Shown: in pieces, positions 1 through 64,000 of the stretch
How positions within the stretch are numbered: the stretch's first letter is position 1
Layout: the number at the start of each line of letters is the position of its first letter
From: Gaiellaceae bacterium
Lineage (GTDB): Bacteria > Actinomycetota > Thermoleophilia > Gaiellales > Gaiellaceae
DNA: 64,000 bases
Direction: 5' to 3'
Assembly: GCA_035652255.1 (NCBI GenBank)
Contig: DASRED010000047.1
Location: 3,695-67,694 of the forward strand
Notes under the pieces: model-generated
What the model was told of the DNA's origin: nothing
The model's input: only the letters and a program-made list of their open reading frames with translations
The model's database searches: none
Position numbers and translations under genes: made by a program

Positions 1-329
1 ACCTCCGCGAAGGCGTCCTCGAGGATCCCGGCGATCTCCTCGCGGTCGAAGCCACGGTCGAGGCGCACGCCGAGCCAGCCGCGGTGGCCGACGTACGCCG
101 GCACGAAGAAATGCTCGGGATCGCTGCCGACGAGCGCGTCCTGCATCCCCGCGGGGGCGGCGCAGATGAGCGCGTAGCGACCGTCGCCGTGGTGGGAGTC
201 CCACACGCTCGCGAACGTCCGCTTGCCGCCGACGAAGAACGTCGGCTCGCCGTGGGAGAGCCGCTCGCTCGTCTCGGGCAGCGCGAGGCAGATCTCGCGG
301 ACGGCGGCGAGGATCTGCTTCTTCGTCAC
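1..329 (-). CDS. MmcQ/YjbR-family protein (N-terminal part; C-terminus runs off the left edge)
   Basis: Absent from the ORF track because it is truncated. Own translation from GTG at 329 gives VTKKQILAAVREICLALPETSERLSHGEPTFFVGGKRTFASVWDSHHGDG...GHRGWLGVRLD. GTGA overlap with the stop of the upstream receiver gene. Confidence 0.55.
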   Translation of the reverse strand, partial: MTKKQILAAVREICLALPETSERLSHGEPTFFVGGKRTFASVWDSHHGDGRYALICAAPAGMQDALVGSDPEHFFVPAYVGHRGWLGVRLDRGFDREEIAGILEDAFAE

Positions 330-715
330 GGACGCATTCTGCTCGCGGAGAGCAGTGCGGCGAGGACCCGAGGCAGCTCGTCCGCGATTCGCGCCTTGCG
401 GACGTAGTCGTCCGCCCCAGCACGCCGGATCTCGAGCACGCGCTCCTCGTAGTCGTGGCCGCTCACGGCGACGATCGGGAGCGCGGGCCGGCTCGCGCGC
501 AGCCGCCGCGTCGCCTCGACGCCGTCGAGCACCGGCATCTCGATGTCCATCACGACGGCGTCCGGCTCGACGCGCTCGGCGAGCTCGACCGCCTCCTTCC
601 CGTTGCGGGCGCGCCCGGCCACGGCGAAGCGCTCGTCCGTCTCGAGCAGCAACGCGATCGCGTCGAGGAACGACTCGTCGTCCTCGGCGACGAGGATCCG
701 GAGCGGAGTGGCCAA
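326..715 (-). CDS. stand-alone CheY-like response regulator receiver
   Basis: 129 aa. Receiver motifs ILVAEDDE, phospho-Asp context AVVMDIEMP, VAVSGH, and K in DYVRKA. No output domain. Confidence 0.85.
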   Translation of the reverse strand: MATPLRILVAEDDESFLDAIALLLETDERFAVAGRARNGKEAVELAERVEPDAVVMDIEMPVLDGVEATRRLRASRPALPIVAVSGHDYEERVLEIRRAGADDYVRKARIADELPRVLAALLSASRMRP

Positions 716-751
716 CGTCGTACGGCGGGTACCCGCCGGGCGGGACGCGAA

Positions 752-1726
752 TCAGCTCAGAGGGCCGCCGAGCGCCTGCTCGAGATCGGCCCAGAGGACC
801 TCCGGATCCTCGAGCCCGACGCTGAGGCGGAGGAGGCCCGGCGGGACGCGGTCGCCTTCCCAGCGGCTCCGGCTCTCGATCGAGCTCGTCACTCCGCCGA
901 GCGACGTTGCGTTGACGATCACGCGGGTCGACGTCTCGACGGCGCGCGCGGCGTCCGCGTCGGCGACGTCGAAGGAGAGAAGCCCGCCGATTCCCGCCCA
1001 GCGGACGGTCTGAACGCTCCAGTGGTCGCGCAGCCGGCCGGCGAGGAGCCCGGCCGTCTCCGTCTGCCGCCGCACGCGCACCTCGAGCGTCTGCAGGCCG
1101 CGAAGCAGGAGCCAGGCCGGATCGGGCGCCGCGACGATGCCGGTGCGGCTGCGGAACGTCAGGAGCTGCTCGGCGGCTGCCTCGTCCCTGCAGACGACGA
1201 CGCCGAGCAGCGCATCGGAGTGTCCTGCGAGGTACTTCGTGGCGCTGTGGAGGACGAAGTCGGCGCCGTGCTCGAGCGGCCGGAGGTGGACGGGCGTCGC
1301 CGCGGTCGCGTCGACGACGACCCGCGCGGGGTGCGTGGCGGCCGCTTCGAGGTCGGGCAGCGTCAGGAACGGGTTGGACGGCGCCTCGAGCCAGACGAGG
1401 TCGACGTCCGGCGGTGGCGGGCCCGTCTGGTCGAACTCGACGACGCGCAACCCCCAGCGGGAGAGAAGCTCGAAGGTGAGGCCCGTCCCGTAGTACGCGC
1501 CTTCGGCGAGCGCGATCGTCGAGCCCGGCTCGAGGAGCGAGAGGGCGAGTGCGGTCGTCGCGCCCGCACCAGAAGGGAAGAGCAGCGCTGTGCCGCCGTC
1601 GAGCTCGCCGAGCGCGGCCTCCGCGGCGGCGACGGTCGGGCTGCCGAAGCGCTGGTACGAGAAGCGGCCGGGGTCGCCGTGCAGGTCGTACGGCCAGTGG
1701 GTCGAGCGGTCGAGCGGAGTGGACAC
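752..1726 (-). CDS. Cys/Met-metabolism PLP-dependent enzyme (cystathionine gamma-synthase/lyase family)
   Basis: 324 aa. PLP-lysine signature HSATKYLAGHSD and C-terminal LRLSVGLED typical of the trans-sulfuration family. Shorter than typical members. Confidence 0.8.
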   Translation of the reverse strand: MSTPLDRSTHWPYDLHGDPGRFSYQRFGSPTVAAAEAALGELDGGTALLFPSGAGATTALALSLLEPGSTIALAEGAYYGTGLTFELLSRWGLRVVEFDQTGPPPPDVDLVWLEAPSNPFLTLPDLEAAATHPARVVVDATAATPVHLRPLEHGADFVLHSATKYLAGHSDALLGVVVCRDEAAAEQLLTFRSRTGIVAAPDPAWLLLRGLQTLEVRVRRQTETAGLLAGRLRDHWSVQTVRWAGIGGLLSFDVADADAARAVETSTRVIVNATSLGGVTSSIESRSRWEGDRVPPGLLRLSVGLEDPEVLWADLEQALGGPLS

Positions 1727-1736
1727 GCGAGCGACC

Positions 1737-2969
1737 CTACACCGGCTCGGCCTGCAGCTCGTCGAGCCGTCCCATCCGGGCGAGGGACGGGAAGAGCCGT
1801 CGCCACGCGCCCGCCACGCCGATCATCACGGCTCCTCCGGCCACGACCGTCGCGACGGTGCCGACGAGGGACGCGACCGCGCCCGCCTCGAAGGCGCCGA
1901 GCTCGTTCGAGGCGCTGATGAACACCCACTCGACCGCGCTCACTCGTCCCTGCAGCTCGTGGGGCGTGACGAGGAGGACGGTCGTCGAGCGGATGTTCAT
2001 GCTGATCATGTCCGCGAAGCCGCTCACGGCGAGCGCAGCGAGCGAGAGCGGCAGCGAGCGTGAGAGCCCGAAGACGATCATCATCGCGCCGAACGCGGCG
2101 ACGACGGCGAGCAGCGTCGGCCCGGCGCGGAAGTGGAGAGGACGCCGCGTCAGGAGGATGCCCGCGAGCAGCGCGCCTGCGGACGGCGCAGCCCGTAGCG
2201 CGCCGAGCCCGACCGGGCCGACGTCGAGGATCGTCCGCGCGAACACCGGCGCGAGGGCGATCGAGTCGCCGAAGAGGACGGCGACGAGGTCGAGGGAGAT
2301 CGCGCCGAGCAGCATCCGCGTCTTGACGATGAAGCTGATCCCGGCGACGAGGTTCTCCCACGTCAGCTCGGTCGCGGGCGCGGCGGCGCCGGCCGAGGAG
2401 ACACCGACGATCGTGACCGTGGCGAGGCAGAACAGCGCTCCCGCGACGATGTAGACCGAGACCGGGTCGACGTTGAAGATCACGCCGCCGACCGCCGGGC
2501 CGACGACGATGCCGGCCTGGTTGGCGACGCTCCGGAGCGCGACCGCTCCCGCCAGAAGCTCCGGCGGGACGATCTCGGGCGTCAGCGAGCGGCCGGCCGG
2601 GTTCGTGAGCGCCGACGCCAGCCCGGCCGTGGCTCCGACCGCGAGGAACGGCCACAGCGCGTGTGCGCCCGACAGCGTGATCGCGACGAGGCTGCCCGCA
2701 ATCCCGACCTGGACGACGAGGCCCGCCGCCACGACGAGCCGCCGCGGCGCGCGGTCGGCGAGCTGTCCGGCCGGCAGCGCCAGCAGCGGCAGCGGCACGA
2801 ACTCGGCGAGCCCGACGAGCCCGAGGTCGAGCGGGTTCTTGTGGATCTCGAAGACCTGCCAGCCGATCGCAACGACGAGCATCTGCTGCGCGAAGCCGCT
2901 CGCAAGCGACGACGTCCAGAGCAGCGCGAATGACCGCAACTGCAATGCGGGAGGTAGCCGATGCCTCAC
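1737..2969 (-). CDS. MFS transporter
   Basis: 410 aa, uniformly hydrophobic with about 12 helix-like segments. MFS-like N-terminus LRSFALLWTSSLASGF. Divergent from pccB. Confidence 0.8.
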   Translation of the reverse strand: MRHRLPPALQLRSFALLWTSSLASGFAQQMLVVAIGWQVFEIHKNPLDLGLVGLAEFVPLPLLALPAGQLADRAPRRLVVAAGLVVQVGIAGSLVAITLSGAHALWPFLAVGATAGLASALTNPAGRSLTPEIVPPELLAGAVALRSVANQAGIVVGPAVGGVIFNVDPVSVYIVAGALFCLATVTIVGVSSAGAAAPATELTWENLVAGISFIVKTRMLLGAISLDLVAVLFGDSIALAPVFARTILDVGPVGLGALRAAPSAGALLAGILLTRRPLHFRAGPTLLAVVAAFGAMMIVFGLSRSLPLSLAALAVSGFADMISMNIRSTTVLLVTPHELQGRVSAVEWVFISASNELGAFEAGAVASLVGTVATVVAGGAVMIGVAGAWRRLFPSLARMGRLDELQAEPV

Positions 2970-2996
2970 GATCCGTGAACGTTAGGCTCCAGAGCG

Positions 2997-4574
2997 GTGG
3001 CCGAGGGACACGAGACGACACACGAGACCACGGCGGGCAAGCTCGAGTGGCTCGAGGAGCTGCGCGAACAGGCGCTCCACGCCGGCAGCGAGAAGGCTGT
3101 CGCGCGCCGCCGCGAGGAGGGCCGCCTCCTCGCCCGCGAGCGCGCGGAGAAGCTCTGCGACCCCGGCTCGTTCGTCGAGCTCGACCGCTACGTCCGCCAC
3201 CGCGAGTCGAACTTCGGGATGATGGACCGCCGTCCGTACGGCGACGCCGTCGTCACCGGCTACGGCACGGTCTTCGGCCGCAAGGTCTTCCTCTTCTCGC
3301 AGGACTTCACCGTCTTCGGCGGCTCGCTCAGCGAGGTCTTCGCGGAGAAGATCTGCAAGGTCATGGACATGGCCGTCAAGTACGGCTGCCCCGTGATCGG
3401 GATCAACGACTCCGGCGGCGCGCGGATACAGGAGGGCGTCGTCTCGCTCGCCGGCTACGCGGAGATCTTCTGGCGGAACGTGCAGGCCTCGGGTGTCGTC
3501 CCGCAGCTGTCGCTCGTCATGGGCCCGTGCGCGGGCGGCGCCGTCTACTCGCCCGCGATGACCGACTTCATCTTCATGGTCGAGGGCTCCTCGTACATGT
3601 TCATCACGGGCCCCGACGTCGTGAAGACGGTGACGGGGGAGGAGGTCAGCTTCGAGGAGCTCGGCGGCGCGGCGACGCACGCGTCGAAGTCCGGGGTCGC
3701 GCAGTTCACGGCGGCCGACGAGGAAGCGTGCCTCGAGGATGCCCGCTACCTCCTCTCGTTCCTCCCGCAGAACAACGCCGAGCGTCCGGCCTGGAGCGCG
3801 CCTACCGATCCGGTCGACCGCGAGGACGCGGAGCTCGACACGCTCATCCCCGACAACCCGAACAAGCCGTACGACATGCACGACGTGATCCGCCGCGTCG
3901 TCGACGACGGCGAGTTCCTCGAGGTGAGCGAGCGCTGGGCGGAGAACATCGTCTGCGGCTTCGCCCGATTGGGCGGTCATTCGATCGGCGTCGTCGGGAA
4001 CCAGCCGCGCTCGCTCGCCGGCGTCCTCGACATCGACTCGTCGAACAAGGCGGCGCGGTTCGTCCGCACGTGCGACGCGTTCAACGTCCCGCTCGTCACG
4101 TTCGTCGACGTGCCGGGCTTCCTGCCGGGGACGGCGCAGGAGTGGGGCGGGATCATCCGCCACGGCGCGAAGCTCCTCTACGCCTACTGCGAGGCCACGG
4201 TGCCGAAGCTGACCGTGATCACGCGGAAGGCCTACGGCGGCGCGTACGACGTCATGAGCTCGAAGCACGTGCGCGCGGACTTCAACTTCGCCTGGCCGAC
4301 GGCGGAGGTCGCCGTGATGGGCCCGGAGGGCGCCGTGAACATCGTCTTCCGTCACGAGCTCGAGGGGACGGACGATCCCGACCGGCGGCGCGCCGAGCTG
4401 ATCTCCGACTACAAGGAGAAGTTCGCCAATCCCTACAGCGCCGCGGAGCGCGGTTACGTCGACGACGTCATCGAACCGCGCCGGACGCGGCCCGTGCTGA
4501 TCGACGCCCTCGAGACGACCCTGACGAAGGCTGAGCCGCGCCCCCGCCGCAAGCACGGCAACATCCCGCTCTAG
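2997..4574 (+). CDS. pccB: acyl-CoA (propionyl/acetyl) carboxylase carboxyltransferase beta subunit
   Basis: 525 aa. Carboxyltransferase hallmarks INDSGGARIQEG, PLVTFVDVPGFLPG, RKAYGGAYDVM. Confidence 0.9.
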   Translation: MAEGHETTHETTAGKLEWLEELREQALHAGSEKAVARRREEGRLLARERAEKLCDPGSFVELDRYVRHRESNFGMMDRRPYGDAVVTGYGTVFGRKVFLFSQDFTVFGGSLSEVFAEKICKVMDMAVKYGCPVIGINDSGGARIQEGVVSLAGYAEIFWRNVQASGVVPQLSLVMGPCAGGAVYSPAMTDFIFMVEGSSYMFITGPDVVKTVTGEEVSFEELGGAATHASKSGVAQFTAADEEACLEDARYLLSFLPQNNAERPAWSAPTDPVDREDAELDTLIPDNPNKPYDMHDVIRRVVDDGEFLEVSERWAENIVCGFARLGGHSIGVVGNQPRSLAGVLDIDSSNKAARFVRTCDAFNVPLVTFVDVPGFLPGTAQEWGGIIRHGAKLLYAYCEATVPKLTVITRKAYGGAYDVMSSKHVRADFNFAWPTAEVAVMGPEGAVNIVFRHELEGTDDPDRRRAELISDYKEKFANPYSAAERGYVDDVIEPRRTRPVLIDALETTLTKAEPRPRRKHGNIPL

Positions 4575-4896
4575 CTCGCGAGTCCTGCGGACTCGCTCGC
4601 TCTTTGATCGAACTGCGCCGACCGGAGAGCGTGGTCTCCGGTCGGCTCCGTGCTTTGTTGCTGGAGATGCTCTGGACGCGGCCCTGGTCTTGTGCGCTCG
4701 CGCGCGGCGGAGGCCGGCGCGAGCGCGGTCCGGCCGGAGGCCAAGCCCAGCTGCGCTTGGTCTTAGCCTCCGGCCCTTCGTCTGAGCGCACTTCAACCGT
4801 TTCGACCCGCGCACACGCCTCGGCGGCGGCGTAGGACGACAGGCTTACGCCGCCGCGAAGCAGCGAGCGGGCGCGCGCAGCCTGCCCGCTCGCGAC
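4573..4896 (+). repeat. intergenic repeat family, copy A (longest; carries an extra internal segment of about 95 nt)
   Basis: Starts at AGCTCGCGAGT, overlapping the pccB TAG stop. Aligns by eye to the reverse complement of 22988..23211, and its left half to the reverse complement of 11563..11662. Shared blocks include GAACTGCGCCGACCGGAGAGCG, GTCTTAGCC.CCGGCCCT, GCGCACTTCAACCGTTT and CGGCGGCGGCGTA.GACG.CAGGCTTACGCCGCCGCGAA. Confidence 0.75.
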
Positions 4897-4940
4897 AGAA
4901 GGGCCGTCCGAACCACGCAAGCCCAAAGCAAGCCCTCAGC

Positions 4941-4978
4941 ACGGAGCAGACCGGGATCGCAATCCCGGCCTGCTCCGT
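4941..4978 (+). terminator. strong hairpin followed by a T-rich tract (candidate intrinsic terminator)
   Basis: ACGGAGCAGaCCGGGATcgcaATCCCGGcCTGCTCCGT followed by TCCTTC. Lies between the convergent pccB and the small ORF at 5025. Confidence 0.45.
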
Positions 4979-5024
4979 TCCTTCACCCTGCGCGCGAGTC
5001 CGAAGGACTCGCGCGCGGAGACCC

Positions 5025-5216
5025 CTACTGGTTCCAGTTGTCGGCGGTCTTCTTGCCGGCGTTCTTCGCGTGCGGATCCGGGACGTCCGGCACGGCCGGA
5101 GCCGGCTCGTCGCGGGCGAGCGGCTGGTCCTCCGGCTTGCCTTCCGGATGCCGCCGCTGCTCGCGGTTCGGCTTCACCTCGCGCATCCCGGGGACGCGCT
5201 CCTGTTTCTTCGCCAT
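5025..5216 (-). CDS. small basic hypothetical protein (63 aa)
   Basis: Internal ATG of track ORF 5025..5708, giving MAKKQERVPGMREVKPNREQRRHPEGKPEDQ...KKTADNWNQ. No recognisable domain. Confidence 0.35.
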   Translation of the reverse strand: MAKKQERVPGMREVKPNREQRRHPEGKPEDQPLARDEPAPAVPDVPDPHAKNAGKKTADNWNQ

Positions 5217-5254
5217 GCCCGGATCCTGCGCGAGAGCGGGTTTTCCGAAACGAG

Positions 5255-5413
5255 CTAGTGCGTGTGCCTGCCCTGCGCGTGCGCGCGGCCGAGGTCGAGC
5301 GCGATCGCTGCGAGGAGCGTCGCCGTCCACACGTTGACTGGGTCGAAGGTCAGCGGCTCGGGCGAGCCGGTGTGGTCGGCGATCAGCCAGATGACGAACC
5401 AGAGGATGGTCAT
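5255..5413 (-). CDS. small membrane protein (52 aa), hypothetical
   Basis: Own translation MTILWFVIWLIADHTGSPEPLTFDPVNVWTATLLAAIALDLGRAHAQGRHTH. Starts 15 nt after the stop of the GGDEF/HD-GYP gene. Below the track length cutoff. Confidence 0.3.
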   Translation of the reverse strand: MTILWFVIWLIADHTGSPEPLTFDPVNVWTATLLAAIALDLGRAHAQGRHTH

Positions 5414-5428
5414 GGAGCGAGTATCTCG

Positions 5429-7315
5429 CTACGCCGGAACGGCGGCTTCGCGGTCGGCGCGCAATTCCGCTGCGAACGCGTCGACCACCGCCGGGTCGAA
5501 CTGCGTCCCGGCGCAACGCTCGAGCTCGGCGAGCGCCTCCTCCTCCGTGCGCGGATCGCGGTGCGCGCGCGTCGGATCCTGGTCGGAGGTCATCGCGTCG
5601 AACGCGTCGGCGACGAAGATGATCCGGGCGCCGAGCGGGATCTGCTCTCCCGCGAGCCCGTTCGGGTAGCCGGTGCCGTCCCAGCGCTCGTGGTGGTGGA
5701 GCACCCACTCGGCGACCGGCTCGACGCCGAGGCTCTCGAGCATCCGGAAGCCGATCTGGGGATGTCGCTCGAGGACGAGCCGCTCGCCGTCGCTGAGCGC
5801 CGTCGGCTTGCGGAGCAGTTCCTCGGGGATCGCGAGCTTGCCGAGGTCGTGGAGGCTTCCCGCGAGCCGCGTCAGCTCGACGGTCGGCTCGTCGGCGCCG
5901 AGACGCCGCGCGATCTTCGCTGCGTAGTCGCCGACCCGCTGCGAGTGGCGGCCCGTGTAGACGTCGCGCGCGTCGACGGCCTGCGCGAGGCTCTCCGCCG
6001 CGCGGTAGCGTGCCGCACGGTCGGGGCTGTCCGCGAGCTGCTCGAGGTTCGCGCGGAGGATCGACTCGGCCGCGTACGCCCGCACGCGGTTCTTGCCGTC
6101 CTCCTTCGCCCAGTAGAGGGCGCTGTCGGCGAGGCGGATGAGCTCATCGCGGCCGATGCCCTGCATCGGGAAGGTCGCGACGCCGGCGCTGACCGTCACC
6201 GGCCCGACGCCGTCGATCTGCACCGCTGCGATCCGCTCCACGATCGAGCGCGCCACCGCCGTCGCGGCCCGCTCGTCGTGCTCGGGAAGGAGCACCGCGA
6301 ACTCGTCGCCGCCGAGCCGGAACGCCTCGCCGCCCTGTCGCAGGCGCGAGGCGATGTGCCCGAGCACCTTGTCGCCGACCGGATGACCGTGGCGGTCGTT
6401 GATCGACTTGAGGTCGTCGAGGTCGACGAGGCAGAGCGCGACGGAGGTGCCCTTGTGCTCGGCGCCGTCGAGCTCGCGCTGCAGCCGCTCGTGGAAGCTG
6501 CGGTGGTTGCCGAGGCCCGTGAGGGGGTCGGTGAGCGCGAGGCGCATCGCCTGCAGGGCCTTGTGCGTCGAGCGCTGGTAGAGCGCGATCGCGAGCAGTG
6601 GGCCGACGAGCGCGACGGACAACGCCGGCGCGCGCTGCCAGAGGACGACGAGGATCAGCGCCGCCGACGACATGAGCGCGAACGGCGGCGTCGTTTGGAC
6701 GGCGTTCTCCCAGATGACCTTGTGGAACGCGCGCCCGGAGTCCGCCGAGAGGACGCTGCTGATGAGGACGAGCGTGACGACCCAGTAGTAGACGAGCGCC
6801 CCGACGACGACTCGCGCCACGAGGATCCCGACCGAGCCGCCGTGGAGATGGTCGATGACGACGCCCGCGGCGAGCGCCGAGAGCGCGAACATCGAGCTGT
6901 TGTACGAGACCCGGACGAGCGGGCGCCCGCCGATCAGCTGGGCGATGCCGGGCCCGAGGGAGACGATCACCACGGCCGCCGGCCAGCCGACCAGGAAGAG
7001 CGAGGCGAGCGAGAAGACGAAGCCGAGCGTGACGCCGCCCGCGCCCATCCCTTCGACGGGCACCGGGAAGCGCTCGGCGACGGCGATGGCGACGAAGAGG
7101 CTGACGACCGCTCCGAAGTGCGCCCAGCTGTGTGCCTGGACGGCGTAGCGGTATGCGGCCCAACCAACGGCGAAGACCCCCGCGGCAATCACGGGGGTCA
7201 CCACCATCAGAACCTTGCGCGGGATCGCAGCGGGTGGATTCACCGCTGCTCCCTTGACGGCGTTAGCGCCGTCCGGCCGGATCCGGATGCCGGGTACTGC
7301 GAGCCGCCCACTCAT
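5429..7315 (-). CDS. membrane-anchored diguanylate cyclase (GGDEF) fused to an HD-GYP phosphodiesterase domain
   Basis: 628 aa. N-terminal multi-TM region, intact RLGGDEFAVLL, then HD-GYP signatures HDLGKLAIP and HHHERWDGTGYP. Exact start uncertain. Confidence 0.85.
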   Translation of the reverse strand: MSGRLAVPGIRIRPDGANAVKGAAVNPPAAIPRKVLMVVTPVIAAGVFAVGWAAYRYAVQAHSWAHFGAVVSLFVAIAVAERFPVPVEGMGAGGVTLGFVFSLASLFLVGWPAAVVIVSLGPGIAQLIGGRPLVRVSYNSSMFALSALAAGVVIDHLHGGSVGILVARVVVGALVYYWVVTLVLISSVLSADSGRAFHKVIWENAVQTTPPFALMSSAALILVVLWQRAPALSVALVGPLLAIALYQRSTHKALQAMRLALTDPLTGLGNHRSFHERLQRELDGAEHKGTSVALCLVDLDDLKSINDRHGHPVGDKVLGHIASRLRQGGEAFRLGGDEFAVLLPEHDERAATAVARSIVERIAAVQIDGVGPVTVSAGVATFPMQGIGRDELIRLADSALYWAKEDGKNRVRAYAAESILRANLEQLADSPDRAARYRAAESLAQAVDARDVYTGRHSQRVGDYAAKIARRLGADEPTVELTRLAGSLHDLGKLAIPEELLRKPTALSDGERLVLERHPQIGFRMLESLGVEPVAEWVLHHHERWDGTGYPNGLAGEQIPLGARIIFVADAFDAMTSDQDPTRAHRDPRTEEEALAELERCAGTQFDPAVVDAFAAELRADREAAVPA

Positions 7316-7354
7316 CGACCGACATCCCCTCCCCTACGAGGTCGTGCTGGTCAG

Positions 7355-7450
7355 CTAGTGAAACGGCGGCAGCTTGATCCAGCCGTAGTTCCCGAGGCTC
7401 ACTGCGATCGCCGCAGCGACCACCACGAGAACGACGAGACGGGACTTCAT
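7355..7450 (-). CDS. very small hydrophobic peptide (31 aa), hypothetical
   Basis: Own translation MKSRLVVLVVVAAAIAVSLGNYGWIKLPPFH. GGAGGG lies upstream, with an alternative ATG at 7459. Sits just upstream of the GGDEF/HD-GYP gene. Confidence 0.25.
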   Translation of the reverse strand: MKSRLVVLVVVAAAIAVSLGNYGWIKLPPFH

Positions 7451-7574
7451 TGCCAGCATGTTCCCTCCAGGGGCTTACGTAAAGGACGCCAGGTAGGGCC
7501 AATTCTGGCCTCCGTGACCCGGCGGAGGAATCACCCGAAGGGGGTAACTGTGACTGTCGAGTCAACGAGCCGGG

Positions 7575-8789
7575 TCACGGCTCGAGGCCTGCTTCTGCGA
7601 GCGGGCGCCGGCCCCAGGCGAACTCGCGCTTGTACCAGCCTGTCAGTTGGGCGAGCGCGACGCCTTCGTCCGACGACTGGATGAACCAGCCGTTCCCGAC
7701 GTAGATCGCAGTGTGGTCGATCTCGGGGCCGGACGAGCGCGGCCCGCGGGCGCCGAAGAAGATCACGTCGGCGGGCTCGAGCTTCTTGAACGGGATCCGC
7801 TTCGACCAGGGCACCTCGACGCTCATCGTGTACGTCGTCCGCCCCTGGATCGTCGAGGCGAGGCGTCCCTCGTTCGGGTAGCTCTGGAGCTTGTAGACGC
7901 GCCAGACGAATCCGGAGCAGTCGTAGCCGCCCCGCGAGGGGACGCCGAAGGGAGCCTCCGACCCGTCGCTCGTCCCGCCCCAGACGTACGGCATCCCGAT
8001 CTTGGAGAAGGCGACGGTGAGGATCCGCTGCTGCCACGGGTTGAGCTGCGGCAGGGCGAACGTGTCGGCGGCCTCCTGCGCCCAGCCGATCTGCCAGCTG
8101 TCGTCGAGGTAGCCGAACCCGAGGATCTGGGCGGCGGAGTAGGCAGCCTCGGCGCGGCTCGCCGGGTCCTGGGGACGGAGCTCGAGGAAGTCCTGCGACG
8201 CCGGATGGTTGAGCCGCAGGCCGAGCAGCCGCGCGACGACCTCGGTGCCGAAGCGGCTGGGAATCCCGACGCCGGCGGCCCTGGCGGCGTGGTTGAACTC
8301 CGCCGCCGCATGGCCGAGCCCGAGCGAGGCGACGAGCTTGCTGTCGAGCTCGGTCATCGTCGCGGCGTTGCTCCCGTTCGGAACCTGAGGCGGCGTGCCG
8401 GTCGTCGTCGGTGCCGTCGTCGTGTCGACGGTCGACGTCGGATCCGTCGCGGTCGTCGTCGTCGGGCCCGGATCCCACCAGGACGTCGTGGTCGTGTCGC
8501 CGGTCGTCGTGTCGCCGGTCGTCGTCGGCGGTGGCGGGGCCGGCGGCGTGAGCTGCTGCTGGAGGCCGAAAGCGAGATCGGAGAGAGCCTGGCGCGTGAG
8601 AGACGCGTTCGGCCGGAACGTCTGCACGCTCTTCGCGCCCATGAGGCCGTGCGAGACGACCGTCGCGATCTGCGGCGCAGCCCAGTTCGGGATGCGGCGC
8701 GCCGATCCCGTCGCACCGGCAACGGCAAAAGCCGCGACGGCGACGGCCGCCGCGAATGTCACGAAACGCAGACCCACGACCCTTCCCAT
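7575..8789 (-). CDS. secreted NlpC/P60-family peptidoglycan endopeptidase with a Thr/Pro-rich linker
   Basis: Internal ATG of track ORF 7575..9173. Signal-like MGRVVGLRFVTFAAAVAVAAFAVAGATGSA. C-terminal NlpC/P60 core GGYDCSGFVWRVY ... DHTAIYVGNGWFIQS. Confidence 0.85.
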   Translation of the reverse strand: MGRVVGLRFVTFAAAVAVAAFAVAGATGSARRIPNWAAPQIATVVSHGLMGAKSVQTFRPNASLTRQALSDLAFGLQQQLTPPAPPPPTTTGDTTTGDTTTTSWWDPGPTTTTATDPTSTVDTTTAPTTTGTPPQVPNGSNAATMTELDSKLVASLGLGHAAAEFNHAARAAGVGIPSRFGTEVVARLLGLRLNHPASQDFLELRPQDPASRAEAAYSAAQILGFGYLDDSWQIGWAQEAADTFALPQLNPWQQRILTVAFSKIGMPYVWGGTSDGSEAPFGVPSRGGYDCSGFVWRVYKLQSYPNEGRLASTIQGRTTYTMSVEVPWSKRIPFKKLEPADVIFFGARGPRSSGPEIDHTAIYVGNGWFIQSSDEGVALAQLTGWYKREFAWGRRPLAEAGLEP

Positions 8790-8825
8790 CGACCCCTTTC
8801 GGCGCGCACAGTAGCCTCCTTTTCG

Positions 8826-8978
8826 GTGAATTTGGAGATTTCCCCCCAACCCGAAGAGTCGGAGCGGGCTGCGATCCTTGCGGCGCTCGAGGCCGAGGAG
8901 GCGGAGCGGCAGGATTCCTCGGCGTGGGCCGATGCGCTTCTTCCGCAGCGCGAAGCCGAAGACGGCGCCAATCCGTAA
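8826..8978 (+). CDS. possible 50-aa acyl-CoA carboxylase epsilon-like small protein (tentative)
   Basis: GTG start. VNLEISPQPEESERAAILAALEAEEAERQDSSAWADALLPQREAEDGANP resembles the PxPEE..AA.LAAL ... SAW pattern I associate with ACC epsilon subunits. No Shine-Dalgarno sequence, and codon third-position G+C is lower than in neighbouring genes. Confidence 0.3.
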   Translation: MNLEISPQPEESERAAILAALEAEEAERQDSSAWADALLPQREAEDGANP

Positions 8979-9008
8979 CCGCAGGGCGGCGCGCTCCGTT
9001 CCCCCGTC

Positions 9009-9191
9009 ATGTGGGAGGAGTGCATCCGCTGCAACGAGGCGCCCGCCGTCGACGAGCACGGCTACTGCGGGCATTGCCACTGGGCCGTCCGGGCCGAGGT
9101 GGAGGAAGGCTTCTACGCGATCCGCGAGTATCTGCGCGCCTGGGCCCGCTTCGACGAGTGGTGCGACGCGCACGGCGCCAAGGCCGCCTGA
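9009..9191 (+). CDS. small Cys-rich (zinc-ribbon-like) protein
   Basis: 60 aa, MWEECIRCNEAPAVDEHGYCGHCHW..., with CxxC...CxxC. Almost all codons end in G/C, which is a strong coding signature for this genome. Confidence 0.65.
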   Translation: MWEECIRCNEAPAVDEHGYCGHCHWAVRAEVEEGFYAIREYLRAWARFDEWCDAHGAKAA

Positions 9192-9200
9192 GGCGTCCCG

Positions 9201-9746
9201 CTACTCGGGTTGAGGCCGCCCGGCGAAGAGCCGCGGCGCGCTCCGTGCGTAGTCGAGCCCGGAGACCCAGGTGAGGACGACCGCGACGAGGAGCGCCCAC
9301 CACGCGACGCGGTCGCTCCAGGCGCCCGCGGCCGCGAAGCCGCCGACGGCGGCGGCGATCGCCTGCGCCCACGTCTTGAGCTTCCCGAGGTCGCGCGCCG
9401 CGATCACGATGCCCCGCTCGACGGCGGCCTGGCGGAGGCCGGTGATCAGCACCTCCCGCACGACGATCAACGCGACCATCCAGGCGGGGACGACGCCGCG
9501 GCCGACGAGCATCACGAGCGTCGCGAGGACGAGCACCTTGTCCGCGATCGGGTCGAGGAGCGAGCCGAGCGGCGACGTCCGGCCGTGCCGGCGCGCGAGC
9601 CGGCCGTCGAACCAGTCCGTCGTCATCGCCACGCAGAACACCGCCGTCGCCCAGTAGTCGTGCCCGTGGAAGCTCCAGGCGAAGAGGAGGACGACGAGCG
9701 GCACCGAGGCGGCGCGTGCGACGGTCAGTTGATCTGCGGACGTCAT
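9201..9746 (-). CDS. pgsA: CDP-diacylglycerol--glycerol-3-phosphate 3-phosphatidyltransferase
   Basis: CDP-alcohol phosphatidyltransferase motif DWFDGRLARRHGRTSPLGSLLDPIADK. Start placed at the internal ATG (MTSADQLTVARAAS) to avoid overlapping the divergent accA. Confidence 0.8.
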   Translation of the reverse strand: MTSADQLTVARAASVPLVVLLFAWSFHGHDYWATAVFCVAMTTDWFDGRLARRHGRTSPLGSLLDPIADKVLVLATLVMLVGRGVVPAWMVALIVVREVLITGLRQAAVERGIVIAARDLGKLKTWAQAIAAAVGGFAAAGAWSDRVAWWALLVAVVLTWVSGLDYARSAPRLFAGRPQPE

Positions 9747-9774
9747 GGCTACGTCGTGAGAATACGGTGCCGTC

Positions 9775-11556
9775 ATGTTCGACAAGGTTCTCGTCGCCAA
9801 TAGAGGGGAGATCGCGATCCGCGTCTTCCGGACGCTGCGCGAGCTCGGGATCGGCGCGGTGGGCGTCTACTCGGAGGGCGATCGCGCCGCGCTCCACGTC
9901 GCGTACGCCGACGAGGCGTTTCTCCTCGGGCCGACTCCGGCGGCCGAGAGCTACCTCCACGTCGAGCGGATCCTCGCCGCCGCGCAGCGCTCCGGCGCCC
10001 AGGCGATCCACCCCGGCTACGGCTTCCTCGCCGAGAACGCAGGCTTCGCGCGCGCGGTCGAGGAGGCGGGGCTGGTCTGGATCGGCCCGCCGCCGAGCGC
10101 GATCGAGCTGATGGGGAACAAGACGGCCGCGCGGACGGCGATGCGGAACGCCGGCGTGCCGATCATCCCCGGCACGACGGATCCGGTGCGGTCGGTCGAC
10201 GAGCTGCTCGGGCTCGGCGAGGAGATCGGCTATCCGCTCCTGATCAAGGCGGCGGCGGGCGGCGGCGGCAAAGGGATGGAGGAGGTTCACTCGCCCGAGC
10301 AGGCCGAGAAGGCGTTCGAGACGGCGCAGCGGCAGGGCCAGTCGTACTTCGCGAATCCGGACGTCTACGTCGAGAAGCTCATCGTCGACCCGCGCCACGT
10401 CGAGGTGCAGGTGCTCGCGGACGCGCATGGCAACGTCATCCACCTCGGCGAGCGCGACTGCACGATGCAGCGCCGCCACCAGAAGCTGATCGAGGAGACG
10501 CCGTCGCCGGCGGTCAGCCCCGAGCTGCGGGAGCGGATCGGCTCGATCGGTGTCGAGGCGGCGCGGGCGTGCGGCTACCGCTCGGCCGGGACGATCGAGG
10601 GGCTCCTGACGCGCGACGGCGAGTACTTCTTCATGGAGATGAACACGCGCATCCAGGTCGAGCACACGGTGACGGAGATGGTCACGGGGCTCGATCTCGT
10701 CTGCGAGCAGATCCGGGTGGCGCTCGGCGAGCCGCTGACGCTGCGCCAGGAGGACGTCGAGCTGCGTGGGCATGCGATCGAGTACCGGATCAACGCCGAG
10801 GACACGAGCCGCGGCTTCCTTCCCGCGCCGGCGCCGGTCACCGGCTACCGCGAGCCGGCGGGGCCGGGGGTGCGTGTCGACTCCGGCGTCGCCGCGGGCT
10901 ACGAGGTCTCCGGCTCCTACGACCCGATGATCGCGAAGCTCATCGTCCACGGCGTCGACCGCGAGCACGCCCGCCGGCGGATGCTGCGCGCGCTCGACGA
11001 GTTCTGGATCGAGGGGCCGAAGACGCTCGTCGGCTTTCACAAGGCGCTTCTCTCGCATCCGTGCTTCATCGCCGGAGAGACGTGCCACGGCATCGTCGAG
11101 TCGGAGGAGCTGGCAGCGCAGTCCGCGGAGTTCGACGGCGGCGCCGCGATCGCCCGTCCAAGTGACAACTTGTCACTAAGTTCGACAGGGCCGGTTCGGA
11201 CGGTCGAGCGCGTCCGGACGGTCGAGGTCGACGGGCGGCGGTTCGAGGTGCGGCTCTCCGAGCCGGAGCCCGAGTGGCGCGCGCTCGCGGAGCGGCGGCG
11301 GGAGCGCGTCCACGCGGCGGGCGCCGGCGGCTCGGGCCAGGACGCGGTCGTCTCCCCGATGCAGGGCACGGTGCTCGCCGTGAGCGTCGCGGACGGCGAC
11401 GAGGTCGAGTCGGGACAGGTGCTCTGCATCGTCGAGGCGATGAAGATGGAGAACGAGGTCCACGCGCACCGCGACGGCACCGTGTCCCAGCTCTCGGTCG
11501 AGCCCGGCCAACCCGTCACAACGGGCCAGGTCATCTGCGTCATCAGTTCCGCGTGA
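9775..11556 (+). CDS. accA: acyl-CoA carboxylase alpha subunit (biotin carboxylase + biotin carboxyl carrier domain)
   Basis: 593 aa. MFDKVLVANRGEIAIRV, ATP-grasp AAAGGGGKGM, and the C-terminal biotinylation motif EAMKMENE. Confidence 0.92.
   Translation: MFDKVLVANRGEIAIRVFRTLRELGIGAVGVYSEGDRAALHVAYADEAFLLGPTPAAESYLHVERILAAAQRSGAQAIHPGYGFLAENAGFARAVEEAGLVWIGPPPSAIELMGNKTAARTAMRNAGVPIIPGTTDPVRSVDELLGLGEEIGYPLLIKAAAGGGGKGMEEVHSPEQAEKAFETAQRQGQSYFANPDVYVEKLIVDPRHVEVQVLADAHGNVIHLGERDCTMQRRHQKLIEETPSPAVSPELRERIGSIGVEAARACGYRSAGTIEGLLTRDGEYFFMEMNTRIQVEHTVTEMVTGLDLVCEQIRVALGEPLTLRQEDVELRGHAIEYRINAEDTSRGFLPAPAPVTGYREPAGPGVRVDSGVAAGYEVSGSYDPMIAKLIVHGVDREHARRRMLRALDEFWIEGPKTLVGFHKALLSHPCFIAGETCHGIVESEELAAQSAEFDGGAAIARPSDNLSLSSTGPVRTVERVRTVEVDGRRFEVRLSEPEPEWRALAERRRERVHAAGAGGSGQDAVVSPMQGTVLAVSVADGDEVESGQVLCIVEAMKMENEVHAHRDGTVSQLSVEPGQPVTTGQVICVISSA
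11161..11191. repeat. AT-rich palindromic element, copy 1 (in-frame inside the accA linker)
   Basis: AGTGACAACTTGTCACTAAGTTCGACAGGGC. This 31-mer recurs at 42193..42223 with 2 mismatches. The core AGTGACAA-C-TTGTCACT is a perfect palindrome. Confidence 0.85.
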
Positions 11557-11562
11557 AGAGCT

Positions 11563-11662
11563 CTAAGCCGTCCGCGTCAGCGGCGGCTTGGCCGCAGGCC
11601 GGACCGCGCGCTCGTCCGCGCGGAGTTCCTTGACCCAGCGAGCGAGCGCAGCCTCGCGAGCT
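11563..11662 (-). repeat. intergenic repeat family, copy B (half-length)
   Basis: CTAAGCCGTCCGCGTCAGCGGCGGCTTGGCCGCAGGCCGGACCGCGC...AGTTCCTT...AGCGAGCGAG...CTCGCGAGCT aligns with 23108..23211. The terminal CTCGCGAGCTA contains the stop codon of the ABC-2 permease gene. Confidence 0.7.
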
Positions 11663-12431
11663 AGATCGAGCGCTGGTACGCGCGGAAGCACCACGTCGCG
11701 AAGAGCGACGTCGCGGCGGCGGCTGCAACGAGGAAGCCGAGGTGCGCGAGAGACTGACCCCAGTTGTTGCCGTAGACGACCGCGCTCCGCGCCGCATCGA
11801 CGCCCCAGTTGACGGGGTTGAAGCGAGTGATCGCCTTGATCCAGCCCGGCATCAGGGCCGTCGTGAGGAGGATCGACGAGAGAAACATCAGCGGCATGCC
11901 GACGAAGTTCGCGGCGGCGATCATCGACGACTCGCGCCGCATCAGCAGGGCGAGGCCGTGCGAGAGGCCGGCGAACGCCATCGCGAGCAGGAACGACGCC
12001 GCGAACACGACGAGCCAGCCCGGGAAGCCGCCGTGCACCCGCACTCCGAGCGCCAGGGCGACCAGCAAGAGGATCAGGGCCTGCAGGATCGCGGTGATCC
12101 CGGCCCTCACAACCTGGGAGAGCACGATGGCGAGTCGCGAGGCGGGAGCCGCGAGGAAGCGGTCGATCACGTGCCGGTCGAGGTCACTGATCATCGCCAT
12201 CCCGGACCACATGCCGCCGAAGAAGGCGTTCATGCAGACGATCCCCGGGGTGATGACCTCGCTGTAGCTTCCCGTCCCTGCTTGCAGCTGGGTGATCTTC
12301 GAGAACAGCTGCCCATAGAGGAGCAGCCACAGCATCGGCTGGATGATCATCATCGCGATCCAGATCGGCTCCCGCATCAGGTTCCGGGCCTGCCGCACGA
12401 CCATCCACCCTGTCTGCCGAGCGGTCTGCAT
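11661..12431 (-). CDS. ABC-2 type transporter permease
   Basis: 256 aa from the internal ATG of track ORF 11661..14426. About 6 TM segments, ABC-2 (DrrB-like) profile. ATGA overlap with the upstream ATPase gene. Confidence 0.85.
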   Translation of the reverse strand: MQTARQTGWMVVRQARNLMREPIWIAMMIIQPMLWLLLYGQLFSKITQLQAGTGSYSEVITPGIVCMNAFFGGMWSGMAMISDLDRHVIDRFLAAPASRLAIVLSQVVRAGITAILQALILLLVALALGVRVHGGFPGWLVVFAASFLLAMAFAGLSHGLALLMRRESSMIAAANFVGMPLMFLSSILLTTALMPGWIKAITRFNPVNWGVDAARSAVVYGNNWGQSLAHLGFLVAAAAATSLFATWCFRAYQRSI

Positions 12432-13390
12432 CAGCGAGTCCCCTCCTCGTCCTCGGCGGAGAAGTCGCGCCCCGTGTAGTGGAGGTAGACGTCGTCGAGG
12501 GACGGACGCGCAGTTGTCACCGAGGCGACCTCGATCCCGGCGTCGTCGAGCGCGCCGAGGATGACCGGGATCGCGTGCGCGCCGTTCGGGACGCGCGTGC
12601 GCACGACCTGCCCCTCGACCTTCACCTCGCTGCCGATCCCGCCGACGATCCTCTCGGCGTCGGCGAGGCGGCCGTTCTGCTCGGCGAGCTCGACGCTGAC
12701 GGACTCGCCCTGGAGGTCGCGCTTCAGCTCGTCCGGCGGGCCCCCGACGACGATCTTGCCCTTGCTGACGATGGCGACGCGCTCTGCCAGCCGGTCGGCC
12801 TCCTCGAGGTAGTGGGTCGTGAGGAGGATCGTCAGGCTCTCGGCCTGGGCAAGGCGCTCGACCTCGATCCACATCGCGGCGCGCGCCTCGGGATCGAGGC
12901 CGGTAGTCGGCTCGTCGAGGAACAGCACCTTCGGCTTGTGGACGAGCCCGATCGCGATGTCGAGCCGGCGCTTCATCCCGCCGGAGTAGCCGCGGGCGAC
13001 GCGATTCGCAGCGTCCTCGAGACCGACGAGGCCCAGCAATTCGTCGACGCGCGCATGCAGCGGCTTGCCGGCCATGCCGTGGATCCGGCCCTGCAGAAGG
13101 AGGTTCTCGCGCCCGGTCGCCTCCCAGTCGACGCCGGAGTCCTGCGCGACATAGCCGATCGAGCGGCGCACGCGGTTCGGATGCGCGAGCACGTCCTCGC
13201 CCGCGACGAAGGCGCGCCCGGAGTCGGGCTTCGTCAGCGTCGTGAGGACACGGACGGTCGTCGACTTGCCCGCTCCGTTCGGCCCGAGCAGCCCGAACAC
13301 CTCGCCCTCGCGCACGGCGAACGAGACGCCGTCGAGCGCCTGAACCGCCTTGTACCGCTTCCGCAGCTCCTCCACGACGATCGCGTCCAT
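12431..13390 (-). CDS. ABC transporter ATP-binding protein (DrrA-like exporter ATPase)
   Basis: 319 aa. Walker A GPNGAGKST, signature YSGGMKRRL, Walker B LFLDEPTTGLD. Confidence 0.9.
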   Translation of the reverse strand: MDAIVVEELRKRYKAVQALDGVSFAVREGEVFGLLGPNGAGKSTTVRVLTTLTKPDSGRAFVAGEDVLAHPNRVRRSIGYVAQDSGVDWEATGRENLLLQGRIHGMAGKPLHARVDELLGLVGLEDAANRVARGYSGGMKRRLDIAIGLVHKPKVLFLDEPTTGLDPEARAAMWIEVERLAQAESLTILLTTHYLEEADRLAERVAIVSKGKIVVGGPPDELKRDLQGESVSVELAEQNGRLADAERIVGGIGSEVKVEGQVVRTRVPNGAHAIPVILGALDDAGIEVASVTTARPSLDDVYLHYTGRDFSAEDEEGTR

Positions 13391-13415
13391 CTTCCGCCGA
13401 GTGTAGACAGAGGAA

Positions 13416-14261
13416 ATGCAGGGTCTCGAGGAGAGGTTGACGGCCGTCGTGGGGGCGTGCCCGGTGGCGTGGACGGAGCGCGCCGGCGGTTACTCGACGG
13501 CCGAGTGCTACTCGGTCGAGCTCGACGACGGCCGCCGCGTCTTCGTCAAGGCGGCCGAGGCGGAGCACATGGCGCGCTGGATCCGCCGCGAGCACGAGGT
13601 CTACTCCTCGCTCGCCGGCACGTTCATCCCGGAGCTGCTCGGCTTCGACGACGACGGCGCGCGGCCGCTGCTCGTGCTCGAGGATCTGAGCCACGCAGAC
13701 TGGGGGCGGGACTGGACGGAAGAGCGGATCGGGCTCGTCCGCGCGGCGCTGCGGGAGCTTCAGAGCGCGACGCCGCCACCGAACACCCATCCGGTGCGCG
13801 AGACGTTCTCCAGCCTGTTCGGCCGTTGGCTGATCGTCGAGGAAGATCCCGAGCCGTTCCTCTCCCTGGGGCTGCGGTCGCGCGGGTGGCTGGAGCAGCG
13901 GCTGCCGGCGCTGATCGCGGCCGCCGACACGGCGCAGTTCGACGGCGACGCGCTCGTACACATGGACATCCGCAGCGACAACCTCTGCACGCTCGAGGGA
14001 CGTGCCGTCTTCGTCGACTGGAACTGGCTCTCGTTCGGCATGCCGGAGCTCGACCTCGTCGGCTGGTCGTGCAGCCTGGCCCTCGAAGGAGGCCCCAAAC
14101 CGTGGGAGCTCCTCCCGGAGCGGAGCGGCTACGCCGCCTTCGTGGCGGGGATCTTCGCCGCGGTGGCAGGGCTGCCGCCGCCGGACACGGCACCGACGGT
14201 GCGGGCCTTCCAGGCCGAGCAGCTGACTGTCGCGCTCGACTGGGTCGACCGCGAGCTCTAG
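13416..14261 (+). CDS. aminoglycoside/choline-kinase-type phosphotransferase family protein
   Basis: 281 aa. Kinase catalytic loop HMDIRSDNL followed by FVDWNW. APH-fold length. Confidence 0.7.
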   Translation: MQGLEERLTAVVGACPVAWTERAGGYSTAECYSVELDDGRRVFVKAAEAEHMARWIRREHEVYSSLAGTFIPELLGFDDDGARPLLVLEDLSHADWGRDWTEERIGLVRAALRELQSATPPPNTHPVRETFSSLFGRWLIVEEDPEPFLSLGLRSRGWLEQRLPALIAAADTAQFDGDALVHMDIRSDNLCTLEGRAVFVDWNWLSFGMPELDLVGWSCSLALEGGPKPWELLPERSGYAAFVAGIFAAVAGLPPPDTAPTVRAFQAEQLTVALDWVDREL

Positions 14262-14317
14262 CTCGCTCGCTCCTCGCCGAAGCGGCTTGGTGAGACATCC
14301 GGACGTGTCCCCGGCGG

Positions 14318-14346
14318 CCATGTCCGGTGCCAGGCACCGGACATGG
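14318..14346. repeat. REP-like perfect hairpin 1
   Basis: CCATGTCCGGTGCC-A-GGCACCGGACATGG, 14-nt perfect arms. The core GTCCGGTGCCAGGCACCGGAC is repeated at 14405..14437. Confidence 0.85.
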
Positions 14347-14404
14347 CCAATTCGGCCGCCGTGCGAGGCGGCGAGACGGGATGCGGGCCGGCGGTGTCCG
14401 CGAC

Positions 14405-14437
14405 GGACACGTCCGGTGCCAGGCACCGGACGTGTCC
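14405..14437. repeat. REP-like perfect hairpin 2
   Basis: GGACACGTCCGGTGCC-A-GGCACCGGACGTGTCC, 16-nt perfect arms. Same core as hairpin 1. Confidence 0.85.
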
Positions 14438-14482
14438 TGAACTGCGCCGTCCGGTTGGGCCGCGCCGCTAGTGTCGGCGCTC

Positions 14483-15628
14483 GTGGATCTCTACGAGTAC
14501 CAGGGCAAGCAGCTCTTCAGCCGCGTCGGCATTCCCGTCTCCGAGGGGCGGCTCGCGACGACTCCGGAGGAGGCGCGCAAGGCGGCCGAGGAGCTCGGCG
14601 GCCCCGTCGTCGTCAAGGCGCAGGTGCTCACGGGCGGCCGCGGCAAGGCCGGCGGCATCAAGCTCGCCGACGACCCGGCCGACGCAGAGGCGAAGGCGAA
14701 GGAGATCCTCGGGCTCGACATCCGCGGCCATGTCGTCGAGAAGCTCTGGATCGAGAAGGCCTCCGACATCGCGCGCGAGTACTACCTCTCCGTCACGTTC
14801 GACCGCGGCGCGAAGCAGCCGCTCTTCATGTTCACGACGCAGGGCGGCGTCGAGATCGAGCAGGTAGCCGAGGAGAACCCCGACGCGCTCGTCCGGCTCC
14901 ACATCGATCCGCTCGAGGGCTTCCAGCCGTGGGTCGCGCGGCGGCTCGTCTACGAGGGCAAGGTGGAGGATCCGTCGGAGCAGAAGCAGATCGCGGCGAT
15001 CGTCGGGCAGCTCTACGAGGCGTTCGTCGAGTTCGACGCGATGCTCTGCGAGATCAACCCGCTCATCGTCACGCCCGAGGGCGAAGTGAAGGCGCTCGAC
15101 TCGAAGTTCACGGTGGACGACAGCGCGCTCGCGCGCCATCCCGACATCGCGGAGTGGCGCGACACGAGCGCGGCCGACCCGATCGAGACGTTCGCGCGCG
15201 AGAAGCACGTCACGTACGTGAAGCTCGACGGGGACGTCGGCGTCCTTGCGAACGGCGCCGGGCTCGGCATGTCGACGGTGGACGTCGTCGCGCACGTCGG
15301 CGGCCGGCCCGCGAACTTCTGCGACCTCGGCGGCGGCGGCAGCGCGGAGGGAGTCGTCGACGCTCTCGAGGTGATCACGCGCGACCCGCAGGTCAAGTCG
15401 ATCTTCTTCAACATCTTCGGCGGGATCACCAGGGGAGACGAGGTCGCGCGCGGGATCCTCGCCGCGCTCGACACGCTCGACATGTCCCGCTATCCGATCG
15501 TCGTCCGACTCGACGGCACGAACGCCGAGGAGGGGCGGAAGATCCTCGCGGACGCGGGCCGCGACAACATCCACCCCGAGGCGACGATGCTCGACGGGGC
15601 GCGGCGCGCGGTGGAGCTCGCGAGATGA
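14483..15628 (+). CDS. sucC: succinyl-CoA synthetase beta subunit
   Basis: VDLYEYQGKQLF N-terminus (the track start at 14471 is 4 codons upstream), with GGRGKAGGIK and ATP-grasp architecture. Confidence 0.92.
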   Translation: MDLYEYQGKQLFSRVGIPVSEGRLATTPEEARKAAEELGGPVVVKAQVLTGGRGKAGGIKLADDPADAEAKAKEILGLDIRGHVVEKLWIEKASDIAREYYLSVTFDRGAKQPLFMFTTQGGVEIEQVAEENPDALVRLHIDPLEGFQPWVARRLVYEGKVEDPSEQKQIAAIVGQLYEAFVEFDAMLCEINPLIVTPEGEVKALDSKFTVDDSALARHPDIAEWRDTSAADPIETFAREKHVTYVKLDGDVGVLANGAGLGMSTVDVVAHVGGRPANFCDLGGGGSAEGVVDALEVITRDPQVKSIFFNIFGGITRGDEVARGILAALDTLDMSRYPIVVRLDGTNAEEGRKILADAGRDNIHPEATMLDGARRAVELAR

Positions 15629-16269
15629 CCGATCTCTGGAGCGAGCGGGCGGAGGCGTACCGGACGAGCCAGACCCACGCGTCGGGCGACGATCTCGACC
15701 TCGTCGTCGAGTGGTGCGAACCCCGCCCAGGAGTGACGGTTCTCGACGTCGCCACCGGCGGCGGGCACGTCGCGCGCCGGCTGCGCGAGGCGGGAGCGAC
15801 GGTCGTGACGACCGACGCGGCGCCCGGGATGAAGCCGGACGCGATCGCGCCCGCAGACGACCTCCCCTTCGACGACGCGAGCTTCGACGCCGTCGCCTGC
15901 CGCATCGCGGCGCATCATTTCCCCGACGTTCTTGCGGCCGTGAAGGAGATGGCCCGCGTCGCGCGCGAGCGCGTGGTTATCGAAGACAACGTCTTCACGA
16001 GCGAGTCCGCCGAGGAGGCAGATCGGCTGCGCGACCCGAGCCACGTCCGCAACTACGGCGTCGGCGAATGGCACAGCTTCTTCGAGCTCGCCGGGCTCGA
16101 GGTCGCCGAGGAGGTCTTCATGGTCCGCGACACCGACTTCGAGGACTGGCTCGCGCGGACGGAGACGCCGGAGGGCGACCGCGTCCGCGTGCGCGAGCTC
16201 CTCGACTCGCGCGTCCACGACGGCCGGCTCGACCTTCCCACCGTGGTTCTCAAGGGGATCAAGAAGTAG
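15625..16269 (+). CDS. class I SAM-dependent methyltransferase (Methyltransf_11-like) inserted between sucC and sucD
   Basis: 214 aa. Motif I VLDVATGGGHVA, then FDAVACRIAAHHF. ATGA overlap with the sucC stop and TAGTG overlap with the sucD start. Confidence 0.8.
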   Translation: MTDLWSERAEAYRTSQTHASGDDLDLVVEWCEPRPGVTVLDVATGGGHVARRLREAGATVVTTDAAPGMKPDAIAPADDLPFDDASFDAVACRIAAHHFPDVLAAVKEMARVARERVVIEDNVFTSESAEEADRLRDPSHVRNYGVGEWHSFFELAGLEVAEEVFMVRDTDFEDWLARTETPEGDRVRVRELLDSRVHDGRLDLPTVVLKGIKK

Positions 16270-17138
16270 TGGCGATCATCGTCGACAACGACACGCGCCT
16301 CGTCGTCGCCGGCCTGACCGGCTCGGAGGGACGCTTCCACGGACTGCGCAACCGTGCCTACGGCACGAACCTCGTCGCCGGCGTCACGCCGGGCAAGGGC
16401 GGCCAGGACGTCGAGGGCGTCCCCGTCTTCGACACGATGGCGGACGCCGTCGCCGAGGCCGGCGCGAACACGAGCCTCATCTTCGTCCCCGCCCGCTTCG
16501 CGGTCGACTCGATCTACGAGGCCGTCGACGCCGGGATCGGCACGGTGATCTGCATCACCGAGCACATCCCTGCGCACGACATGCTCCGCGCGTACACGTA
16601 CTTCCGCGCGAAGGGGACGACGATGATCGGCCCGAACTGCCCCGGTGTCCTCTCGCCGGGCAAGGCGAACGCGGGGATCATCCCGGCCGAGATCTTCAGC
16701 GAGGGGAGTGTCGGCCTCGTCTCCCGCTCGGGCACGCTCACGTACCAGATCGGCCACGAGCTGACGCAGCTCGGGCTCGGCAACTCGACCATCGTCGGGA
16801 TCGGCGGCGACCCGGTCGTCGGCTCCTCGTTCGTCGACGTCATCGAGCGCTTCCAGGACGACCCGCAGACCGAGCTGATCGTCCTCGTCGGCGAGATCGG
16901 CGGCGACGAGGAGGAGAAGGCCGCCGCATACGTCTCCGAGCACGTGACGAAGCCGGTGCTCGCGTACATCGCGGGCTTCTCCGCGCCGCCCGGCAAGACG
17001 ATGGGCCACGCCGGCGCGATCATCTCCGGCTCCTCGGGCACGGCCGCCGGGAAGAAGGAGGCGCTCGAGGCTCGCGGCATCGAGGTCGGCACGACGCCGA
17101 CCGAGGTCGCGCAGATGGTGGCGGCCCGGCTGAAGTGA
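16269..17138 (+). CDS. sucD: succinyl-CoA synthetase alpha subunit
   Basis: GTG start inside track ORF 15711..17138. [29 protein letters not shown], phospho-His loop [10 protein letters not shown]. Confidence 0.92.
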
Positions 17139-17524
17139 CCGGCGACGCGCTCGCGGACGCGCACGAGATCCTCGCGCTCCTCCAGGCGAAGATCGACAGC
17201 CGCGACGCCGACGAGCTCTTCGCGTTCTTCGAGGAGCCGGCCGTGCTGATTGGCTCCGCGGGGGACGGCCGCGACACCGAGCGCCGCCGGCGCTACCTCA
17301 CGGCGCTCGCGACCCAGCCGGAGTCTCTCTTCTGGGACTGGCAGGAGGCCATTCCGTTCTACGAGAGCGACGACGCACTCGGCTTCGCCGCGTTCGGCGA
17401 GGTCGCCGTGTCCGACGCGGCGGGCGAGCAGCGCTACCCGATCCGGGCGAGCCTGCTCGGCGTCCGCTCGGCGGACGGCTGGCGGCTGCGGCACTTCCAC
17501 GGCTCGATCCCGGCCTCCTTCTAG
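17135..17524 (+). CDS. SnoaL/NTF2-like fold protein (DUF4440-like), hypothetical
   Basis: 129 aa. GTGA overlap with the sucD stop. C-terminal DGWRLRHFHGS is typical of NTF2-like small proteins. Confidence 0.55.
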   Translation: MTGDALADAHEILALLQAKIDSRDADELFAFFEEPAVLIGSAGDGRDTERRRRYLTALATQPESLFWDWQEAIPFYESDDALGFAAFGEVAVSDAAGEQRYPIRASLLGVRSADGWRLRHFHGSIPASF

Positions 17525-17541
17525 CTCGCTACGCTCCGGCG

Positions 17542-18624
17542 ATGATCTCGTTCGCCCGCGGCGTGCCGGCGCCGGAGTGTCTCGCCGTCGAGGAGCTCGC
17601 CGACTGCGCGAAGGCGGCGCTCGAGCGGGACGGCAGAACCGTCCTGTCCTACGGGCCGGGCGGCGGCTACGGCCCGCTGCGGGAGGAGCTCGCTGCGCGG
17701 CACGGCGTCGAGGCGGGCCGCATCCTGATCACGAGCGGCTCGCTGCAGGGCTTCGTCTTCCTCGCGCAGCAGCTCGTGCAGGCGGGTACGCGCGTCCTCG
17801 TCGAGGCGCCGACGTACGACCGCCCGCTCAAGATCCTCGCCCGGCTCGGCGCGGAGGTCGTCACCGTGCCGATGGACGACGAGGGCCTCATCCCCGACGA
17901 GCTTCCGGAGGGCGAGTTCTCTTTCCTCTACACGATCCCGACCTTCCAGAACCCGAGCGGCCGCACCCTCTCGGAGGAGCGCCGCCGCCGCCTTGCCGAG
18001 CTGGCGGTCGAGCGCGGGCTGCTCGTGCTCGAGGACGACCCGTACGGGCTCGTCCGCTACGAGGGCGAGCCGCTCCCGAGCGTCTTCGAGCTCTCCGGCG
18101 GCGAGTCGGTCGCGTACTGCTCGTCGTTCTCGAAGACGGTCGCGCCCGGCCTCCGCGTCGGCTGGTTCGTCCTGCCGGCGCAGCTCGCCTCCGAGCTCGA
18201 GGCGCTCGCGACGTCGACGTACATCTCGCCGCCGTACCTCTCGCAGGCCACCGTGCTCGAGTTCCTCCGCCGCGACGACTTCGGCCCGAATCTCGAGCGG
18301 GTCAACGGGCTCCTGCGCGAGCGCCGCGACGCGATGCTCGAGGCGCTGCCGCGCGAGCTGCCGGAGGACGCGGCGTGGACGAAGCCGGACGGCGGCTACT
18401 TCGTCTGGCTCGACCTGCCGTCCGGGCCTCCCGCCGCCGAGCTCCTCGCCCGGGCCGAGGAGGCCGGCGTGACGTTCGTGAAGGGGAGCGACTTCTTCCC
18501 CGGCGGACGCGGCGGCGAGCGATCGCTCCGCCTCGCCTTCAGCTTCGTCTCGCCGGACGAGATCTCAGACGGAGTCGCCCGGCTGGGCGGCCTCGTGCGA
18601 GCGGCGGCTCCAGCGGCGCTCTAG
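17542..18624 (+). CDS. PLP-dependent aminotransferase, class I/II (2-aminoadipate/aromatic aminotransferase-like)
   Basis: 360 aa. PLP-lysine motif CSSFSKTVAPGLRVGW, plus FQNPSG. Confidence 0.85.
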   Translation: MISFARGVPAPECLAVEELADCAKAALERDGRTVLSYGPGGGYGPLREELAARHGVEAGRILITSGSLQGFVFLAQQLVQAGTRVLVEAPTYDRPLKILARLGAEVVTVPMDDEGLIPDELPEGEFSFLYTIPTFQNPSGRTLSEERRRRLAELAVERGLLVLEDDPYGLVRYEGEPLPSVFELSGGESVAYCSSFSKTVAPGLRVGWFVLPAQLASELEALATSTYISPPYLSQATVLEFLRRDDFGPNLERVNGLLRERRDAMLEALPRELPEDAAWTKPDGGYFVWLDLPSGPPAAELLARAEEAGVTFVKGSDFFPGGRGGERSLRLAFSFVSPDEISDGVARLGGLVRAAAPAAL

Positions 18625-18846
18625 CCGTGGGATCAGCATCCCGACGACGAGCCCGACGGCCAGCGCGAGCAGGATGAGCCAGATGAGCGAGACGTACGCG
18701 TGGGCGAAGACGAAGCTGACGCGCACCTTCTTCCCGTTCTCGAGCACGAACGCGACCGCGTAGGCGACGAGCAGCGCGAGGACGCCGAGGCGCGCGTAGA
18801 AGCGGCGCTTCGGGCTCTTCGCGTGTGGCCGGCGCGGGAACCGCAC
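18565..18846 (-). CDS. LapA/DUF1049-like small membrane protein
   Basis: 93 aa with two TM segments (LGVLALLVAYAVAFVL and LIWLILLALAVGLVVGML). Its 3' end overlaps the convergent aminotransferase gene by 60 nt. Confidence 0.5.
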   Translation of the reverse strand: MRFPRRPHAKSPKRRFYARLGVLALLVAYAVAFVLENGKKVRVSFVFAHAYVSLIWLILLALAVGLVVGMLIPRLERRWSRRSHEAAQPGDSV

Positions 18847-18855
18847 AGCCCGAGT

Positions 18856-19032
18856 CTACGCCGCAGCGTGAACCGGGACCGTCCGCGGCACGAGCTGCGG
18901 CTGCGGCGGCGGCGCGAGGCTACCGGCCGTCGTGCGCCGGAAGGTGGGGCAGATCGACTCGCCGGGAAGGGCGCAGAGGCCTTCGCGACGGAAATAGCAA
19001 TCAGCGCAGGTTGGCTTGGAACGTTTGCTCAT
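18856..19032 (-). CDS. small Cys-rich protein (58 aa), hypothetical
   Basis: Internal ATG of track ORF 18856..19104, giving MSKRSKPTCADCYFRREGLCALPGESICPTF. AAAGACGAGG lies upstream. Confidence 0.4.
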   Translation of the reverse strand: MSKRSKPTCADCYFRREGLCALPGESICPTFRRTTAGSLAPPPQPQLVPRTVPVHAAA

Positions 19033-19167
19033 CCTCGTCTTTGCTAGGGAGGCACGGGCGTGGCCTCCGACAAGCGACGATACAACCGGGACCGCCTCGG
19101 GCAAGCGTTGCCGCCGACGAAAACTGACGAATTTCCGCAGTTTCGCGCCGGCCGAAAAGCGCGATTC

Positions 19168-20190
19168 CTACTGCGCCGGAGGCAGCGTTGCCAGGGCGTG
19201 CAACGCCTGCGCGAAGCTGCGCACCGGGATGATCTTCAGCGGCCCCGCGTAGCGCTCGGCGGTCTTCGCGTTCGCCCCGGCCGGAACGAGGAAGACGTCC
19301 GCACCGGCCTCGCGCACGCCCCACGTCTTCTGCTCGACCCCGCCGATCGGCGCCACCGTCCCGTTCAGCTCCATCTCCCCGGTCGCCGCGACCCGGTGGC
19401 CGTGCGTGACGTCCTTGCCGAGCTTCTCCATCACCTCGAGCGCGAACGCGAGGCCCGCCGACGGGCCGCCGACCGCGCCGAGGTCGATCGAGACGCGGAT
19501 CGGCAGCCTGATCGAGGCCGACTGCGCCGGCTCGAAGCCGATGAGCGCGCGCTGCGGATCCTGCTGGAGCGCGAACGTCCGGACCGAGAACGAGAGCGTC
19601 TTGTCACCGCGCAGCACCTGCAGCGTCACGGCCTGACCGGGCGTGACACGGCTGAGCTGGGCGCGCAGCTTCGGGATCGTCGGCGTCGGCATGCCGTCGA
19701 CCGCCTGGATCACGTCCGCGGGCTGGAGCTTGTGCGCGGCGGGCGTGCCGAGGTCGATGACGTCGACGAGAACGCCGTTCCGACGCGTCTCGACGTGGTA
19801 GCCGAGCCGGCGGAGCGCGACGGCCGCGGCGATCTTCTGCGACATCGACATCTGGCGCACCTCGGCGGCGATGACCGCGGCGTCCGTCGTTCCCGGCGGG
19901 ACGATCTCGGACGCGGGGAGGAAGGTCGCGTGGCTGTCGAGCGAGGGGAACAGCGTCTCGAGCGTGTTCGCCTGCCGCTCGAAGACGTCGACGTAGTAGA
20001 TCGTCCCGCCCTGCTTCGCCGGATGAGCGCCCTGCACGCGCACGAGCGACGTGAGCGGGTGCGCGGTGTCGGGGATGAGGACGTACTCGTTGGACGGGAT
20101 GCGGTAGAGGATCACGCCGGTCAGGAGGAGCAGCGCGACGACGCCGGCGGCGATCCGGAGCGGCGTGAGGCGGACGTTCCGGATCCTCAA
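19168..20190 (-). CDS. PDZ domain + Lon-like C-terminal protease domain protein (YlbL/SepM-like)
   Basis: 340 aa. N-terminal TM segment, PDZ region (LQPADVIQAVDG), and Lon catalytic-Ser context GGPSAGLAFALEV. Confidence 0.85.
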   Translation of the reverse strand: MRIRNVRLTPLRIAAGVVALLLLTGVILYRIPSNEYVLIPDTAHPLTSLVRVQGAHPAKQGGTIYYVDVFERQANTLETLFPSLDSHATFLPASEIVPPGTTDAAVIAAEVRQMSMSQKIAAAVALRRLGYHVETRRNGVLVDVIDLGTPAAHKLQPADVIQAVDGMPTPTIPKLRAQLSRVTPGQAVTLQVLRGDKTLSFSVRTFALQQDPQRALIGFEPAQSASIRLPIRVSIDLGAVGGPSAGLAFALEVMEKLGKDVTHGHRVAATGEMELNGTVAPIGGVEQKTWGVREAGADVFLVPAGANAKTAERYAGPLKIIPVRSFAQALHALATLPPAQ

Positions 20191-20930
20191 AACAGCGCCC
20201 GCTGCAGGCCGCCGTCGACGACGAGCGTCTGCCCCGTGACGTAGCGCGCGCGATCCGAGGCGAGGAAGCAGACGACGTCGCCGAACTCGCGCGGCGTGCC
20301 CCAGCGGCGCAGCGCGATCTCCTCGAGCTGCTCCTCGGTCGGCCCGTCCGGGTAGAGGTGATCGAGCCGCGGCGTCGCGATCCTGCCGGGCGCGACGCAG
20401 TTGACCGTGATCCCCTGCGGGCCGACCTCGCGGCTGAGCGTCTTCAGCCAGCCGATCAGGCCGGGGCGGAACGTGTTCGAGAGCGCGAGGTGGCTCGTCG
20501 GCTCGAGAGCGGCGAGGGAGCTGACCGCGACGATCCGGCCGGCCTCGCTCCGCTCGAGATGCGGGAGGGCGAGCCGGACGAGCGTCACCGCCGGGCGCAG
20601 GAGGAGGCGGTAGGCGGCGTCGAGCGACTCGGGATCCGCGTCGAGCGCGCTGCCGGGCGGCGGGCCGCCGCCGTTCCAGACGAGGACGTCGAGGCCGCCG
20701 AAGCGGTCGACCACGGTCGCGACGGCGCGCTCGAGATCGGCGCTCGCGGTCACGTCCCCGGCGACGGCGGCGCCGCCGAGCCGGGCCGCGTGCTCCTCCA
20801 GCTCCTCGGCGCGTCGCGCGAAGAGGACGACGTTCGCGCCCTCCTCCGCCAGCGCTTCGGCGCTCGCGAGCCCCAGGCCGGAGGACGCGCCGCAGACGAG
20901 CGCGGTGCGTCCGCTCAGCCCGAGGTCCAC
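20187..20930 (-). CDS. SDR-family oxidoreductase (atypical active-site residues)
   Basis: GTG start inside track ORF 20187..21131. Cofactor motif ALVCGASSGLGLA. See the finding on SNTFR replacing YxxxK. Confidence 0.75.
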   Translation of the reverse strand: MDLGLSGRTALVCGASSGLGLASAEALAEEGANVVLFARRAEELEEHAARLGGAAVAGDVTASADLERAVATVVDRFGGLDVLVWNGGGPPPGSALDADPESLDAAYRLLLRPAVTLVRLALPHLERSEAGRIVAVSSLAALEPTSHLALSNTFRPGLIGWLKTLSREVGPQGITVNCVAPGRIATPRLDHLYPDGPTEEQLEEIALRRWGTPREFGDVVCFLASDRARYVTGQTLVVDGGLQRALF

Positions 20931-20937
20931 GCGGGAC

Positions 20938-21870
20938 TCAGCTCGAGGAGAGGACGCCCACGACGTCGCGGACGGCGTCGGCGCTCTTGGCGAGCGCCTC
21001 GCGCTCGTCGTCGGTGAGCTCGAGCTCGACGATCGCCTCGATTCCGCCGGCGCCGAGCTTGACGGGTACGCCCATGTAGAGGCCGTCGATCCCGTACTCG
21101 CCCTCGAGCAGCGCCGTGCACGGGAGGACACGCTTCTGGTCGAGGAGGATCGCGTCGACCATCTCCGCGATCGCCGCGCCGGGCGCGTACCAGGCGGACG
21201 TGCCGAGCAGCTGGACGATCTCGCCGCCGCCCTTCGCCGTCCGCTCGACCATCGACTGGATCCTCTCCTCGGAGACGAGCTCGCGGAGCGGAACGCCGCC
21301 GACCGTCGTCGCGGAGACGACCGGGACCATCTGGTCGCCGTGTCCGCCGAGCACGAGCGCCTGGACGTCCCGCACCGAGGCGCCCGTCTCCCACGCGATG
21401 AACGTGCGGAAGCGGGCCGTGTCGAGGATCCCTGCCTGGCCGAAGACGCGTTCCTTCGGGAAGCCGGAGACGTTCTTCGCGACGTGGCACATCGCGTCGA
21501 GCGGGTTCGAGAGGATGACGATGATGCAGTCGGGGCTCTGGGCGACGATCTGCTCCGTCACCGAGCCGACGATCTTCTCGTTCGTCGTGACGAGGTCGTC
21601 GCGGGACATGCCCGGCTGCCGAGGCAGGCCGGCCGTGATCACGACGACGTCGGATCCGGCCGTCTCCTCGTACGCGTTCGAGCCGGTGACGTTCGGCTCG
21701 AAGCCGAGGATCGGCCCCATCTGGTTCAGGTCGAGCGCCTTGCCCTGCGGCAGGCCCTCCTTGATGTCCGTGAGGACGACGTCCGCGTAGTCGCGGGCGG
21801 CGAGGACGTGCGCCGCTGTGGCGCCGGTCGCGCCCGCGCCGACGATCGTGATCTTCCTTCGCATGCTCAT
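20938..21870 (-). CDS. mdh: malate dehydrogenase (LDH-like type)
   Basis: 310 aa. [16 protein letters not shown] Rossmann motif, and [10 protein letters not shown]. Confidence 0.92.
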
Positions 21871-22964
21871 GCCGGTACCTCAGCCTCCAGTTTCTCGATC
21901 ACCGCGTCCGCGACCTCGCTCGTCCCGACTGCGGTCGGGTCGTCGCGGCTCGGCTTCATGTCGTAGGTGACGCTCGTCCCCTCGGCGATGACGGCGGCGA
22001 TCGCCTGCTCGAGGCGGTCGGCCGCGAAGCGCTCGTCGAGGTGGCGGAGCATGAGGACGCCCGACAGCATCTGCGCGATCGGGTTGACCTTGTTCTGGCC
22101 GGCGTACTTCGGCGCCGAGCCGTGCGTCGGCTCGAAGACGGCGCACGTCTCGCCGTAGTTCGCGCCCGGCGCGACGCCGAGTCCGCCGATCATCCCGGCG
22201 CACAGGTCGGAGAGCACGTCGCCGTAGAGATTCGGCAGGACGAGCACGTCGTACTCCTCGGGCCGCTGCACGAGCTGCATGCACATGTTGTCCACGATCC
22301 GGTCGTCGAACTCGATGTCGGTGTTCTCCGCGGCGACCTCGCGCGCGACGCGCAGCCAGAGGCCGTCGGTGAATTTCATGATGTTGGCCTTGTGGACGGC
22401 CGTGACCTTCTTGCGGCCGTTGCTGCGCGCGTAGTCGAAGGCGAACTCGAAGATCCGGCGCGTGCCGGTGACGGAGATCGGCTTGATCGAGATGCCGGCG
22501 TCGTCGTGGCGGAGCTTGCCGCCGCGCTCCTTGATCCAGGCGATCAACTCGGCGGCGTCCTCGGTGCCTTCCTCGTACTCGATCCCGGCGTAGAGGTCCT
22601 CGGTGTTCTCCCGGACGATGATCAAGTCGATGTCCTCGAAGCGGGTGCGGACGCCGGGATAGCTCTTGCACGGGCGGATCTGGCCGAAGAGGTCGAGCTC
22701 CTTGCGGAGCGCGACGTTGACGGAGCGGAAGCCGCCGCCGACCGGGGTCGTGATCGGCCCCTTCAGCGCGACGCCCGTCTCGCGGATCGCGTCGAGGACC
22801 TCCGGCGGCAGCGGATTGCCGCCGTGCTTCTCCATCACGTCCGCGCCTGCCTCCTGGACGTCCCAGTCGAACTCGACGCCCGTCGCCTCGAGAACGCGGC
22901 GCGTGGCCTCGGTCAGCTCGGGGCCGGTGCCGTCGCCGGGGATGAGAACAACGCGGTGCGCCAC
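21867..22964 (-). CDS. icd: isocitrate dehydrogenase (isocitrate/isopropylmalate dehydrogenase family, NAD-type-like)
   Basis: 365 aa. [39 protein letters not shown] overlap with mdh. Confidence 0.85.
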
Positions 22965-22987
22965 GCGGGCGAGCGTAGCGGAGCTGT

Positions 22988-23211
22988 AGCTCGCGAGTGC
23001 TGCGCACCCGCTCGCTGGTTCGCGGCGGCGTAAGCCTGCGTCTTACGCCGCCGCCGGAACCTCGGCGCGCTTCAAACGGTTGAAGTGCGCTTAGACCGAG
23101 GGCCGGGGGCTAAGACGGCCGCGCCAGCGGCGGCTTAGCCGTAGGCCGGACCGCGCTCTCCGGTCGGCGCAGTTCCTTCAAGAGCGAGCGAGTCCGCAGG
23201 ACTCGCGAGCT
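22988..23211 (-). repeat. intergenic repeat family, copy C (complete, with inverted palindromic termini)
   Basis: Bounded by AGCTCGCGAGT (22988) and ACTCGCGAGCT (23201). Its reverse complement aligns with copy A, and its right half with copy B. Confidence 0.75.
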
Positions 23212-23235
23212 CAGAGAAGCCGTAGGCTTCGGGAT

Positions 23236-23739
23236 GTGAACCTTTCGGAAGCCGCTGCCCAGGCCGACGAGCTCGTCGCGAGCGGCGACGAGCGCGGGCT
23301 CTCGCAACTGCGCGCGCAGTGGGACGACGAGCTCGAGGCGCAGGCGCGGAGCCAGGACTTCCGCGAGCGCGCGCTCGCGTTCCGCGCCGTGGGGATGTTC
23401 CGCTGGCGCGCGAAGGAGGAACTGCTGCGGCGCGGCCTCGACGACGGCAGCCCGGCCGCCCGCGGCTCGGCGCTCCTCTCGCTCGAGCTCCTCTCCCGCG
23501 ACCACCCGAGCACGGTCAACTCCGTCCGGCCGCTCCTCCACAAGATGCTCGCCGATCCCGAAGAGAACCCGGCGGTGCGGCGGCTCGCCGTCCAGGCGCT
23601 CAAGAACGGCTCCGCGCCGCGCGAGACGATCGTCCTGCTCGAAGGGATCACAGCGGACGACGAGACCGACGCCGACCTGCGTCGCGTCGCGACGGCTGTC
23701 GCGCAGAGTCTCAAGCAGAAGGCTCGCGAGCGGCGCTAG
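23236..23739 (+). CDS. HEAT-repeat protein
   Basis: 167 aa, GTG start. Repeated D..PAAR/PAVRRLAVQAL helical-repeat pattern. The antisense ORF 23211..23714 is Ser/Arg-rich junk. Confidence 0.6.
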   Translation: MNLSEAAAQADELVASGDERGLSQLRAQWDDELEAQARSQDFRERALAFRAVGMFRWRAKEELLRRGLDDGSPAARGSALLSLELLSRDHPSTVNSVRPLLHKMLADPEENPAVRRLAVQALKNGSAPRETIVLLEGITADDETDADLRRVATAVAQSLKQKARERR

Positions 23740-23743
23740 CGGA

Positions 23744-23917
23744 TCAGCTCGCGCAGCTGGCGCAGACGCGAGCCTGGATCTCCCGACCGCAGGACGGGCA
23801 GACCCGGCGGCGCCGGCGATGCTCGAGGGCGTTCTTCTGGACGCCTGCGACCATCATCAGCCAGCCCGCTCCGAGGGTGGTGACGACGGCGATTGCGAGT
23901 TGCGGATCGAGGTGCAT
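23744..23917 (-). CDS. small TM + zinc-ribbon protein (57 aa)
   Basis: MHLDPQLAIAVVTTLGAGWLMMVAGVQKNALEHRRRRRVCPSCGREIQARVCASCAS. ATG lies 2 nt after the xerD stop (TAGCCATG). Confidence 0.45.
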   Translation of the reverse strand: MHLDPQLAIAVVTTLGAGWLMMVAGVQKNALEHRRRRRVCPSCGREIQARVCASCAS

Positions 23918-23919
23918 GG

Positions 23920-24825
23920 CTACTTCCTCGTAGATGCCTTCCGGCGCGCGTGCGGATGCGCCTGGAAGTACAACTCCCGCCGCCGGCGATCGGATACGTG
24001 CGTGTAGAGCTCCGTCGTCGCGAGGTCCGCGTGGCCGAGCATCTCCTGCACGGCGCGGAGGTCGGCACCGCCCTCGAGCAGGTGCGTCGCGAAGGAGTGG
24101 CGCAGGAGATGCGGGTGGATCCGCCCGGGCTCGAGGCCGGCCTTCTCCGCGAGCTTGCGGAGGATGAGGAAGACGCCGGCGCGGGTGAGCGCGCCGCCGC
24201 GCGCGTTGAGGAAGAGCTCGGGGCGATGGTGCTTCTCGAGGAACGGCCGCCCGTGGGCGAGGTAGCGGCGGAGCGCCTCGGCCGCCTCCCGCCCGATCGG
24301 GACGACGCGCTCCTTGTTCCCCTTGCCGATGCAGCGGACGAAGCGGTTCTCGAGATCGACCGCCTGCCGGTCGAGCGACACGGCCTCGCTCACGCGGAGC
24401 CCGCCGCCGTAGAGCAGCTCCGTGAGCGCGCGGTCGCGCATCGCACGCGGCGTCGTCCCGGCCGCCGCGTCGAGGAGCCGCTCGACCTCGCCGGGGGAGA
24501 GGGTGCGCGGCAGCGTGCGCAGGCGCTTCGGGAGCTCGACCTGCGCCGCGGGGTTGTCGGCCCGCGCGCCGAGGAGCACCTGGTGGCGGAAGAAGGAGCG
24601 GATCGCGGCGAGGCGGCGCGCGATCGTCGTCGCGGCGAGCCCGTCCGCGCGGAGCTGCGCGACGTAGCGGGCGAGGTCGTCCGTCTCCGCGCGCGCCGGC
24701 GAGCGGCCGAGCCACGCCGCGAGATGCGCGAGGTCGCGGCGGTACGCCTCGACGGTGCGGGGCGCGAGGCGCGCCGCGGCGAGGGCGAGGAAGCTCTCGA
24801 CGGCCGGATCCGGGCGCGTGCTCAT
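23920..24825 (-). CDS. xerD: tyrosine recombinase XerD
   Basis: 301 aa from the internal ATG of track ORF 23920..25836. LLRHSFATHLLEGGADLRAVQEMLGHADLATTELYTHV, with catalytic R, K, H-x-x-R, H and Y all present. Confidence 0.85.
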   Translation of the reverse strand: MSTRPDPAVESFLALAAARLAPRTVEAYRRDLAHLAAWLGRSPARAETDDLARYVAQLRADGLAATTIARRLAAIRSFFRHQVLLGARADNPAAQVELPKRLRTLPRTLSPGEVERLLDAAAGTTPRAMRDRALTELLYGGGLRVSEAVSLDRQAVDLENRFVRCIGKGNKERVVPIGREAAEALRRYLAHGRPFLEKHHRPELFLNARGGALTRAGVFLILRKLAEKAGLEPGRIHPHLLRHSFATHLLEGGADLRAVQEMLGHADLATTELYTHVSDRRRRELYFQAHPHARRKASTRK

Positions 24826-24872
24826 CCGGCTTCGGGTTTCGGCCCGGCGCCCGGGACGCCTTCCCGGCCCGG

Positions 24873-25829
24873 CTACGCGACCGGGACGAGGTGGGAGTGC
24901 TCGGGCGTCGCCCAGACGATCTCGCCGCTCGCGAGCTCGAGGTGCTCGACGTCCTCGCGCCGCCGCCGCGCGGTCATCCGCTCGCCCGTGCCGTCGACGA
25001 GATCGATGCGGACGTGGGCGCCGACGACGACGATCCGCTCGACCTCGACCTCGACGGAACCGTCGTCCGGGTGGCGGGCGAGGACGATCTCGTGCGGACG
25101 GACGAAGCCGTCGCCGAGTCGGAACGCGTCGCCGAGGAAGCGCAGCACGAACTCCGACGCAGGCGTGTCGTAGAGCTCGGCGGGGGCGCCGACCTGCTCG
25201 AGCCGCCCCTGGTTGAGGACGGCGACGCGGTCGGCGACCTCGAGCGCCTCCTCCTGGTCGTGGGTGACGAAGACGGTCGTCACGTGCACCTCGTCGTGCA
25301 GCCGCCGCAGCCAGTCGCGCAGCTCGGCGCGGACGCGCGCGTCGAGCGCGCCGAACGGCTCGTCGAGGAGGAGGACGTGCGGCTTTGCGGCGAGCGCCCG
25401 CGCGAGCGCCATCCGCTGGCGCTGCCCGCCGGAGAGCTTCGACGGGTAGCGGTCGGCGAAGCCCTGCAGCTGGACGAGCTCGAGCAGCTCGTCGACGCGC
25501 TCCCGGATCTCCTGCTTCGGCCGCTTCCGGATTGCGAGCGCGAAGCCGACGTTCTCCCGCACGGTCATGTGCTTGAACGCCGCGTAGTGCTGGAAGACGA
25601 AGCCGACGTCGCGGCGCTGCGGCGCGAGCCGGGTCGCGTCCTTGCCGGAGAGGAGCACCTCGCCCGCGTCCGGATGCTCGAGCCCGGCGACGACGCGGAG
25701 GAGCGTCGACTTGCCGGAGCCGCTCGGCCCGAGGACGGCGGTGAGCGAGCCCGCCGCGATCTCGAGGGAGACGTCGTCGAGCGCGACGAAGTCCCCGAAC
25801 CGCTTCGTGACGTTCCTCAGCTCGATCAC
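24873..25829 (-). CDS. cysA: sulfate/thiosulfate ABC transporter ATP-binding protein
   Basis: GTG start ([11 protein letters not shown]) with GTGA overlap with cysW. Walker [36 protein letters not shown]. Confidence 0.9.
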
Positions 25830-26620
25830 AGCGCATCCTCCCGGGGTCTGGTGACGGTCATGGCGACGAGGACGAGGACGGCGATCGTCGCGAGCACGAG
25901 CGAGACGGCGTACGCGCCGGCGGTGTCGAAGTTCGTCCAGTACTCCTCGACGCGCAGGGTCGCGGTCTGCGTCACACCCTCGATCCGTCCGGAGACGATC
26001 GCGACCGCGCCGTACTCGCCGAGGCAGCGCGCCGTCGTGAGGACGACGCCGTAGATCACGGCCCAGCGGATCGACGGCAGCGTGATCCTCCAGAACCGCT
26101 GCCACCGCGTCGCGCCGAGCGTCGCAGCGGCCTGCTCCTGCTCGGTGCCGAGCTCGCGCAGGGTCGGGATCACCTCGCGCGCGACGAAGGGGACGGAGAC
26201 GAAGATCGTCGCCAGGACGATCGCCGGCAGCGCGAAGAGGACGTGGATCCCGTGGTTCATGAGCCAGCCGCCGAACCAGCCCGTGCGGCCGTAGAGGAGG
26301 TACAGGGCGAGCCCGACCACGACCGGCGAGACGGCGAGCGGCAGGTCGATGAACGCGTTGAGGATCCCCTTGCCGCGGAAGCGCCGCCGCACGATCGCGA
26401 GAGCGCAGAGGACGCCGAAGACGGTGTTGAGCGGCACGGCGATCGCTGTCGCCTCGAGCGTCACCTCGAACGCGTGCACCGTGAGGGGATCGGAGAGCGC
26501 CTGCCAGACCGGGTGCAGCCCGCTCTCGAACGTCCGGTAGAAGATCATCGCGAGCGGCCCGAGCAGGATCACGAGGAGGTAGCCGAGCGCCGCGGCGCGG
26601 AGTCCGAGCCGGCTAGGCAC
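25826..26620 (-). CDS. cysW: sulfate ABC transporter permease
   Basis: 264 aa, about 6 TM segments, CysW/CysT-family permease. Operon context. Confidence 0.87.
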
Positions 26621-27419
26621 GCTCGTGCCTCGTGACCCAGAAGCGCAGGCCGCCGATCGCGAGGAGCAGGACGAACGCCGCGGCGAGGAGGACGATCGCC
26701 ACCGCGGCGGCTCCGGCCGGGTCTCCGTCCTCGACGCGCAGCATCACGAGCACCGAGGCGACCTCCGTGTGGAAGGGCCTGTCTCCGGTGATCAGCACGA
26801 CGGAACCGATCTCTCCGAGCGCGCGGGCGAGAGCGAGGACGACGCCGGAGAGGATGCCGGGCAGGAGATTCGGCAGGACGATGCGGCGGAGGACGGCGAG
26901 CCGGCCGGCGCCGAGCGAGCGAGCCGCCTCCTCCATCTCGACGTCGAGCTCGTGGAGGACCGGCTGGACGGTGCGGATGACGAACGGGAGCGTGACGAAG
27001 CAGAGGGCGAGCACGATCGCGGCGCGCGTGAACGCGACGTCGATCCCGACCGGCGACTGCGGGCCGTAGAGCGCGAGGAGGGTGATCCCGGCGACGATCG
27101 TCGGCAGCGCGAACGGCAGGTCGATGAAGGCGTTCACGAGCGCCTTGCCGCGGAAGTCGTCGCGGACGAGCACCCAGGCCGTGATCGTCCCGAGCACGGC
27201 GTTGACGAGGACGACGATGAAGGCGGTCGCGAAGGTCAGCTTCAGCGCGGCGACCGCCTCGGGGCTCGAGACGACCTGCCAGAACGCGTGCGCGCCGTTC
27301 TGCTTCGACTCCCAGACGAGCGCGGCGAGCGGCAGGACGACGACGACGAGGAGGAACGTCGTGACGGCGCCGACGGCCACCGACGTGCTCGCGCGCCCGC
27401 CGCCTACGCTGCGCGGCAC
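26613..27419 (-). CDS. cysT: sulfate ABC transporter permease
   Basis: 268 aa, about 6 TM segments. EAA-like loop EEAARSLGAGRLAVLRRIVLP. Confidence 0.87.
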   Translation of the reverse strand: MPRSVGGGRASTSVAVGAVTTFLLVVVVLPLAALVWESKQNGAHAFWQVVSSPEAVAALKLTFATAFIVVLVNAVLGTITAWVLVRDDFRGKALVNAFIDLPFALPTIVAGITLLALYGPQSPVGIDVAFTRAAIVLALCFVTLPFVIRTVQPVLHELDVEMEEAARSLGAGRLAVLRRIVLPNLLPGILSGVVLALARALGEIGSVVLITGDRPFHTEVASVLVMLRVEDGDPAGAAAVAIVLLAAAFVLLLAIGGLRFWVTRHERA

Positions 27420-27444
27420 CCTGGCCGCAGACGCTGCGACGGCG

Positions 27445-28455
27445 CTAATGCGTCGGTCCTCCGATTTCCTGCTCGATCCTCACCATCCGGCCGTTGTTCG
27501 GGTCGAACCAGACGCTGTTCACCTTCCGCCAGCCGCCGAAGAGCGGATCGGAGATCCGGAAGACGAGGCGGCGGCCGCTGAAGCGCGCCTTCCACGTCGC
27601 GAGCTTCGGCTTGTTCAGGACGGCCTTGACGACGGGGCGGTAGCCGTTCTCCGCGAAGATCGCCTGCGCGGTCGGCGTGTGCGCGTACTTGATGAACTGC
27701 GCCGCCGCGGCCGGCGCGTGCTCGAGCGGAACCATCGGCAGCTGGATGAGCATCGTCTGCTTCGGGATCACGAGGCCGAGGTGCCTGCCGGCGGCGACCG
27801 CCGCGTACGCCTCGCTCTCGTACGTGATCAGCACGTCGCCCTTGCCGGCGAGGAACGTGTTCATCGCGTTCGCTGCCGAGGAGTCCTGCGAGACGACGTG
27901 GCGGAAGAGGCTCGTGACGTAGGCGGTCGCCCGCTTGTCGTTCAGCCCCGTCTTCCGCATCGCGCCGTAGGCGGCCATGATGTTCCACTTGGCGCTGCCC
28001 GAGCTGAACGGGTTCGGCGTCACGACCTGGACGCCGGGCTTGAGCAGGTCGCTCCAGTTGCGGATGTGCTTCGGGTTGCCGGGCCGGACGACGAAGGCGA
28101 CGACGGAGTCCGCGACGATGCCTCCCGCCGGCAGCGTCTTCGTCCAGTCGTGCTGGACGAGGCCGGCGTCGACGAGCGTGTCGACGTCGAGCGCGTTCGA
28201 GAGCAGGGCGATGTCGGCCGGCTGTCCCGCGGCAATCGCGCGCGCCTGCGAGCCCGACGGGCCGTACGACTGCGTGAACGAGACGCCCTTGCCGGCGGGG
28301 GTCGCCGTCCACTTCGTGATCAGCTGCTGGATGACCGGCTTCGGCGTCGAGAAGGCGACGAGGCTGAGCGTCGTCCCGGTCTGCCTGGCCTGGGCTGCGC
28401 TCGCGCAGACGAGGACGGCAGGGAGGACGAGCACGATGAGAAGGAGTCGACGCAT
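27445..28455 (-). CDS. cysP: sulfate/thiosulfate-binding periplasmic protein
   Basis: 336 aa. Signal peptide MRRLLLIVLVLPAVLVCASAAQA. Sbp/CysP-like sequence throughout, and first gene of the cysTWA operon. Confidence 0.87.
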   Translation of the reverse strand: MRRLLLIVLVLPAVLVCASAAQARQTGTTLSLVAFSTPKPVIQQLITKWTATPAGKGVSFTQSYGPSGSQARAIAAGQPADIALLSNALDVDTLVDAGLVQHDWTKTLPAGGIVADSVVAFVVRPGNPKHIRNWSDLLKPGVQVVTPNPFSSGSAKWNIMAAYGAMRKTGLNDKRATAYVTSLFRHVVSQDSSAANAMNTFLAGKGDVLITYESEAYAAVAAGRHLGLVIPKQTMLIQLPMVPLEHAPAAAAQFIKYAHTPTAQAIFAENGYRPVVKAVLNKPKLATWKARFSGRRLVFRISDPLFGGWRKVNSVWFDPNNGRMVRIEQEIGGPTH

Positions 28456-28554
28456 GGCGGGGCGCTGCCTTTCCTTGGATATCCTACCGATTTACTAGGT
28501 ATTGGCAGTGCTGATTATTGCCATAAGCAGATCGCGAGCGCAAGCGGGAACTCG
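28456..28554 (-). promoter_or_regulatory. AT-rich promoter/operator region of the sulfate uptake operon
   Basis: Locally AT-rich in a very GC-rich genome. Contains the dyad TGGCA-N11-TGCCA (ATTGGCAGTGCTGATTATTGCCAT) and CCTA-N9-TAGG. Lies directly downstream of the Rrf2 regulator gene. Confidence 0.35.
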
Positions 28555-28956
28555 TTAACTCTTTGTGGCGAGATCCGCGAGCGTCGTCTGCTCTAGGACT
28601 CCGCGCATCTGCGCTCTCAGCTCGAGCCAGATCTCGCGCAGCGGCGCGGCCGGGCCGGCGTACTCGAGCTCGTCGGGACGCACGCCGCGCACCGTTGCGA
28701 TCGGGCCTTCGAGCTCGCGGATGACCTCCGCGATCGAGATCTCCGCCGCGGGACGCGCCAGCCGGTAGCCGCCCTCGGCGCCGCGCTGGCTCGCGACGAG
28801 CCCCGCGCTGCGGAGCTGGGCGAGGATGCTCTCGAGGAACTTCGGCGGGATCTTCTGCGCCGTCGCGAGCTGCTCGGCCGTCATCAGGCCGTCAGAGTGC
28901 GCCGCGAGCTCCACGAGCGCGCGGAGCGCGTAGTCGACCTTTGCCGAGACACGCAT
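28555..28956 (-). CDS. Rrf2-family transcriptional regulator (CymR/IscR-like)
   Basis: 133 aa. MRVSAKVDYALRALVELAAH winged-helix N-terminus typical of Rrf2. Confidence 0.85.
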   Translation of the reverse strand: MRVSAKVDYALRALVELAAHSDGLMTAEQLATAQKIPPKFLESILAQLRSAGLVASQRGAEGGYRLARPAAEISIAEVIRELEGPIATVRGVRPDELEYAGPAAPLREIWLELRAQMRGVLEQTTLADLATKS

Positions 28957-28974
28957 ACCGCATTCTTGCCGTCC

Positions 28975-29814
28975 TCAGCTGCGCGGATGCGCGCGGTCGT
29001 ACGCGCGGCGGAGGTGGCGTGGGTCGACGTGGCTGTACACCTGCGTCGTCGAGAGGGAGCTGTGGCCGAGCAGCTCCTGGATCGTCCGGAGGTCGGCGCC
29101 GCCTTCGAGGAGATGCGTCGCGAAGGCGTGGCGCAGCCGGTGCGGGTGGGGGACGACCCGGCGCAGCGTGCTCGTGTCGAGCCGGCGGCCGCGCGCGGAG
29201 ACGAACAGCGCGTCGTTCGCTCCTCTCGCGAGCTCGGGACGCGCCTCCCGCAGGTAGCGGGCGATCCAGAGCGCCGCCTCCTCGCCGAGCGGCACGACGC
29301 GATCCTTGCCGCCCTTGCCCTTCCGGACGTGGACGAGCTCCTGCTCGAAGTCGACGTCGCCGAGGTCGAGCCCGACCGCCTCGGAGCTGCGCAGGCCGGC
29401 CGAGTAGACGAGCTCGACGAGGGCGCGGTTACGGAGAGGGACCGGGCCTTCGCCCTCGAGCGACGCGAGCGTCTGATCGACCTCGGCCTTGGTGGGCGCA
29501 TCGGGGAGACGGCGCGGCCGGCGGGGCGCGAGGCGGCCGTCGGGGACGCGCTCCGGCCCGAGCGCGTGCCGGAGAAACGCACGGACGGCCGCGAGCTTGC
29601 GCGAGATCGTCGCCGGCGCGAGCTTCCGCGACCGCCGTCCGCCGAGCGACGCGACGTAGTCGGCGAGCACGCGGACGTCCACCTGCGCGAGATCGACGCG
29701 CTGCTCCTCGAGCCAGTCGCAGAATTCGTTCACGTCGCCGCGGTAGGCGCGCCGCGTCCCCTCGCTGAGCGCGGGCGAGGCGAGGAAGCGGTCGGCTGCC
29801 GCGCGTGCGTCCAC
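28975..29814 (-). CDS. xerC: tyrosine recombinase XerC
   Basis: Within track ORF 28975..30033. Start placed at GTG (VDARAAADRF) so it does not overlap the divergent sdhA. HRLRHAFATHLLEGGADLRTIQELLGHSSLSTTQVYSHV. Confidence 0.8.
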   Translation of the reverse strand: MDARAAADRFLASPALSEGTRRAYRGDVNEFCDWLEEQRVDLAQVDVRVLADYVASLGGRRSRKLAPATISRKLAAVRAFLRHALGPERVPDGRLAPRRPRRLPDAPTKAEVDQTLASLEGEGPVPLRNRALVELVYSAGLRSSEAVGLDLGDVDFEQELVHVRKGKGGKDRVVPLGEEAALWIARYLREARPELARGANDALFVSARGRRLDTSTLRRVVPHPHRLRHAFATHLLEGGADLRTIQELLGHSSLSTTQVYSHVDPRHLRRAYDRAHPRS

Positions 29815-29866
29815 GAGGGACGGTTCCCCGGCCTCGCTCGCTTCCCTTCCGCTAGCGTCATTCCTC

Positions 29867-31549
29867 GTGATCGCGAAGCACGACGTGCTCGTCGTCGGAG
29901 CCGGCTGCGCAGGGATGCGCGCCGCGATCGAGGCCTTCGACGCCGGCGCGGACGTCGCGATGATCTCGAAGATCCACCCGACCCGCTCCCACTCCGGAGC
30001 GGCCGAGGGAGGGATCAACGCGGCGCTCGGCAACGCCGCCGACGACAGCCCCGAGATCCACGCCTACGACACCGTCAAGGGCTCCGACTACATCGGCGAC
30101 CAGGACGCGATCGAGCTGTTCGCGGAGGAGGCACCGGGCGACATCCTCCAGCTCGAGCACTGGGGCGCCGTCTTCTCCCGCCGCGACGACGGCAAGCTCG
30201 CGCAGCGCCCCTTCGGCGCAGCCGGCTCGCCGCGCACGGTCTTCGCCGCGGACATCACCGGCCACGTCCTGATCCAGGTGCTCTGGGAGCAGGTCTGCAA
30301 GCGCGACATCCCGGTCTACGAGGAGTTCTTCGCCTGGCAGCTCGTCGAGAACGACGGCCGCTGCCAGGGCGTCGTCTGCTGGGACCTCCTCAACGGCGGC
30401 CTGAAGACCGTCGGCGGCAAGACCGTCGTGCTGGCAACCGGCGGCGCCGGCCGGCAGTACCGCGTCACGACGAACGCGTACGCCTGCACCGGCGACGGGA
30501 TGGCGATGGCGCTCCATCTCGGCCTGCCGCTCAAGGACATGGAGTTCATGCAGTTCCACCCGACGACGCTCTACCCGACCGGGATCCTCCTCACGGAGGG
30601 CTGCCGGGGCGAGGGCGCGTACCTCATCAACAAGGACGGCGAGCGCTTCATGAAGCGCTACGCGCCCAACGCGCTCGAGCTTGCCTCGCGCGACGTCGTC
30701 TCCCGTTCCGAGCAGACGGAGATCGACGAGGGTCGCGGCATCGACGGCAGCGTGATGCTCGACATGCGCCATCTCGGCGCCGAGCGCATCCTCGACCGGC
30801 TGCCGGGCTCGCGCGAGCTGTCGATGGTCTACGCGGGGATCGACCCGATCTACGACCCCGTCCCCGTCCGGCCCGGAGCGCACTACCACATGGGCGGCGT
30901 CTCGACCGACAACGACGGCGCGACCGAGCTGACGGGTCTCTACGCCGCCGGCGAGTGCGCGTGCGTCTCCATCCACGGCGCGAACCGCCTCGGCGGCAAC
31001 TCGCTCATGGAGACGATCACGTTCGGCCGCCGCGCCGGGCTCGCCGCCGCGGAGTGGGCGCTCGCGAACACGACCGTCGACGTGCCGGAGTCGGCCGAGC
31101 GGGACGTCGAGGCGAAGCTCAAGGAGCTCCTCGAGCGCGAGGACGGCGAGCGTCCCTGGAAGCTCCGGGAGGAGCTCGGGACGTCGATGCTCGAGAACTT
31201 CGCCGTCTTCCGCCGTGAGGAGCAGATGGCGAACCAGATCGAGATCATCGAGGGCCTCCGCGAGCGCTATCGCAACGTCGTGATCGAGGACAAGGGCGAC
31301 GTCTTCAACAGCGACCTCACCCAGGCCATCGAGCTCGGGAACATGCTCGACACGGCGCTCTGCATGGTCACCGCCGGGCTCGCCCGCAAGGAGAGCCGCG
31401 GCGCGCACGCGCGGCCGCACGACTACCCGACGCGCGACGACGAGAACTTCCTCCACCACTCGATCACACGCTGGAAGGACGACGGCGTCGAGCTCACGAC
31501 GGCCGACGTCCGGTTCACGAAGTGGGAGCCCCAGGAGAGGAAGTACTGA
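29867..31549 (+). CDS. sdhA: succinate dehydrogenase/fumarate reductase flavoprotein subunit
   Basis: 560 aa. VVGAGCAGMRAA, covalent-FAD His context TRSHSGAAEGG, and HYHMGG. Confidence 0.92.
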   Translation: MIAKHDVLVVGAGCAGMRAAIEAFDAGADVAMISKIHPTRSHSGAAEGGINAALGNAADDSPEIHAYDTVKGSDYIGDQDAIELFAEEAPGDILQLEHWGAVFSRRDDGKLAQRPFGAAGSPRTVFAADITGHVLIQVLWEQVCKRDIPVYEEFFAWQLVENDGRCQGVVCWDLLNGGLKTVGGKTVVLATGGAGRQYRVTTNAYACTGDGMAMALHLGLPLKDMEFMQFHPTTLYPTGILLTEGCRGEGAYLINKDGERFMKRYAPNALELASRDVVSRSEQTEIDEGRGIDGSVMLDMRHLGAERILDRLPGSRELSMVYAGIDPIYDPVPVRPGAHYHMGGVSTDNDGATELTGLYAAGECACVSIHGANRLGGNSLMETITFGRRAGLAAAEWALANTTVDVPESAERDVEAKLKELLEREDGERPWKLREELGTSMLENFAVFRREEQMANQIEIIEGLRERYRNVVIEDKGDVFNSDLTQAIELGNMLDTALCMVTAGLARKESRGAHARPHDYPTRDDENFLHHSITRWKDDGVELTTADVRFTKWEPQERKY

Positions 31550-32649
31550 TGCAGGTCGCCCTGAAGATCTGGCGCTACGACTCCAAGTCAGGTGAGCGCG
31601 CGCTGCGCGAGTACGAGATCGAGGCGCCCGACGAGGCGACGCTGCTCGACTGCCTCGACATCGTCAAGGACAAGCACGACGGCTCGCTCGCGTACCGCAA
31701 GAGCTGCCGGATGATGATCTGCGGCTCGTGCGGGATGCGGATGGACGGCGCCGCCGTCCTCGCCTGCAAGACGCGGATGTACGACATCGCGCAGGAGGGC
31801 CGCGTCCCGACGATCTCCGCGATGGGGAACCTCCCGATCGTCAAGGACCTCGTCGTCGACATGGATCCCTTCTGGGAGAAGTTCAAGGCGATGAAGCCGT
31901 GGCTGCAGCCGGGCTACGAGCAGCCGGAGGACGGGCGCGAGTACCGGATCTCGCAGGAGCGGATGAACGTCATCCACAAGGAGTCGCTCTGCATCAACTG
32001 CGGCTGCTGCGTCTCCGAGTGCAACGCGATGGAGTCCGATCCCGAGTTCCTCGGGCCGCAGGCGCTCGCGAAGGGGATGCGCTTCGTGGGCGACCCGCGT
32101 GACGCGGCGATCGTCGAGCGGCTCGAGCAGTACAACCAGGAGCACGGGATCTGGGACTGCACGCGCTGCTACTTCTGCAACGAGCGCTGCCCGAAGGGCG
32201 TCGACCCGCGCGACGCGATCGCGAAGCTCGGCGCCGAGTCGATCCGGCTCGGCATCGACCGCGACATGGGCGCGAAGCACGCGAAGTGGTTCGTCCGCTC
32301 GGCGGAGACGACCGGCTGGCTCCGCGAGGAGGAGCTGATCCCGAAGACGCAGGGCTACGTCTCCGCGATCAAGCAGCTCAAGTTCGGCATGTCGCTGGCG
32401 CGGCACGGCAAGGTCCGCCCGATCCCGTTCCCGCACACCGCGAAGGACGTCGGCGAGGCGCGCAACCTCCGCAAGCTGATCCGCGACCAGGATCGCGCGG
32501 GCGCGCTCGGGCACGTCCAGGGGGAGAAGGCGCTCGAGCGTCTCTCCCACGGGCACGCGATCGGCGGCGACCTGGAGGAGATCTACGCGCGGCCGAACGC
32601 CGCGCCGAGACCATGGCTACCCGAAGTGGAGGAGGAAGCGTCAGCGTGA
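31549..32649 (+). CDS. sdhB: succinate dehydrogenase iron-sulfur subunit with a C-terminal extension of about 115 aa
   Basis: 366 aa, TGATG coupling to sdhA. 2Fe-2S CRMMICGSCG...C, CINCGCCVSEC, and a third motif CTRCYFCNERCP carrying an extra Cys. Confidence 0.88.
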   Translation: MQVALKIWRYDSKSGERALREYEIEAPDEATLLDCLDIVKDKHDGSLAYRKSCRMMICGSCGMRMDGAAVLACKTRMYDIAQEGRVPTISAMGNLPIVKDLVVDMDPFWEKFKAMKPWLQPGYEQPEDGREYRISQERMNVIHKESLCINCGCCVSECNAMESDPEFLGPQALAKGMRFVGDPRDAAIVERLEQYNQEHGIWDCTRCYFCNERCPKGVDPRDAIAKLGAESIRLGIDRDMGAKHAKWFVRSAETTGWLREEELIPKTQGYVSAIKQLKFGMSLARHGKVRPIPFPHTAKDVGEARNLRKLIRDQDRAGALGHVQGEKALERLSHGHAIGGDLEEIYARPNAAPRPWLPEVEEEASA

Positions 32650-33551
32650 GCACGACCGAGACTGCGACGAAGCGCGTCGCCTACTACAAGGGCTGCCTCG
32701 CCTCGCTCTCGGCGAAGGAGCTCGACACGTCGACGAAGGCGCTCGCGCCGCAGGTCGGGCTCGAGCTCGTCGAGCTCGAGTCGGTGACGTGCTGCGGCGC
32801 CGGCGACATCCACGAGGCGGAGCCGGACTACTACCTCCACCTCAACGCGCGGATCCTCGCCTACGCGGAGGCGACCGGCTGCGACACGCTGATGACGGTC
32901 TGCAACGTCTGCACGCTCAACCTCCGGCAGGCGAACCACATGCTGCAGGGAGACTCCGAGCTGCTCGCCCGCATCAACGAGAACCTCGTCACGGTCGGCG
33001 TGCCGCCGTACTCCGGCAACGTCGAGGTGCGGCACTTCCTCTGGGAGATCGCGGAAGGGGAGGGCTACGAGCGCCTGAAGGGCGCCGCGCACAAGGGGCT
33101 GAAGGGGCTCAAGGTCGCGCCCTTCTACGGCTGTCAGATCCTCCGCCCGTCGAAGATCATGGGCTTCGAGGATCCCGACCGGCCGTGGTCGCTCGAGCGG
33201 ATCATCGAGGCGTGCGGCGGGCAGGCCATCGACTACCCGGCGAAGATCAAGTGCTGCGGCTTCCCGATCATCGCGGCGCGCGAGGAGACGGCGCTCGGCG
33301 AGGTCATCCAGCCGATCGAGCAGGCGATCGAGGCCGGCGCGGACGTGATGGTCACGCCGTGCCCGCTCTGCCACCTCTCGCTCGACGCGTGGCAGCAGAA
33401 GCTCGAGGCGTCGACCGGACGGAAGTTCGCGATGCCGATCCTCCACCTCGCGCAGCTCGTCGGCGTCGCGGCCGGCCTCGAGGAATCGGAGCTGAAGTTC
33501 AAGCGCCACATCGTCGATCCGCGGCCGGCACTCGCACGCCTGGAAGTCTGA
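32646..33551 (+). CDS. HdrB-like CCG-domain subunit of a non-classical (type E) succinate:quinone oxidoreductase
   Basis: GTG start 8 nt after GGAGGAGGAAG, with GTGA overlap with sdhB. Two CCG domains (VTCCGAG ... CNVCTLN, and KCCGFP ... CPLCHLS). Confidence 0.8.
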   Translation: MSTTETATKRVAYYKGCLASLSAKELDTSTKALAPQVGLELVELESVTCCGAGDIHEAEPDYYLHLNARILAYAEATGCDTLMTVCNVCTLNLRQANHMLQGDSELLARINENLVTVGVPPYSGNVEVRHFLWEIAEGEGYERLKGAAHKGLKGLKVAPFYGCQILRPSKIMGFEDPDRPWSLERIIEACGGQAIDYPAKIKCCGFPIIAAREETALGEVIQPIEQAIEAGADVMVTPCPLCHLSLDAWQQKLEASTGRKFAMPILHLAQLVGVAAGLEESELKFKRHIVDPRPALARLEV

Positions 33552-34369
33552 AGACCGTCGGCGCGCTCGCGGGCGCGGCCCTCGGCTGGGGCGCGTTCGA
33601 GGCGAGCTGGGTCCGGCTTCGCGAGCTCGAGGTCGAGGTGCCGGGGTTGCCGGAGGAGCTCGACGGGCTCCGGATCGCGCACCTCTCGGACTTCCACCTC
33701 GGCGTTCCCTCGCCGGGGCTCGGCGCGACTTGGCGAGCCGTCGAGTGGGTCAAGGAGCGGCGGCCGGATCTCGTCGCCATCACGGGTGACCTCCTCACGC
33801 ATCCGCGCGGCGAGGCGATGCTGCGCCGCGTCATCCGCGTCCTGCCGGAGCCGGTCTTCGCCGTGCTCGGCAACCACGACATCGCGATCAGCCGCGACCC
33901 GCAGGCGCGGAAGTCGGATCTGCAGGAGCTCGGCTCGGCGATGCTGCTCCGCGACGAGGCGCGCATGGGGGAGATGCGCGGCCTGAACGTCTGGATCGCG
34001 GGCGCAGATCCGAGGCTGATCCTGCGAGGCCGGCCGCGCCGCGACCCGAACGACCTCGCCGCGCCGCCGGAGGCCGGCGCGGACTTCTCGATCCTCCTCT
34101 GCCACTACCCACGCGTCCTCGACGTTCTCGAGCCGGGCAAGTTCGACCTCGTCCTCTCCGGCCACCTCCACGACGGGCAGATCTGCCTGCCGTATCCGGG
34201 CGGCAAGGTGGCGCTCGCGCACCCGACGGCGCCCTACACCTCCGGTGTCTATCGCTCGCCGGCGGCCACGATGCACGTCTCGGCCGGCCTCGGCACGACG
34301 TTCGTCCCGTTCCGCTTCGCGGCCCGTCCGGAGGCGACGGAGCTCGTGCTCAGGCCGGCGGTACGCTGA
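33548..34369 (+). CDS. metallophosphoesterase (YkuE-like)
   Basis: SDFHLG, ITGDLL, LGNHD and SGHLH motifs. Start uncertain: in-frame CTG at 33548 (CTGA overlap with the upstream stop) or GTG at 33638. Confidence 0.7.
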   Translation: MKTVGALAGAALGWGAFEASWVRLRELEVEVPGLPEELDGLRIAHLSDFHLGVPSPGLGATWRAVEWVKERRPDLVAITGDLLTHPRGEAMLRRVIRVLPEPVFAVLGNHDIAISRDPQARKSDLQELGSAMLLRDEARMGEMRGLNVWIAGADPRLILRGRPRRDPNDLAAPPEAGADFSILLCHYPRVLDVLEPGKFDLVLSGHLHDGQICLPYPGGKVALAHPTAPYTSGVYRSPAATMHVSAGLGTTFVPFRFAARPEATELVLRPAVR

Positions 34370-34373
34370 CCGC

Positions 34374-34673
34374 GTGGCCAACCAGGCCTCGATCTCGACC
34401 GACATCCTCGCCCGCTACGCCGCCGACGCGGCGCGGGAGGTCGAGGGCGTCCGCCGCGTCGTCGACCGCCCGATCCCCGGCCGCCGCGGCGTCCGCGTCG
34501 CCGGGAAGGACGGTTCCGTCCGGGTCGAGCTCCACGTCGTCGCGGAGTGGGGCGCGTCGCTGCCGGCGGTCGGCGCCCGCGTCCAGAAGCGCGTGCGCGA
34601 CTACCTCGGCAGCATGGCCGACGTCGAGCCGGCGAGCGTCGACGTCGTCGTCGACTCGGTGGAGGAGACATGA
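34374..34673 (+). CDS. Asp23/Gls24-family envelope stress protein
   Basis: 99 aa from a GTG start. ISTDILARYAADAAREVEGV is a typical Asp23 N-terminus. Confidence 0.72.
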   Translation: MANQASISTDILARYAADAAREVEGVRRVVDRPIPGRRGVRVAGKDGSVRVELHVVAEWGASLPAVGARVQKRVRDYLGSMADVEPASVDVVVDSVEET

Positions 34674-35284
34674 CCCGGATCGCCGGCCTCACGGGCGCGA
34701 CGCTCGATACCGCGCCGGCCGTCTGCCACGAGTGCATCTGGTGGCAGACCCGCAGCGGGCGGAGCATCGACAAGCGGAAGTGGATCCGCGAGGCCGAGGA
34801 CGACTGGGGCGCCTGGGGAACCGTCTATCACGACGAGGAGGGCCGTCTGCTCGGCTCGATGCAGTACGGGCCGGCCGACCTGTTCCCGCGCGCCCGCGAG
34901 TTGCCGGCCGGGCCGGCGAGCCCCGACGCGGCGCTCGTCACCTGCGCGTACCTCACCGACCCGGCCCGGCCGTGGGTCATGCAGTCGCTGTTCCTCACGG
35001 CGATCGGCGACGTGCGCGAGCGAGGCGTCCGCGCGCTCGAGGCGTTCGCGTACCGCTATCCGGAGGGAGCGCCGAACTTCGAGCGCTTCCACGTCCACCG
35101 GACGATCTTCCCCGCCGACTTCCTCGCCGACTTCGGCTTCCTGCCGGTGCGCGCGCAGGGGCGCGTCGAGCTGGCGCGGCTCGAGCTCGGCGGGCTGCAG
35201 CCGGTGGAGGAGGGCGCGCGGGAGAAGGTGCTCCAGGTCGTCCGCGAGGCGTTCCTGCCCGCGCCGGCGCCGCAGCGTCCCTGA
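34670..35284 (+). CDS. hypothetical protein (possible GNAT-like fold)
   Basis: 204 aa. ATGA overlap with the Asp23 gene. High third-position G+C. No confident domain assignment. Confidence 0.6.
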   Translation: MTRIAGLTGATLDTAPAVCHECIWWQTRSGRSIDKRKWIREAEDDWGAWGTVYHDEEGRLLGSMQYGPADLFPRARELPAGPASPDAALVTCAYLTDPARPWVMQSLFLTAIGDVRERGVRALEAFAYRYPEGAPNFERFHVHRTIFPADFLADFGFLPVRAQGRVELARLELGGLQPVEEGAREKVLQVVREAFLPAPAPQRP

Positions 35285-35289
35285 CGGCC

Positions 35290-35404
35290 GGGAACGGCCG
35301 AAACGCGCTCGGGTGCTAGGCTCGCCCGACTATCGAGCGAGTACCGGGTGCGCGACGTGCGCTTCCTCTGCCCGTTCCTGAGTAGCAGAGGAGGTGTTTC
35401 ATCT
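35290..35404 (+). promoter_or_regulatory. promoter and 5' UTR of cspA
   Basis: 115-nt non-coding stretch ending in AGAGGAGGTGTTTCATCTATG. Cold-shock genes typically carry structured 5' UTRs. No specific motif verified. Confidence 0.3.
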
Positions 35405-35614
35405 ATGGCAACCGGAACCGTGAAGTGGTTCAACGCCGACAAGGGGTATGGGTTCATCACTCCCGACGACGGCGGCAAGGACCTGTTCGTCCACCACAGC
35501 GCGATCCTCGGCGACGGCTACAAGACGCTCGCCGAGAACGCGAAGGTGCAGTACGAGCCCGGACAGGGCGAGAAGGGGCCGCAGGCGACGAACGTCGAGC
35601 TGGCGTCCGCCTAG
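35405..35614 (+). CDS. cspA: cold-shock protein
   Basis: 69 aa. RNP1 KGYGFI, RNP2 DLFVHHS, and [23 protein letters not shown]. Confidence 0.94.
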
Positions 35615-35626
35615 TTCCGAGCAACC

Positions 35627-35655
35627 GGACGCGGCGTCCCGCGGGCGCCGCGTCC
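35627..35655 (+). terminator. GC-rich hairpin downstream of cspA
   Basis: GGACGCGGCG-loop-CGCCGCGTCC, a 10-bp perfect stem. No clear U-tract. Confidence 0.4.
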
Positions 35656-35685
35656 GCTGCTCGACCGACAGAGAGGAGCGGACCT

Positions 35686-35880
35686 ATGGCGACGAGAGGT
35701 CAAACGCACGCGAAGCGGGCCCGCGAGCTCGAGCTGAAGGAACGCCGCGAGCGCAAGCAGGCGAAGAAGGCGGAGGCTGCCGCCCGGCGCCTCGCCGGCG
35801 ACGTGCTCCCGACCGACGCCGACGACGACGCAACGGATCCGGAGGACCAGCCCGAGCCGGAGCCGGAGTGGATCCGGTGA
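35686..35880 (+). CDS. small highly charged protein (64 aa), hypothetical
   Basis: ATG preceded by GAGAGGAGCG. MATRGQTHAKRARELELKERRERKQAKKAEAAARR... followed by an acidic tail. Confidence 0.45.
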   Translation: MATRGQTHAKRARELELKERRERKQAKKAEAAARRLAGDVLPTDADDDATDPEDQPEPEPEWIR

Positions 35881-35896
35881 CGCTCGTGCTCGAGCG

Positions 35897-36127
35897 GTGA
35901 CGGCCGACGCGCGCTCCGCGGCGCTCGAGGCGTACATCGTGCGCCGCGGCGAGCAGGGCTTCCACGTCGAGACGAGGAGCGGCCTGCAGGCCGTTCTCGT
36001 GCGCCGGCACCCGCTCTATTTCGCGCTCCGCTGGGTCTCCCGCCAGAAGGCCGAGCAGCGATACGTCGTCTCCGTCGACGAGCACTGCAAAGTCGCGGCG
36101 GTCGCGGCCCAGCCGCTTCGCTGGTGA
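35897..36127 (+). CDS. hypothetical protein (76 aa)
   Basis: Track ORF. No domain recognised. Confidence 0.35.
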   Translation: MTADARSAALEAYIVRRGEQGFHVETRSGLQAVLVRRHPLYFALRWVSRQKAEQRYVVSVDEHCKVAAVAAQPLRW

Positions 36128-36149
36128 ACTAAGGGCGTACGCTCGCTCC

Positions 36150-37607
36150 ATGCGAGCGATCGCGAGCGCGGCCGCCGTCCTCCTCCTCGCCGCGGCGAGC
36201 GCCTGCGGCTCCTCGGGAGGCCCGCCGCCGGGCGTGACGGAGTCGGCGGTCGAGATCGCCGCGCCGTCGAGCGCCGGGAAGGACGTCGACCCGACGCGCG
36301 GCGCGGGGCTCGCGTCCGTTCTCTGCCCGTCGGCGACGGCGTGCACCGGGCTCGGCGGCTACCACGTGTTGCACGGGCCGTCCGTCCGCCAGTTCCGGCT
36401 GATCCTTCGCGACGGCACGTGGACGCCGGACGACCGCTATCCGCCGCTCCTCGGCCTCTACGACTTCGCCTGTCCCTCGATCACGAGCTGCGTCGGCGTG
36501 ACGAACCACGGCCCGGGTGTCTCGCTGGTCTCCGAGAGCGGCACCACGTGGCGGAAGACGCCGCTCGCGCTGCCGGGCAGTCCCGCCGACTCGTCGATCG
36601 ACATCTCCGCCCTCGCGTGCGGCGGCCCGGTCGAGTGCGTCGCCTTCGGCTCGTACCGGCCGCAAGGTGGGCCGAGCCACGCCTTCCTCGTCAGCGACCA
36701 CGCGGGGACGTGGGAGCGTCCCGTCCTCCTCCGGGTCGAGTTCTCGTCCGTCGCCTGTGCGGCGCCGGGGGAGTGCACGGCGCTCGGGTCGAAGTCGGCC
36801 GGCCACGGCGCGCTCTTCCCCTGGGTCATGAGCGAGCACGGCGGGCAATGGGGACATGCGCAGTTCCTCGCGCTGCCGGCCGACGCGTCGAGCGCGCGCG
36901 ACTCGCGCGGCAAGTCACCGTTCATGGGCTTCTCGGGGCTCGCGTGTCCCTCGCCCGGAAACTGCACGGCGGCCGGCGGCTACGTCGACCGGCGGCACGA
37001 CTTCGAGGGCGTCCTCTTCACCGAGCGGAACGGGCGGTGGCTGCCGGGAGTGAAGGCGCCGTCCCCGGCCGACGCCGTCCCCTGGACGGACGGCAACGAG
37101 CTCGTCGACCCGCTCGGTGCGGTCGCCTGCGGCGCGCCGGACGACTGCTCGGTGCTCGGGTCCTACGTCAAGGACGCGTCCGGCTACACACGCGCGATGC
37201 TTCTGAGCGAGCACGACGGGAGATGGACGGCGATCGTCCCGTCGCTCCCGTCGAGCGCTCCCGGCGGCGTGGCGCTCACCGGCGTCGAGTGCCCCTCGCG
37301 CGGCGAGTGCGTCGTGGTCGGCTGGTACTCGACCGGGCACGACACCCCTGGCCAGTACGGCGACGCGACGTTCGGGCTCGTCCTGCTCGAGGGGCACGGC
37401 CTCTGGGAGCACGGCTTCGCCGCCGCGGTGCCGCGGAACGCCGCCGGGTCGGCGGGGTCGCACACGCTCCTCGACTCCGTCGTCTGCCAGACGCCGCGTC
37501 TCTGCCGGATCGACGGCTCGTACGTCGACAAGGAGGGCGCGGCGCTGAAACCGGGCCCGCCGGGTCCGCCGCAGCGGGCCTTCCTCCTCACGCTGCGGCT
37601 CGGCTGA
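36150..37607 (+). CDS. lipoprotein with about 8 BNR/Asp-box-like repeats, each carrying a Cys pair
   Basis: Lipobox LLLAAASAC. Repeated CxxxxxCxxxGxY followed by S/T-E-x-x-G-x-W (SESGTTW, SDHAGTW, SEHGGQW, TERNGRW, SEHDGRW). Confidence 0.75.
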   Translation: MRAIASAAAVLLLAAASACGSSGGPPPGVTESAVEIAAPSSAGKDVDPTRGAGLASVLCPSATACTGLGGYHVLHGPSVRQFRLILRDGTWTPDDRYPPLLGLYDFACPSITSCVGVTNHGPGVSLVSESGTTWRKTPLALPGSPADSSIDISALACGGPVECVAFGSYRPQGGPSHAFLVSDHAGTWERPVLLRVEFSSVACAAPGECTALGSKSAGHGALFPWVMSEHGGQWGHAQFLALPADASSARDSRGKSPFMGFSGLACPSPGNCTAAGGYVDRRHDFEGVLFTERNGRWLPGVKAPSPADAVPWTDGNELVDPLGAVACGAPDDCSVLGSYVKDASGYTRAMLLSEHDGRWTAIVPSLPSSAPGGVALTGVECPSRGECVVVGWYSTGHDTPGQYGDATFGLVLLEGHGLWEHGFAAAVPRNAAGSAGSHTLLDSVVCQTPRLCRIDGSYVDKEGAALKPGPPGPPQRAFLLTLRLG

Positions 37608-37640
37608 GCCGGGGCTCGGCCGATTCGCCGTCCGGATAGG

Positions 37641-38078
37641 GTGACGGGGATGGACGCCGTTCCGAAGCGGGAGAGCTCGGCGGCCTCGGCTCGCCGGGCG
37701 AAGGTGGGCGTGCAGCGCGCGAACTCCGCGCTACGGCGTGCCGAGGACTGGGCGGAGCGCATCGGCGCCGCCGACGCGCGGGACGACGCCGCGCGGGAGC
37801 GCTCGGGCGCATCGCGGCGGCGCACCTCCTCCGCGCGGGCTCGAGGCGCTGCCAGCGCTCTGCGATCGCAGCCCGGTGACGTCGACCGGGCGCCGCTCGC
37901 CGACGAGCGCGACCGCCTCGCCGACGAGCGGGACCGCCTCGCGGACGAGCGGGAGAGGCTCGCGGACGAGCGGGAGCATGACGCGGATCGCCGCGACCGC
38001 GCAGCCGACGTGCGTGACCGGGCCGCAGACATGCGCGAGCGTTCCGCGGACGAGCGCGAGCTCCGCGGCGACGCCTAA
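37641..38078 (+). CDS. hypothetical protein with ADERDRL heptad tandem repeats
   Basis: 145 aa. LADERDRLADERDRLADERERLADEREHDADRRDRAADVRDRAADMRERSADEREL. Corresponds to 21-bp DNA tandem repeats at about 37897..37980. Confidence 0.45.
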   Translation: MTGMDAVPKRESSAASARRAKVGVQRANSALRRAEDWAERIGAADARDDAARERSGASRRRTSSARARGAASALRSQPGDVDRAPLADERDRLADERDRLADERERLADEREHDADRRDRAADVRDRAADMRERSADERELRGDA

Positions 38079-38088
38079 CGCACGGCCG

Positions 38089-39042
38089 TCAGGCGGCGGC
38101 GCGGGCGGGCTCGAGGAGGAGCTCCGCGATCTGGATCGCGTTCAGCGCGGCGCCCTTGACGAGGTTGTCGCACGCGAGGAAGAGCACGAGGCCGCCGTGC
38201 TCGCTCGCCCGGTCGGGGCGGATCCGCCCGACGAGCACATCCTCGGTCTCGGCGGCCGCGCGCGGGCTCGGCGTCTCGACGATCCGTATGCCCGGCGCGG
38301 CGGCGAGCAGCGACTCCGCCAGCTCCGGCGAGAGCGGCCCGTCCGTCTCGACCCAGACCGACTGCGAATGGCCGACGAGCACCGGCACGCGCACCGTCGT
38401 CGCGCTGACCGGCAGCTCCGGCAGCTCGAGGATCTTGCGCGCCTCGGCGCGGATCTTCGCCTCCTCGTCGGTCTCGTCGCCCTCCCAGTCCCAGTCGAAC
38501 CCGAGGTCGTGCTCGTCGGGCGGCTCGGCGCGGAGCTGCTCCATCCGCTGCGCGCCCGCGCCGGAGACCGCCTGGTACGTCGAGAGGCGGACGCTGCGCA
38601 GGCCCGCCGCGTCGTGGAGCGGCTTGAGGACGCACGTGAGCGGGATCGTCGAGCAGTTCGGGTTCGCGACGACGCGGGTCGTCTCGAGGGCGGTCAGCGC
38701 GCGCTCGCCGTTCACCTCCGGCACGACGAGCGGATAGCCGTCGGCGAGCCGGTAGGCGCTCGACTTGTCGACGACGAGCGCGCCACCCTCGACGGCGTGG
38801 GGGACGAGCTCGCGGGACGCGGCCGTGCCGCAGGAGAAGAGCACGAGGTCGAGGTCGCCCGCGGAGAGCGCGCCGGCCGTCGCCTCCTCGACGACGACGC
38901 CGGTGCCCAGCTTGCGACCTGTCGACCGCGAGGATGCAAAGGCCCGCACGTTCTCGTAGCCGCGCTCGCGGAGGAGCCGCAGCGTCACCGTCCCGACGGC
39001 GCCCGTCGCGCCGACGACGCCGATCCTCGCGTCCGCGCTCAC
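38089..39042 (-). CDS. asd: aspartate-semialdehyde dehydrogenase
   Basis: GTG start with GTGA overlap with ask. IGVVGATGAVG, and active-site Cys context ANPNCSTIPL. Confidence 0.9.
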   Translation of the reverse strand: MSADARIGVVGATGAVGTVTLRLLRERGYENVRAFASSRSTGRKLGTGVVVEEATAGALSAGDLDLVLFSCGTAASRELVPHAVEGGALVVDKSSAYRLADGYPLVVPEVNGERALTALETTRVVANPNCSTIPLTCVLKPLHDAAGLRSVRLSTYQAVSGAGAQRMEQLRAEPPDEHDLGFDWDWEGDETDEEAKIRAEARKILELPELPVSATTVRVPVLVGHSQSVWVETDGPLSPELAESLLAAAPGIRIVETPSPRAAAETEDVLVGRIRPDRASEHGGLVLFLACDNLVKGAALNAIQIAELLLEPARAAA

Positions 39043-40274
39043 GCCGTCCCGAGCTCGAACGCGTCGTGCAGCGCCGCGACCGCCTTCGGCACGTCGCCGC
39101 TCGCGACGTGGCAGGCGATCTTGATCGGCGAGGTGGAGATCACCTCCGCCGTGACGCCGGCCTCCTCGAGGGTCGCGAACGTCTTCGCCGCGATGCCGGG
39201 ATGGCTCTTCATGCCGGCGCCGACGAGGCTGACCTTCCCGAGGTCGTCGCGCATCGACCACTCGACGTCGAGGCCGCCGAGCAGCTCCTCGCAGGCGGCC
39301 CGGTCCTCGAGCGGCGCGCTGAAGACGATCTCGCCGCCTGTCACCTGGAGGATCGTGTCGACGTTGACGTTCGCCGCCGCGAGCCGGTCGAAGAGCCGCG
39401 CCGCGTCGATCGCGCCGACGCGGTAGAGAGGCTCGCAGTCGGTGTGCGCGACGCCGCTGATGATCGCTTTCTCGAGCACAGGATCCTCTTCGTCGACGAT
39501 CCACGTTCCCCCTGCGTCGGAGAACGTCGACCGCACGTGGAGCCGCACGTCGTGGTTGCGCGCGAACTCGACCGAGCGTAGCTGGAGCACCTTCGCTCCG
39601 CTCGCCGACAGCTCGAGCATCTCCTCGTACGTCACCGCGGCGAGCTTGCGCGCGTTCGGGACGAGGCGCGGGTCGGCGGTGAAGACACCCTCGACGTCGG
39701 TGTACATCTCGCACGCCGTCGCGCCGAGCGCGGCCGCGAGCGCGACGGCGGTGAGGTTCGAGCCGCCGCGGCCGAGCGTCGTCACGTCGTGCGAGTCGGC
39801 GGAGACGCCCTGGAAGCCGGCGACGAGGACGATCTTGCCGGCGTCGAGAGCCTCGTTGATCCGCGTCGCCCGCACCTCGGCGATCTTCGCCTTGCCGTGG
39901 ACCGTGTCCGTGACGATCCCCGCCTGCGAGCCGGTCAGCGAGATCGCCTCGTGCCCGAGATCGTGGACGGCCATCGCGCAGAGCGCGTTCGAGATCCGCT
40001 CGCCGACGGAGATGAGCATGTCGTACTCGCGCGGGTGCGGCTTCGGCGAGATCTCGTGGGCGAGCCGGATCAGCTCGTCCGTCGTGTCGCCCATAGCCGA
40101 GAGGACGCCGACGACGCCGTGCCCCTCCTCGCGCGCGCGGACGAGCCGCCGGGCCACTTCCTTGATCTTGTCCGGGTCGGCGACGGACGTGCCGCCGAAC
40201 TTCATGACGACGAGGTCGCGCCGCGGCGAGTCCGCGTCTGCCGTGACCTCGGGAACCGTCTCGTGTACGGCCAT
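39039..40274 (-). CDS. ask: aspartate kinase
   Basis: 411 aa. VMKFGGTSVAD, C-terminal ACT domains. Classic ask-asd operon. Confidence 0.92.
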   Translation of the reverse strand: MAVHETVPEVTADADSPRRDLVVMKFGGTSVADPDKIKEVARRLVRAREEGHGVVGVLSAMGDTTDELIRLAHEISPKPHPREYDMLISVGERISNALCAMAVHDLGHEAISLTGSQAGIVTDTVHGKAKIAEVRATRINEALDAGKIVLVAGFQGVSADSHDVTTLGRGGSNLTAVALAAALGATACEMYTDVEGVFTADPRLVPNARKLAAVTYEEMLELSASGAKVLQLRSVEFARNHDVRLHVRSTFSDAGGTWIVDEEDPVLEKAIISGVAHTDCEPLYRVGAIDAARLFDRLAAANVNVDTILQVTGGEIVFSAPLEDRAACEELLGGLDVEWSMRDDLGKVSLVGAGMKSHPGIAAKTFATLEEAGVTAEVISTSPIKIACHVASGDVPKAVAALHDAFELGTA

Positions 40275-40287
40275 GCGGGAAGTTTGC

Positions 40288-40881
40288 CTACGTCATTTCG
40301 CGCCGGCCCGAGAGCGCCCGGCCGAGCGTCACCTCGTCGGCGTACTCGAGGTCGCCGCCGACGGGAAGGCCGCTCGCGAGGCGTGTGACGCGGACGCGGT
40401 CGCGCAGCCGGCCGGCGAGATACGACGCGGTCGCCTCGCCGGTCGCGTTCGGGTTCGTCGCGAGGACGACCTCGACGACGCCGTCGCTCTGGACGCGGTG
40501 CAGGAGCTCGTCGATCCGCAGATCCTCGGGCTCGACGCCGTCGAGCGGGGAGAGCGCGCCGCCGAGGACGTGGTAGAGGCCGCGGTACTCCGCGGTCCGC
40601 TCGAGCGAGACGAGGTCGACGGGCTGCTCGACGACGCAGATCGTCGTGCGGTCGCGGCGCGCGTCGAGGCAGATCGCGCAGAGCTCCTCCTCGGTGAGGT
40701 TGCCGCACTCGCGGCAGAAGCGGACGCGCTCCTTCACCTCGCCGATCGCCGCCGCGAGCGCGAGCGCCTCCTCCTGCGGCACCTGGAGGATGTGGAAGGC
40801 GAGCCGCTGCGCCGTCCGGCCGCCGATCCCCGGCAGGCGCGTCAGCTGGGCGACGAGGTTCTCGACGGACGGGCTGAGCAT
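40288..40881 (-). CDS. recR: recombination protein RecR
   Basis: 197 aa. Zinc finger CRECGNLTEEELCAIC, plus a Toprim domain. Confidence 0.93.
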   Translation of the reverse strand: MLSPSVENLVAQLTRLPGIGGRTAQRLAFHILQVPQEEALALAAAIGEVKERVRFCRECGNLTEEELCAICLDARRDRTTICVVEQPVDLVSLERTAEYRGLYHVLGGALSPLDGVEPEDLRIDELLHRVQSDGVVEVVLATNPNATGEATASYLAGRLRDRVRVTRLASGLPVGGDLEYADEVTLGRALSGRREMT

Positions 40882-40922
40882 GGGCGGAGGGTACTGGTCC
40901 GTTCCGGACGTAAGATCCAGGG

Positions 40923-41345
40923 ATGGCCGACCCCGTCTCCTGGCTCATGATCCGGCCCGGCTGGAAAGTCGTCGCATCCGACGGCGCCGAGGTCGGCTCG
41001 GTCGACGAGGTCACCGGGGACGAGGGGCAGGACATCTTCGATGGGCTCGCCGTGGCCACCTCCGCGCTCGGCAAGCCGATCTACGTCCCGGCCGAGAGCG
41101 TCGGGCCGATCTACGAGGGGCGGATCGAGCTGACGCTGTCGGCGGAGCAGGTCGCTGCGCTCGGCGAGTACGTCGAGCCCGCGACGAGCGAGGTGATCGA
41201 GGCGGACAACAAGGGCGGCTTCGGCGCGACGATCGGCGCCGACGTCCGCGAGCTCGAGGGGAAGGCGATCCACCCGGTCGAGCACCAGAAGCCGTTCGGG
41301 CTGGTCCGCCGGATCTTCTTCCTGTTCCGGCGCTCGCGCGGCTAG
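40923..41345 (+). CDS. PRC-barrel/DUF2171-like protein
   Basis: 140 aa. GWKVVASDGAEVGSVDEV...DIFDGLAV pattern. Confidence 0.55.
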   Translation: MADPVSWLMIRPGWKVVASDGAEVGSVDEVTGDEGQDIFDGLAVATSALGKPIYVPAESVGPIYEGRIELTLSAEQVAALGEYVEPATSEVIEADNKGGFGATIGADVRELEGKAIHPVEHQKPFGLVRRIFFLFRRSRG

Positions 41346-41440
41346 CGCGGCGAGAAGTCGAACGCCCAGCCCCAGACGACGACGCCGATCAGGGCGAGGA
41401 CGAGGGCCGCCCAGAGCCAGTTCGAGAAGAGGTCGCGCAT
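41342..41440 (-). CDS. very small membrane peptide (32 aa), hypothetical
   Basis: Own translation MRDLFSNWLWAALVLALIGVVVWGWAFDFSPR. ATG lies 1 nt after the ybaB stop (TGAGATG). Confidence 0.3.
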   Translation of the reverse strand: MRDLFSNWLWAALVLALIGVVVWGWAFDFSPR

Positions 41441-41441
41441 C

Positions 41442-41768
41442 TCAGCTGCCGAGTCCCGGCAGGCCGCCCATTCCCATCTCGCCGAGCATCTGCTGCGCCT
41501 TCGCCTCGACGCCGGCGCGCGCCGAGCGCAGCGCCTCGTTGACGCCGGCGAGGAGCAGGTCGGCCAGGGCGTCGGGGTCGTCCGGGTCGAGCGCGTCGGG
41601 TGAGACCTCGATCGCGATCACCTCGCCCGCTCCGTTCGCCGTCACCTTGACGAGCCCGCCGCCGACGGAGGACTGCGCCGTCTCCTGCGCCGCCTCCTCC
41701 TGCATGCGCTGCATCCGCTCCTGCATCTGCGCGGCCTGCTGCATGAGCTTCTCCATGTCGAACGCCAT
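41442..41768 (-). CDS. ybaB: nucleoid-associated protein YbaB/EbfC
   Basis: 108 aa. Conserved dnaX-ybaB-recR synteny. MQQAAQMQERMQRMQEE ... GGGLVKVTANG. Confidence 0.9.
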   Translation of the reverse strand: MAFDMEKLMQQAAQMQERMQRMQEEAAQETAQSSVGGGLVKVTANGAGEVIAIEVSPDALDPDDPDALADLLLAGVNEALRSARAGVEAKAQQMLGEMGMGGLPGLGS

Positions 41769-43376
41769 CTACGGCTCCCGCTCGTGCGCGTCGAACTGCT
41801 CGGTGAACTGCTGGACGAAGTCCTCCTCGCTCGCGGGCTCGTCTTCCACCGCGACGGCCGTTTCACGCGCCTCGCCGAGCTCGAAGGAGACCTCGAGCCG
41901 CCGGCCGGTGACGTCGTAGAGCGCGTCCGCGAGCAGGGTCGCGTTCTTCGGGTCGCGGGCGAGGTCGAGGTGGAACTGGGCGGTGGGTGGGAACTCGAGC
42001 GTCAGCGTGTCGCCGTGGAGGTCCGCCGGATGGGCCTCGCGCAGGAGCGACGCAGTCGGGATGCCGCCGCGCTCCTCGACCGCCGGCAGCACTGTCCGCG
42101 ACCACGCCTCCTGCAGCTGCTCGAGCTCGAGGTCGGGCGGCGCAACCTCGGCCGCGGGCGCCGCCGCGGGAACGGGCGCGCTCTCGTCACTTAGTGACAA
42201 CTTGTCACTAAGTTGGACGGGGCTAGGGGGGACAGCTCCGGCCCCCTGCTCGAGGCGCTCGAGGCGGAAGGCGACGGACTCGCGCGACAGGTCGGCGGCG
42301 GGGCGCGTCACCTTGACGAGGGCGAGCTCGAGCGGCAGGCGCGGATCGCCGCCCTGGCGCATGTCGTCGACCGCGACCGCGAGGAGATCGATCAGGCGGA
42401 GAACGGCCGCCTCGCCCATCTGCGCCGCCTGCCCGAGCAGCCGCTCGCGCGTTTCCTCCGTCACGGGCAGCGCCTCGGGCACCTCGCCGAGATGCTGCAC
42501 GAGCATCAGCTGGCGGAGGTGCTCGATCAGGTCGAGGACGAGGCGGCCGAGGTCGTGCCCGCGCTCGGAGAGCTCCTCGACGAACGTGAGCGCGCCGGCC
42601 GTGTCGCGGTCGATGACGAGGTTGCAGAGCGTGAAGAGCGCCTCCTCCTCGACCGTGCCGAGCAGCTCGAGGACGGCCTGCACCGTGATCGTGCTGCCGG
42701 TGGAGGAGGCGAGCTGGTCGAGTGTCGAGACCGCGTCACGGTACGCGCCCCGCGCGCCGCGCGCGACGAGCGCGAGGGCCTGATCGGGCACGTCGACTCC
42801 CTCGGCGTCGGCGACGTGCCGCAGGACGGTGACGAGATCCTGCAGGCGCGGGCGCTGGAAGACGAACGTCTGGCAGCGCGAACGGACCGTCGGGAGCACC
42901 TTCGAGAGATCCGTCGTGCAGAAGACGAAGACGAGATGCGGCGGCGGCTCCTCGATGAGCTTCAGGAGCGCGTTCCACGCTGCGTCCGTGAGCTGGTGCG
43001 CCTCGTCGAGGATGTAGACCTTGTAGCGCCCCTCGACCGGTTGGAGAACGACCCGGTCGCGGATCTCCCGGATGTCGTCGATGCCACGCTGCGAGGCGGC
43101 GTCCATCTCGACGACGTCGAGGGAGGTCCCGGCGGCGATCGCGGCGCAGGTATGGCACGTTCCGTCGGGCGTCGTGGTCGGGCCCTGCGCGCAGTTGAGG
43201 CACTTGGCGAGGATGCGCGCCATCGACGTCTTGCCGGTGCCGCGCGGGCCGGCGAAGAGGTACGCCTGCCGGAGGGCGTCGCTCGTGATCGCGTTCGACA
43301 GCGTCCTGACGACCGCCTCCTGGCCGACGACCTCCGCGAAGCTCTGGGGACGGTACTTCCGGTAGAGAGCGGCCAC
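41769..43376 (-). CDS. dnaX: DNA polymerase III subunits gamma/tau
   Basis: GTG start (VAALYRKYRPQSFAEVVGQ) inside track ORF 41769..43556. Walker A GPRGTGKTS, ILDEAHQL, and a Cys-rich zinc module CLNCAQGPTTTPDGTCHTC. Confidence 0.9.
   Translation of the reverse strand: MAALYRKYRPQSFAEVVGQEAVVRTLSNAITSDALRQAYLFAGPRGTGKTSMARILAKCLNCAQGPTTTPDGTCHTCAAIAAGTSLDVVEMDAASQRGIDDIREIRDRVVLQPVEGRYKVYILDEAHQLTDAAWNALLKLIEEPPPHLVFVFCTTDLSKVLPTVRSRCQTFVFQRPRLQDLVTVLRHVADAEGVDVPDQALALVARGARGAYRDAVSTLDQLASSTGSTITVQAVLELLGTVEEEALFTLCNLVIDRDTAGALTFVEELSERGHDLGRLVLDLIEHLRQLMLVQHLGEVPEALPVTEETRERLLGQAAQMGEAAVLRLIDLLAVAVDDMRQGGDPRLPLELALVKVTRPAADLSRESVAFRLERLEQGAGAVPPSPVQLSDKLSLSDESAPVPAAAPAAEVAPPDLELEQLQEAWSRTVLPAVEERGGIPTASLLREAHPADLHGDTLTLEFPPTAQFHLDLARDPKNATLLADALYDVTGRRLEVSFELGEARETAVAVEDEPASEEDFVQQFTEQFDAHEREP
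42189..42223. repeat. AT-rich palindromic element, copy 2 (in-frame inside the dnaX linker)
   Basis: ACTTAGTGACAA-C-TTGTCACTAAGT, perfect 12-nt arms, followed by TGGACGGGGC. Shares a 31-mer (2 mismatches) with 11161..11191. Confidence 0.85.
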
Positions 43377-43538
43377 CCGACGATTCAAGCAGATCGTCGA
43401 TCGACCCTCCGCCGCCGCGACCGACCCGAGCGGGCGCGGCACACAGACGCACGCCGTCAGCACGCGAGCGGCGCAAGCCGCTCGCAGACGAGCGAGCGGA
43501 AAGCGAAGCCGAAGGCGGAGCGGGCGGAGCGGGAAGAT

Positions 43539-43635
43539 GGGCCGGGCTTGCCGCACACGACCCAGGAACTACTTAGCGCTGCTTCCTCCCGGATCTGACG
43601 CGGTTCGCAGGCTGGGACTGCACGGAGCCCGACCC
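43539..43635 (-). ncRNA. ffs: signal recognition particle RNA (small 4.5S-type)
   Basis: The minus strand reads GGGUCGGGCUCCGUGCAGUCCCAGCCUGCGAACCGCGUCAGAUCCGGGAGGAAGCAGCGCUAAGUAGUUCCUGGGUCGUGUGCGGCAAGCCCGGCCC. The domain IV core GUCAGAUCC-GGGA-GGAAGCAGC matches the E. coli GUCAGGUCC-GGAA-GGAAGCAGC with a GNRA loop. The 5' and 3' ends pair. Conserved position upstream of dnaX. Ends are approximate. Confidence 0.75.
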
Positions 43636-43660
43636 GCCGGGAAGGGTAGCCTCCCGCGCG

Positions 43661-44263
43661 ATGGCCGACGCTCGCCGAGCTCTCCTGACCGGACTCTTCG
43701 ACCACGCGCCGATGTTCCCGCCGGCGAGCATGCCGCTCGACGAGGCGACAGAGGAGGATCGCCGCGCGCAGGCGAGCGAGCACGCCTGGCTGCTCGGGCG
43801 CTTCGTCGTCCCCGCCGGGACGGAGGTCGAGGGACGCGAGCTCGCGGTCGTCGACGGCGGCACCGAGCGCCAGGGCGAGACGGTCTTCGTCGAGGGCGTC
43901 TCGAAGATCCGGTGCGGCGGTGCGGCGATCCCCCCGGTGGACGAGGTCGCCGGCTTCGTCCGGCGCTGTCGCGACGAGGGCGTCCTTTTCAAGGCGACGG
44001 CGGGCCTCCATCACGCCTACCCGACTCCCGCCGGCGAGCACGGCTTCCTCAACCTCCTCGCCGCGGTCGTCTTCGGCGACGAGGAGGAGGCGTTGCGTGA
44101 GGGCCGCGGCGCGTTCGAGCTCGACGCCGGCTCGTTCCGCTGGCGCGGCCGCGCAGCCGGCGCCGCTGAGCTCGCCGAGATCCGCGCGTCGCTCTTCCAC
44201 TCGATCGGCAGCTGCTCGTTCTTCGAGCCGGTCGGCGAGCTCGAGGAGCTGGGAGTCATATGA
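43661..44263 (+). CDS. hypothetical protein
   Basis: 200 aa. ATGA overlap with the downstream fumarylacetoacetase gene. No domain recognised. Confidence 0.55.
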   Translation: MADARRALLTGLFDHAPMFPPASMPLDEATEEDRRAQASEHAWLLGRFVVPAGTEVEGRELAVVDGGTERQGETVFVEGVSKIRCGGAAIPPVDEVAGFVRRCRDEGVLFKATAGLHHAYPTPAGEHGFLNLLAAVVFGDEEEALREGRGAFELDAGSFRWRGRAAGAAELAEIRASLFHSIGSCSFFEPVGELEELGVI

Positions 44264-45297
44264 GCTTCGGGGCGGGGGAGAACGGCCTGCTCTGGCGGGA
44301 CGGGGCGGAGGCAGTCGACCTCTCCGGGCTCGGCGGCGTCTTTGCGGAGGCGTCGCTCAACGCGCTCTCGGCCGAGGGGCCGGCGGCGTGGGGTGAGGCG
44401 ATCGACGCGGCGCGCTCCCACGACGGCCCGCGCGTCCCTCTCACCGCAGCGCGGCTCCCGTTCGAGGTCGCGGACTACGTCGACTTCTACTCCTCGCTCG
44501 AGCACGCGACGAACCTCGGCCGGCTGTTCCGGCCCGACCAGGAGCCGCTGCTCCCCAACTGGCGCTGGCTGCCGGTCGGATACCACGGCCGCGCCGGGAG
44601 CGTCGTCGTCAGCGGCACGGACGTCGTCCGCCCGAGCGGCCAGCGGAAGGCGCCGGACGAGGACGCGCCGACGTTCGGTCCCAGCCGCCGCCTCGACTTC
44701 GAGCTCGAGCTCGGCTTCGTCGTCGGAGTCGGCAGCGAGCTCGGCGAGCCCGTGCCGGTCGAGGACTTCGAGCGGCACGTCTTCGGCGTCGTCCTCGTCA
44801 ACGACTGGAGCGCGCGGGACATCCAGGCGTGGGAGTACGTGCCGCTCGGGCCGTTCCTCGGGAAGTCGTTCCAGACCTCGATCTCCGCCTGGGTGACGCC
44901 GCTCGCTCTGCTCGAGGAGGCGCGCGTCGAGGCGCCGGAGCAGGAGCCGCCGCCGCTGCCACATCTCGCGGGCGGCCGCGACTGGGCGCTCGACCTCGCG
45001 CTCGAGGTGGAGCTGAACGGCGAGACGATCTCCGAGGGGAACGCGAGGACGCTCTACTGGACGCTGCCGCAGCAGCTTGCCCACGCGACGTCCAACGGCG
45101 CCCCGATCCGCACCGGCGACCTCATGGCGAGCGGGACGATCTCCGGCGCCGAGCCGGGGACGGAGGGCTCGATGATCGAGCTCTACCGCGGCGAGCGGTT
45201 CCTCGCGGACGGCGACGAGCTCGTGCTGCGCGGCCGGTCGGGGAACGGCGTCGAGCTCGGCGAGGTGCGCGGGCGAGTCCTGCCGGCGCGCGACTAG
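44260..45297 (+). CDS. fumarylacetoacetase (FAH family)
   Basis: 345 aa. DYVDFYSSLEHATNLG, LPVGYHGRAGSVVVSGT and DLMASGTISG are typical of fumarylacetoacetase. Confidence 0.85.
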   Translation: MSFGAGENGLLWRDGAEAVDLSGLGGVFAEASLNALSAEGPAAWGEAIDAARSHDGPRVPLTAARLPFEVADYVDFYSSLEHATNLGRLFRPDQEPLLPNWRWLPVGYHGRAGSVVVSGTDVVRPSGQRKAPDEDAPTFGPSRRLDFELELGFVVGVGSELGEPVPVEDFERHVFGVVLVNDWSARDIQAWEYVPLGPFLGKSFQTSISAWVTPLALLEEARVEAPEQEPPPLPHLAGGRDWALDLALEVELNGETISEGNARTLYWTLPQQLAHATSNGAPIRTGDLMASGTISGAEPGTEGSMIELYRGERFLADGDELVLRGRSGNGVELGEVRGRVLPARD

Positions 45298-45361
45298 CTC
45301 ATACGTCTTTCATACCGGTCCGCTGCCCGGTTTCATCCAGCCGCGCGAGATCGTTCGCTCC

Positions 45362-45700
45362 GTGGCACGGATCCTTCTGAGTGAGATTGACCCTGACGTC
45401 CGGTGGCTCCTGCGGCTGCTACTGGAGCGCTCGGGTCATGAGGTCGTGCTCCCGGGTACCCCCGCTCGGGAGCTCGACCTGCTCGTCCTCGAACCAGCCT
45501 CGGGAGAGGGCGTGGCATCGGCTCGGGCCGCTCGCGCAGAGCGGCCCGACCTGCCGATCCTCTGCGTGAGCATCCTCCCCGACGAGGCGGAGGAGCTCGG
45601 TCTCGGCGCGGTCTCGTACCTCGCGAAGCCGTTCAGCGTCGAGCAGTTCGCGCTCGCGGTGGACCGGCTGCTCGCGCCGGCCTCGATCGCCGCGGCCTAG
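45362..45700 (+). CDS. receiver-like (pseudo-receiver) domain protein
   Basis: 112 aa, GTG start. REC-like fold signature with K in YLAKPF. Glu sits at the expected phospho-Asp position (LLVLEPAS), and SEID replaces the acidic pocket DD. Confidence 0.55.
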   Translation: MARILLSEIDPDVRWLLRLLLERSGHEVVLPGTPARELDLLVLEPASGEGVASARAARAERPDLPILCVSILPDEAEELGLGAVSYLAKPFSVEQFALAVDRLLAPASIAAA

Positions 45701-45735
45701 CCCGGCCCCCTCCGCGGGACTAAGGTCCGGCGGCC

Positions 45736-46614
45736 ATGCCCGCGCTTCTCACCGGCATCCTTTCGGCGCTCGCCGCGTCGGCGCTCTTCGCGCTCGCGAT
45801 GGGTCTGCAGACGCTCGAGGCGCGGCAGGAGCCGGCCGAGCGCGCGCTCCGCTTCTCGCTCCTGCTCCGGCTCGTCCGCCGGCCGCGCTGGGTGGCGGGG
45901 ACGGCGCTCGGGATCGTCGGCTGGCTCGCCCAGGCATACGCGCTGACGAAGGCGCCGCTGACGCTCGTCCAGCCGCTGCTCGGGACGACACTCGTTTTCC
46001 TCCTGTTCGTCGCGATGCGCCAGCTCGGCGAGCACGTCGGCCGGCGCGAGACGTTCGCCGCGCTCGCCGTGGCCGGCGGCGTTCCCCTGCTCGCGGTGAC
46101 GACTCCGGCCCGCCACGCGGCGCACAGCGAGGGGGTGCGCCTCTGGGCGACGCTCGCGGTGCTCGCCGCGCTCGCGCTCGTGCCGCTCGGCCTGCGCGGC
46201 GCGATGCGCGGCGCGAGCCTCGTCGTCCCGCTCGCGGCCGGGCTCGCGTACGCGCTCGACAGTCTCGCGACGAAGTTCGCGGCGGACGACTACACGCGGA
46301 GTCTCTGGCTCGGCGCGGCGGGCTGGTTCGTGCTCATGGGCTCGGCGGGGCTCCTCGGGACGCTCGGGGAGATGTCGGCGCTGCAGAGCCGGCCCGTGAC
46401 CCACGTGGCGCCGCTCGTCTTCGCGCTCACGACGTTCGTCCCCGTCGCCCTCGCCCCGTTGCTGGCGCGCGAGTGGTGGCCGAGCTCGCCGCTGCGCACC
46501 GCCGGGCTCGTCATCGGGCTGCTCACGACCGGCGGGGGAGCGGCGGCGCTCGCCACCGTCGCCCCGGTCGGGCGCGCCTTCTCCCGCGAGGCGGCAGCCG
46601 TCCCCTCCGCCTAG
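45736..46614 (+). CDS. polytopic membrane protein, DMT/EamA/NIPA-like
   Basis: 292 aa with about 9-10 TM segments. First gene of the co-directional string with the two GT-C-like genes. Confidence 0.6.
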   Translation: MPALLTGILSALAASALFALAMGLQTLEARQEPAERALRFSLLLRLVRRPRWVAGTALGIVGWLAQAYALTKAPLTLVQPLLGTTLVFLLFVAMRQLGEHVGRRETFAALAVAGGVPLLAVTTPARHAAHSEGVRLWATLAVLAALALVPLGLRGAMRGASLVVPLAAGLAYALDSLATKFAADDYTRSLWLGAAGWFVLMGSAGLLGTLGEMSALQSRPVTHVAPLVFALTTFVPVALAPLLAREWWPSSPLRTAGLVIGLLTTGGGAAALATVAPVGRAFSREAAAVPSA

Positions 46615-46724
46615 CGAGACCGAGCGACGCTCCGCCTCTATTCAGCGGGGCCGGAGCAGGGCATACTTGGCCTTCCCGTTGTCGCCGAGGGCCGCGACAC
46701 GGCATTCCACATGGGAGCACTGCG

Positions 46725-49055
46725 ATGACCTTCACCGTGGCGTGGCTGCTGTTCCCTGTCGTGCTGGCGCTGCTCTCACTCGGCGCCGGGCTGCTCGTCG
46801 AGGCGGCGGCCGGCGTCGATCTGCCCGGGCCGCTGCTCCTGCCGGTGGGATTCGCCGGGCTGGTCGTCGTCGCCGACCTCGCCACCTTGACGGTGTTCAC
46901 GGCGCGCCTGACGCTCGAGATCGTCCTGCTGGTCGCCGTCGCAGGCGCCGTCGTCCGCCTCGAGCGGCTGCGGGCCCTCCGCCCGGCCCGCTGGGTCACG
47001 ATCGCGGCTCTCCTCGTCTTCCTCGTCTACGCCGCTCCGGTTCTCTTCACCGGCCAGGCGACGTTCGCCGGCTTCGCGACGCTCGACGACACCGTCAACT
47101 GGTTCGTCCTCACCGAGCGCGTCCTCTCGCACGGGCGCAGCTTCGCCGGGCTCGGGCCGTCCGCGTACTACACGCTCGTCCACGCGTACTTCCACACGGG
47201 CTATCCGCTCGGTGCGTTCATGCCGCTCGGCGCGGCGGCGAAGCTCGTGAACGAGAACATCGCCTGGGTCTACCAGCCGTACCTCGCCTTCCAGGGGGCG
47301 ATGCTCGCGCTCGGAGTCTGGACGATCGCCGGCGGTCTCGTGCGCTCCGTGCGCCTCCGGGCTGCGGTCGCGTTCGTCGCCGCGCAGCCCGCGCTCCTCT
47401 ACGGCTACTCGCTCCTAGGCTCGGTCAAGGAGCTCGTCACGGCGCCGCTGCTCGTGCTCGTCGCGGTCCTCGTCGCCCATGCTTACCGCACCGCGCCCTC
47501 GGGGCGGCGGCTCGTTCCGCTCGCGGTCGTGCTCGCGGCCGTGCTCGCGACGCTCAACGTGAGCGGCTTCGTCTGGCTCGCTCCGGCCCTCGTTCCGCTG
47601 CTGCTTCTCCTCCGCCGCATCTCCGCCGCGGTCTTCGGGCGGCGTGCGGCGATCCTCACGGCGGTCACGCTCGTGCTCGCCGTGCCCGCTCTCGCGACGG
47701 CAGGGAGCTTCGTGTCGAGCGCCAGCCGCCAGCTCACGAACTCGGCCCACGGCGCGAACGCGCTCGGGAGCGTGCTGTTCCACCGGCTCAGCTTTCTCCA
47801 GGTGCTCGGCGTCTGGCCGGTCGGCGACCTTCGGGTCAGCCCGGCGACGATCTGGCCGACGTACCTCCTCCTGGCGCTGCTCGTCGGGCTCGCCGCGGCC
47901 GGTCTTCGCGAAGCCTGGCTGCGCGGCGCGTTCGCGCTGCCGATCTACGTCGCGACCTGTCTGATCGGGGTCTTCATCGTCTCGCTCACCGGCTCGCCGT
48001 GGACGGTCGGGAAGGCGCTGGCGACGGCCTCGCCGGCCGTGCTCGCGCTCGGGCTCGCCGGTGCGTGCGTCTACCTCGGCCGCACCGCGGCCGGCGCCGT
48101 CGTCGCGGCCGCCGCCCTCGCCGTGACGGGAGGCGTGCTCTGGTCGAACACGCTCGCCTACAGTGGCGTGCGGCTCGCCCCACGGGCCGAGCTCGTGGAG
48201 GAGGCCCATCTCGGACAGCGCTTCGCCGGCCAGGGGCCCGCGCTGATGACCGGCTTCCAGTGGTACTACGCGCAGTACTTCCTCCACCGGCTCGCCCCGG
48301 AGTGGGTGACGCCGCAGACCGACTTCGACCAGCTGCCGATCGCCGGCGTGGAGCGTTACTCGACGCTCGTCCTCAGCCGCGGCCCGATCGCGAGCCGGCC
48401 GCCGTCTTCGTACAAGCTCGTCTGGCACGGACGCTACGACGAGGTCTGGAAGCGAGTCCGCGGCGCGCCGAGGGTCATCCAGCACGTCCCGTTCGGCAAC
48501 AACACCGAGCCGGGGGCGATCCCCAACTGCGCGAGGATCCACTCGCTCGCCCATGCCGCAGCCGCGGCGGGCGGGAAGCTCGCCTACGTCGTCCGCGCGC
48601 CCGCTCTCGTCCTCAGTCTCGACGCCGGCGGCAAGCAGCTCGGCTGGCCGTCGGACGGCTACGAGCCCTTCCCGACGAGCAGCGGGCGTATCACCTTCTC
48701 CGAGGACGTTCCGACCACGGGCACGTACACCGTCTGGATGGGCGGCTTCACCCCAGGCACGGCGACGATCTCGATCGACGGACGGACGGTCGGCTCGGCG
48801 GCGCATCTGATCGAGAAGGTCGCGCAGTACGCTCCCCTCGCCTCGGTCCACCTCGCCGCGGGCGTTCACACGATCGTCGTGAGCTACGACCGCTCGCTTC
48901 TCTCGCCGGGAAGCACCTCGCATCTCCCGTGGGGGATGGGCCCGATCGTTCTCTCCACGCAGACCGAGTTCGTGCCCGTCCACTACACGACGCCGGCGCA
49001 CGCGGCGTCTCTCTGCAAGCTGAACCTCGACTGGGCGGAGGCCGTCGCCGGGTGA
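46725..49055 (+). CDS. large polytopic membrane protein, GT-C-fold glycosyltransferase-like, paralog 1
   Basis: 776 aa from an ATG preceded by GGGAG. About 13 TM segments. Acidic loop motif ATLDDTVNWF after the early helices. C-terminal soluble domain of about 250 aa. Confidence 0.7.
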   Translation: MTFTVAWLLFPVVLALLSLGAGLLVEAAAGVDLPGPLLLPVGFAGLVVVADLATLTVFTARLTLEIVLLVAVAGAVVRLERLRALRPARWVTIAALLVFLVYAAPVLFTGQATFAGFATLDDTVNWFVLTERVLSHGRSFAGLGPSAYYTLVHAYFHTGYPLGAFMPLGAAAKLVNENIAWVYQPYLAFQGAMLALGVWTIAGGLVRSVRLRAAVAFVAAQPALLYGYSLLGSVKELVTAPLLVLVAVLVAHAYRTAPSGRRLVPLAVVLAAVLATLNVSGFVWLAPALVPLLLLLRRISAAVFGRRAAILTAVTLVLAVPALATAGSFVSSASRQLTNSAHGANALGSVLFHRLSFLQVLGVWPVGDLRVSPATIWPTYLLLALLVGLAAAGLREAWLRGAFALPIYVATCLIGVFIVSLTGSPWTVGKALATASPAVLALGLAGACVYLGRTAAGAVVAAAALAVTGGVLWSNTLAYSGVRLAPRAELVEEAHLGQRFAGQGPALMTGFQWYYAQYFLHRLAPEWVTPQTDFDQLPIAGVERYSTLVLSRGPIASRPPSSYKLVWHGRYDEVWKRVRGAPRVIQHVPFGNNTEPGAIPNCARIHSLAHAAAAAGGKLAYVVRAPALVLSLDAGGKQLGWPSDGYEPFPTSSGRITFSEDVPTTGTYTVWMGGFTPGTATISIDGRTVGSAAHLIEKVAQYAPLASVHLAAGVHTIVVSYDRSLLSPGSTSHLPWGMGPIVLSTQTEFVPVHYTTPAHAASLCKLNLDWAEAVAG

Positions 49056-51388
49056 GCCTCCTCGTCCCGTGGCTCGCGTTCCCGGTCCTCCTCGCCGTCC
49101 TCTCGCTCGGGCTCGGCCTGCTCGTGGAGGCGATCGCCGGCAGCCGGCTGCACGGCGCGCTTCTCCTCCCGGTCGGCTTCGCCGGCATCGTCGTCGTGGC
49201 GGACACGACGACGCTGAGTGCTTCCACGGCCCGCCACGTCACGCCCCTGGTCGTCGCGCTCGCCGTCGCCGGCTTCGCGCTCGCCGCCTGGGGCGACCGG
49301 CTGCGGACGCTCAGGCCGGATGCCTGGGCGGTGGGAGCCGTCGTCGCGGTCTTCGCGGTCTACGCGGCACCCGTCGTGATGCTCGGGCGGGCGACCTTCG
49401 CGGGCTACTCCTCGCTCGACGACACCGCACAGTGGTTCTCGCTCATCGACCGCGTGATGAGCTACGGGCGAAGCGCTGCCGGCCTGCCGCCGTCGACGTA
49501 CCACCACATCCTCCACGAGTACCTCCACACGGGCTACCCGGTCGGCTCGATGATCCCGCTCGGCGTCGGCGCGCGTCTCGTCGGCCGTGACGTCGCCTGG
49601 GTGCTGCAGCCGTATTTCGCCTTCGCCGCTGTCCTCCTCGGCCTCAGCCTCTGGGTCATGCTCGCGGGTCCGATCCGCTCGCGGCGCTGGCGTGCGCCCG
49701 CGGTCTTCATCGCCTCCCAGCCGGCGCTCCTCTACGGCTACGCGCTCTGGGGATCGATCAAGGAGGTCGTGACCGCCGCGCTCCTTCCCTTGCTCGCGAT
49801 CCTCGTGGCGCGCGCACTGCGCTCGACGCCGTCGGTGCGCGACCTCGTTCCGCTCGCGGTCGTCTCGGCGGCCGTGCTCGCGGCGCTGAACCTCGCCGCG
49901 CTCGTCTGGCTCGTGCCGGCTCTGTTGCCGCTCGTCGTCGTGGCGCGCAGGATCCCGGCGCAGGCGTTCGCGCGGCGCACCGCCGGATTCGTCGCCTGCA
50001 TCGCCGTCCTCGCTCTGCCGACCCTCGCCGTGGCCCGGACGTTCACCGCCGCGGCGAACCACAACCTCGCGGCTGGCGCGCACGGCCTGAACGAGCTCGG
50101 CGAGCTGAAGCATCCGCTCAGCGTCCTCCAGCTGCTCGGGATCTGGCCGGTCGGAGACTTCCGCAACAGCCCGCGCACGTTCTGGCCCACCGGGCTGCTG
50201 CTCGCTCTCCTCCTCCTCCTCGCGGTCGGCGGGCTCGTCGTCGCGGTGCGCCGGCGCGCCTGGAGCCTGCCGCTCTACGTCACGATGGCTGTCGTCGGGT
50301 GGCTGGCGCTCAGAGTGGGCGGGACTCCGTGGACGATCGGGAAGGAGCTCGCGACGGCGTCGCCGGCTCTGCTCGCGGCTGCCTTCGGCGGCATCGGCCT
50401 TCTCGCGGCGCGCCGCGGCCGGCCGGCGCTCGTGGCCGGAGCTGCGGCCGTCGCGCTCGCCGGAGGAGTGCTCTGGTCGAACGCGCTCGCCTACAGCGGC
50501 GCCCGTCTCGCGCCGAACGACCAGCTCGCCGAGCTCGACCTGATCGGCCACGAGTTCGCGGGTCAGGGCCCGACGCTGATGACCGAGTTCCAGCCGTACG
50601 GCGTCCGCCACTTCCTCCGCGAGCTCGCCGTCTCCCAGCTGCCGCCGAAGAACATCGACGCGTTCCCGCTCGCCGAGGTGGAGAGCTTCCGGACACTCGT
50701 GCTCGACCACTCGCCGCTCGAGAGCCGCCCGCCGGCGAACTACCGGCTGGCCCGCGCCGGCCGCTTCTACGACGTCTGGCAGCGCATCCCCGGCGTCCCG
50801 CGACCGCTGCAGCAGATCGCGCTCGGACAGGGCATCCAGCCGGCCGGAACGCTCGCCTGCAGCCGGATCGTGAGCGTCGCACGCGTCGCGACGCAGCGGC
50901 ACGAGCGCCTCGCGACGGTGCTACGGCCCGCTGCGCTCGGCTTCGAGCTCGGCGCGGCGCAGCACCCGGCTGCGTGGACAATCGATCCGTCCGGCGGCGT
51001 CTACCCGACGAGCGCCGGCACCGTCGTGAGCTCGGTGGCCGTCCCGGCTGCCGGCCGCTACGGCGTCTGGGTCGGCGGCTACACGCCCGGCCGACTCACG
51101 GTCACGGTGGACGGCGACACCGTCGGCTCGGTCGTCCACCGGATCGAGCTGCCCGGCCAGTACTACCCCGTGGGCTGGATTCAGCTGACGCGCGGCCGGC
51201 ACCGGATCGTCCTCGGCTACTCGCGCCCGCTCCTGCAGCCGGGCAGCACGTCGGGCACCGCGCAGCTGCCGATGGGCCCGCTTGTCGTGTCGAGGGATAC
51301 CGAGGATCTGCCGGTGACGTACGTCCGGCCTGTCCGCGCGCACACGCTCTGCGGCCGGAGCCTCGACTGGCTCGAGGTCGTCCGATAG
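49052..51388 (+). CDS. large polytopic membrane protein, GT-C-fold glycosyltransferase-like, paralog 2
   Basis: 778 aa, GTG start with GTGA overlap with paralog 1. Same architecture, with SSLDDTAQWF. Roughly half of the N-terminal residues are identical to paralog 1 by eye. Confidence 0.7.
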   Translation: MSLLVPWLAFPVLLAVLSLGLGLLVEAIAGSRLHGALLLPVGFAGIVVVADTTTLSASTARHVTPLVVALAVAGFALAAWGDRLRTLRPDAWAVGAVVAVFAVYAAPVVMLGRATFAGYSSLDDTAQWFSLIDRVMSYGRSAAGLPPSTYHHILHEYLHTGYPVGSMIPLGVGARLVGRDVAWVLQPYFAFAAVLLGLSLWVMLAGPIRSRRWRAPAVFIASQPALLYGYALWGSIKEVVTAALLPLLAILVARALRSTPSVRDLVPLAVVSAAVLAALNLAALVWLVPALLPLVVVARRIPAQAFARRTAGFVACIAVLALPTLAVARTFTAAANHNLAAGAHGLNELGELKHPLSVLQLLGIWPVGDFRNSPRTFWPTGLLLALLLLLAVGGLVVAVRRRAWSLPLYVTMAVVGWLALRVGGTPWTIGKELATASPALLAAAFGGIGLLAARRGRPALVAGAAAVALAGGVLWSNALAYSGARLAPNDQLAELDLIGHEFAGQGPTLMTEFQPYGVRHFLRELAVSQLPPKNIDAFPLAEVESFRTLVLDHSPLESRPPANYRLARAGRFYDVWQRIPGVPRPLQQIALGQGIQPAGTLACSRIVSVARVATQRHERLATVLRPAALGFELGAAQHPAAWTIDPSGGVYPTSAGTVVSSVAVPAAGRYGVWVGGYTPGRLTVTVDGDTVGSVVHRIELPGQYYPVGWIQLTRGRHRIVLGYSRPLLQPGSTSGTAQLPMGPLVVSRDTEDLPVTYVRPVRAHTLCGRSLDWLEVVR

Positions 51389-51408
51389 CGGTTCCCCGCG
51401 TCGTCTGG

Positions 51409-52191
51409 ATGGCGTGGCTGCAGGGCCTCGACCAGGCGCCGCTCCTCGTCCGGCGCTGTGTCGAGTCGTGGCGGCGGCACAACCCGGGCTGGGACGTGCG
51501 CGTCCTCAGCGAGGCGGACATGAGCCGTCACACGAGCTTCGACCACACGGTCGGGCCGGTGGCGGGCCAGGCCGTCTCCCACCGGACGGATCTTCTCCGC
51601 ACGGACCTGCTCGCGACCCACGGCGGCGTCTGGGCCGACGCGACCTGCTACTGCACGCGGCCCCTGGACGACTGGCTGCCGGCAGCGGTCGACCCGTCGG
51701 GCTTCTTCGCGTTTGCGCGGCCGGGATTCGACCGGCCCATCTCGAGTTGGTTCCTCGCCGCCCGCCCCGGCAATCTCGCCGTCACCCGCCTGCGCGACTT
51801 CCTCCGGGATCACATGGCGCGGCCGCTGCGTCCGGCTCCGCGGCCGCTCGTGGGGCTCCTGATGCTGACGCCCTTCACGCGTGGGCTCTGGTTCTCGCGG
51901 CTCATTCGCGACCGGCTCGGGGTCGAGCCCTACTACGCGATCCACTACGCCTTCGAGCTCCTGCTGCGGACGGATCCGGCGTTCGCCCGCGTCTGGCAGG
52001 AGACACCCACGGTCAGCGCCCGGCCGTTGCACGCGCTCCTGTGGGGCGGATTGACGCGGCCGCTGACCGGGGAGCTCGAGCGGGAGATCGAGGGAGCGAC
52101 GGTGCCGATGCACAAGCTCACCTTCAAGTTCGACGAGAGCGACGTCCCACCCGGGAGCGTCCTCGAGCGTCTCCTCCGCGACGGGCCGTAG
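51409..52191 (+). CDS. Caps_synth/Och1-like glycosyltransferase
   Basis: HRTDLLRTDLLATHGGVWADAT resembles the sugar-binding DXD-region family. The conserved VPRVVW lies upstream of the first ATG, so the true start is probably non-canonical (in-frame CTG at 51367). Confidence 0.6.
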   Translation: MAWLQGLDQAPLLVRRCVESWRRHNPGWDVRVLSEADMSRHTSFDHTVGPVAGQAVSHRTDLLRTDLLATHGGVWADATCYCTRPLDDWLPAAVDPSGFFAFARPGFDRPISSWFLAARPGNLAVTRLRDFLRDHMARPLRPAPRPLVGLLMLTPFTRGLWFSRLIRDRLGVEPYYAIHYAFELLLRTDPAFARVWQETPTVSARPLHALLWGGLTRPLTGELEREIEGATVPMHKLTFKFDESDVPPGSVLERLLRDGP

Positions 52192-52197
52192 CCCGGC

Positions 52198-53658
52198 TCA
52201 GCGGGCGAGGACGGCGCGCACCACGTCGCGAGGCAGAGCGCCGCTGAACCACGCGAGCGCGACGAACATCGCGACTGCGAGACACGCGGCCGGCCCCGCG
52301 GGGATCGCGGAGACGAACGCCGGCCAGGCGGAGACCGCGCCGCAGGCGAGCAGTGTCGCTGCCGCCCCGAGCTTCGGCCGCAGCGCGGGCCGCGCCCGGA
52401 CGAGCGCCGTCAGCCCTGCCGCCGCGATCGTCGCCTCGCCGAGCACCGCCGCGACGGCGGCGCCGGTGATCCCGAAGAACACGATGAGCGGCCCGCCCGC
52501 GACGGCGGCCATCGCGAGCCCGCACAGGCTCACCGCGATCCGGGCCCGCTGCCGATGGACGGCGACGAGAGCCGGCAGCCAGACGAGCCCGAGAAACGTC
52601 CCGAACATCGCGAACGCCTGGATCCGCAGCGCTCTCGCGGCGCCGGCATAGCCGCTGCCGCCGAGCAGGACGGCGATCGGCCGCGCGGCGATCGCGAAGA
52701 TGAGGGCGCCGGCGACGGCGAGGAACACCGCCACCTCGAAGAGTTGCTGGAGCGCGAACGCGAGCCGCTCCTCGTCCTCGTCGCCGCTCGCCCGCGCGAG
52801 GATCGGGAACGCCGACGAGAACGCGATCGCGGCGCCGGTCGCGAGCACCTGCAGGACGCGGTTCGAGAGGGCGTAAAGGCCGGTGTCCGTCCGTCCGGTG
52901 GCGAGCGAGACGATGATCAGGAGGAGGCGGAGATAGACGGAGCCGATGACGGTTGCGATGCCGAGCGGCAACGCGTCGATGAGGAGCGGTCGCCACCGCT
53001 GCCACGAGAAGCGCGGCGCGATCGACGAGACGCCTGCCACCGAGAGCGCGAAGACGAGGACCGCCAGAGCGGCGATGGTCGGGACGGCGAGAAACGGCAG
53101 GAGTGTGGCGCCGGCGAGGACGAGACCGAGCAGACCCAGGCCGGTGACGACGTCCCGTACGAGGCCGGCCGTGGTGAGAATGCCGAACCGGAGCTGCGTG
53201 GTCGCGGGCAACAGAGCCGTCTGCCAGAGGTCGACGAGCAGGACGCCGAGGGCTCCGATCGCGACTCCCTCGACCATCGTCCGGTCGTAGCCCGCGACGA
53301 GGGCGAAGGTGACGGCGATGACCGCGGCGGCCGGGGCGAGCACGATGCGGAGCCCGGCGACGTGCGCCTGCAGCTCCCTCCGCTCCGCCTCGCCGCGCAG
53401 CGTCGCGAAGTCGCGCTGGGAGACGACCGCGACGCCGGCGTCCGCGAGCGCTCCCGTCACCGCCGCGATCGAGATGACCGTCGCGTAGCGGCCGTAGTCG
53501 CCGGCGCCGAGGTAGCGGAGCAGGACGATCGTCGACACGATGCCGACCGCCGTGCCGACGAAGTAGCCGACGGTGCGCACGATCCCGCCGCGGATCGCGA
53601 CGCGGCCGGCGGCCGGCAGGTCGAGGACGTCCGGGTGGAGGTCGCCGTCCGTCGTCAT
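52198..53658 (-). CDS. Wzx-type polysaccharide flippase (MOP/PST family)
   Basis: 486 aa from the internal ATG of track ORF 52198..55083. About 14 TM segments. ATGA overlap with the upstream GT4 gene. Confidence 0.78.
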   Translation of the reverse strand: MTTDGDLHPDVLDLPAAGRVAIRGGIVRTVGYFVGTAVGIVSTIVLLRYLGAGDYGRYATVISIAAVTGALADAGVAVVSQRDFATLRGEAERRELQAHVAGLRIVLAPAAAVIAVTFALVAGYDRTMVEGVAIGALGVLLVDLWQTALLPATTQLRFGILTTAGLVRDVVTGLGLLGLVLAGATLLPFLAVPTIAALAVLVFALSVAGVSSIAPRFSWQRWRPLLIDALPLGIATVIGSVYLRLLLIIVSLATGRTDTGLYALSNRVLQVLATGAAIAFSSAFPILARASGDEDEERLAFALQQLFEVAVFLAVAGALIFAIAARPIAVLLGGSGYAGAARALRIQAFAMFGTFLGLVWLPALVAVHRQRARIAVSLCGLAMAAVAGGPLIVFFGITGAAVAAVLGEATIAAAGLTALVRARPALRPKLGAAATLLACGAVSAWPAFVSAIPAGPAACLAVAMFVALAWFSGALPRDVVRAVLAR

Positions 53659-54800
53659 CGGTCGCCGTAGAACGCGGCGACACGCTCGAGCGAGGCAGCG
53701 AGCGAGAGGCGCTCGGCGTTCTCCGCGTACCAGGCGCGCGTCGACCGCCGCAGCTCGGGCCCCGCCTCGTGGACGCGCACGATCGCGTCGGCGAGATCCG
53801 CTGCGCCGTCCGACGGAGCGGCGAAGCCGTTGACTCCTTCCTCGACGAGCTCCACGGCGGCATTCTCGTCGCCGCGGACGACGATGCTCGGCACGCCCGC
53901 GGCGGCCGCCTCGACGACGATGCGGCCGTAGCCCTCGCGGCGCGACGGGAGCGCGAGGCAGAGAGCCCGGCCGAGCGACGCGGCGAGGCGCTCGGGCTCG
54001 ACGAAGCCGGGAGCCTCGACACTCCCGGTGAGGCCGTGCGCCTCGATCGCGGCGAGGAGCGCCGCGTGATCCGGCCCGTCGCCGAACAGGTCGGCGCGGA
54101 GGTCGGGGATCCGCTGCTTCGCCTGCGCAAGTGCGGGCACGAGGCTGAGGACGCGCTTCTCGGCGACCTGCCTGCCGGCGAAGACGACGGTCGGCTCGGC
54201 CTCCGTCTCGGCCGGTGGCGGTGCTGTGCCGCCGTACTGTCCCGTGAGCCGTACGACCGGTCCGCGAACGCCGTGCTCGAGCAGCCGCGCCTCGTGGAGC
54301 CGCGAGAAGCAGAACGCCTGCTGCCTCGGCAGCAGGCAGAGCTTCTGGACGAGCCAGCCGACATCGCCCTTGCGCCGTCCGAGGTAGTCGCGCCAGTACG
54401 CGCGCGTCCAGAGCTCGTGCCAGTCGACGGCGAGCGCGTAGCGGCCGAACGGCCGTGCAGCGGCGGCGGCGAGCAGCGAGAAGTACGGGAAGGACGCGGT
54501 GTGGACGGCGTCGTAGCGCCCGCCGTGCCGGAGGAGATGCCGGAGGACGCCGAGCCCGAAGAACAGCGCCTCGTCGATTCGTCGCGTGCCCCAGTCGTCG
54601 TAGAGCGGCCGCGGCCTGTCCACCCCGACGACGCGGACGCCGGCCAGGGTCGGCTCCTCGCCGCGCTCCCACTGCCGGCGGGTCAGGTACGTGACCTCGT
54701 GGCCCCGCTCCGCGAGCCCCTGCGCGAGATCGGCGTACCAGCGCTCCGCTCCGCCGATCGTGTACGGATAGAGGCAGTCGTAGACGATGCAGATCCGCAT
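53655..54800 (-). CDS. glycosyltransferase family 4 (GT-B)
   Basis: 381 aa. MRICIVYDCLYPYTIGGAERWY N-terminus, and C-terminal EGYGRIVVEAAAAGVPSIV. Confidence 0.85.
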   Translation of the reverse strand: MRICIVYDCLYPYTIGGAERWYADLAQGLAERGHEVTYLTRRQWERGEEPTLAGVRVVGVDRPRPLYDDWGTRRIDEALFFGLGVLRHLLRHGGRYDAVHTASFPYFSLLAAAAARPFGRYALAVDWHELWTRAYWRDYLGRRKGDVGWLVQKLCLLPRQQAFCFSRLHEARLLEHGVRGPVVRLTGQYGGTAPPPAETEAEPTVVFAGRQVAEKRVLSLVPALAQAKQRIPDLRADLFGDGPDHAALLAAIEAHGLTGSVEAPGFVEPERLAASLGRALCLALPSRREGYGRIVVEAAAAGVPSIVVRGDENAAVELVEEGVNGFAAPSDGAADLADAIVRVHEAGPELRRSTRAWYAENAERLSLAASLERVAAFYGDR

Positions 54801-54862
54801 GCGCGGGCGAGCGTACCGGCGAACGGCCGCTCGCTCGAAGCGGCGATACGCTTTCGTCTGCG

Positions 54863-56044
54863 ATGACCGAGCTCGACGAGATCCCAGCCGGCGGGACGGC
54901 GACGGCGACGGCGCCCCGCGTGTCGATCGTCATCCCCTGCCTGAACGAGGCGGAGCACATCGAGGAGTGCGTCGCGCGGGCTCGGGAGGCCCTCGAGGCG
55001 GGCGGTCTCGACGGCGAGATCATCGTCGTCGACAACGGCTCGGAGGACGACAGCGGAGCGCTCGCGCGGGCTGCCGGCGCCACCGTGGTCGACGAGCCCC
55101 GCCGTGGCTACGGCAGCGCCTACCTCGCGGGCTTCGCGGCTGCGCGGGGCGACTACCTCGTGATGATCGACGCCGATCTCACGTACGACTTCGCCGAGAT
55201 CCCCGGCTTCGTCCGCAAGCTCGACGACGGCGCGCAGCTCGTCATGGGGAACCGGATGGCGGGGATCCAGGCCGGCGCGATGCCCTGGCTCAACCGGTAC
55301 ATCGGCAATCCGCTCCTCTCGGGCTTCCTCAACCTCATCTACAAGACCCCGATCGCCGACGCCCACTGCGGCATGCGCGCGCTGCGGCGCGACGCCCTGC
55401 CGACGCTGCGGCTGCACTCGACCGGCATGGAGTTCGCGTCGGAGATGGTCATCCGGGCGGCGAAGGAGCGTCTCGTGATCGCGCAGGTGCCGATCGCGCT
55501 CCATCCGCGCAGCGGTGTCTCGAAGCTCTCGCCGTTCCGCGACGGCTGGCGCCATCTGAGGCTGATGCTCGTCCACAGCCCGACGTTCCTGTTCATCGTG
55601 CCGGGTGCCGTGCTCTCGATCGTGGGCATGCTCGTGATCGCTCTCGTCTTCGCGGGCGCCTCGCTCTTCGGCCGCGTCCTCTACCTCCACTCGCTGATCG
55701 GCGGCGCGCTACTTCTGATGGTTGGCTCCCAGGTCGTCGGGCTCGGGCTGTGCGGCTGCGCGTACGGCGTCCATCACCTCGGCGAGAGGAACGCCTGGTT
55801 CGAGCGCGCCCGGCGCCGGGTCAGCCTCGAGCAGGGATTGCTGGCGGGAACCGTCGTCACGCTCGCCGGGCTCGCCGCCGGCGCGGCGATCGTCGTGCAC
55901 TGGGCCGGCCACGATTTCGGCTCGCTCGGAGAGGGCCGCCTCGCGATCCTCGCCGCGACGCTCGTCGTCGTCGGACTGCAGATCGTCTTCACGTCCTTCC
56001 TCCTCTCGATCATCGGGATGGGCGGGAGCGAGCGACCTCGCTGA
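54863..56044 (+). CDS. GT2 polyprenyl-phosphate sugar synthase-like glycosyltransferase with C-terminal TM helices (DPM1/GtrB/ArnC-like)
   Basis: 393 aa. VSIVIPCLNEAEHI, VVDNGSEDDS, MIDADLTYD, then about 4 C-terminal TM segments. Confidence 0.82.
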   Translation: MTELDEIPAGGTATATAPRVSIVIPCLNEAEHIEECVARAREALEAGGLDGEIIVVDNGSEDDSGALARAAGATVVDEPRRGYGSAYLAGFAAARGDYLVMIDADLTYDFAEIPGFVRKLDDGAQLVMGNRMAGIQAGAMPWLNRYIGNPLLSGFLNLIYKTPIADAHCGMRALRRDALPTLRLHSTGMEFASEMVIRAAKERLVIAQVPIALHPRSGVSKLSPFRDGWRHLRLMLVHSPTFLFIVPGAVLSIVGMLVIALVFAGASLFGRVLYLHSLIGGALLLMVGSQVVGLGLCGCAYGVHHLGERNAWFERARRRVSLEQGLLAGTVVTLAGLAAGAAIVVHWAGHDFGSLGEGRLAILAATLVVVGLQIVFTSFLLSIIGMGGSERPR

Positions 56045-56939
56045 GGCGCTCCCGAGCGACGGCGCCGTAGGGGAACGTCCGGGCCCGGACCCAGAGGTCG
56101 AGGACGACATCGCGGGCGTCCTCGAGCGGGGGCCGGCGTCGGAGCGCGGAGTCGCGGCGGAACCGCTCGAGGAGAACCTCCGTCTGCTCGTCCGTCTGCT
56201 GCCGTAGCTCCGGCTCGGGCACGTCGGCGGCGGGGAGGGCGTCGCCGCTGACCTGCTCCACGAGAGAGGAGATCGTCGCCGGATACGCCGCGACGAGCTC
56301 CTCGTACGTCAGCTCGACCACGGGCACGGCGCCGCGGGCGAGCGCCTCCGCCCAGAGCGCGTCGTCGCGGAGAATCGCGGTCCTCAGCCGGCTGATCGCG
56401 CGGAAGTTGTACGGCACCTCGGGCCGGGCCCCGGCCGCCTCGCCGGCGCCGCGATGCCAGGCGCCCGTGTACGCCGCCTTCCAGTAGGAGACGGCCTGCC
56501 GGTCGGCGTCCGCTCTCCGCATGTGGACGTACGTCGCGTCGGGAAAGAGCTCGGCGAGCAGCGTCAGCGCGGCGGAAGGCTCGACCGTGCGGCGGGCCGT
56601 GCGGTTGGTCTCCCGCCGGAGCTCGTCGAGGTGCGACCAGTGGAGCTTCGCGCCAAAAACCCCGTTCGCGGAGGAGCGGCGCGCGCGCAGCTCTCGCACG
56701 TACGCGCCGAGATCGCCCCTCGTGCCCCAGCGCGCGGCGAGCGTGGCGCGGAAGCCGATGTTGAAGTACTCCGTCGGCGTCCCCGCCAGGCCGGTGCGGT
56801 GCAGCCCCGAGCAGAGCAGCGTGCTCCCGCTTCGCGGCGTCGAGCAGACGAGATACGTCCTGGACGCCGAGCCGGGGTCGCGCGGAGGGGTCACGTCGAA
56901 TTCGGCCGCCAGCATCGGACGCGTTGCAGTCCGTCTCAT
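56010..56939 (-). CDS. Stf0-like sulfotransferase
   Basis: 309 aa. PAPS-loop-like YLVCSTPRSGSTLLCSGLHRTGLAGTPTEYFN. The 3' end overlaps the convergent GT2 gene by 35 nt. Confidence 0.68.
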   Translation of the reverse strand: MRRTATRPMLAAEFDVTPPRDPGSASRTYLVCSTPRSGSTLLCSGLHRTGLAGTPTEYFNIGFRATLAARWGTRGDLGAYVRELRARRSSANGVFGAKLHWSHLDELRRETNRTARRTVEPSAALTLLAELFPDATYVHMRRADADRQAVSYWKAAYTGAWHRGAGEAAGARPEVPYNFRAISRLRTAILRDDALWAEALARGAVPVVELTYEELVAAYPATISSLVEQVSGDALPAADVPEPELRQQTDEQTEVLLERFRRDSALRRRPPLEDARDVVLDLWVRARTFPYGAVARERLSEVARSRPSR

Positions 56940-56983
56940 GAGGCGGGCAGTCTATCCCCGGCCTCTCGCAGCTCTCGGCGCCG

Positions 56984-57856
56984 TCAGCGCTTGGCGAACA
57001 GCCCGCGGAAGCGGCCGCGCGACATTGCGCCGTAGAAGCGCGCGCGCCCGGGCTCGCCGCGCATCAGGAAGTAGGCGGAGCCCGCCGCTAGCTGTGCGGC
57101 GCGCCAGGCGGCGTACCGGCGCGGGAAGCGGTACTGCGTCAGCAGGCGCGTGTGGTCGCGTCCGTAGACGTACGCCTTGCGGGCGGCCGCGTCGTCGCCG
57201 AGCCTCGGATGGAAGTCGGGATGCCCGATGCGGATGCTCGGCTCGTAGCCGACGGTCAGGCCACGGGAGAGTGCGCGCAGGATGTACTCGCCGTCCTGGC
57301 CGCCGCCGGCGATCAGCTCGCCGTCGGGCCCGAGGCGGGTGCTGTACGACTCGTCCCATTCGCCGACCGTCCCGATCGCCCGGCCGCGGATGAAGAACGT
57401 GAACCCGATCGCCCTGCGCCAGAGATTGCGCGGGGTGACGAGACCGCCTTCGCTGTCCCACCTGAGCTGGGTCGGGCGTCCCTCGTCGTCGCAGCTCGTT
57501 CCGGACAGCGCATCCCAGTCTGGGTGCTCGGCGAAGGCGCGCAGCACGCGCTCGACCGTGTCCGGCGCGTACCAGCAGTCGTCGTCCGGCCGGCCGACGA
57601 CGTCCGCCGTGGCGCGGGCGAAGCCGGCGTTGCAGGCCCGGCTGAGGCCGCGCGGCGAACGGAGATGCTCGAGGTCGAGTCGTCCCTCGAACGCGGCGAC
57701 GACCGGCGCGAGCCGGTCGTCCTCGTTCTGGTCGACGACGAGCACGCGGAGCGGGCCGCGCCAGGTCTGCTCCGCGACGCTCGCGAGGAAGCGCTCGAGC
57801 TCCGCCGTCCGGCCGACCGTCGGGACGACGAGGTCTATGGACGACGGCTCGTCCAG
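56984..57856 (-). CDS. glycosyltransferase family 2
   Basis: Track ORF 56984..57745 begins at VLVVDQNEDD. The conserved GT2 N-terminus IDLVVPTVGRTAELERFLASVAEQTW is encoded in-frame upstream with no ATG, GTG or TTG. The only candidate start is CTG at 57856. DDDCWY DXD motif. Confidence 0.65.
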   Translation of the reverse strand: MDEPSSIDLVVPTVGRTAELERFLASVAEQTWRGPLRVLVVDQNEDDRLAPVVAAFEGRLDLEHLRSPRGLSRACNAGFARATADVVGRPDDDCWYAPDTVERVLRAFAEHPDWDALSGTSCDDEGRPTQLRWDSEGGLVTPRNLWRRAIGFTFFIRGRAIGTVGEWDESYSTRLGPDGELIAGGGQDGEYILRALSRGLTVGYEPSIRIGHPDFHPRLGDDAAARKAYVYGRDHTRLLTQYRFPRRYAAWRAAQLAAGSAYFLMRGEPGRARFYGAMSRGRFRGLFAKR

Positions 57857-57866
57857 CGGGAGTCGC

Positions 57867-58526
57867 CTAGCTCGTGAGCTGGAACGAGCTGACGATGTCG
57901 TCGATCTCTCGCGTCGTCTTCGCGTCGCCGAGCGCGGCGACTGTGGCCATGACGACGCTGCCCTTGGCGATCGGGAGGACGACGACGTTTCGCACCTCGT
58001 GTTGCTTCGTGCGGTCGTACGTCACGTCGAGCGCCTGTCCGGCCTTGAGACTGATCATGTGCGCGCCCACGAGCTTGTAGCCGGGGCCGGCACCCTTCTT
58101 CAACTGGGCCTCGAGAGTGCGGATGTAGGCGGTGTTCAGGTGAGCGACCTTACCGCCGAGCCGCAGGACGACGACACCGTGTCCCTTCGCCTGGCGCATG
58201 GCCGCGAAGGCGTGCTGGCCCGGCGCCACCGAGTTGGGCGCAACGGTCTTCCAGTCCTTCGGATACGTGATCTTGTACTTGCCGCTGGTCTGTGTCGATC
58301 CCTTGACGGCCTTCGTCGGGGAAGTGCTCCGGATCGCGCCGAAGTAGATGCCGACGGCGGCGGCGACGACCACGGCCGCTCCGGCGATCCACCACGGCAG
58401 CTGCGGCGGCAGGTTGCGCTGCGACTGCTTCTGCCTCGGCTTCGAGGCGCGGGGGCGCCGAGCCGGCTGCTCCGGCGTCTCGGACGGAGTGGGCTCGCTG
58501 TAGCTCTCTTCGAATTCGTTGCTCAT
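57867..58526 (-). CDS. single-pass membrane protein with an extracytoplasmic domain, hypothetical
   Basis: 219 aa. Charged N-terminus, TM segment WWIAGAAVVVAAAVGIYFGAI, then a soluble domain of about 145 aa. Confidence 0.6.
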   Translation of the reverse strand: MSNEFEESYSEPTPSETPEQPARRPRASKPRQKQSQRNLPPQLPWWIAGAAVVVAAAVGIYFGAIRSTSPTKAVKGSTQTSGKYKITYPKDWKTVAPNSVAPGQHAFAAMRQAKGHGVVVLRLGGKVAHLNTAYIRTLEAQLKKGAGPGYKLVGAHMISLKAGQALDVTYDRTKQHEVRNVVVLPIAKGSVVMATVAALGDAKTTREIDDIVSSFQLTS

Positions 58527-58589
58527 GTGTCGCCCTTCCCGGCCGGACTCGGCCGGCGGATGGTCAGTCTAGCGGGGGATTTCGGCCCG

Positions 58590-58623
58590 TAAAACGGAGG
58601 CGGCGCCCGTAGGCGCCGCCTCC
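58590..58623 (-). terminator. intrinsic terminator of the collagen-like gene
   Basis: Minus strand GGAGGCGGCGCC-UACG-GGCGCCGCCUCC followed by GUUUUAC. 12-bp perfect stem, 22 nt downstream of the stop. Confidence 0.65.
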
Positions 58624-58645
58624 CTGCTGCTTTGAGCCGCTCGGT

Positions 58646-60730
58646 CTAGGCGCCGTGCTGCCAGACGTCGATGACCCAGGTTGCGTCTGCCGGAGCCTCC
58701 GACGTCGTCGTGACGTTGCAGAAGCGAACCCGGATGGTGTTCGGGCTGGAGACCCAGCCGGCCCAGATGAAGCCGCCGCCCGGGTTGCTCTCGGGCGTCA
58801 CGTTGACCGTGTCGCCGACTGCAGCACCAGTCACCGTGACCGGCTCGAAGGTGCAGGAGTTGGCCGGGACGCTGCTGCCCCAGTCGACCGCCGTGATGAG
58901 CGCGGTAGTCGAGAGGAAGCGAGCGATCGTCGACCCGCCGTTGCCGATCGTGATGCCGCCCGTGAAGTTGACGTTGCCGGCGAAGCTCGCGGTGCTCTGA
59001 CCCGTGAGGTTGCCGGTCACCGTCGCGCTGCCGGAGAATGCCGCGTCCGTTCCGGTCAGCTGCCCGGTGAGCGTCGTGGCGCCTGCGGTCAGCGTCCCGG
59101 CCTTGACGTTGCCCGAGATGCTCGCGCTGGTGCCGAAGAGCTCGCCGTTCGTGGTGAGGTCACCGTTCGCGGTGACGCTGCCGGAGAAGTACGCGTTCGC
59201 TCCGGTGAGCGTTCCCGTCGTGAGCGTGCCGGTCGTGAGCGTTCCGGCGATCACGTGGCCGGCGAAGCTCGCGCCGTTCTGGCCGGTCAGCTTGCCGCCG
59301 ACCGTGAGCTCGCCGTTGAACGAGCCAGTCTGCGCCGTGACGTTGCCGCTGAAGTTCGCGTCCGTCCCGTGCAGTGCGCCGGTCGTCACGCTGCCGTTGA
59401 ACAACCCGTTGCCCGTGGAGATGGAGCCCGCGGTCACGTTGCCGGCGAAGCTCGCTGCGCTGCCGGTCAGCATGCCGTTCACGGTGAGGTTGTTGTTCGC
59501 CGTGACGTTGCCGCCGAAGTACGCATCCGATCCGGTGAGCGTTCCGGTCGTGAGCGTTCCGGCCTTCACGTTGCCGGCGAAGCTCGCACCGTTCTGGCCG
59601 GTCAGCTTGCCGCCGACCGTGAGCTCGCCGTTGAACGAGCCGGTCTGGCCGGTGACGTTGCCGCTGAAGTTCGCGCTCGTCCCGTGGAGGGCGCCGGTCG
59701 TCACGCTGCCCGTGAACGACGCGTTGCCGCTGCTGATGGAGCCGGAGGTCACGTTGCCCACGAAGCTCGCGCCGCGTCCGCCGGTCAGCGTTCCGCCGAC
59801 GGTGACGCTGCCTGTGAAGCTCGCGCTCCAGCCCTTCAGCAAGCCGCCGACGGTCACCTTGCCCGCGAAGCTCGCGTCGCCGAGGCTCCGCAGCTCGTGG
59901 GCAGTGACGTTGCCGGAGAAGTCCGCGTTCGTCCCGGTGAGGGTTCCGGTCAGGGTCGTGGCGCCGGCGTCGAGCGTCCCGGCCGTCACGTTGCCCGTGA
60001 AGTCACCGTTGGCGGCGCTCAGCGCGCCGCTCGTGTGAATCGAGCCGGCGGTCAGCGTGCCGCCCGTGTAGATCGAGCCGGCGGCGACGTTGCCCCAGAA
60101 GTGGCCGTTGCCGGCGGTCACGGTGCCCCAGAAGTCCGCGTTGCTTCCGTTGAGCGTTCCGGTCGTGAGGGTTCCGGCCGTCACGTTCCCGCCGAAGCTC
60201 GCGCCCTTCCAGCCGGTGAGCATGCCCTGCACGGTCACGTCGCCGGTGAACCGGGCGTTAGTTCCCGTGAAGGACGAGCCGCCGCTGATCGAGCCCTGCG
60301 GCCCCTGCGGCCCCTGCGGGCCCTGCGCGCCGGTTGCGCCAGTTGCGCCGGTCGCGCCGGTTGCACCCGTTGCTCCGGTGGCACCGGTTGCGCCCGTCGG
60401 ACCTGCGGGGCCAGCCGGACCTGCGGGGCCAGCCGGACCTGCTGGCCCGCTCTTGATGAGGCCCTTGAGGTAGTTCACGCGATCGTCGATGTACGAAATC
60501 GTCGGGATAGCAACGTGGCTGTAGCCAACCGGACACCCGCCCTTGGCGCCGACTGCCGCTACCACCGTGCCGCTGAAGTTGAGGCACACCTGCACGGTGT
60601 TTCCCTTCCACACGTTCCCCGAAAGCTTGTTCGTCTTCGCCGACGCACCTCCGGCGAGAACGGCTGCGGCGACGAGCGCTCCGATGAGAGCGACCCCGCC
60701 GACCCCTGTGACCCACCGCCTATCCCTCAT
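58646..60730 (-). CDS. secreted collagen-like triple-helix + beta-helix-repeat protein
   Basis: 694 aa. Signal peptide, 16 uninterrupted G-X-Y triplets ((GPA)5 GPT (GAT)6 GAQ (GPQ)3), about 430 aa of ~10-residue G-x-(L/V)-T-(A/G)-G / (A/N)-x-F-x-G-N-V-T repeats, and a C-terminal globular domain of about 95 aa. Confidence 0.8.
60305..60448 (-). repeat. 9-bp tandem repeats encoding the collagen G-X-Y tract
   Basis: CCCTGCGGC / GGTTGCGCC / GGACCTGCGGGGCCAGCC units visible on the plus strand. Confidence 0.9.
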
Positions 60731-61133
60731 GTGATCTCTCCCTCATTTGGCCCGGTCCGATTAACGCCCACAGGCTCACGAACAGCCGCAGTGAGCCGCA
60801 GCGAGCATACGACGGAATGTCGCATGGTGTCAATGCCCCTATGCGATGCGGATAAAGGGCCGGACGTGGCCGGCGGGTGAGTAAATGGGCGGAACCAGAC
60901 ATTGCGCAAACCACGCGCTTGTCGAGGGTGAGACGCTCGACCTCTCGGCCCTGTGATCGGCAGCGAGCGCTCGCGGCTTGGTGTCAGGGCCGCCAGGAAC
61001 ATCGTCTGTCCGACCGCTATGGGAGTCTTGCATGGTGCCCGCCTGAGGGCGCTTTTGCTTCCCCACGAAGCCCCACGTCCGACGTCGCTGGTACAGGTCC
61101 AGTCCCTTTCGGCACCCGAGAAAGGAGGACCAA

Positions 61134-61400
61134 GTGACGAAGGGACATGTGGCACTCGTTCGGGAGCAGGGCATCGACTTCGCAGTTGTGATCGTCAAGC
61201 CGTCCGTGCTCCACGGGCCGAAGAGCAGCAAGGATGACCTGGTCGCGACGTTCTCTCTGGAGTTCGGCGCGCCGGCCGTCCTCATGGCTCAGGATTCACG
61301 AGGAGTGCCGACCTACTACGGCCGCCATGACCTCGTGAACTGGCTGAAGAACGTCTTCCCGGAGCAGCTTCCGTGGAGGGAGTTCACGCTTGCCGCGTAA
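61134..61400 (+). CDS. hypothetical protein (88 aa), first gene of the lower-G+C operon
   Basis: GTG preceded by the strong SD GAAAGGAGGACCAA. No domain recognised. Confidence 0.55.
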   Translation: MTKGHVALVREQGIDFAVVIVKPSVLHGPKSSKDDLVATFSLEFGAPAVLMAQDSRGVPTYYGRHDLVNWLKNVFPEQLPWREFTLAA

Positions 61401-61494
61401 CGGCAATCCTGCGGAGCGCCGGACGTTTCGCCGTCTTACATTGACGTAGTCTCGTTCGGCGCTCCATTGACCTCCGGGCCATAGAGGGCGATAG

Positions 61495-61878
61495 ATGCAG
61501 GGCAGGCGCCTCCGCGTCCGACGACAGGAGTACGGTTGCCGCCCCACCGGGACCATCGTGAGTGACGACTTCTTCAAGACGCACCCGGCCTATCGGCGAG
61601 CGCAACCCGGCCTACAGCGCTGGAGTGTCTTCTGCTGGATGACCGCACTCTCGGGCACAGCGTGGCTGCGCGATCCCAACGTGCGGGCGCCATGGCGACT
61701 CAAGCTCGAGGCCGGTCTCTGGGGGTGGGCGTTCATCGGGCTCTTTCCGCTGCTTGTCCTCTGGCTCGGGGTATGGATCATCTGGCTGTTCGTCCGCATC
61801 TGCCTGCTCGGCTTCGCAGCCATATTCACGGCCGCATACTGGTTGGCGAGGTTGACAGGCGCCAACCGACGCGCCTGA
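61495..61878 (+). CDS. hypothetical membrane protein (127 aa)
   Basis: ATG preceded by GAGGGCGATAG. Trp-rich TM segments GLWGWAFIGLFPLLVLWLGVWIIWLFVRICLLGFAAIFTAAYWL. Confidence 0.45.
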   Translation: MQGRRLRVRRQEYGCRPTGTIVSDDFFKTHPAYRRAQPGLQRWSVFCWMTALSGTAWLRDPNVRAPWRLKLEAGLWGWAFIGLFPLLVLWLGVWIIWLFVRICLLGFAAIFTAAYWLARLTGANRRA

Positions 61879-61951
61879 GCTGGACGCCCGCGTTCGCAAT
61901 CCGAAGTGGCGGCAATAGGGAAGCCGCCCGGTTCGAGCGTACGATCTGACC

Positions 61952-63715
61952 GTGGAGCTTGATCCGCGTCGTACGTTCTCACGCCGTGAGGTGTGGAGGG
62001 CGTGGCAGCGGCAGGGCCGGACGTGCATTGGATGCGGGCGCGCGATCCCCTTCGACCTGATGCATGGCGATCACATTGTGGCGTGGAGCCATGGCGGGCG
62101 GACTTCGATCGAGAACCTTCAGGCGCTCTGTGGCTCGTGCAATCTCCGAAAAGGGAGCCAGCCCCAAGAAGTCACCCCTGCGCGGTTCAACGCTAACGCC
62201 CTCGCCCCAGCGGTTTCTGGTTTGCGCGGATGGCAGGCGGAAGCCGTGCCGTTGGTCCTAGCAGCTCTCACCGACGAGCCTGTCTTGGTCGAGGCCTGTC
62301 CTGGCGCGGGAAAGACTCGCTTCGGCTTGGAGATCGCCTACGCGATGGTCACGAACGAGCAGGTGTCGCGAGTACTGATCGTGGTGCCGACGCTAGTGAT
62401 CGCCGATGAATGGCTTCGCGCTGCTTCTAACGTGTTTCGCGACGCGCCGACTATTCCACTCCGCTCGCAGCGAGACTGGCGAACCGTCGACCCGATCGGC
62501 GACGACTGGGCGGGCGCGGTTATTACTTACCAGTCGCTGTTCAAGTCCACGGAGATGTTTCTGGCTCACGCGACCGACCCGGGCCAAAGGACCCTCGTGA
62601 TGTTCGACGAGGTCCATCATGCGGGCGTGGGCGCTGCCTGGGGAATCTCGGCTCAGGAAGCCTTCGCGGCTGGAGCCACGGCGATCTTGTCTCTCTCGGG
62701 GACGCCGTTTCGGACGAAGCGCGATCAGATCGTGTTTGTGCCTTCAAGGCACGGCCGTGCAGCACCTCAGTACCGCTACTCCTACGACAAGGCGATCCTC
62801 GACCGCGCATGTCGTCCGGTGCAGTTCGTCGAAACGCGAGGAGAGGCAACCTTCCGCACCGAGGACGATCGCCTTCATACCGTCAGCTTCAGCGACACGC
62901 TTACCGATCTCGGTCAGCGGAGGCGGTTGCGGTCGGCGATTGAGTGGATCGGCGAGCACTCGATCGCCGAAAAAATGCTCGTCGATGCAAATCAGTACCT
63001 CCTGACCCTGCGCAAGCAAGGCGACCTCGATGCTGCCGGACTGGTCGTTTGCATCGACTGCGCGCACGCTGATCGAGTCGCAGAGTGGATGTCGTCCCGC
63101 GTAACCGGGTTCCGCCCGATCGTCGCATGCTCTCGGCTCTATGACGAGAACGACTTAGGACCGGCGAACGCAATAAGGCGATTTCGGGACACTCACGATC
63201 CGTGGCTGGTCGCCGTGAACATGGTCTCAGAGGGTATGGACATCCAGAGGCTGCGGACGGTCGTGTATCTCACCAACCGTCTGACCCTGCTGTCCTTTCG
63301 CCAGATCGTCGGTCGCGTTGTTCGCACAGATCCATCGAACCGCGACGACCACGGGCGCATCTATATCCCTGCCGACCCTCGGCTTCTCACGATGGCGCGC
63401 GAGATAACTGACGACCCGAACCTGCTCCCAGCGAACATCGTCGTCTACACGGACGTGAACCCCGCGCAACGAGTAGGCATCGAAACGGCTACCCAAACCC
63501 ACAAGGTGCCGTTCGAAGTGATTCGCACGGTCGGCGAACAAGGAGCAGCCTTCGACATAGAAGGCCGTGAAGCGCACGCGCTTCTCGTGTCCTGCGCACG
63601 CCGCTTCATCGAGCTTGAACAACTCACAGGAACTGACCCCGAATCACTCGCACTTGCAGCCTCCGAGACGCCACGACTTCGCGAAGCCCTCCTCGCGCTA
63701 CGGGATCAAGTGTGA
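61952..63715 (+). CDS. HNH endonuclease domain fused to an SF2 (ResIII/DEAD-like) helicase
   Basis: 587 aa. HNH: CIGCG...HGDHIVAWSHGGRTSIENLQALCGSCNLRKG. Helicase motifs I ACPGAGKT, II MFDEVHH, III LSGTP, VI FRQIVGRVVR. Confidence 0.85.
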   Translation: MELDPRRTFSRREVWRAWQRQGRTCIGCGRAIPFDLMHGDHIVAWSHGGRTSIENLQALCGSCNLRKGSQPQEVTPARFNANALAPAVSGLRGWQAEAVPLVLAALTDEPVLVEACPGAGKTRFGLEIAYAMVTNEQVSRVLIVVPTLVIADEWLRAASNVFRDAPTIPLRSQRDWRTVDPIGDDWAGAVITYQSLFKSTEMFLAHATDPGQRTLVMFDEVHHAGVGAAWGISAQEAFAAGATAILSLSGTPFRTKRDQIVFVPSRHGRAAPQYRYSYDKAILDRACRPVQFVETRGEATFRTEDDRLHTVSFSDTLTDLGQRRRLRSAIEWIGEHSIAEKMLVDANQYLLTLRKQGDLDAAGLVVCIDCAHADRVAEWMSSRVTGFRPIVACSRLYDENDLGPANAIRRFRDTHDPWLVAVNMVSEGMDIQRLRTVVYLTNRLTLLSFRQIVGRVVRTDPSNRDDHGRIYIPADPRLLTMAREITDDPNLLPANIVVYTDVNPAQRVGIETATQTHKVPFEVIRTVGEQGAAFDIEGREAHALLVSCARRFIELEQLTGTDPESLALAASETPRLREALLALRDQV

Positions 63716-64000
63716 CTAGCCGGACACCCCAGCCAGCGACGATCATCCTCGTCGGGGGCACCATGACCGCGGACGATGGCACCACGCTTGACTCTCGATC
63801 CCCGGTGATCGGAGATCCAAGCTCCCTCACGATCTATAAGGGTCTTGCTTCTTCGTTCGCTTGGTGGAGTACCGTCAGTCCTCTCGTCGAGCGGATTCTT
63901 GACTCTGCCGGACAGGGTGCGTTCGCACTTGTGAACGGTCCTCCCGCTGTCAACGACGTACGCCAAGACGGAACCCTCCGCCGGGTGGGCCTAAAGCAGT
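63712..64000 (+). CDS. hypothetical protein, 5' part only (runs off the right edge)
   Basis: Own translation from GTG overlapping the helicase stop (GTGTGA): VTSRTPQPATIILVGGTMTADDGTTLDSRSPVIGDPSSLTIYKGLASSFAWWSTVSPLVERILDSAG... The frame stays open to the window end. Absent from the track because no stop is present. Confidence 0.45.
   Translation, partial: MTSRTPQPATIILVGGTMTADDGTTLDSRSPVIGDPSSLTIYKGLASSFAWWSTVSPLVERILDSAGQGAFALVNGPPAVNDVRQDGTLRRVGLKQ

What the first reader, a model, noticed from the sequence alone, without database searches (positions are those of the whole stretch)
11161..11191. AT-rich perfect palindrome present in-frame inside two unrelated essential genes (accA copy)
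The 31-mer AGTGACAACTTGTCACTAAGTT(C/G)GAC(A/G)GGGC occurs at 11161..11191 inside accA (+ strand gene) and at 42193..42223 inside dnaX (- strand gene). Both copies have the same absolute orientation. The core is a perfect palindrome, and it stands out as AT-rich against very GC-rich coding DNA. It contains TAG, TGA and TAA in two of the three frames on each strand. In both genes it sits in the single open frame, giving SDNLSLS in AccA and SDKLSLS in DnaX. In AccA it falls in the linker between the biotin carboxylase and BCCP domains. The shared asymmetric flank (AGTTsGACrGGGC) argues for copies of one element rather than two independent operator sites. The closest precedent I know is Rickettsia palindromic elements, which insert in-frame into ORFs. 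Alternatively it could be a protein-binding or recombination site tolerated only in linkers.
Basis: seen in the sequence. Interest (0 to 1): 0.62.

Follow-up and report, generated by a model that had tools for sequence, protein, structure and literature searches.

The report
In-frame REP-like hairpin repeats, Gaiellaceae
The palindrome inside accA and dnaX is real and is one copy of a short hairpin repeat scattered through the genomes of the soil actinobacterial family Gaiellaceae. It usually sits just after genes, but about 40% of copies lie in-frame inside genes, a behaviour already described for REP and Rickettsia palindromic elements.

Summary
The 17-mer AGTGACAACTTGTCACT occurs twice in the window, with zero copies expected by chance. 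Both copies lie in-frame in inter-domain linkers, one in AccA and one in DnaX.

It is not a private feature of these two genes. It belongs to a roughly 25-bp stem-loop repeat family: stem ..CCAAGTGACA, 3-nt loop, stem TGTCACTTGG.. This family is greatly enriched in Gaiellaceae MAGs, with up to 8-9 copies per MAG found in a truncated scan.

Of 60 catalogued copies:
- 25 lie in coding sequence. 23 of these use the single frame that reads SD(N/K)LSL.
- 32 are intergenic, almost all between convergent or same-direction genes and only 1 between divergent genes. Several supply the stop codon of the adjacent gene.

Orthologue comparisons show clean presence/absence insertions of +21 bp. The accA copy is ancient and keeps its pairing through compensated double substitutions. 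New copies carry their own genome's sequence variant.

The stems covary strongly, but there is no G:U bias on the sense strand. There is no GTAG or CGTC tag, and no transposase lies next to any copy.

Best reading: an untagged REP-like element with in-frame, RPE-like intragenic copies. This is a new member of a known kind.

The parts
11152..11191 (.). accA copy of the hairpin repeat. The core AGTGACAA-C-TTGTCACT is at 11161-11177. A possible outer stem pairs GCCCGTC (11152-11158) with GACAGGGC (11184-11191). The copy is read in frame as P-SDNLSL-SSTG.
   Evidence: Orthologous copies with compensated stem changes are shown.
42185..42219 (.). dnaX copy of the hairpin repeat. It is a perfect 12+1+12 palindrome, ACTTAGTGACAA-C-TTGTCACTAAGT, at 42189-42213. 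An outer pair joins CGTC (42185-42188) with GACG (42216-42219). On the minus strand it is read as QL-SDKLSL-SDE.
   Evidence: The RNA fold has z = -5.0 on the sense strand.
9775..11556 (+). Host gene 1: acyl-CoA carboxylase alpha subunit (biotin carboxylase plus BCCP), 593 aa. The element lies in the BC-BCCP linker.
41769..43376 (-). Host gene 2: dnaX (DNA polymerase III gamma/tau), 535 aa. The element lies in the linker between domain III and the C-terminal tau domain.
   Evidence: The SRP RNA at 43537-43634 (-) lies upstream, which supports the start at 43376.

Best explanation
The two palindromes belong to a short (about 25 bp) dispersed stem-loop repeat family specific to Gaiellaceae. The family behaves like REP elements (repetitive extragenic palindromes). 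Its consensus is ..SCCAAGTGACA-NNN-TGTCACTTGGS.. : a conserved 7-8 bp inner stem, a variable 3-nt loop, and a variable but complementary outer stem of 3-5 bp.

Shown:
- Copies arise by insertion of about 18-21 bp.
- Most copies sit at the 3' ends of genes, between convergent or same-direction genes, and some supply the stop codon.
- The element has stop codons in the other frames. Inside genes, almost only copies in the frame AGT GAC AAN TTG TCA CTN (SD[N/K]LSL) are found, in linkers or apparent surface loops of ordinary and essential proteins.
- Pairing of the two arms is kept over long times by compensated double substitutions.
- New copies carry the sequence variant of their own genome.

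Inferred:
- Spread is by copy-and-paste from resident copies, through a sequence-specific enzyme acting on the DNA hairpin. This enzyme has not been identified. A REP-associated tyrosine transposase (RAYT) of the Y1 class is one possibility, as is some other host enzyme.
- Intergenic copies probably act as 3'-end hairpins of transcripts.
- The accA and dnaX copies are tolerated passengers, each encoding a 6-residue hydrophilic insert, rather than parts of the enzymes' function.
For: Enrichment:
- My arithmetic for 70% GC DNA gives about 3e-5 copies expected per 3-Mb genome.

Placement (using my own codon-based gene caller):
- 25 of 60 copies are in coding sequence: 23 in the SD[NK]LSL frame, 2 in the VT[ST]CH frame and 0 in the TGA frame.
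- Of 32 intergenic copies, 14 lie between convergent genes, 17 between tandem genes and 1 between divergent genes.
- Gene stop codons fall inside the element in L007, L051, L052, L071 and L216.
- Doublets 57-86 bp apart lie between convergent genes.

Insertion polymorphism:
- L061 has a net +21 bp relative to its orthologue L106, inside a conserved biotin carboxylase domain.
- L216 2408-2426 is present in one lineage only.
- About 12 of 120 AccA orthologues and 85 of 120 DnaX orthologues lack the element.

Pairing conserved:
- The accA site reads GTGACAA/TTGTCAC, GTGACAC/GTGTCAC, GTAACAC/GTGTTAC or GTAACAG/CTGTTAC in different orthologues.
- Peptide covariation in AccA: D-S 15, N-L 74, against D-L 2 and N-S 10.
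- Across 59 copies, 82% of cells are paired. The covariation score is 0.215, against 0.112 for shuffles (0 of 500 reach it) and 0.06-0.10 for slid controls.
- Outer stem positions 2-5 pair far more often than shuffled partners do.

Genome-specific variants:
- Both window copies share GTGACAA..CTAAGTT.
- In contig Ga0466944_0000034, the accA copy, the dnaX copy and a new intergenic copy all have the GTAACAC type.

Literature:
- REPs sit between convergent and unidirectional ORFs, supply stop codons, and occur inside genes, notably replication and repair genes including DNA polymerase I (PMC3733652).
- Here the hosts include dnaX and polA.
Against: - No GTAG or CGTC terminal tag is present.
- No RAYT or other transposase was found next to any copy.
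- Copy number looks low for a REP family, in the range of several to tens per genome. An intragenic share near 40% is far above that of classical REPs.
- G:U and A:C mismatches are equally frequent on the sense strand (16 versus 19). This gives no support for an RNA-level role.
- The inner stem sequence is highly conserved across species, which also fits a protein-binding site.
- The catalogue was seeded with an exact 17-mer. It is therefore biased towards one sequence variant.
Confidence: 0.7

Rival explanations
1. The palindrome is the double-stranded binding site of a sequence-specific dimeric protein, such as a chromosome-organising factor or global regulator comparable to parS, Noc-binding sites or matS. 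Sites are kept by selection wherever they fall, including inside genes.
For: - The inner half-site AAGTGACA is nearly invariant across species.
- Most copies are palindromic right up to a single central base.
- Copy number per genome appears low.
- Copies within one genome share derived variants, as expected if sites co-evolve with one protein.
- There is no G:U strand bias.
- From my own knowledge, matS (GTGACRNYGTCAC) has the same GTGAC half-site.
Against: - The two arms covary at the variable outer positions. A dimer reading two independent half-sites does not predict this.
- Loops are not always palindromic: CAT, CTT and AAG occur.
- Copies arise as insertions of about 20 bp, not by point mutation in place.
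- Intergenic copies avoid divergent promoter regions (1 of 32) and hug gene 3' ends.
- The spacing differs from matS, and MatP is not known outside gamma-proteobacteria.
Confidence: 0.15
2. The accA and dnaX copies are functional mRNA hairpins. They might pause ribosomes at domain boundaries. In dnaX the hairpin might promote a -1 shift or termination that yields a short gamma-like product: the hairpin sits at the gamma/tau boundary, the other frames hold TAG and TGA, and a C CCC CCT run lies upstream.
For: - Both copies lie exactly in inter-domain linkers.
- The dnaX hairpin is very stable on the sense strand (-21 kcal/mol, z = -5.0).
- The accA copy is kept with compensated changes across the family.
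- The -1 frame ends at once in TAG, both at the C-run and inside the hairpin (sequence shown).
Against: - 85 of 120 DnaX orthologues lack the element. Others carry an unrelated hairpin at a slightly different place, and the C-run is not conserved.
- The same element occurs in many unrelated genes and between genes.
- There is no excess of G:U over A:C on the sense strand.
Confidence: 0.07
3. The match is a coincidence, or it reflects selection on the peptide SD(N/K)LSL.
For: None beyond the fact that linkers tolerate many sequences.
Against: - Zero matches are expected by chance.
- The peptide differs (N versus K) according to the strand on which the element is read.
- The codons used (AGT, TTG, TCA, CTA) are rare in a genome with GC3 above 0.9.
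- Orthologous peptides change in step with base pairing.
Confidence: 0.01

Closest known systems
REP elements (repetitive extragenic palindromes), including the GTAG- and CGTC-tagged superfamilies of Di Nocera et al. 2013 (PMC3733652)
   Same: - A short (20-40 bp) stem-loop repeat dispersed through the genome.
- Located between convergent and same-direction genes, close to 3' ends, and sometimes supplying the stop codon.
- Singletons and doublets both occur.
- Several families coexist in one genome.
- Some copies lie in-frame inside genes, notably replication and repair genes (here dnaX and polA).
- Family variants are species-specific.
   Different: - No GTAG or CGTC tag.
- A 3-nt loop rather than 4-5 nt.
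- Apparently low copy number.
- About 40% of copies are intragenic.
- No RAYT gene found so far.
- No G:T excess on the transcribed strand.
- The host phylum, Actinomycetota, is not among those listed in that survey.
Rickettsia palindromic elements (RPE)
   Same: - Palindromic repeats inserted in-frame into many unrelated genes, including essential ones.
- Presence/absence varies between orthologues.
- Copies are tolerated as extra peptide segments.
   Different: - RPE-1 is 100-150 bp and adds 30-50 residues, whereas this element adds 6-7 residues.
- The sequence is unrelated and the phylum is different.
- Most copies here are intergenic.
HIP1 (highly iterated palindrome, GCGATCGC) of cyanobacteria
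   Same: A short palindrome found in both coding and non-coding DNA, maintained at the DNA level (comparison from my own knowledge).
   Different: HIP1 is 8 bp, occurs thousands of times per genome, is not a stem-loop with a covarying outer stem, and does not arise by insertion.

Membership tests
REP elements (general definition) | Short (20-40 bp) imperfect palindrome able to form a stem-loop | tested here: met
   Across 59 copies there is an 11-13 bp stem and a 3-nt loop, with 82% of cells paired and strong covariation. Folds are shown.
REP elements (general definition) | Many dispersed copies per genome | tested here: inconclusive
   A truncated scan found 8-9 copies in single MAGs and 3 exact 17-mers spread over a 3.4-Mb chromosome.
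REP elements (general definition) | Preferential location between convergent and unidirectional ORFs, near 3' ends | tested here: met
   Of the intergenic copies, 14 are between convergent genes, 17 between tandem genes and 1 between divergent genes. Several overlap stop codons.
GTAG- or CGTC-tagged REP superfamilies | Unpaired GTAG or CGTC (TGTC/CCTC) tetranucleotide at one end | tested here: not met
   GTAG is absent from all 120 flanks. CGTC, TGTC and CCTC are not enriched at any fixed offset, apart from the orthologous accA set.
REP/RAYT systems (REPINs) | A cognate RAYT (Y1 transposase) gene flanked by the repeats | not testable with these tools
   None was found among the neighbours of copies in the loci held.
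Rickettsia palindromic elements | In-frame insertion into ORFs, with orthologues that lack the insert | tested here: met
   L061 versus L106 shows +21 bp. AccA and DnaX orthologues exist with and without the insert. 23 of 25 coding copies are in one frame.
Rickettsia palindromic elements | Element of about 100-150 bp encoding 30-50 residues; sequence family of Rickettsia | tested here: not met
   The insert is 18-27 bp and encodes 6-9 residues. The hosts are Gaiellaceae.
MITEs | Terminal inverted repeats flanked by a direct target-site duplication; 50-500 bp | tested here: not met
   The flanks are inverted complements (CCA..TGG, CTT..AAG), not direct repeats. The length is about 25 bp.
Operator of a dimeric transcription factor | Location in promoter regions upstream of regulated genes | tested here: not met
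   Only 1 of 32 intergenic copies lies between divergent genes. 25 of 60 copies are inside genes.
dnaX programmed frameshift signal | Conserved slippery heptamer followed by a conserved stem-loop at the gamma/tau boundary | tested here: not met
   The hairpin is absent from 85 of 120 orthologues and the C-run is not conserved.

The most novel reading that the evidence does not exclude
The hairpins may be more than passengers. They could be cis-sites of a lineage-specific trans-acting factor that co-evolves with them, either a domesticated hairpin-binding transposase or another protein. On this reading, selection keeps them inside essential genes (accA, dnaX, polA, E2 subunits) across the whole family. 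They would act as functional intragenic DNA or RNA elements placed at domain boundaries, for example replication- or repair-linked sites or translational pause sites.
Probability: 0.15. Interest if true: 0.7.

Novelty: new member of a known kind. Interest (0 to 1): 0.42.

Why it matters
It extends REP/RPE-type palindromic repeats to Gaiellaceae, an abundant and almost uncultured soil actinobacterial family. This family shows an unusually high in-frame intragenic share.

One copy, in accA, is retained across the whole family with textbook compensatory changes, and new insertions carry each genome's own variant. That makes it a compact natural system for three questions:
- How short hairpin repeats spread without an obvious transposase.
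- Whether arm pairing is kept by selection or by template-switch repair.
- How proteins absorb 6-residue inserts.

There is also a practical point for annotation. These sites create lineage-specific indels, and sometimes new stop codons, in housekeeping marker genes of MAGs.

Tried and rejected
No census of the window's own genome and no search for RAYT genes was possible.
Close orthologues had to be fetched one at a time. One had no DNA available.
- Read laying on soil metagenome contigs confirmed that the sequence exists in the likely source run. It was otherwise uninformative.

Hypotheses tested and rejected:
- GTAG or CGTC tag: not present.
- RNA-strand signature, meaning G:U more frequent than A:C on the sense strand: not seen.
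- Link between the central base and replication direction or GC skew: none (p = 0.86). Orientation relative to the coding strand: N 14 versus K 7, not significant.
- A recurrent neighbouring gene or transposase: none. Copies about 600 bp apart flank a glutathione-dependent formaldehyde-activating (GFA) family gene and an uncharacterised small ORF, not a RAYT.
- Rfam: no family matches the hairpins.
- Viral contigs: only 12 hits, so no enrichment.
- Intrinsic terminator: no T-run follows the stems (sequences).
- The same 17-mer in Firmicutes, Bacteroidales and other groups is consistent with chance (about 140 hits expected in 596 Gb, by my arithmetic) plus unrelated operators. I did not count those hits as family members.

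Full report
**Observation**

The 17-mer AGTGACAACTTGTCACT is present exactly at 11161-11177 and 42193-42209, on the same strand. No match appeared in 100 shuffles, even with three mismatches allowed. The surrounding 31-mers differ at two positions.

Translation, my own codon-based gene calls and Pfam place both copies in-frame in real genes.
- The first is an acyl-CoA carboxylase alpha subunit, 9775-11556 (+). SDNLSL is at residues 463-468, between Biotin_carb_C and Biotin_lipoyl.
- The second is DnaX, 41769-43376 (-). SDKLSL is at residues 390-395, between domain III and the C-terminal tau domain.
- An SRP RNA at 43537-43634 (-) sits upstream of dnaX, as is usual.

The dnaX copy is a perfect 12+1+12 palindrome at 42189-42213. 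The accA copy has 8-nt arms.

**It is a family, and it belongs to Gaiellaceae**

AccA and DnaX homologues at 81-100% identity are all from Gaiellaceae. About 43 of these are Gaiellaceae, Gaiellales or related uncultured actinobacterial MAGs with about 70% GC.

Several loci come from the same MAG:
- DATKRA01 has 8 copies.
- DATMAP01 has 9.
- CAZUVW01 has 5.
- One complete 3.4-Mb chromosome has exact copies at 23 kb, 521 kb and 1.78 Mb.

For DNA of this composition I calculate about 3e-5 chance copies per genome. The hits in low-GC Firmicutes, Bacteroidales and other groups are about as many as chance predicts for 596 Gb. Some of them look like ordinary paired operators. I do not count them as family members.

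**Anatomy**

I aligned 59 non-identical copies. GTGACA and TGTCAC are invariant or nearly so, partly by construction because the search was seeded on them. They are flanked by A/T, then W, then C/T:G/A and C/G:G/C.

The middle three bases vary. ACT and AGT are commonest, and CAT, CTT and AAG also occur.

Beyond the core, the two flanks are complementary far more often than partner-shuffled flanks are, at outward positions 2-5 (0-9 of 2000 shuffles reach the observed value).

The pair-counting tool gives these figures:
- 82% of cells are paired.
- 8 of 13 pairs show changes on both sides.
- The covariation score is 0.215, against 0.112 for shuffles (0 of 500 reach it) and 0.06-0.10 for slid partners.

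The unit is therefore a stem-loop of about 25 bp with an 11-13 bp stem, not merely a 17-bp palindrome.

**Where copies sit**

I used a simple codon-likelihood gene caller. It reproduces accA exactly and picks a dnaX start at 43376, downstream of the SRP RNA. With it I classified 60 copies.
- 25 lie in coding sequence. 23 are in the frame AGT GAC AAN TTG TCA CTN (SD[N/K]LSL), 2 are in the VT[ST]CH frame, and none is in the frame containing TGA.
- 32 are intergenic. 14 lie between convergent genes, 17 between tandem genes and only 1 between divergent genes.
- 3 could not be classified.

In L007, L051 (both convergent genes), L052, L071 and L216, the gene's stop codon lies inside the element. Doublets 57-86 bp apart sit between convergent metabolic genes, one hairpin at each gene end.

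The host proteins are ordinary and often essential: DNA polymerase I, DnaX, AccA and other biotin carboxylases, E2 acyltransferase linkers, a Mur ligase, SelA, ETF-alpha, a cyclopropane-fatty-acid synthase, RACo, and a GT4-PHP protein. About half the coding copies fall between Pfam domains or at protein ends. The rest lie within domain envelopes.

**Insertion, age and maintenance**

Two orthologous biotin carboxylase genes with about 80% nucleotide identity differ by a clean net +21 bp. L061 233-255 carries the element where L106 has only GGA, and this is inside a conserved domain.

In contig Ga0466944_0000034, a copy at the 3' end of the CDP-alcohol phosphatidyltransferase gene (L216 2408-2426) is absent from six related loci, including the window. 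It supplies a new TAA stop.

The accA copy, by contrast, is old. About 100 of 120 orthologues carry a hexapeptide at that position, and about 12 are 4-6 residues shorter. More distant orthologues (76% identity or less) lack it.

The DNA at the accA site reads as follows in different lineages:
- GTGACAA-C-TTGTCAC in the window.
- GTGACAC-G-GTGTCAC.
- GTAACAC-T-GTGTTAC.
- GTAACAG-T-CTGTTAC.

This amounts to at least three fully compensated double changes.

At the peptide level, D pairs with S and N pairs with L, corresponding to G:C and A:T. These pairings occur in 89 of 101 AccA orthologues that carry the motif. A similar association holds in DnaX.

The DnaX copy is patchy, with 35 of 120 orthologues carrying it. 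Some lineages instead carry, in-frame and nearby, a member of a second hairpin family: GTCCCGGTACC-A-GGTACCGGGAC at L200 11153-11175. The window has intergenic relatives of that second family at 14316-14348 and 14405-14437.

**Copies within one genome resemble each other**

The window's two copies share the core type and the derived flank CTAAGTT. Relatives have CAAGG or CTGGG at that flank.

In Ga0466944_0000034, the accA copy, the dnaX copy and the new intergenic copy all have the GTAACAC/GTGTTAC type.

MAG-specific flank flavours are also visible: CTTA in DATKRA01 and CCAA in DATMAP01.

With only two or three informative genomes this is suggestive rather than proven. It fits new copies being made from resident ones. 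It also fits co-evolution with a sequence-specific factor.

**Mechanism: what is shown and what is inferred**

Shown:
- Copies arise as insertions.
- They sit mainly at gene 3' ends.
- Only in-frame copies are found inside genes.
- Arm pairing is conserved.
- Variants are genome-specific.

Not shown: how copies spread, and what they do.

I found no transposase or RAYT next to any copy. There is no GTAG or CGTC tag, no Rfam match and no T-run after the stems.

G:U and A:C mismatches are equally common on the sense strand (16 versus 19). The pairing constraint therefore looks symmetric at the DNA level. It could reflect recognition of a DNA hairpin, or palindrome 'correction' by intrastrand template switching, rather than selection on the mRNA.

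My best account is a REP-like element that is copied by an unidentified hairpin-specific activity. Intergenic copies probably serve as 3' hairpins. The accA and dnaX copies are tolerated passengers.

**Comparison with what is known**

Di Nocera et al. (PMC3733652) describe REPs as follows:
- They are 20-40 bp stem-loops.
- They are concentrated between convergent and unidirectional ORFs.
- They often provide stop codons.
- Rickettsia RPE-4 and RPE-6 are classed as CGTC REPs.
- CGTC REPs lack a dedicated transposase.

The present family matches this behaviour closely. It differs in lacking a tag, having a triloop, low apparent copy number, a very high intragenic share and an actinobacterial host.

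It fails the size criterion for RPE-1 and the criteria for MITEs. It also fails the placement and independence expectations for a transcription-factor operator.

A dnaX frameshift role is unlikely, because neither the hairpin nor the upstream C-run is conserved.

**Verdict**

The element is a new member of a known kind.

Its most interesting features are the family-wide retention of an intragenic hairpin through compensatory change, and the hint that new copies inherit their genome's own variant.

Two limits apply:
- The catalogue was seeded on one exact 17-mer.

Noticed in passing
window 14316-14348 and 14405-14437; L200 11153-11175; L202 12059-12085: A second REP-like hairpin family with core GTCCGGTGCC-A-GGCACCGGAC and variable complementary outer arms. 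Two copies lie 58 nt apart upstream of sucC in the window. A compensated variant (GTCCCGGTACC-A-GGTACCGGGAC) sits in-frame in the DnaX linker of another Gaiellaceae genome, read as PVPGTG. Another copy lies near recR in L202.
   Followed up: partly
L061 122-142 versus L106 6941-6963: At the position where L106 carries the element (in the LVTSCH frame, with no length change relative to the window's AccA), its orthologue L061 carries a different near-perfect palindrome, CTTGCAACAG-A-CTGTTACAAG. This resembles the GTAACAG variant seen in accA of other lineages.
   Followed up: partly
window 43537-43634 (-): Bacterial small SRP RNA (66 bits) immediately upstream of dnaX. The longest dnaX ORF (to 43556) would overlap it, so the true start is probably 43376.
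   Followed up: yes
L085 765-793, L112 4521-4551, L011 about 6386-6428 (Streptomyces): Perfect palindromes of 27-31 bp built on the same 17-mer (for example TTTGAAAGTGACAACTTGTCACTTTCAAA). They lie within or just upstream of a conserved gene whose L112 member has an Mrr_cat restriction-endonuclease domain, and are read in-frame as ESDNLSLSK. This is probably a separate phenomenon, such as an operator inside a mobile or defence gene.
   Followed up: no
L028, L032, L035, L062, L070, L110, L113 (Enterococcus, Vagococcus, Tetragenococcus): The same 17-mer occurs as one of two closely spaced similar palindromes in AT-rich intergenic DNA. This looks like a paired operator of an unidentified repressor and is unrelated to the Gaiellaceae repeat.
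   Followed up: no
L117, L119, L123, L126, L129, L141 (AccA linker of more distant actinobacterial orthologues): A different conserved linker motif, about (Q)LSHxxTTxxxxSDG, occupies the same BC-BCCP linker region. In L129 the DNA holds a short inverted repeat, TTGTC..GACAA. It was not examined further.
   Followed up: no
window 42214-42236 (dnaX coding strand upstream of the hairpin): A run GTC CCC CCT AGC lies about 5 nt before the base of the extended hairpin. A -1 shift there would read TAG at once and end the protein after domain III. The run is not conserved in orthologues, so it is probably coincidental.
   Followed up: partly

Follow-up and report, generated by a model that had tools for sequence, protein, structure and literature searches.

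Background

Several described systems combine a polyprenyl-phosphate glycosyltransferase with a flippase and a GT-C glycosyltransferase, among them GtrABC, ArnC/EF/T, CsbB/GtcA/YfhO, GacI/J-GacK-GacL and those with GT136 enzymes. Small DMT/SMR-type proteins such as ArnE/F act as flippases of lipid-linked sugars, Wzx proteins usually flip oligosaccharide units, and AglB of haloarchaea transfers glycans en bloc. GacI/J operate with a Wzx-type flippase, GacK, and the GT-C enzyme GacL (PMC8035078), in the GT136 enzyme ORF12 of Citrobacter youngae, which has 11 TM helices, the acceptor glycan is bound by a C-terminal CBM (PMC11127046), and the Agl pathway employs AglJ, further glycosyltransferases, the Wzx-like AglR and GT-C enzymes (PMC3871713). 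In EmbB, one of the mycobacterial arabinofuranosyltransferases (EmbA/B/C, AftD (GT53) and AftA), the 11-TM GT-C core is extended by additional helices at the N-terminus and by a CBM at the C-terminus; it also has two adjacent Asp residues, and the Asp pairs of EmbB (D285/D286) and EmbC (D293/D294) are a conserved or catalytic motif (PMC7341804).

Here we analyzed a stretch of 64,000 nt (the window) in which a preliminary description had proposed a system of this kind, consisting of two giant GT-C-like paralogs (genes A and B), an upstream DMT-like protein and a distal GT2. The island probably follows the same logic as the three-component systems, which is already known; A and B, however, belong to none of their sequence families and form a large, unannotated new family. 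In addition, the transferase is tandem-duplicated, which is not the case in those systems.

Two coupled paralogs with a predicted GT-C fold

Genes A and B were called with a GC3 frame plot and a codon-position gene caller (Table 1). GGGAG is found about 8 nt 5' of the start codon of A and GGAGG 10 nt 5' of that of B, and GTGA at positions 49052-49055 is common to the TGA stop of A and the GTG start of B, so that their description as adjacent, coupled genes of about 777 aa was correct. A 1573-aa ORF (46667..51388) in the mechanical ORF list is the frame of B open backwards through gene A and was rejected. Both proteins are 51% identical over their full length (783 columns; BLASTP, E = 0), with 58% in residues 1-250, where about half had been estimated, 56% in the membrane domain and 45% in the C-terminal domain. 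B shows 64-66% identity to the single-copy gene of three related loci (L001, L006, L010), and A is about 50% identical to all relatives save one (P0001, 81%). Judged from these values, B is a conserved 'B-type' ortholog and A an older, more diverged 'A-type' paralog; the acceptor site or the linkage probably differs between them. Neither protein has a Pfam or NCBIfam match at E <= 1, in agreement with the earlier statement that they represent no named family. The family comprises 3418 clusters at 50% identity, and its members were found only in Thermoleophilia (soil).

Table 1. Features of the A/B locus (positions in the window)
Feature	Position	Strand	Basis or remark
DMT-superfamily permease, 292 aa	45736..46614	+	adjacent to A; judged outside the system
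Gene A, 776 aa	46725..49055	+	ATG; GC3 frame plot and codon-position gene caller
L120-D121-D122 codons of A	47082..47090	+	translation; proposed catalytic acidic pair
Beta-sandwich of A, residues ~650-776	48672..49052	+	resembles CBM6/CBM35/MiXBM
Gene B, 778 aa	49052..51388	+	GTG; GC3 frame plot and codon-position gene caller
L122-D123-D124 codons of B	49415..49423	+	translation; same motif as LDD of A
CBM6/35-like beta-sandwich of B	51005..51385	+	Foldseek
GT32-like glycosyltransferase (Caps_synth, DXD sugar-binding region)	51409..52191	+	PF05704 4.9e-34, PF04488 2.9e-6
Wzx-like MOP-family flippase, 486 aa, ~12 TM	52198..53658	-	PF01943, PF13440, MatE, NF041503
GT4 glycosyltransferase	53655..54800	-	PF00534 1.2e-23
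Membrane GT2	54863..56044	+	PF00535 3.8e-29; four C-terminal hydrophobic/TM spans
Stf0-type sulfotransferase	56010..56915	-	PF09037 1e-34; NF047724 2.1e-33, below cut-off
Second, soluble GT2 (GT2b)	56984..57856	-	PF00535 3.6e-13
Membrane-anchored extracytoplasmic protein, 219 aa	57867..58526	-	weak DcrB-like match, PF08786 0.0022

AlphaFold2 models of A (pLDDT 89.5, pTM 0.91) and B (pLDDT 88.5, pTM 0.90) matched only GT-C enzymes over their full length in Foldseek at E <= 1e-3, and no Wzy, WaaL, SEDS or ligase structure was among these matches. For A they were STT3 (top chains), DPY19, AftD, EmbB and PglB (E between 1e-6 and 8e-4), for B AftA (best, 4e-6), followed by STT3, ALG12 and PglB, and DPY19 as well. 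Similarity to solved GT-C enzymes is modest by TM-score (0.35-0.52), and because A and B differ in their best-matching family no specific GT-C subfamily can be assigned. According to the models, A and B are thus paralogous integral-membrane proteins of the GT-C glycosyltransferase fold, as had been suspected, with about three extra N-terminal helices preceding an 11-helix core.

Up to residue 481 the models show 13 long hydrophobic helical elements, which accords with the about 13 TM segments originally given; since one of them (301-336) is interrupted once or twice, however, we count 14 spans. Both acidic motifs are present as described, LDDTVNWF at residues 120-127 of A and LDDTAQWF at residues 122-129 of B, and in 331 family sequences the second Asp (D122 of A) is conserved in 99.7% and the first (D121) in 91.5%. 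K235, E236 and W364 (100%), D368 (99.4%), R370 (99.1%) and K430 (99.7%) are similarly conserved, and every invariant residue of the family is kept in both A and B. In the model of A the acidic pair is located between the TM helix 89-109 and a juxtamembrane helix (123-136), that is, in a long loop after a TM helix which is itself preceded by an Arg-rich loop and with juxtamembrane helices following; this placement is the usual GT-C layout. A flexible conserved loop (W364, D368, R370) precedes the last four helices. The near-invariant Asp pair is predicted to open the first extracytoplasmic loop of the GT-C core and, by its position in the sequence, may line the active-site cavity. Lys and Arg residues, averaged over the family, accumulate in five short loops (78-88, 203-212, 257-262, 398-403 and 451-455); the opposite, outer side is thereby assigned to the C-terminal domain and to the loops 110-178 (DD loop) and 337-376. 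The bias thus supports an extracytoplasmic LDDT loop, but this depends on the reading of the region 261-336: Arg residues cluster at either end of the long helix 261-297, and for the DD loop and the C-terminal domain to share one side, either 261-297 must form a hairpin or the stretches 301-318 and 320-336 must each cross the membrane.

The large soluble C-terminal domain noted before comprises about 300 residues and is predicted to be extracytoplasmic, combining an alpha/beta part with a beta-sandwich that resembles CBM6/35; two Cys residues, C602 and C764 (the latter within the sandwich of A), are conserved together, each in about 99% of the 331 sequences. Matches to CBM6/CBM35 sugar-binding modules cover the last ~130 residues of both proteins. 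For A these include a profile match to 7ehg (MiXBM; E = 0.0019) and Foldseek matches to 7ehg, 2cdo and 2cdp (1.4e-3 to 4e-3), for B Foldseek matches to 2cdp, 2cdo, 7ehg and 2vzp (3.5e-4 to 1.3e-3; target-normalised TM-score <=0.66).

In their architecture A and B resemble the Emb proteins, likewise of Actinomycetota: in both groups additional helices precede the 11-TM core, two Asp residues form an adjacent pair, and a beta-sandwich CBM lies at the C-terminus; AftD, EmbB and AftA are among their best Foldseek matches, and a polyprenyl-monophosphate sugar would be the expected donor in both cases. In contrast to the mycobacterial Emb/Aft proteins (1000-1400 aa), however, A and B comprise only about 780 aa, lack an N-terminal CBM and are restricted to Thermoleophilia. 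Sequence similarity between the two groups was not detectable (Pfam, NCBIfam, E <= 1), and the donor synthase linked to A and B is of the ArnC/DPMS type, with no sign in the island of a decaprenyl-phosphoribose/arabinose route.

Linkage to a putative donor synthase and a candidate flippase

The distal GT2 had been described as a polyprenyl-phosphate type enzyme with C-terminal TM helices, and both its domain and its spans (Table 1) bear this out, as do matches in the PDB to ArnC (9hwj, 1.9e-19) and Pyrococcus furiosus DPMS (5mlz, 6.8e-19) that include the catalytic and interface regions. Among NCBIfam models AglJ was best (2.9e-49; 168 bits versus an equivalog cut-off of 325), and DPhHxTase, PpgS and ArnC matched as well, all below equivalog cut-offs. 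By these similarities the protein can be regarded as an ArnC/DPMS/AglJ-type polyprenyl-phosphate glycosyltransferase. It is 63-80% identical to its counterparts beside family members in L001, L003/4, L005 and L006/7, more than the 40-66% of the GT-C genes themselves. Across the family, 19 of 79 related loci encode an ArnC-like GT2 at a distance of at most 10 kb (with the A/B locus of the window, 20 of 80), and the other 60 have none in that range. The linkage occurs in several unrelated gene arrangements, for example GT-C, 12-TM protein, GT2, GT2, GT-C (L064) or oxidoreductase, acetyltransferase, GT2, DegT aminotransferase, LPG_synthase_TM, GT-C (L008, L014, L018).

The Wzx-like protein (PF01943 2.4e-10; PF13440 6e-10; MatE 3.7e-5; NF041503 WZX_like 1.4e-5) is most likely the flippase; it is the best co-conserved candidate, with 64-66% identity in L001, L006 and L010, 41% in L011 and 37% in L076, although such genes were found in only 4 of 80 loci, counting that of the window. 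Unlike in the known three-component systems, a complete trio is thus co-located in a minority of family loci only, the GT4 is linked to the GT2 as tightly as the flippase, and a GtrA- or SMR-type small flippase is missing from the island.

Proposed function and alternative explanations

We consider it probable (about 0.6) that A and B act outside the cell and transfer sugars from a lipid carrier to an envelope glycan, as part of a three-component GT-C system. The membrane GT2 would charge polyprenyl phosphate with a sugar taken from a nucleotide sugar on the cytoplasmic side of the membrane. The Wzx-like protein, rather than the DMT-like protein, would most likely flip the lipid-linked sugar, and A and B would then transfer the sugar on the outer side to an envelope glycan or lipoglycan, which the CBM-like domain would hold. 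D122 might serve as catalytic base, and K235, R370 and K430 might bind phosphate.

The trio originally proposed, with the upstream DMT-like permease as flippase of the polyprenyl-phosphate sugar, is by now very improbable. The DMT gene shares its strand with A and ends 110 nt upstream without a terminator-like site in between, and its product indeed belongs to the DMT superfamily, some members of which flip lipid-linked sugars. Its matches to DMT models are weak (NF038012 2.8e-7; EamA 0.0045; both below cut-offs), and instead of the 10 TM segments described only eight are clear and one or two weaker. Its relatives, named DMT-like permeases, have EamA or NIPA Pfam matches, and a carrier of this kind with about 10 TM helices is unlike the 4-TM ArnE/F or GtrA type. 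Synteny largely refutes the idea: a DMT homolog was found near a family member in just 1 of 79 loci, 9 kb from the GT-C gene. Orthologs with 67-82% identity are found in three other genomes (L088, L089 and L090) in the same block (asd-ask-recR-ybaB-dnaX, FAA hydrolase, DMT), there followed by an acetyltransferase/MFS pair or an MGDG-synthase gene, never by a GT-C gene. The DMT gene is therefore the last gene of a conserved upstream housekeeping block, and its adjacency to A marks the edge of the glycosylation island. Equally improbable is that A and B are not glycosyltransferases but Wzy- or WaaL-like polymerases or ligases, or membrane scaffolds without enzymatic activity that bind glycans via the CBM-like domain. 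The family lacks a functional annotation, and a Wzx-like gene is nearby with no annotated Wzy in the island; however, both the fold comparison and the search for a Wzy_C Pfam match in A and B, suggested earlier as checks of such an identity, were negative, and D122, K235, E236, D368, R370 and K430 are near-invariant at the predicted membrane-outer interface, as expected of a catalytic site.

An unlikely but more serious alternative is transfer en bloc, in the manner of an oligosaccharyltransferase or ligase, with A and/or B transferring the complete glycan to either a protein or the wall as acceptor. In this case the AglJ-like GT2 would initiate the glycan on polyprenyl monophosphate, extension in the cytoplasm would fall to the GT4, the GT32-like enzyme and the second GT2, sulfation would be carried out by Stf0, and the Wzx-like protein would flip the lipid-linked oligosaccharide, its usual type of cargo. 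Since the island encodes neither a phosphoglycosyl transferase (Bac_transf, Glycos_transf_4) nor Wzy, the membrane GT2 is the sole enzyme able to act on the lipid carrier. The coupled GT4, the soluble glycosyltransferases and the sulfotransferase fit the assembly of a lipid-linked oligosaccharide better than decoration with single sugars. The GT4 stop overlaps the Wzx start at 53655-53658, indicating translational coupling, and the pair is divergent from the GT2; this block is kept in L001, L006/7 and L011, L003/4 retain GT4 and GT2 only, and a different GT4 is encoded beside family members in L034, L052 and L085 (GT4 identity 72% in L001, L006 and L007, 61% in L003 and L004). The haloarchaeal Agl pathway (AglJ, AglG/I/E, AglR, AglB, AglS) provides a precedent, as it likewise combines an AglJ-like membrane GT2, whose match here is far under the cut-off, with soluble glycosyltransferases, a Wzx-like flippase and two GT-C enzymes, and STT3 chains are the top matches of A. 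Our host, however, is a bacterium, and by sequence neither A nor B is a homolog of STT3/AglB: a PF02516 match at E <= 1 and a WWDYG-type motif in the conserved columns are both absent. Moreover, the top match of B, AftA, is a single-sugar transferase, the CBM6/35-like domain indicates a glycan rather than a peptide acceptor, and GT4 or Wzx genes are not nearby in most family loci.

Other genes of the island

The GT32-like gene starts 21 nt downstream of B and is probably part of the same operon; no counterpart was found in the related loci. The Stf0 gene is convergent with the membrane GT2, overlapping its 3' end by 35 nt, and its product could act in the island as a glycan-modifying enzyme. 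Homology of GT2b reaches about 35 codons upstream of its first canonical start (57745), a stretch devoid of ATG, GTG and TTG, and the L011 homolog covers 56990..57844 in one frame (tblastn). The 219-aa protein recurs beside family members in L003/L004 (contig rescanned as L009; 40% identity), L006/L007 (L010; 30%, both by tblastn) and L045.

Tandem paralogous genes

At the G+C content of about 72% found across the window, long spurious open reading frames are common. A 1573-aa ORF (46667..51388) in the mechanical ORF list was rejected as spurious, since the third-position G+C plot resolves this region into two genes, A and B, the coding signal lying in frame 0 between about 46.7 and 49.05 kb and in frame 2 between 49.05 and 51.39 kb. 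Both starts are preceded by a Shine-Dalgarno-like GGAG, and the stop codon of A (TGA) and the start codon of B (GTG) share the GTGA at 49052-49055. The two products are 51% identical from end to end (E = 0) and 58% identical over the first 250 residues, which bears out the preliminary description of tandem, GTGA-coupled paralogs with about half of the N-terminal residues in common; the motifs named there, LDDTVNWF in A and LDDTAQWF in B, were both recovered in the translation. A carries insertions of one to four residues at 84-85, 257-258, 292, 296, 341-344 and 455 (A numbering, used throughout), all of them in loops or helix ends and missing from 79-92% of family members, a pattern consistent with A being the faster-evolving paralog. 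A scan for promoters and terminators and RNA folding of the intergenic region between the DMT-like gene and A gave nothing informative.

Features of the A/B locus in the window, and examples of the c1 gene in related loci
Feature	Coordinates	Strand	Remarks
Upstream housekeeping block			asd, ask, recR-like, ybaB-like, dnaX, 183-aa gene, FAA hydrolase, 112-aa gene, DMT-like
dnaX	41769..43376	-	upstream block
FAA hydrolase	44260..45297		upstream block
DMT-like	45736..46614	+	upstream of A
Gene A	46725..49055	+	ATG start, 776 aa, called by third-position G+C
Gene B	49052..51388	+	GTG start, 778 aa, called by third-position G+C
GT32-like	51409..52191		downstream of B
Wzx-like	52198..53658	-	start overlaps GT4 stop
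GT4	53655..54800	-	
Membrane GT2	54863..56044	+	divergent from GT4
Stf0-type (trehalose-2-sulfotransferase-like)	56010-56915	-	35-nt convergent overlap with 3' end of membrane GT2
Second GT2	56984-57856	-	first ATG/GTG/TTG at 57745
219-aa membrane-anchored protein	57867-58526	-	weak DcrB-like match, E = 0.0022
c1 gene, locus L011	9461-9985		directly upstream of family gene
c1 gene, locus L045	9380-9955		directly upstream of family gene
c1 gene, locus L012	9574-9996		directly upstream of family gene

Fold and sequence family

AlphaFold2 models built on input alignments of 44-46 homologs reached a pLDDT of 89.5 and a pTM of 0.91 for A, and 88.5 and 0.90 for B. In Foldseek comparisons with the PDB at E <= 1e-3, all 15 matches of A were GT-C enzymes, among them STT3 (human, canine, yeast), C. 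elegans DPY19, AftD, EmbB and PglB. So were all 13 full-length matches of B, led by AftA at 4e-6 and followed by STT3, ALG12, PglB and DPY19; the other seven matches of B were small CBM6/MiXBM modules. The proposed GT-C fold is thus upheld by every full-length match at this threshold, and neither O-antigen polymerase or ligase chains (Wzy, WaaL) nor SEDS chains were among the matches. The full-length matches have a probability of 1.00 and TM-scores of 0.35-0.52 normalised to the target, and the top-matching GT-C family is not the same for A and B; with scores this moderate and different top families, no particular GT-C family can be named. On the basis of the models, placement in the GT-C fold class is secure, without assignment to a particular GT-C family.

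That the transferases belong to no named family also agrees with the sequence searches, in which Pfam and NCBIfam scans of A and B were empty at E <= 1. Neither protein matched PMT, PMT_2, STT3, YfhO, DUF2142, GT87, Emb/AftD-type or Wzy_C models at this threshold, including, in Pfam, PF02366 and PF13231 (PMT/ArnT-like), PF09586, PF09594, PF04932 (Wzy_C; Wzy/WaaL) and PF02516 (STT3/PglB/AglB, GT66), and the GT53 models (Arabinose_trans, AftD-type) in both collections. A WWDYG-like motif was not found among the conserved family columns, the nearest being W473-S474-N475 at the end of the last transmembrane (TM) helix; the likeness to STT3/PglB/AglB is at the level of the fold only. When a 44-sequence profile was compared with all PDB sequences (E <= 10), the membrane domain had no match and only the CBM was hit (7ehg, E = 0.0019). 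Likewise, a profile search of 1.84 billion representatives gave no bridge to a named family among the best 150 of 3418 clusters, all 150 being full-length or partial family members.

Anatomy, conserved residues and topology

The AlphaFold2 models, described in A numbering, begin with three helices (2-29, 35-53, 63-84) and an Arg-rich loop (78-88). A TM helix (89-109) leads into a 70-residue loop that opens with a short strand and L120-D121-D122, the two aspartates closing a 13-residue stretch after the helix, and that contains three short helices (123-136, 147-158, 163-174). Further TM helices (179-202, 209-231, 234-256) are followed by a 37-residue helix (261-297), helices 301-318 and 320-336, a partly disordered loop (337-376) and four tightly packed TM helices (377-399, 404-422, 425-450, 456-480). 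The soluble part consists of an alpha/beta region (481-650) and a beta-sandwich (650-776), and the last ~130 residues of both proteins resemble CBM6, CBM35 and the xanthan-binding MiXBM (Foldseek E 3.5e-4 to 4e-3, TM <= 0.66).

Among 331 family sequences, K235, E236, W364, R558 and P559 are 100% conserved, D122 and K430 99.7%, D368 99.4%, R370 99.1%, C602 and C764 about 99%, and D121 91.5%. All invariant columns are kept in A and B, and thus neither looks like a dead enzyme. In sequence position and conservation, D121/D122 would fit the acidic-loop layout of GT-C enzymes.

Family-averaged Lys and Arg content is highest in the short loops 78-88, 203-212, 257-262, 398-403 and 451-455. By the positive-inside rule these would be cytoplasmic, with the DD loop, loop 337-376 and the C-terminal domain outside, so that the LDD loop is predicted on the side expected of a GT-C catalytic loop. 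The conserved Cys pair in the C-terminal domain agrees with an extracytoplasmic location. The parity of sidedness holds if 301-318 and 320-336 each cross the membrane, for an 11-TM core and 14 TM helices in total, or if helix 261-297, which has Arg clusters at both ends, is a hairpin. Mean-field DCA on the 331 sequences (Meff ~250-260) was rejected as topology evidence, as it was too noisy for this helix: the top couplings flank the insertions of A (84-85, 257-258, 292, 296, 341-344, 455) or pair implausible positions such as 453-664.

The published EmbB structure has 15 TM helices, of which the first two supplement the usual 11-helix GT-C fold, together with two neighbouring aspartates (D285/D286; D293/D294 in EmbC) and a C-terminal CBM (PMC7341804). 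The layout of A and B closely parallels this arrangement in its additional N-terminal helices, adjacent Asp pair and C-terminal CBM. The CBM-like domain of A and B would hold a glycan acceptor, a role with parallels in the GT136 enzyme (PMC11127046), EmbC and AftD; GT136 (C. youngae ORF12), compared by architecture alone, shares a core of about 11 TM helices and the C-terminal CBM.

A large family in Thermoleophilia

A word-indexed search retrieved 560 homologs of ~780-800 aa, all of them unnamed and none with a precomputed Pfam domain. Exhaustive profile searching yielded 3418 clusters at 50% identity with E <= 1e-3 and 1469 with E <= 1e-30, and at least 531 family loci were confirmed with one genome per GTDB species. 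All 79 loci listed come from Thermoleophilia-type MAGs (Gaiellaceae, Solirubrobacterales, Thermoleophilaceae and unclassified Actinomycetes). B is 64-69% identical to its relatives P0003-P0008, L001 and L006, whereas A is ~50% identical to all relatives except P0001 (81%); judged by these identities, B is the conserved ortholog. In a rough neighbour-joining tree the tandem pair of locus L009 splits, its first copy clustering with A and its second with B, which indicates that the A-type/B-type duplication is older than this lineage. A further orthologous group (L020, L028, L038 and about 11 other loci) has its family gene in a fixed housekeeping position, in the order rpsA, coaE, SLT-type lytic transglycosylase, GT-C, uvrB ... 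uvrA, the GT-C gene lying directly 3' of the transglycosylase gene.

In soil, Thermoleophilia (Gaiellales, Solirubrobacterales) rank among the most abundant Actinomycetota and, to our knowledge, almost nothing is known of their cell envelope. Three-component extracytoplasmic glycosylation and GT-C enzymes with C-terminal CBMs are already established, and the A/B family leaves the former concept unchanged. What is new is a large, unannotated, Thermoleophilia-specific GT-C family in which a tandem pair of A-type and B-type genes recurs and which has an unusual partner block of GT2, GT4 and Wzx. With 1469 or more strongly matching clusters at 50% identity, often in several contexts, sometimes with two copies per locus, the family is unnamed in protein-family databases and is a candidate new CAZy GT family. 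Its recognition as GT-C offers a handle on envelope glycan synthesis in Thermoleophilia, with defined residues (D121/D122, K235/E236, D368/R370, K430) and partner genes (ArnC-type GT2, Wzx-GT4) for testing.

Partner genes and the candidate flippase

The membrane GT2 matches solved ArnC and the P. furiosus Dol-P-Man synthase at ~1e-19. Hits to NCBIfam models were obtained for AglJ, Dol-P-hexose transferase, PpgS and ArnC, each short of the equivalog cut-off. These structures and models support its earlier reading as a polyprenyl-phosphate glycosyltransferase, whose sugar specificity they do not define. A literature search on PF26629 (GT2_TM_C) found nothing. Compared with the closest relatives' loci, identity is 63-80% for the membrane GT2, 61-72% for GT4 and 64-66% for Wzx. 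Orthologs of the membrane GT2 lie 0-8 kb from family members in L001, L003/4, L005 and L006/7, and an ArnC-like GT2 is found within 10 kb of a family gene in 19 of 79 related loci (20/80 with the window), in line with the proposed genetic linkage of GT2 and GT-C.

The proposal failed for its third component. Genes for DMT, FAA hydrolase, GT32 and Stf0 are missing from the closest relatives' loci, and a DMT homolog occurs in one of the 79 family loci (L011), 9 kb from the family gene. In L088, L089 and L090 an orthologous DMT gene stands in the same dnaX, FAA-hydrolase, DMT block and is followed by unrelated genes, which marks it as the last gene of a flanking block, outside the system; on this synteny the DMT-like protein was rejected as the flippase. 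It matches NF038012 at 2.8e-7 (30 bits, cut-off 50) and EamA at 0.0045, below cut-off; its hydropathy indicates 8-10 segments, and its relatives carry precomputed PF00892 or PF05653 and DMT names. Of the preliminary trio, the GT-C enzyme of no named family and the polyprenyl-phosphate GT2 thus stand and the DMT flippase falls.

A Wzx-like gene is kept in L001, L006/7 and L011; the homolog in L076 is weaker, and L005 carries one annotated by Pfam. Overall, Wzx homologs were detected in 3/79 loci (L010, L011, L076; 4/80 with the window). A Wzx-type flippase role has been proposed for GacK in the GacI/J-K-L system (PMC8035078). Other family loci follow the three-component logic with different parts, and in some of them LPG_synthase_TM proteins occupy the Wzx position. 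In L008 (5606-12367), L014 (5418-12361) and L018 the GT-C gene comes directly after genes for a GFO/MocA oxidoreductase, a hexapeptide acetyltransferase, a soluble GT2, a DegT aminotransferase and LPG_synthase_TM; these sets resemble an Arn-like amino-sugar route and imply an acetamido-sugar donor with an MprF-type flippase domain replacing Wzx. On the complete Solirubrobacterales chromosome L064 (10001-18639) the order is GT-C, a 492-aa 12-TM protein without Pfam match, GT2, GT2, GT-C, possibly a compact three-component operon in which the 12-TM protein is a novel flippase.

Proposed mechanism

In the best-supported reading, A and B would be GT-C glycosyltransferases that act at the membrane's outer face and depend on a polyprenyl-phosphate sugar. 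The donor would be made by the ArnC/DPMS-type GT2 and flipped by the Wzx-like protein, the likeliest flippase, and the glycan acceptor would be held by the CBM-like domain; the evidence for a polyprenyl-phosphate-linked donor is the linkage to this GT2. In the main rival reading a lipid-linked oligosaccharide would be transferred en bloc, as in the archaeal Agl pathway (PMC3871713). The tight linkage of GT2, GT4 and Wzx favours such a transfer, as do the additional soluble glycosyltransferases and the sulfotransferase of the island and its lack of another initiating enzyme, but A and B are without the sequence signatures of oligosaccharyltransferases and carry a CBM-like domain. The island encodes neither a phosphoglycosyl transferase nor Wzy. 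We regard as unlikely a full bacterial Agl counterpart, in which the AglJ-like GT2 starts a glycan, GT4, GT32, GT2 and sulfotransferase complete it, the Wzx-like protein flips it, and the new GT-C family acts as oligosaccharyltransferases or ligases transferring the glycan in one piece onto protein or wall acceptors, with A-type and B-type serving different acceptors and c1 perhaps being an acceptor or subunit.

Other genes of the loci

The commonest neighbour of family genes is c1, a small membrane-anchored secreted protein whose gene immediately precedes the family gene, in the same orientation, in 40-43 of 80 loci. It has 140-320 aa, is anchored in the membrane at its N terminus and contains a conserved domain of ~130 aa (motif PIYWAGP..YELT..VRYLP..GGG..EVYDP); it has no Pfam match and might serve the GT-C enzyme as a subunit or as an acceptor. 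An HMM search of the six-frame translation did not find c1 in the window, and by hhalign it is unrelated to the 219-aa DcrB-like cluster, whose homologs adjoin family members in L009 (a rescan of the L003/L004 contig), L010 (the L006/L007 contig, two copies) and L045.

Sulfotransferase-family genes lie within 10 kb of family members in L002 (4492-5196), L005 (5168-5773) and L008 (1-542), the calls in L002 and L005 being faint Pfam matches; their recurrence hints at a sulfated glycan. Homology of the second GT2 runs ~35 codons 5' of 57745 and includes the conserved DLVVPTVGR strand; in this stretch the frame is open and holds no canonical start but a CTG at ~57856. A sequence error, loss of the start codon or use of a non-canonical start could each account for this. 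Gene calls conflict between a 694-aa ORF at 58646-60730 (-), with matches to Bactofilin (4.4e-8) and collagen repeats (1.1e-7), and a 344-aa gene at 59004-60038 (+) without Pfam match, which the codon-position caller favours. A search for integration sites found no tRNA gene in the window. From 60000 to 64000 the G+C content drops from ~72% to 62-66%, and an HNH-endonuclease/ResIII-helicase fusion (61952..63715) lies there among short ORFs that lack annotation; this end of the window may be a mobile or defence element that bounds the glycosylation island.
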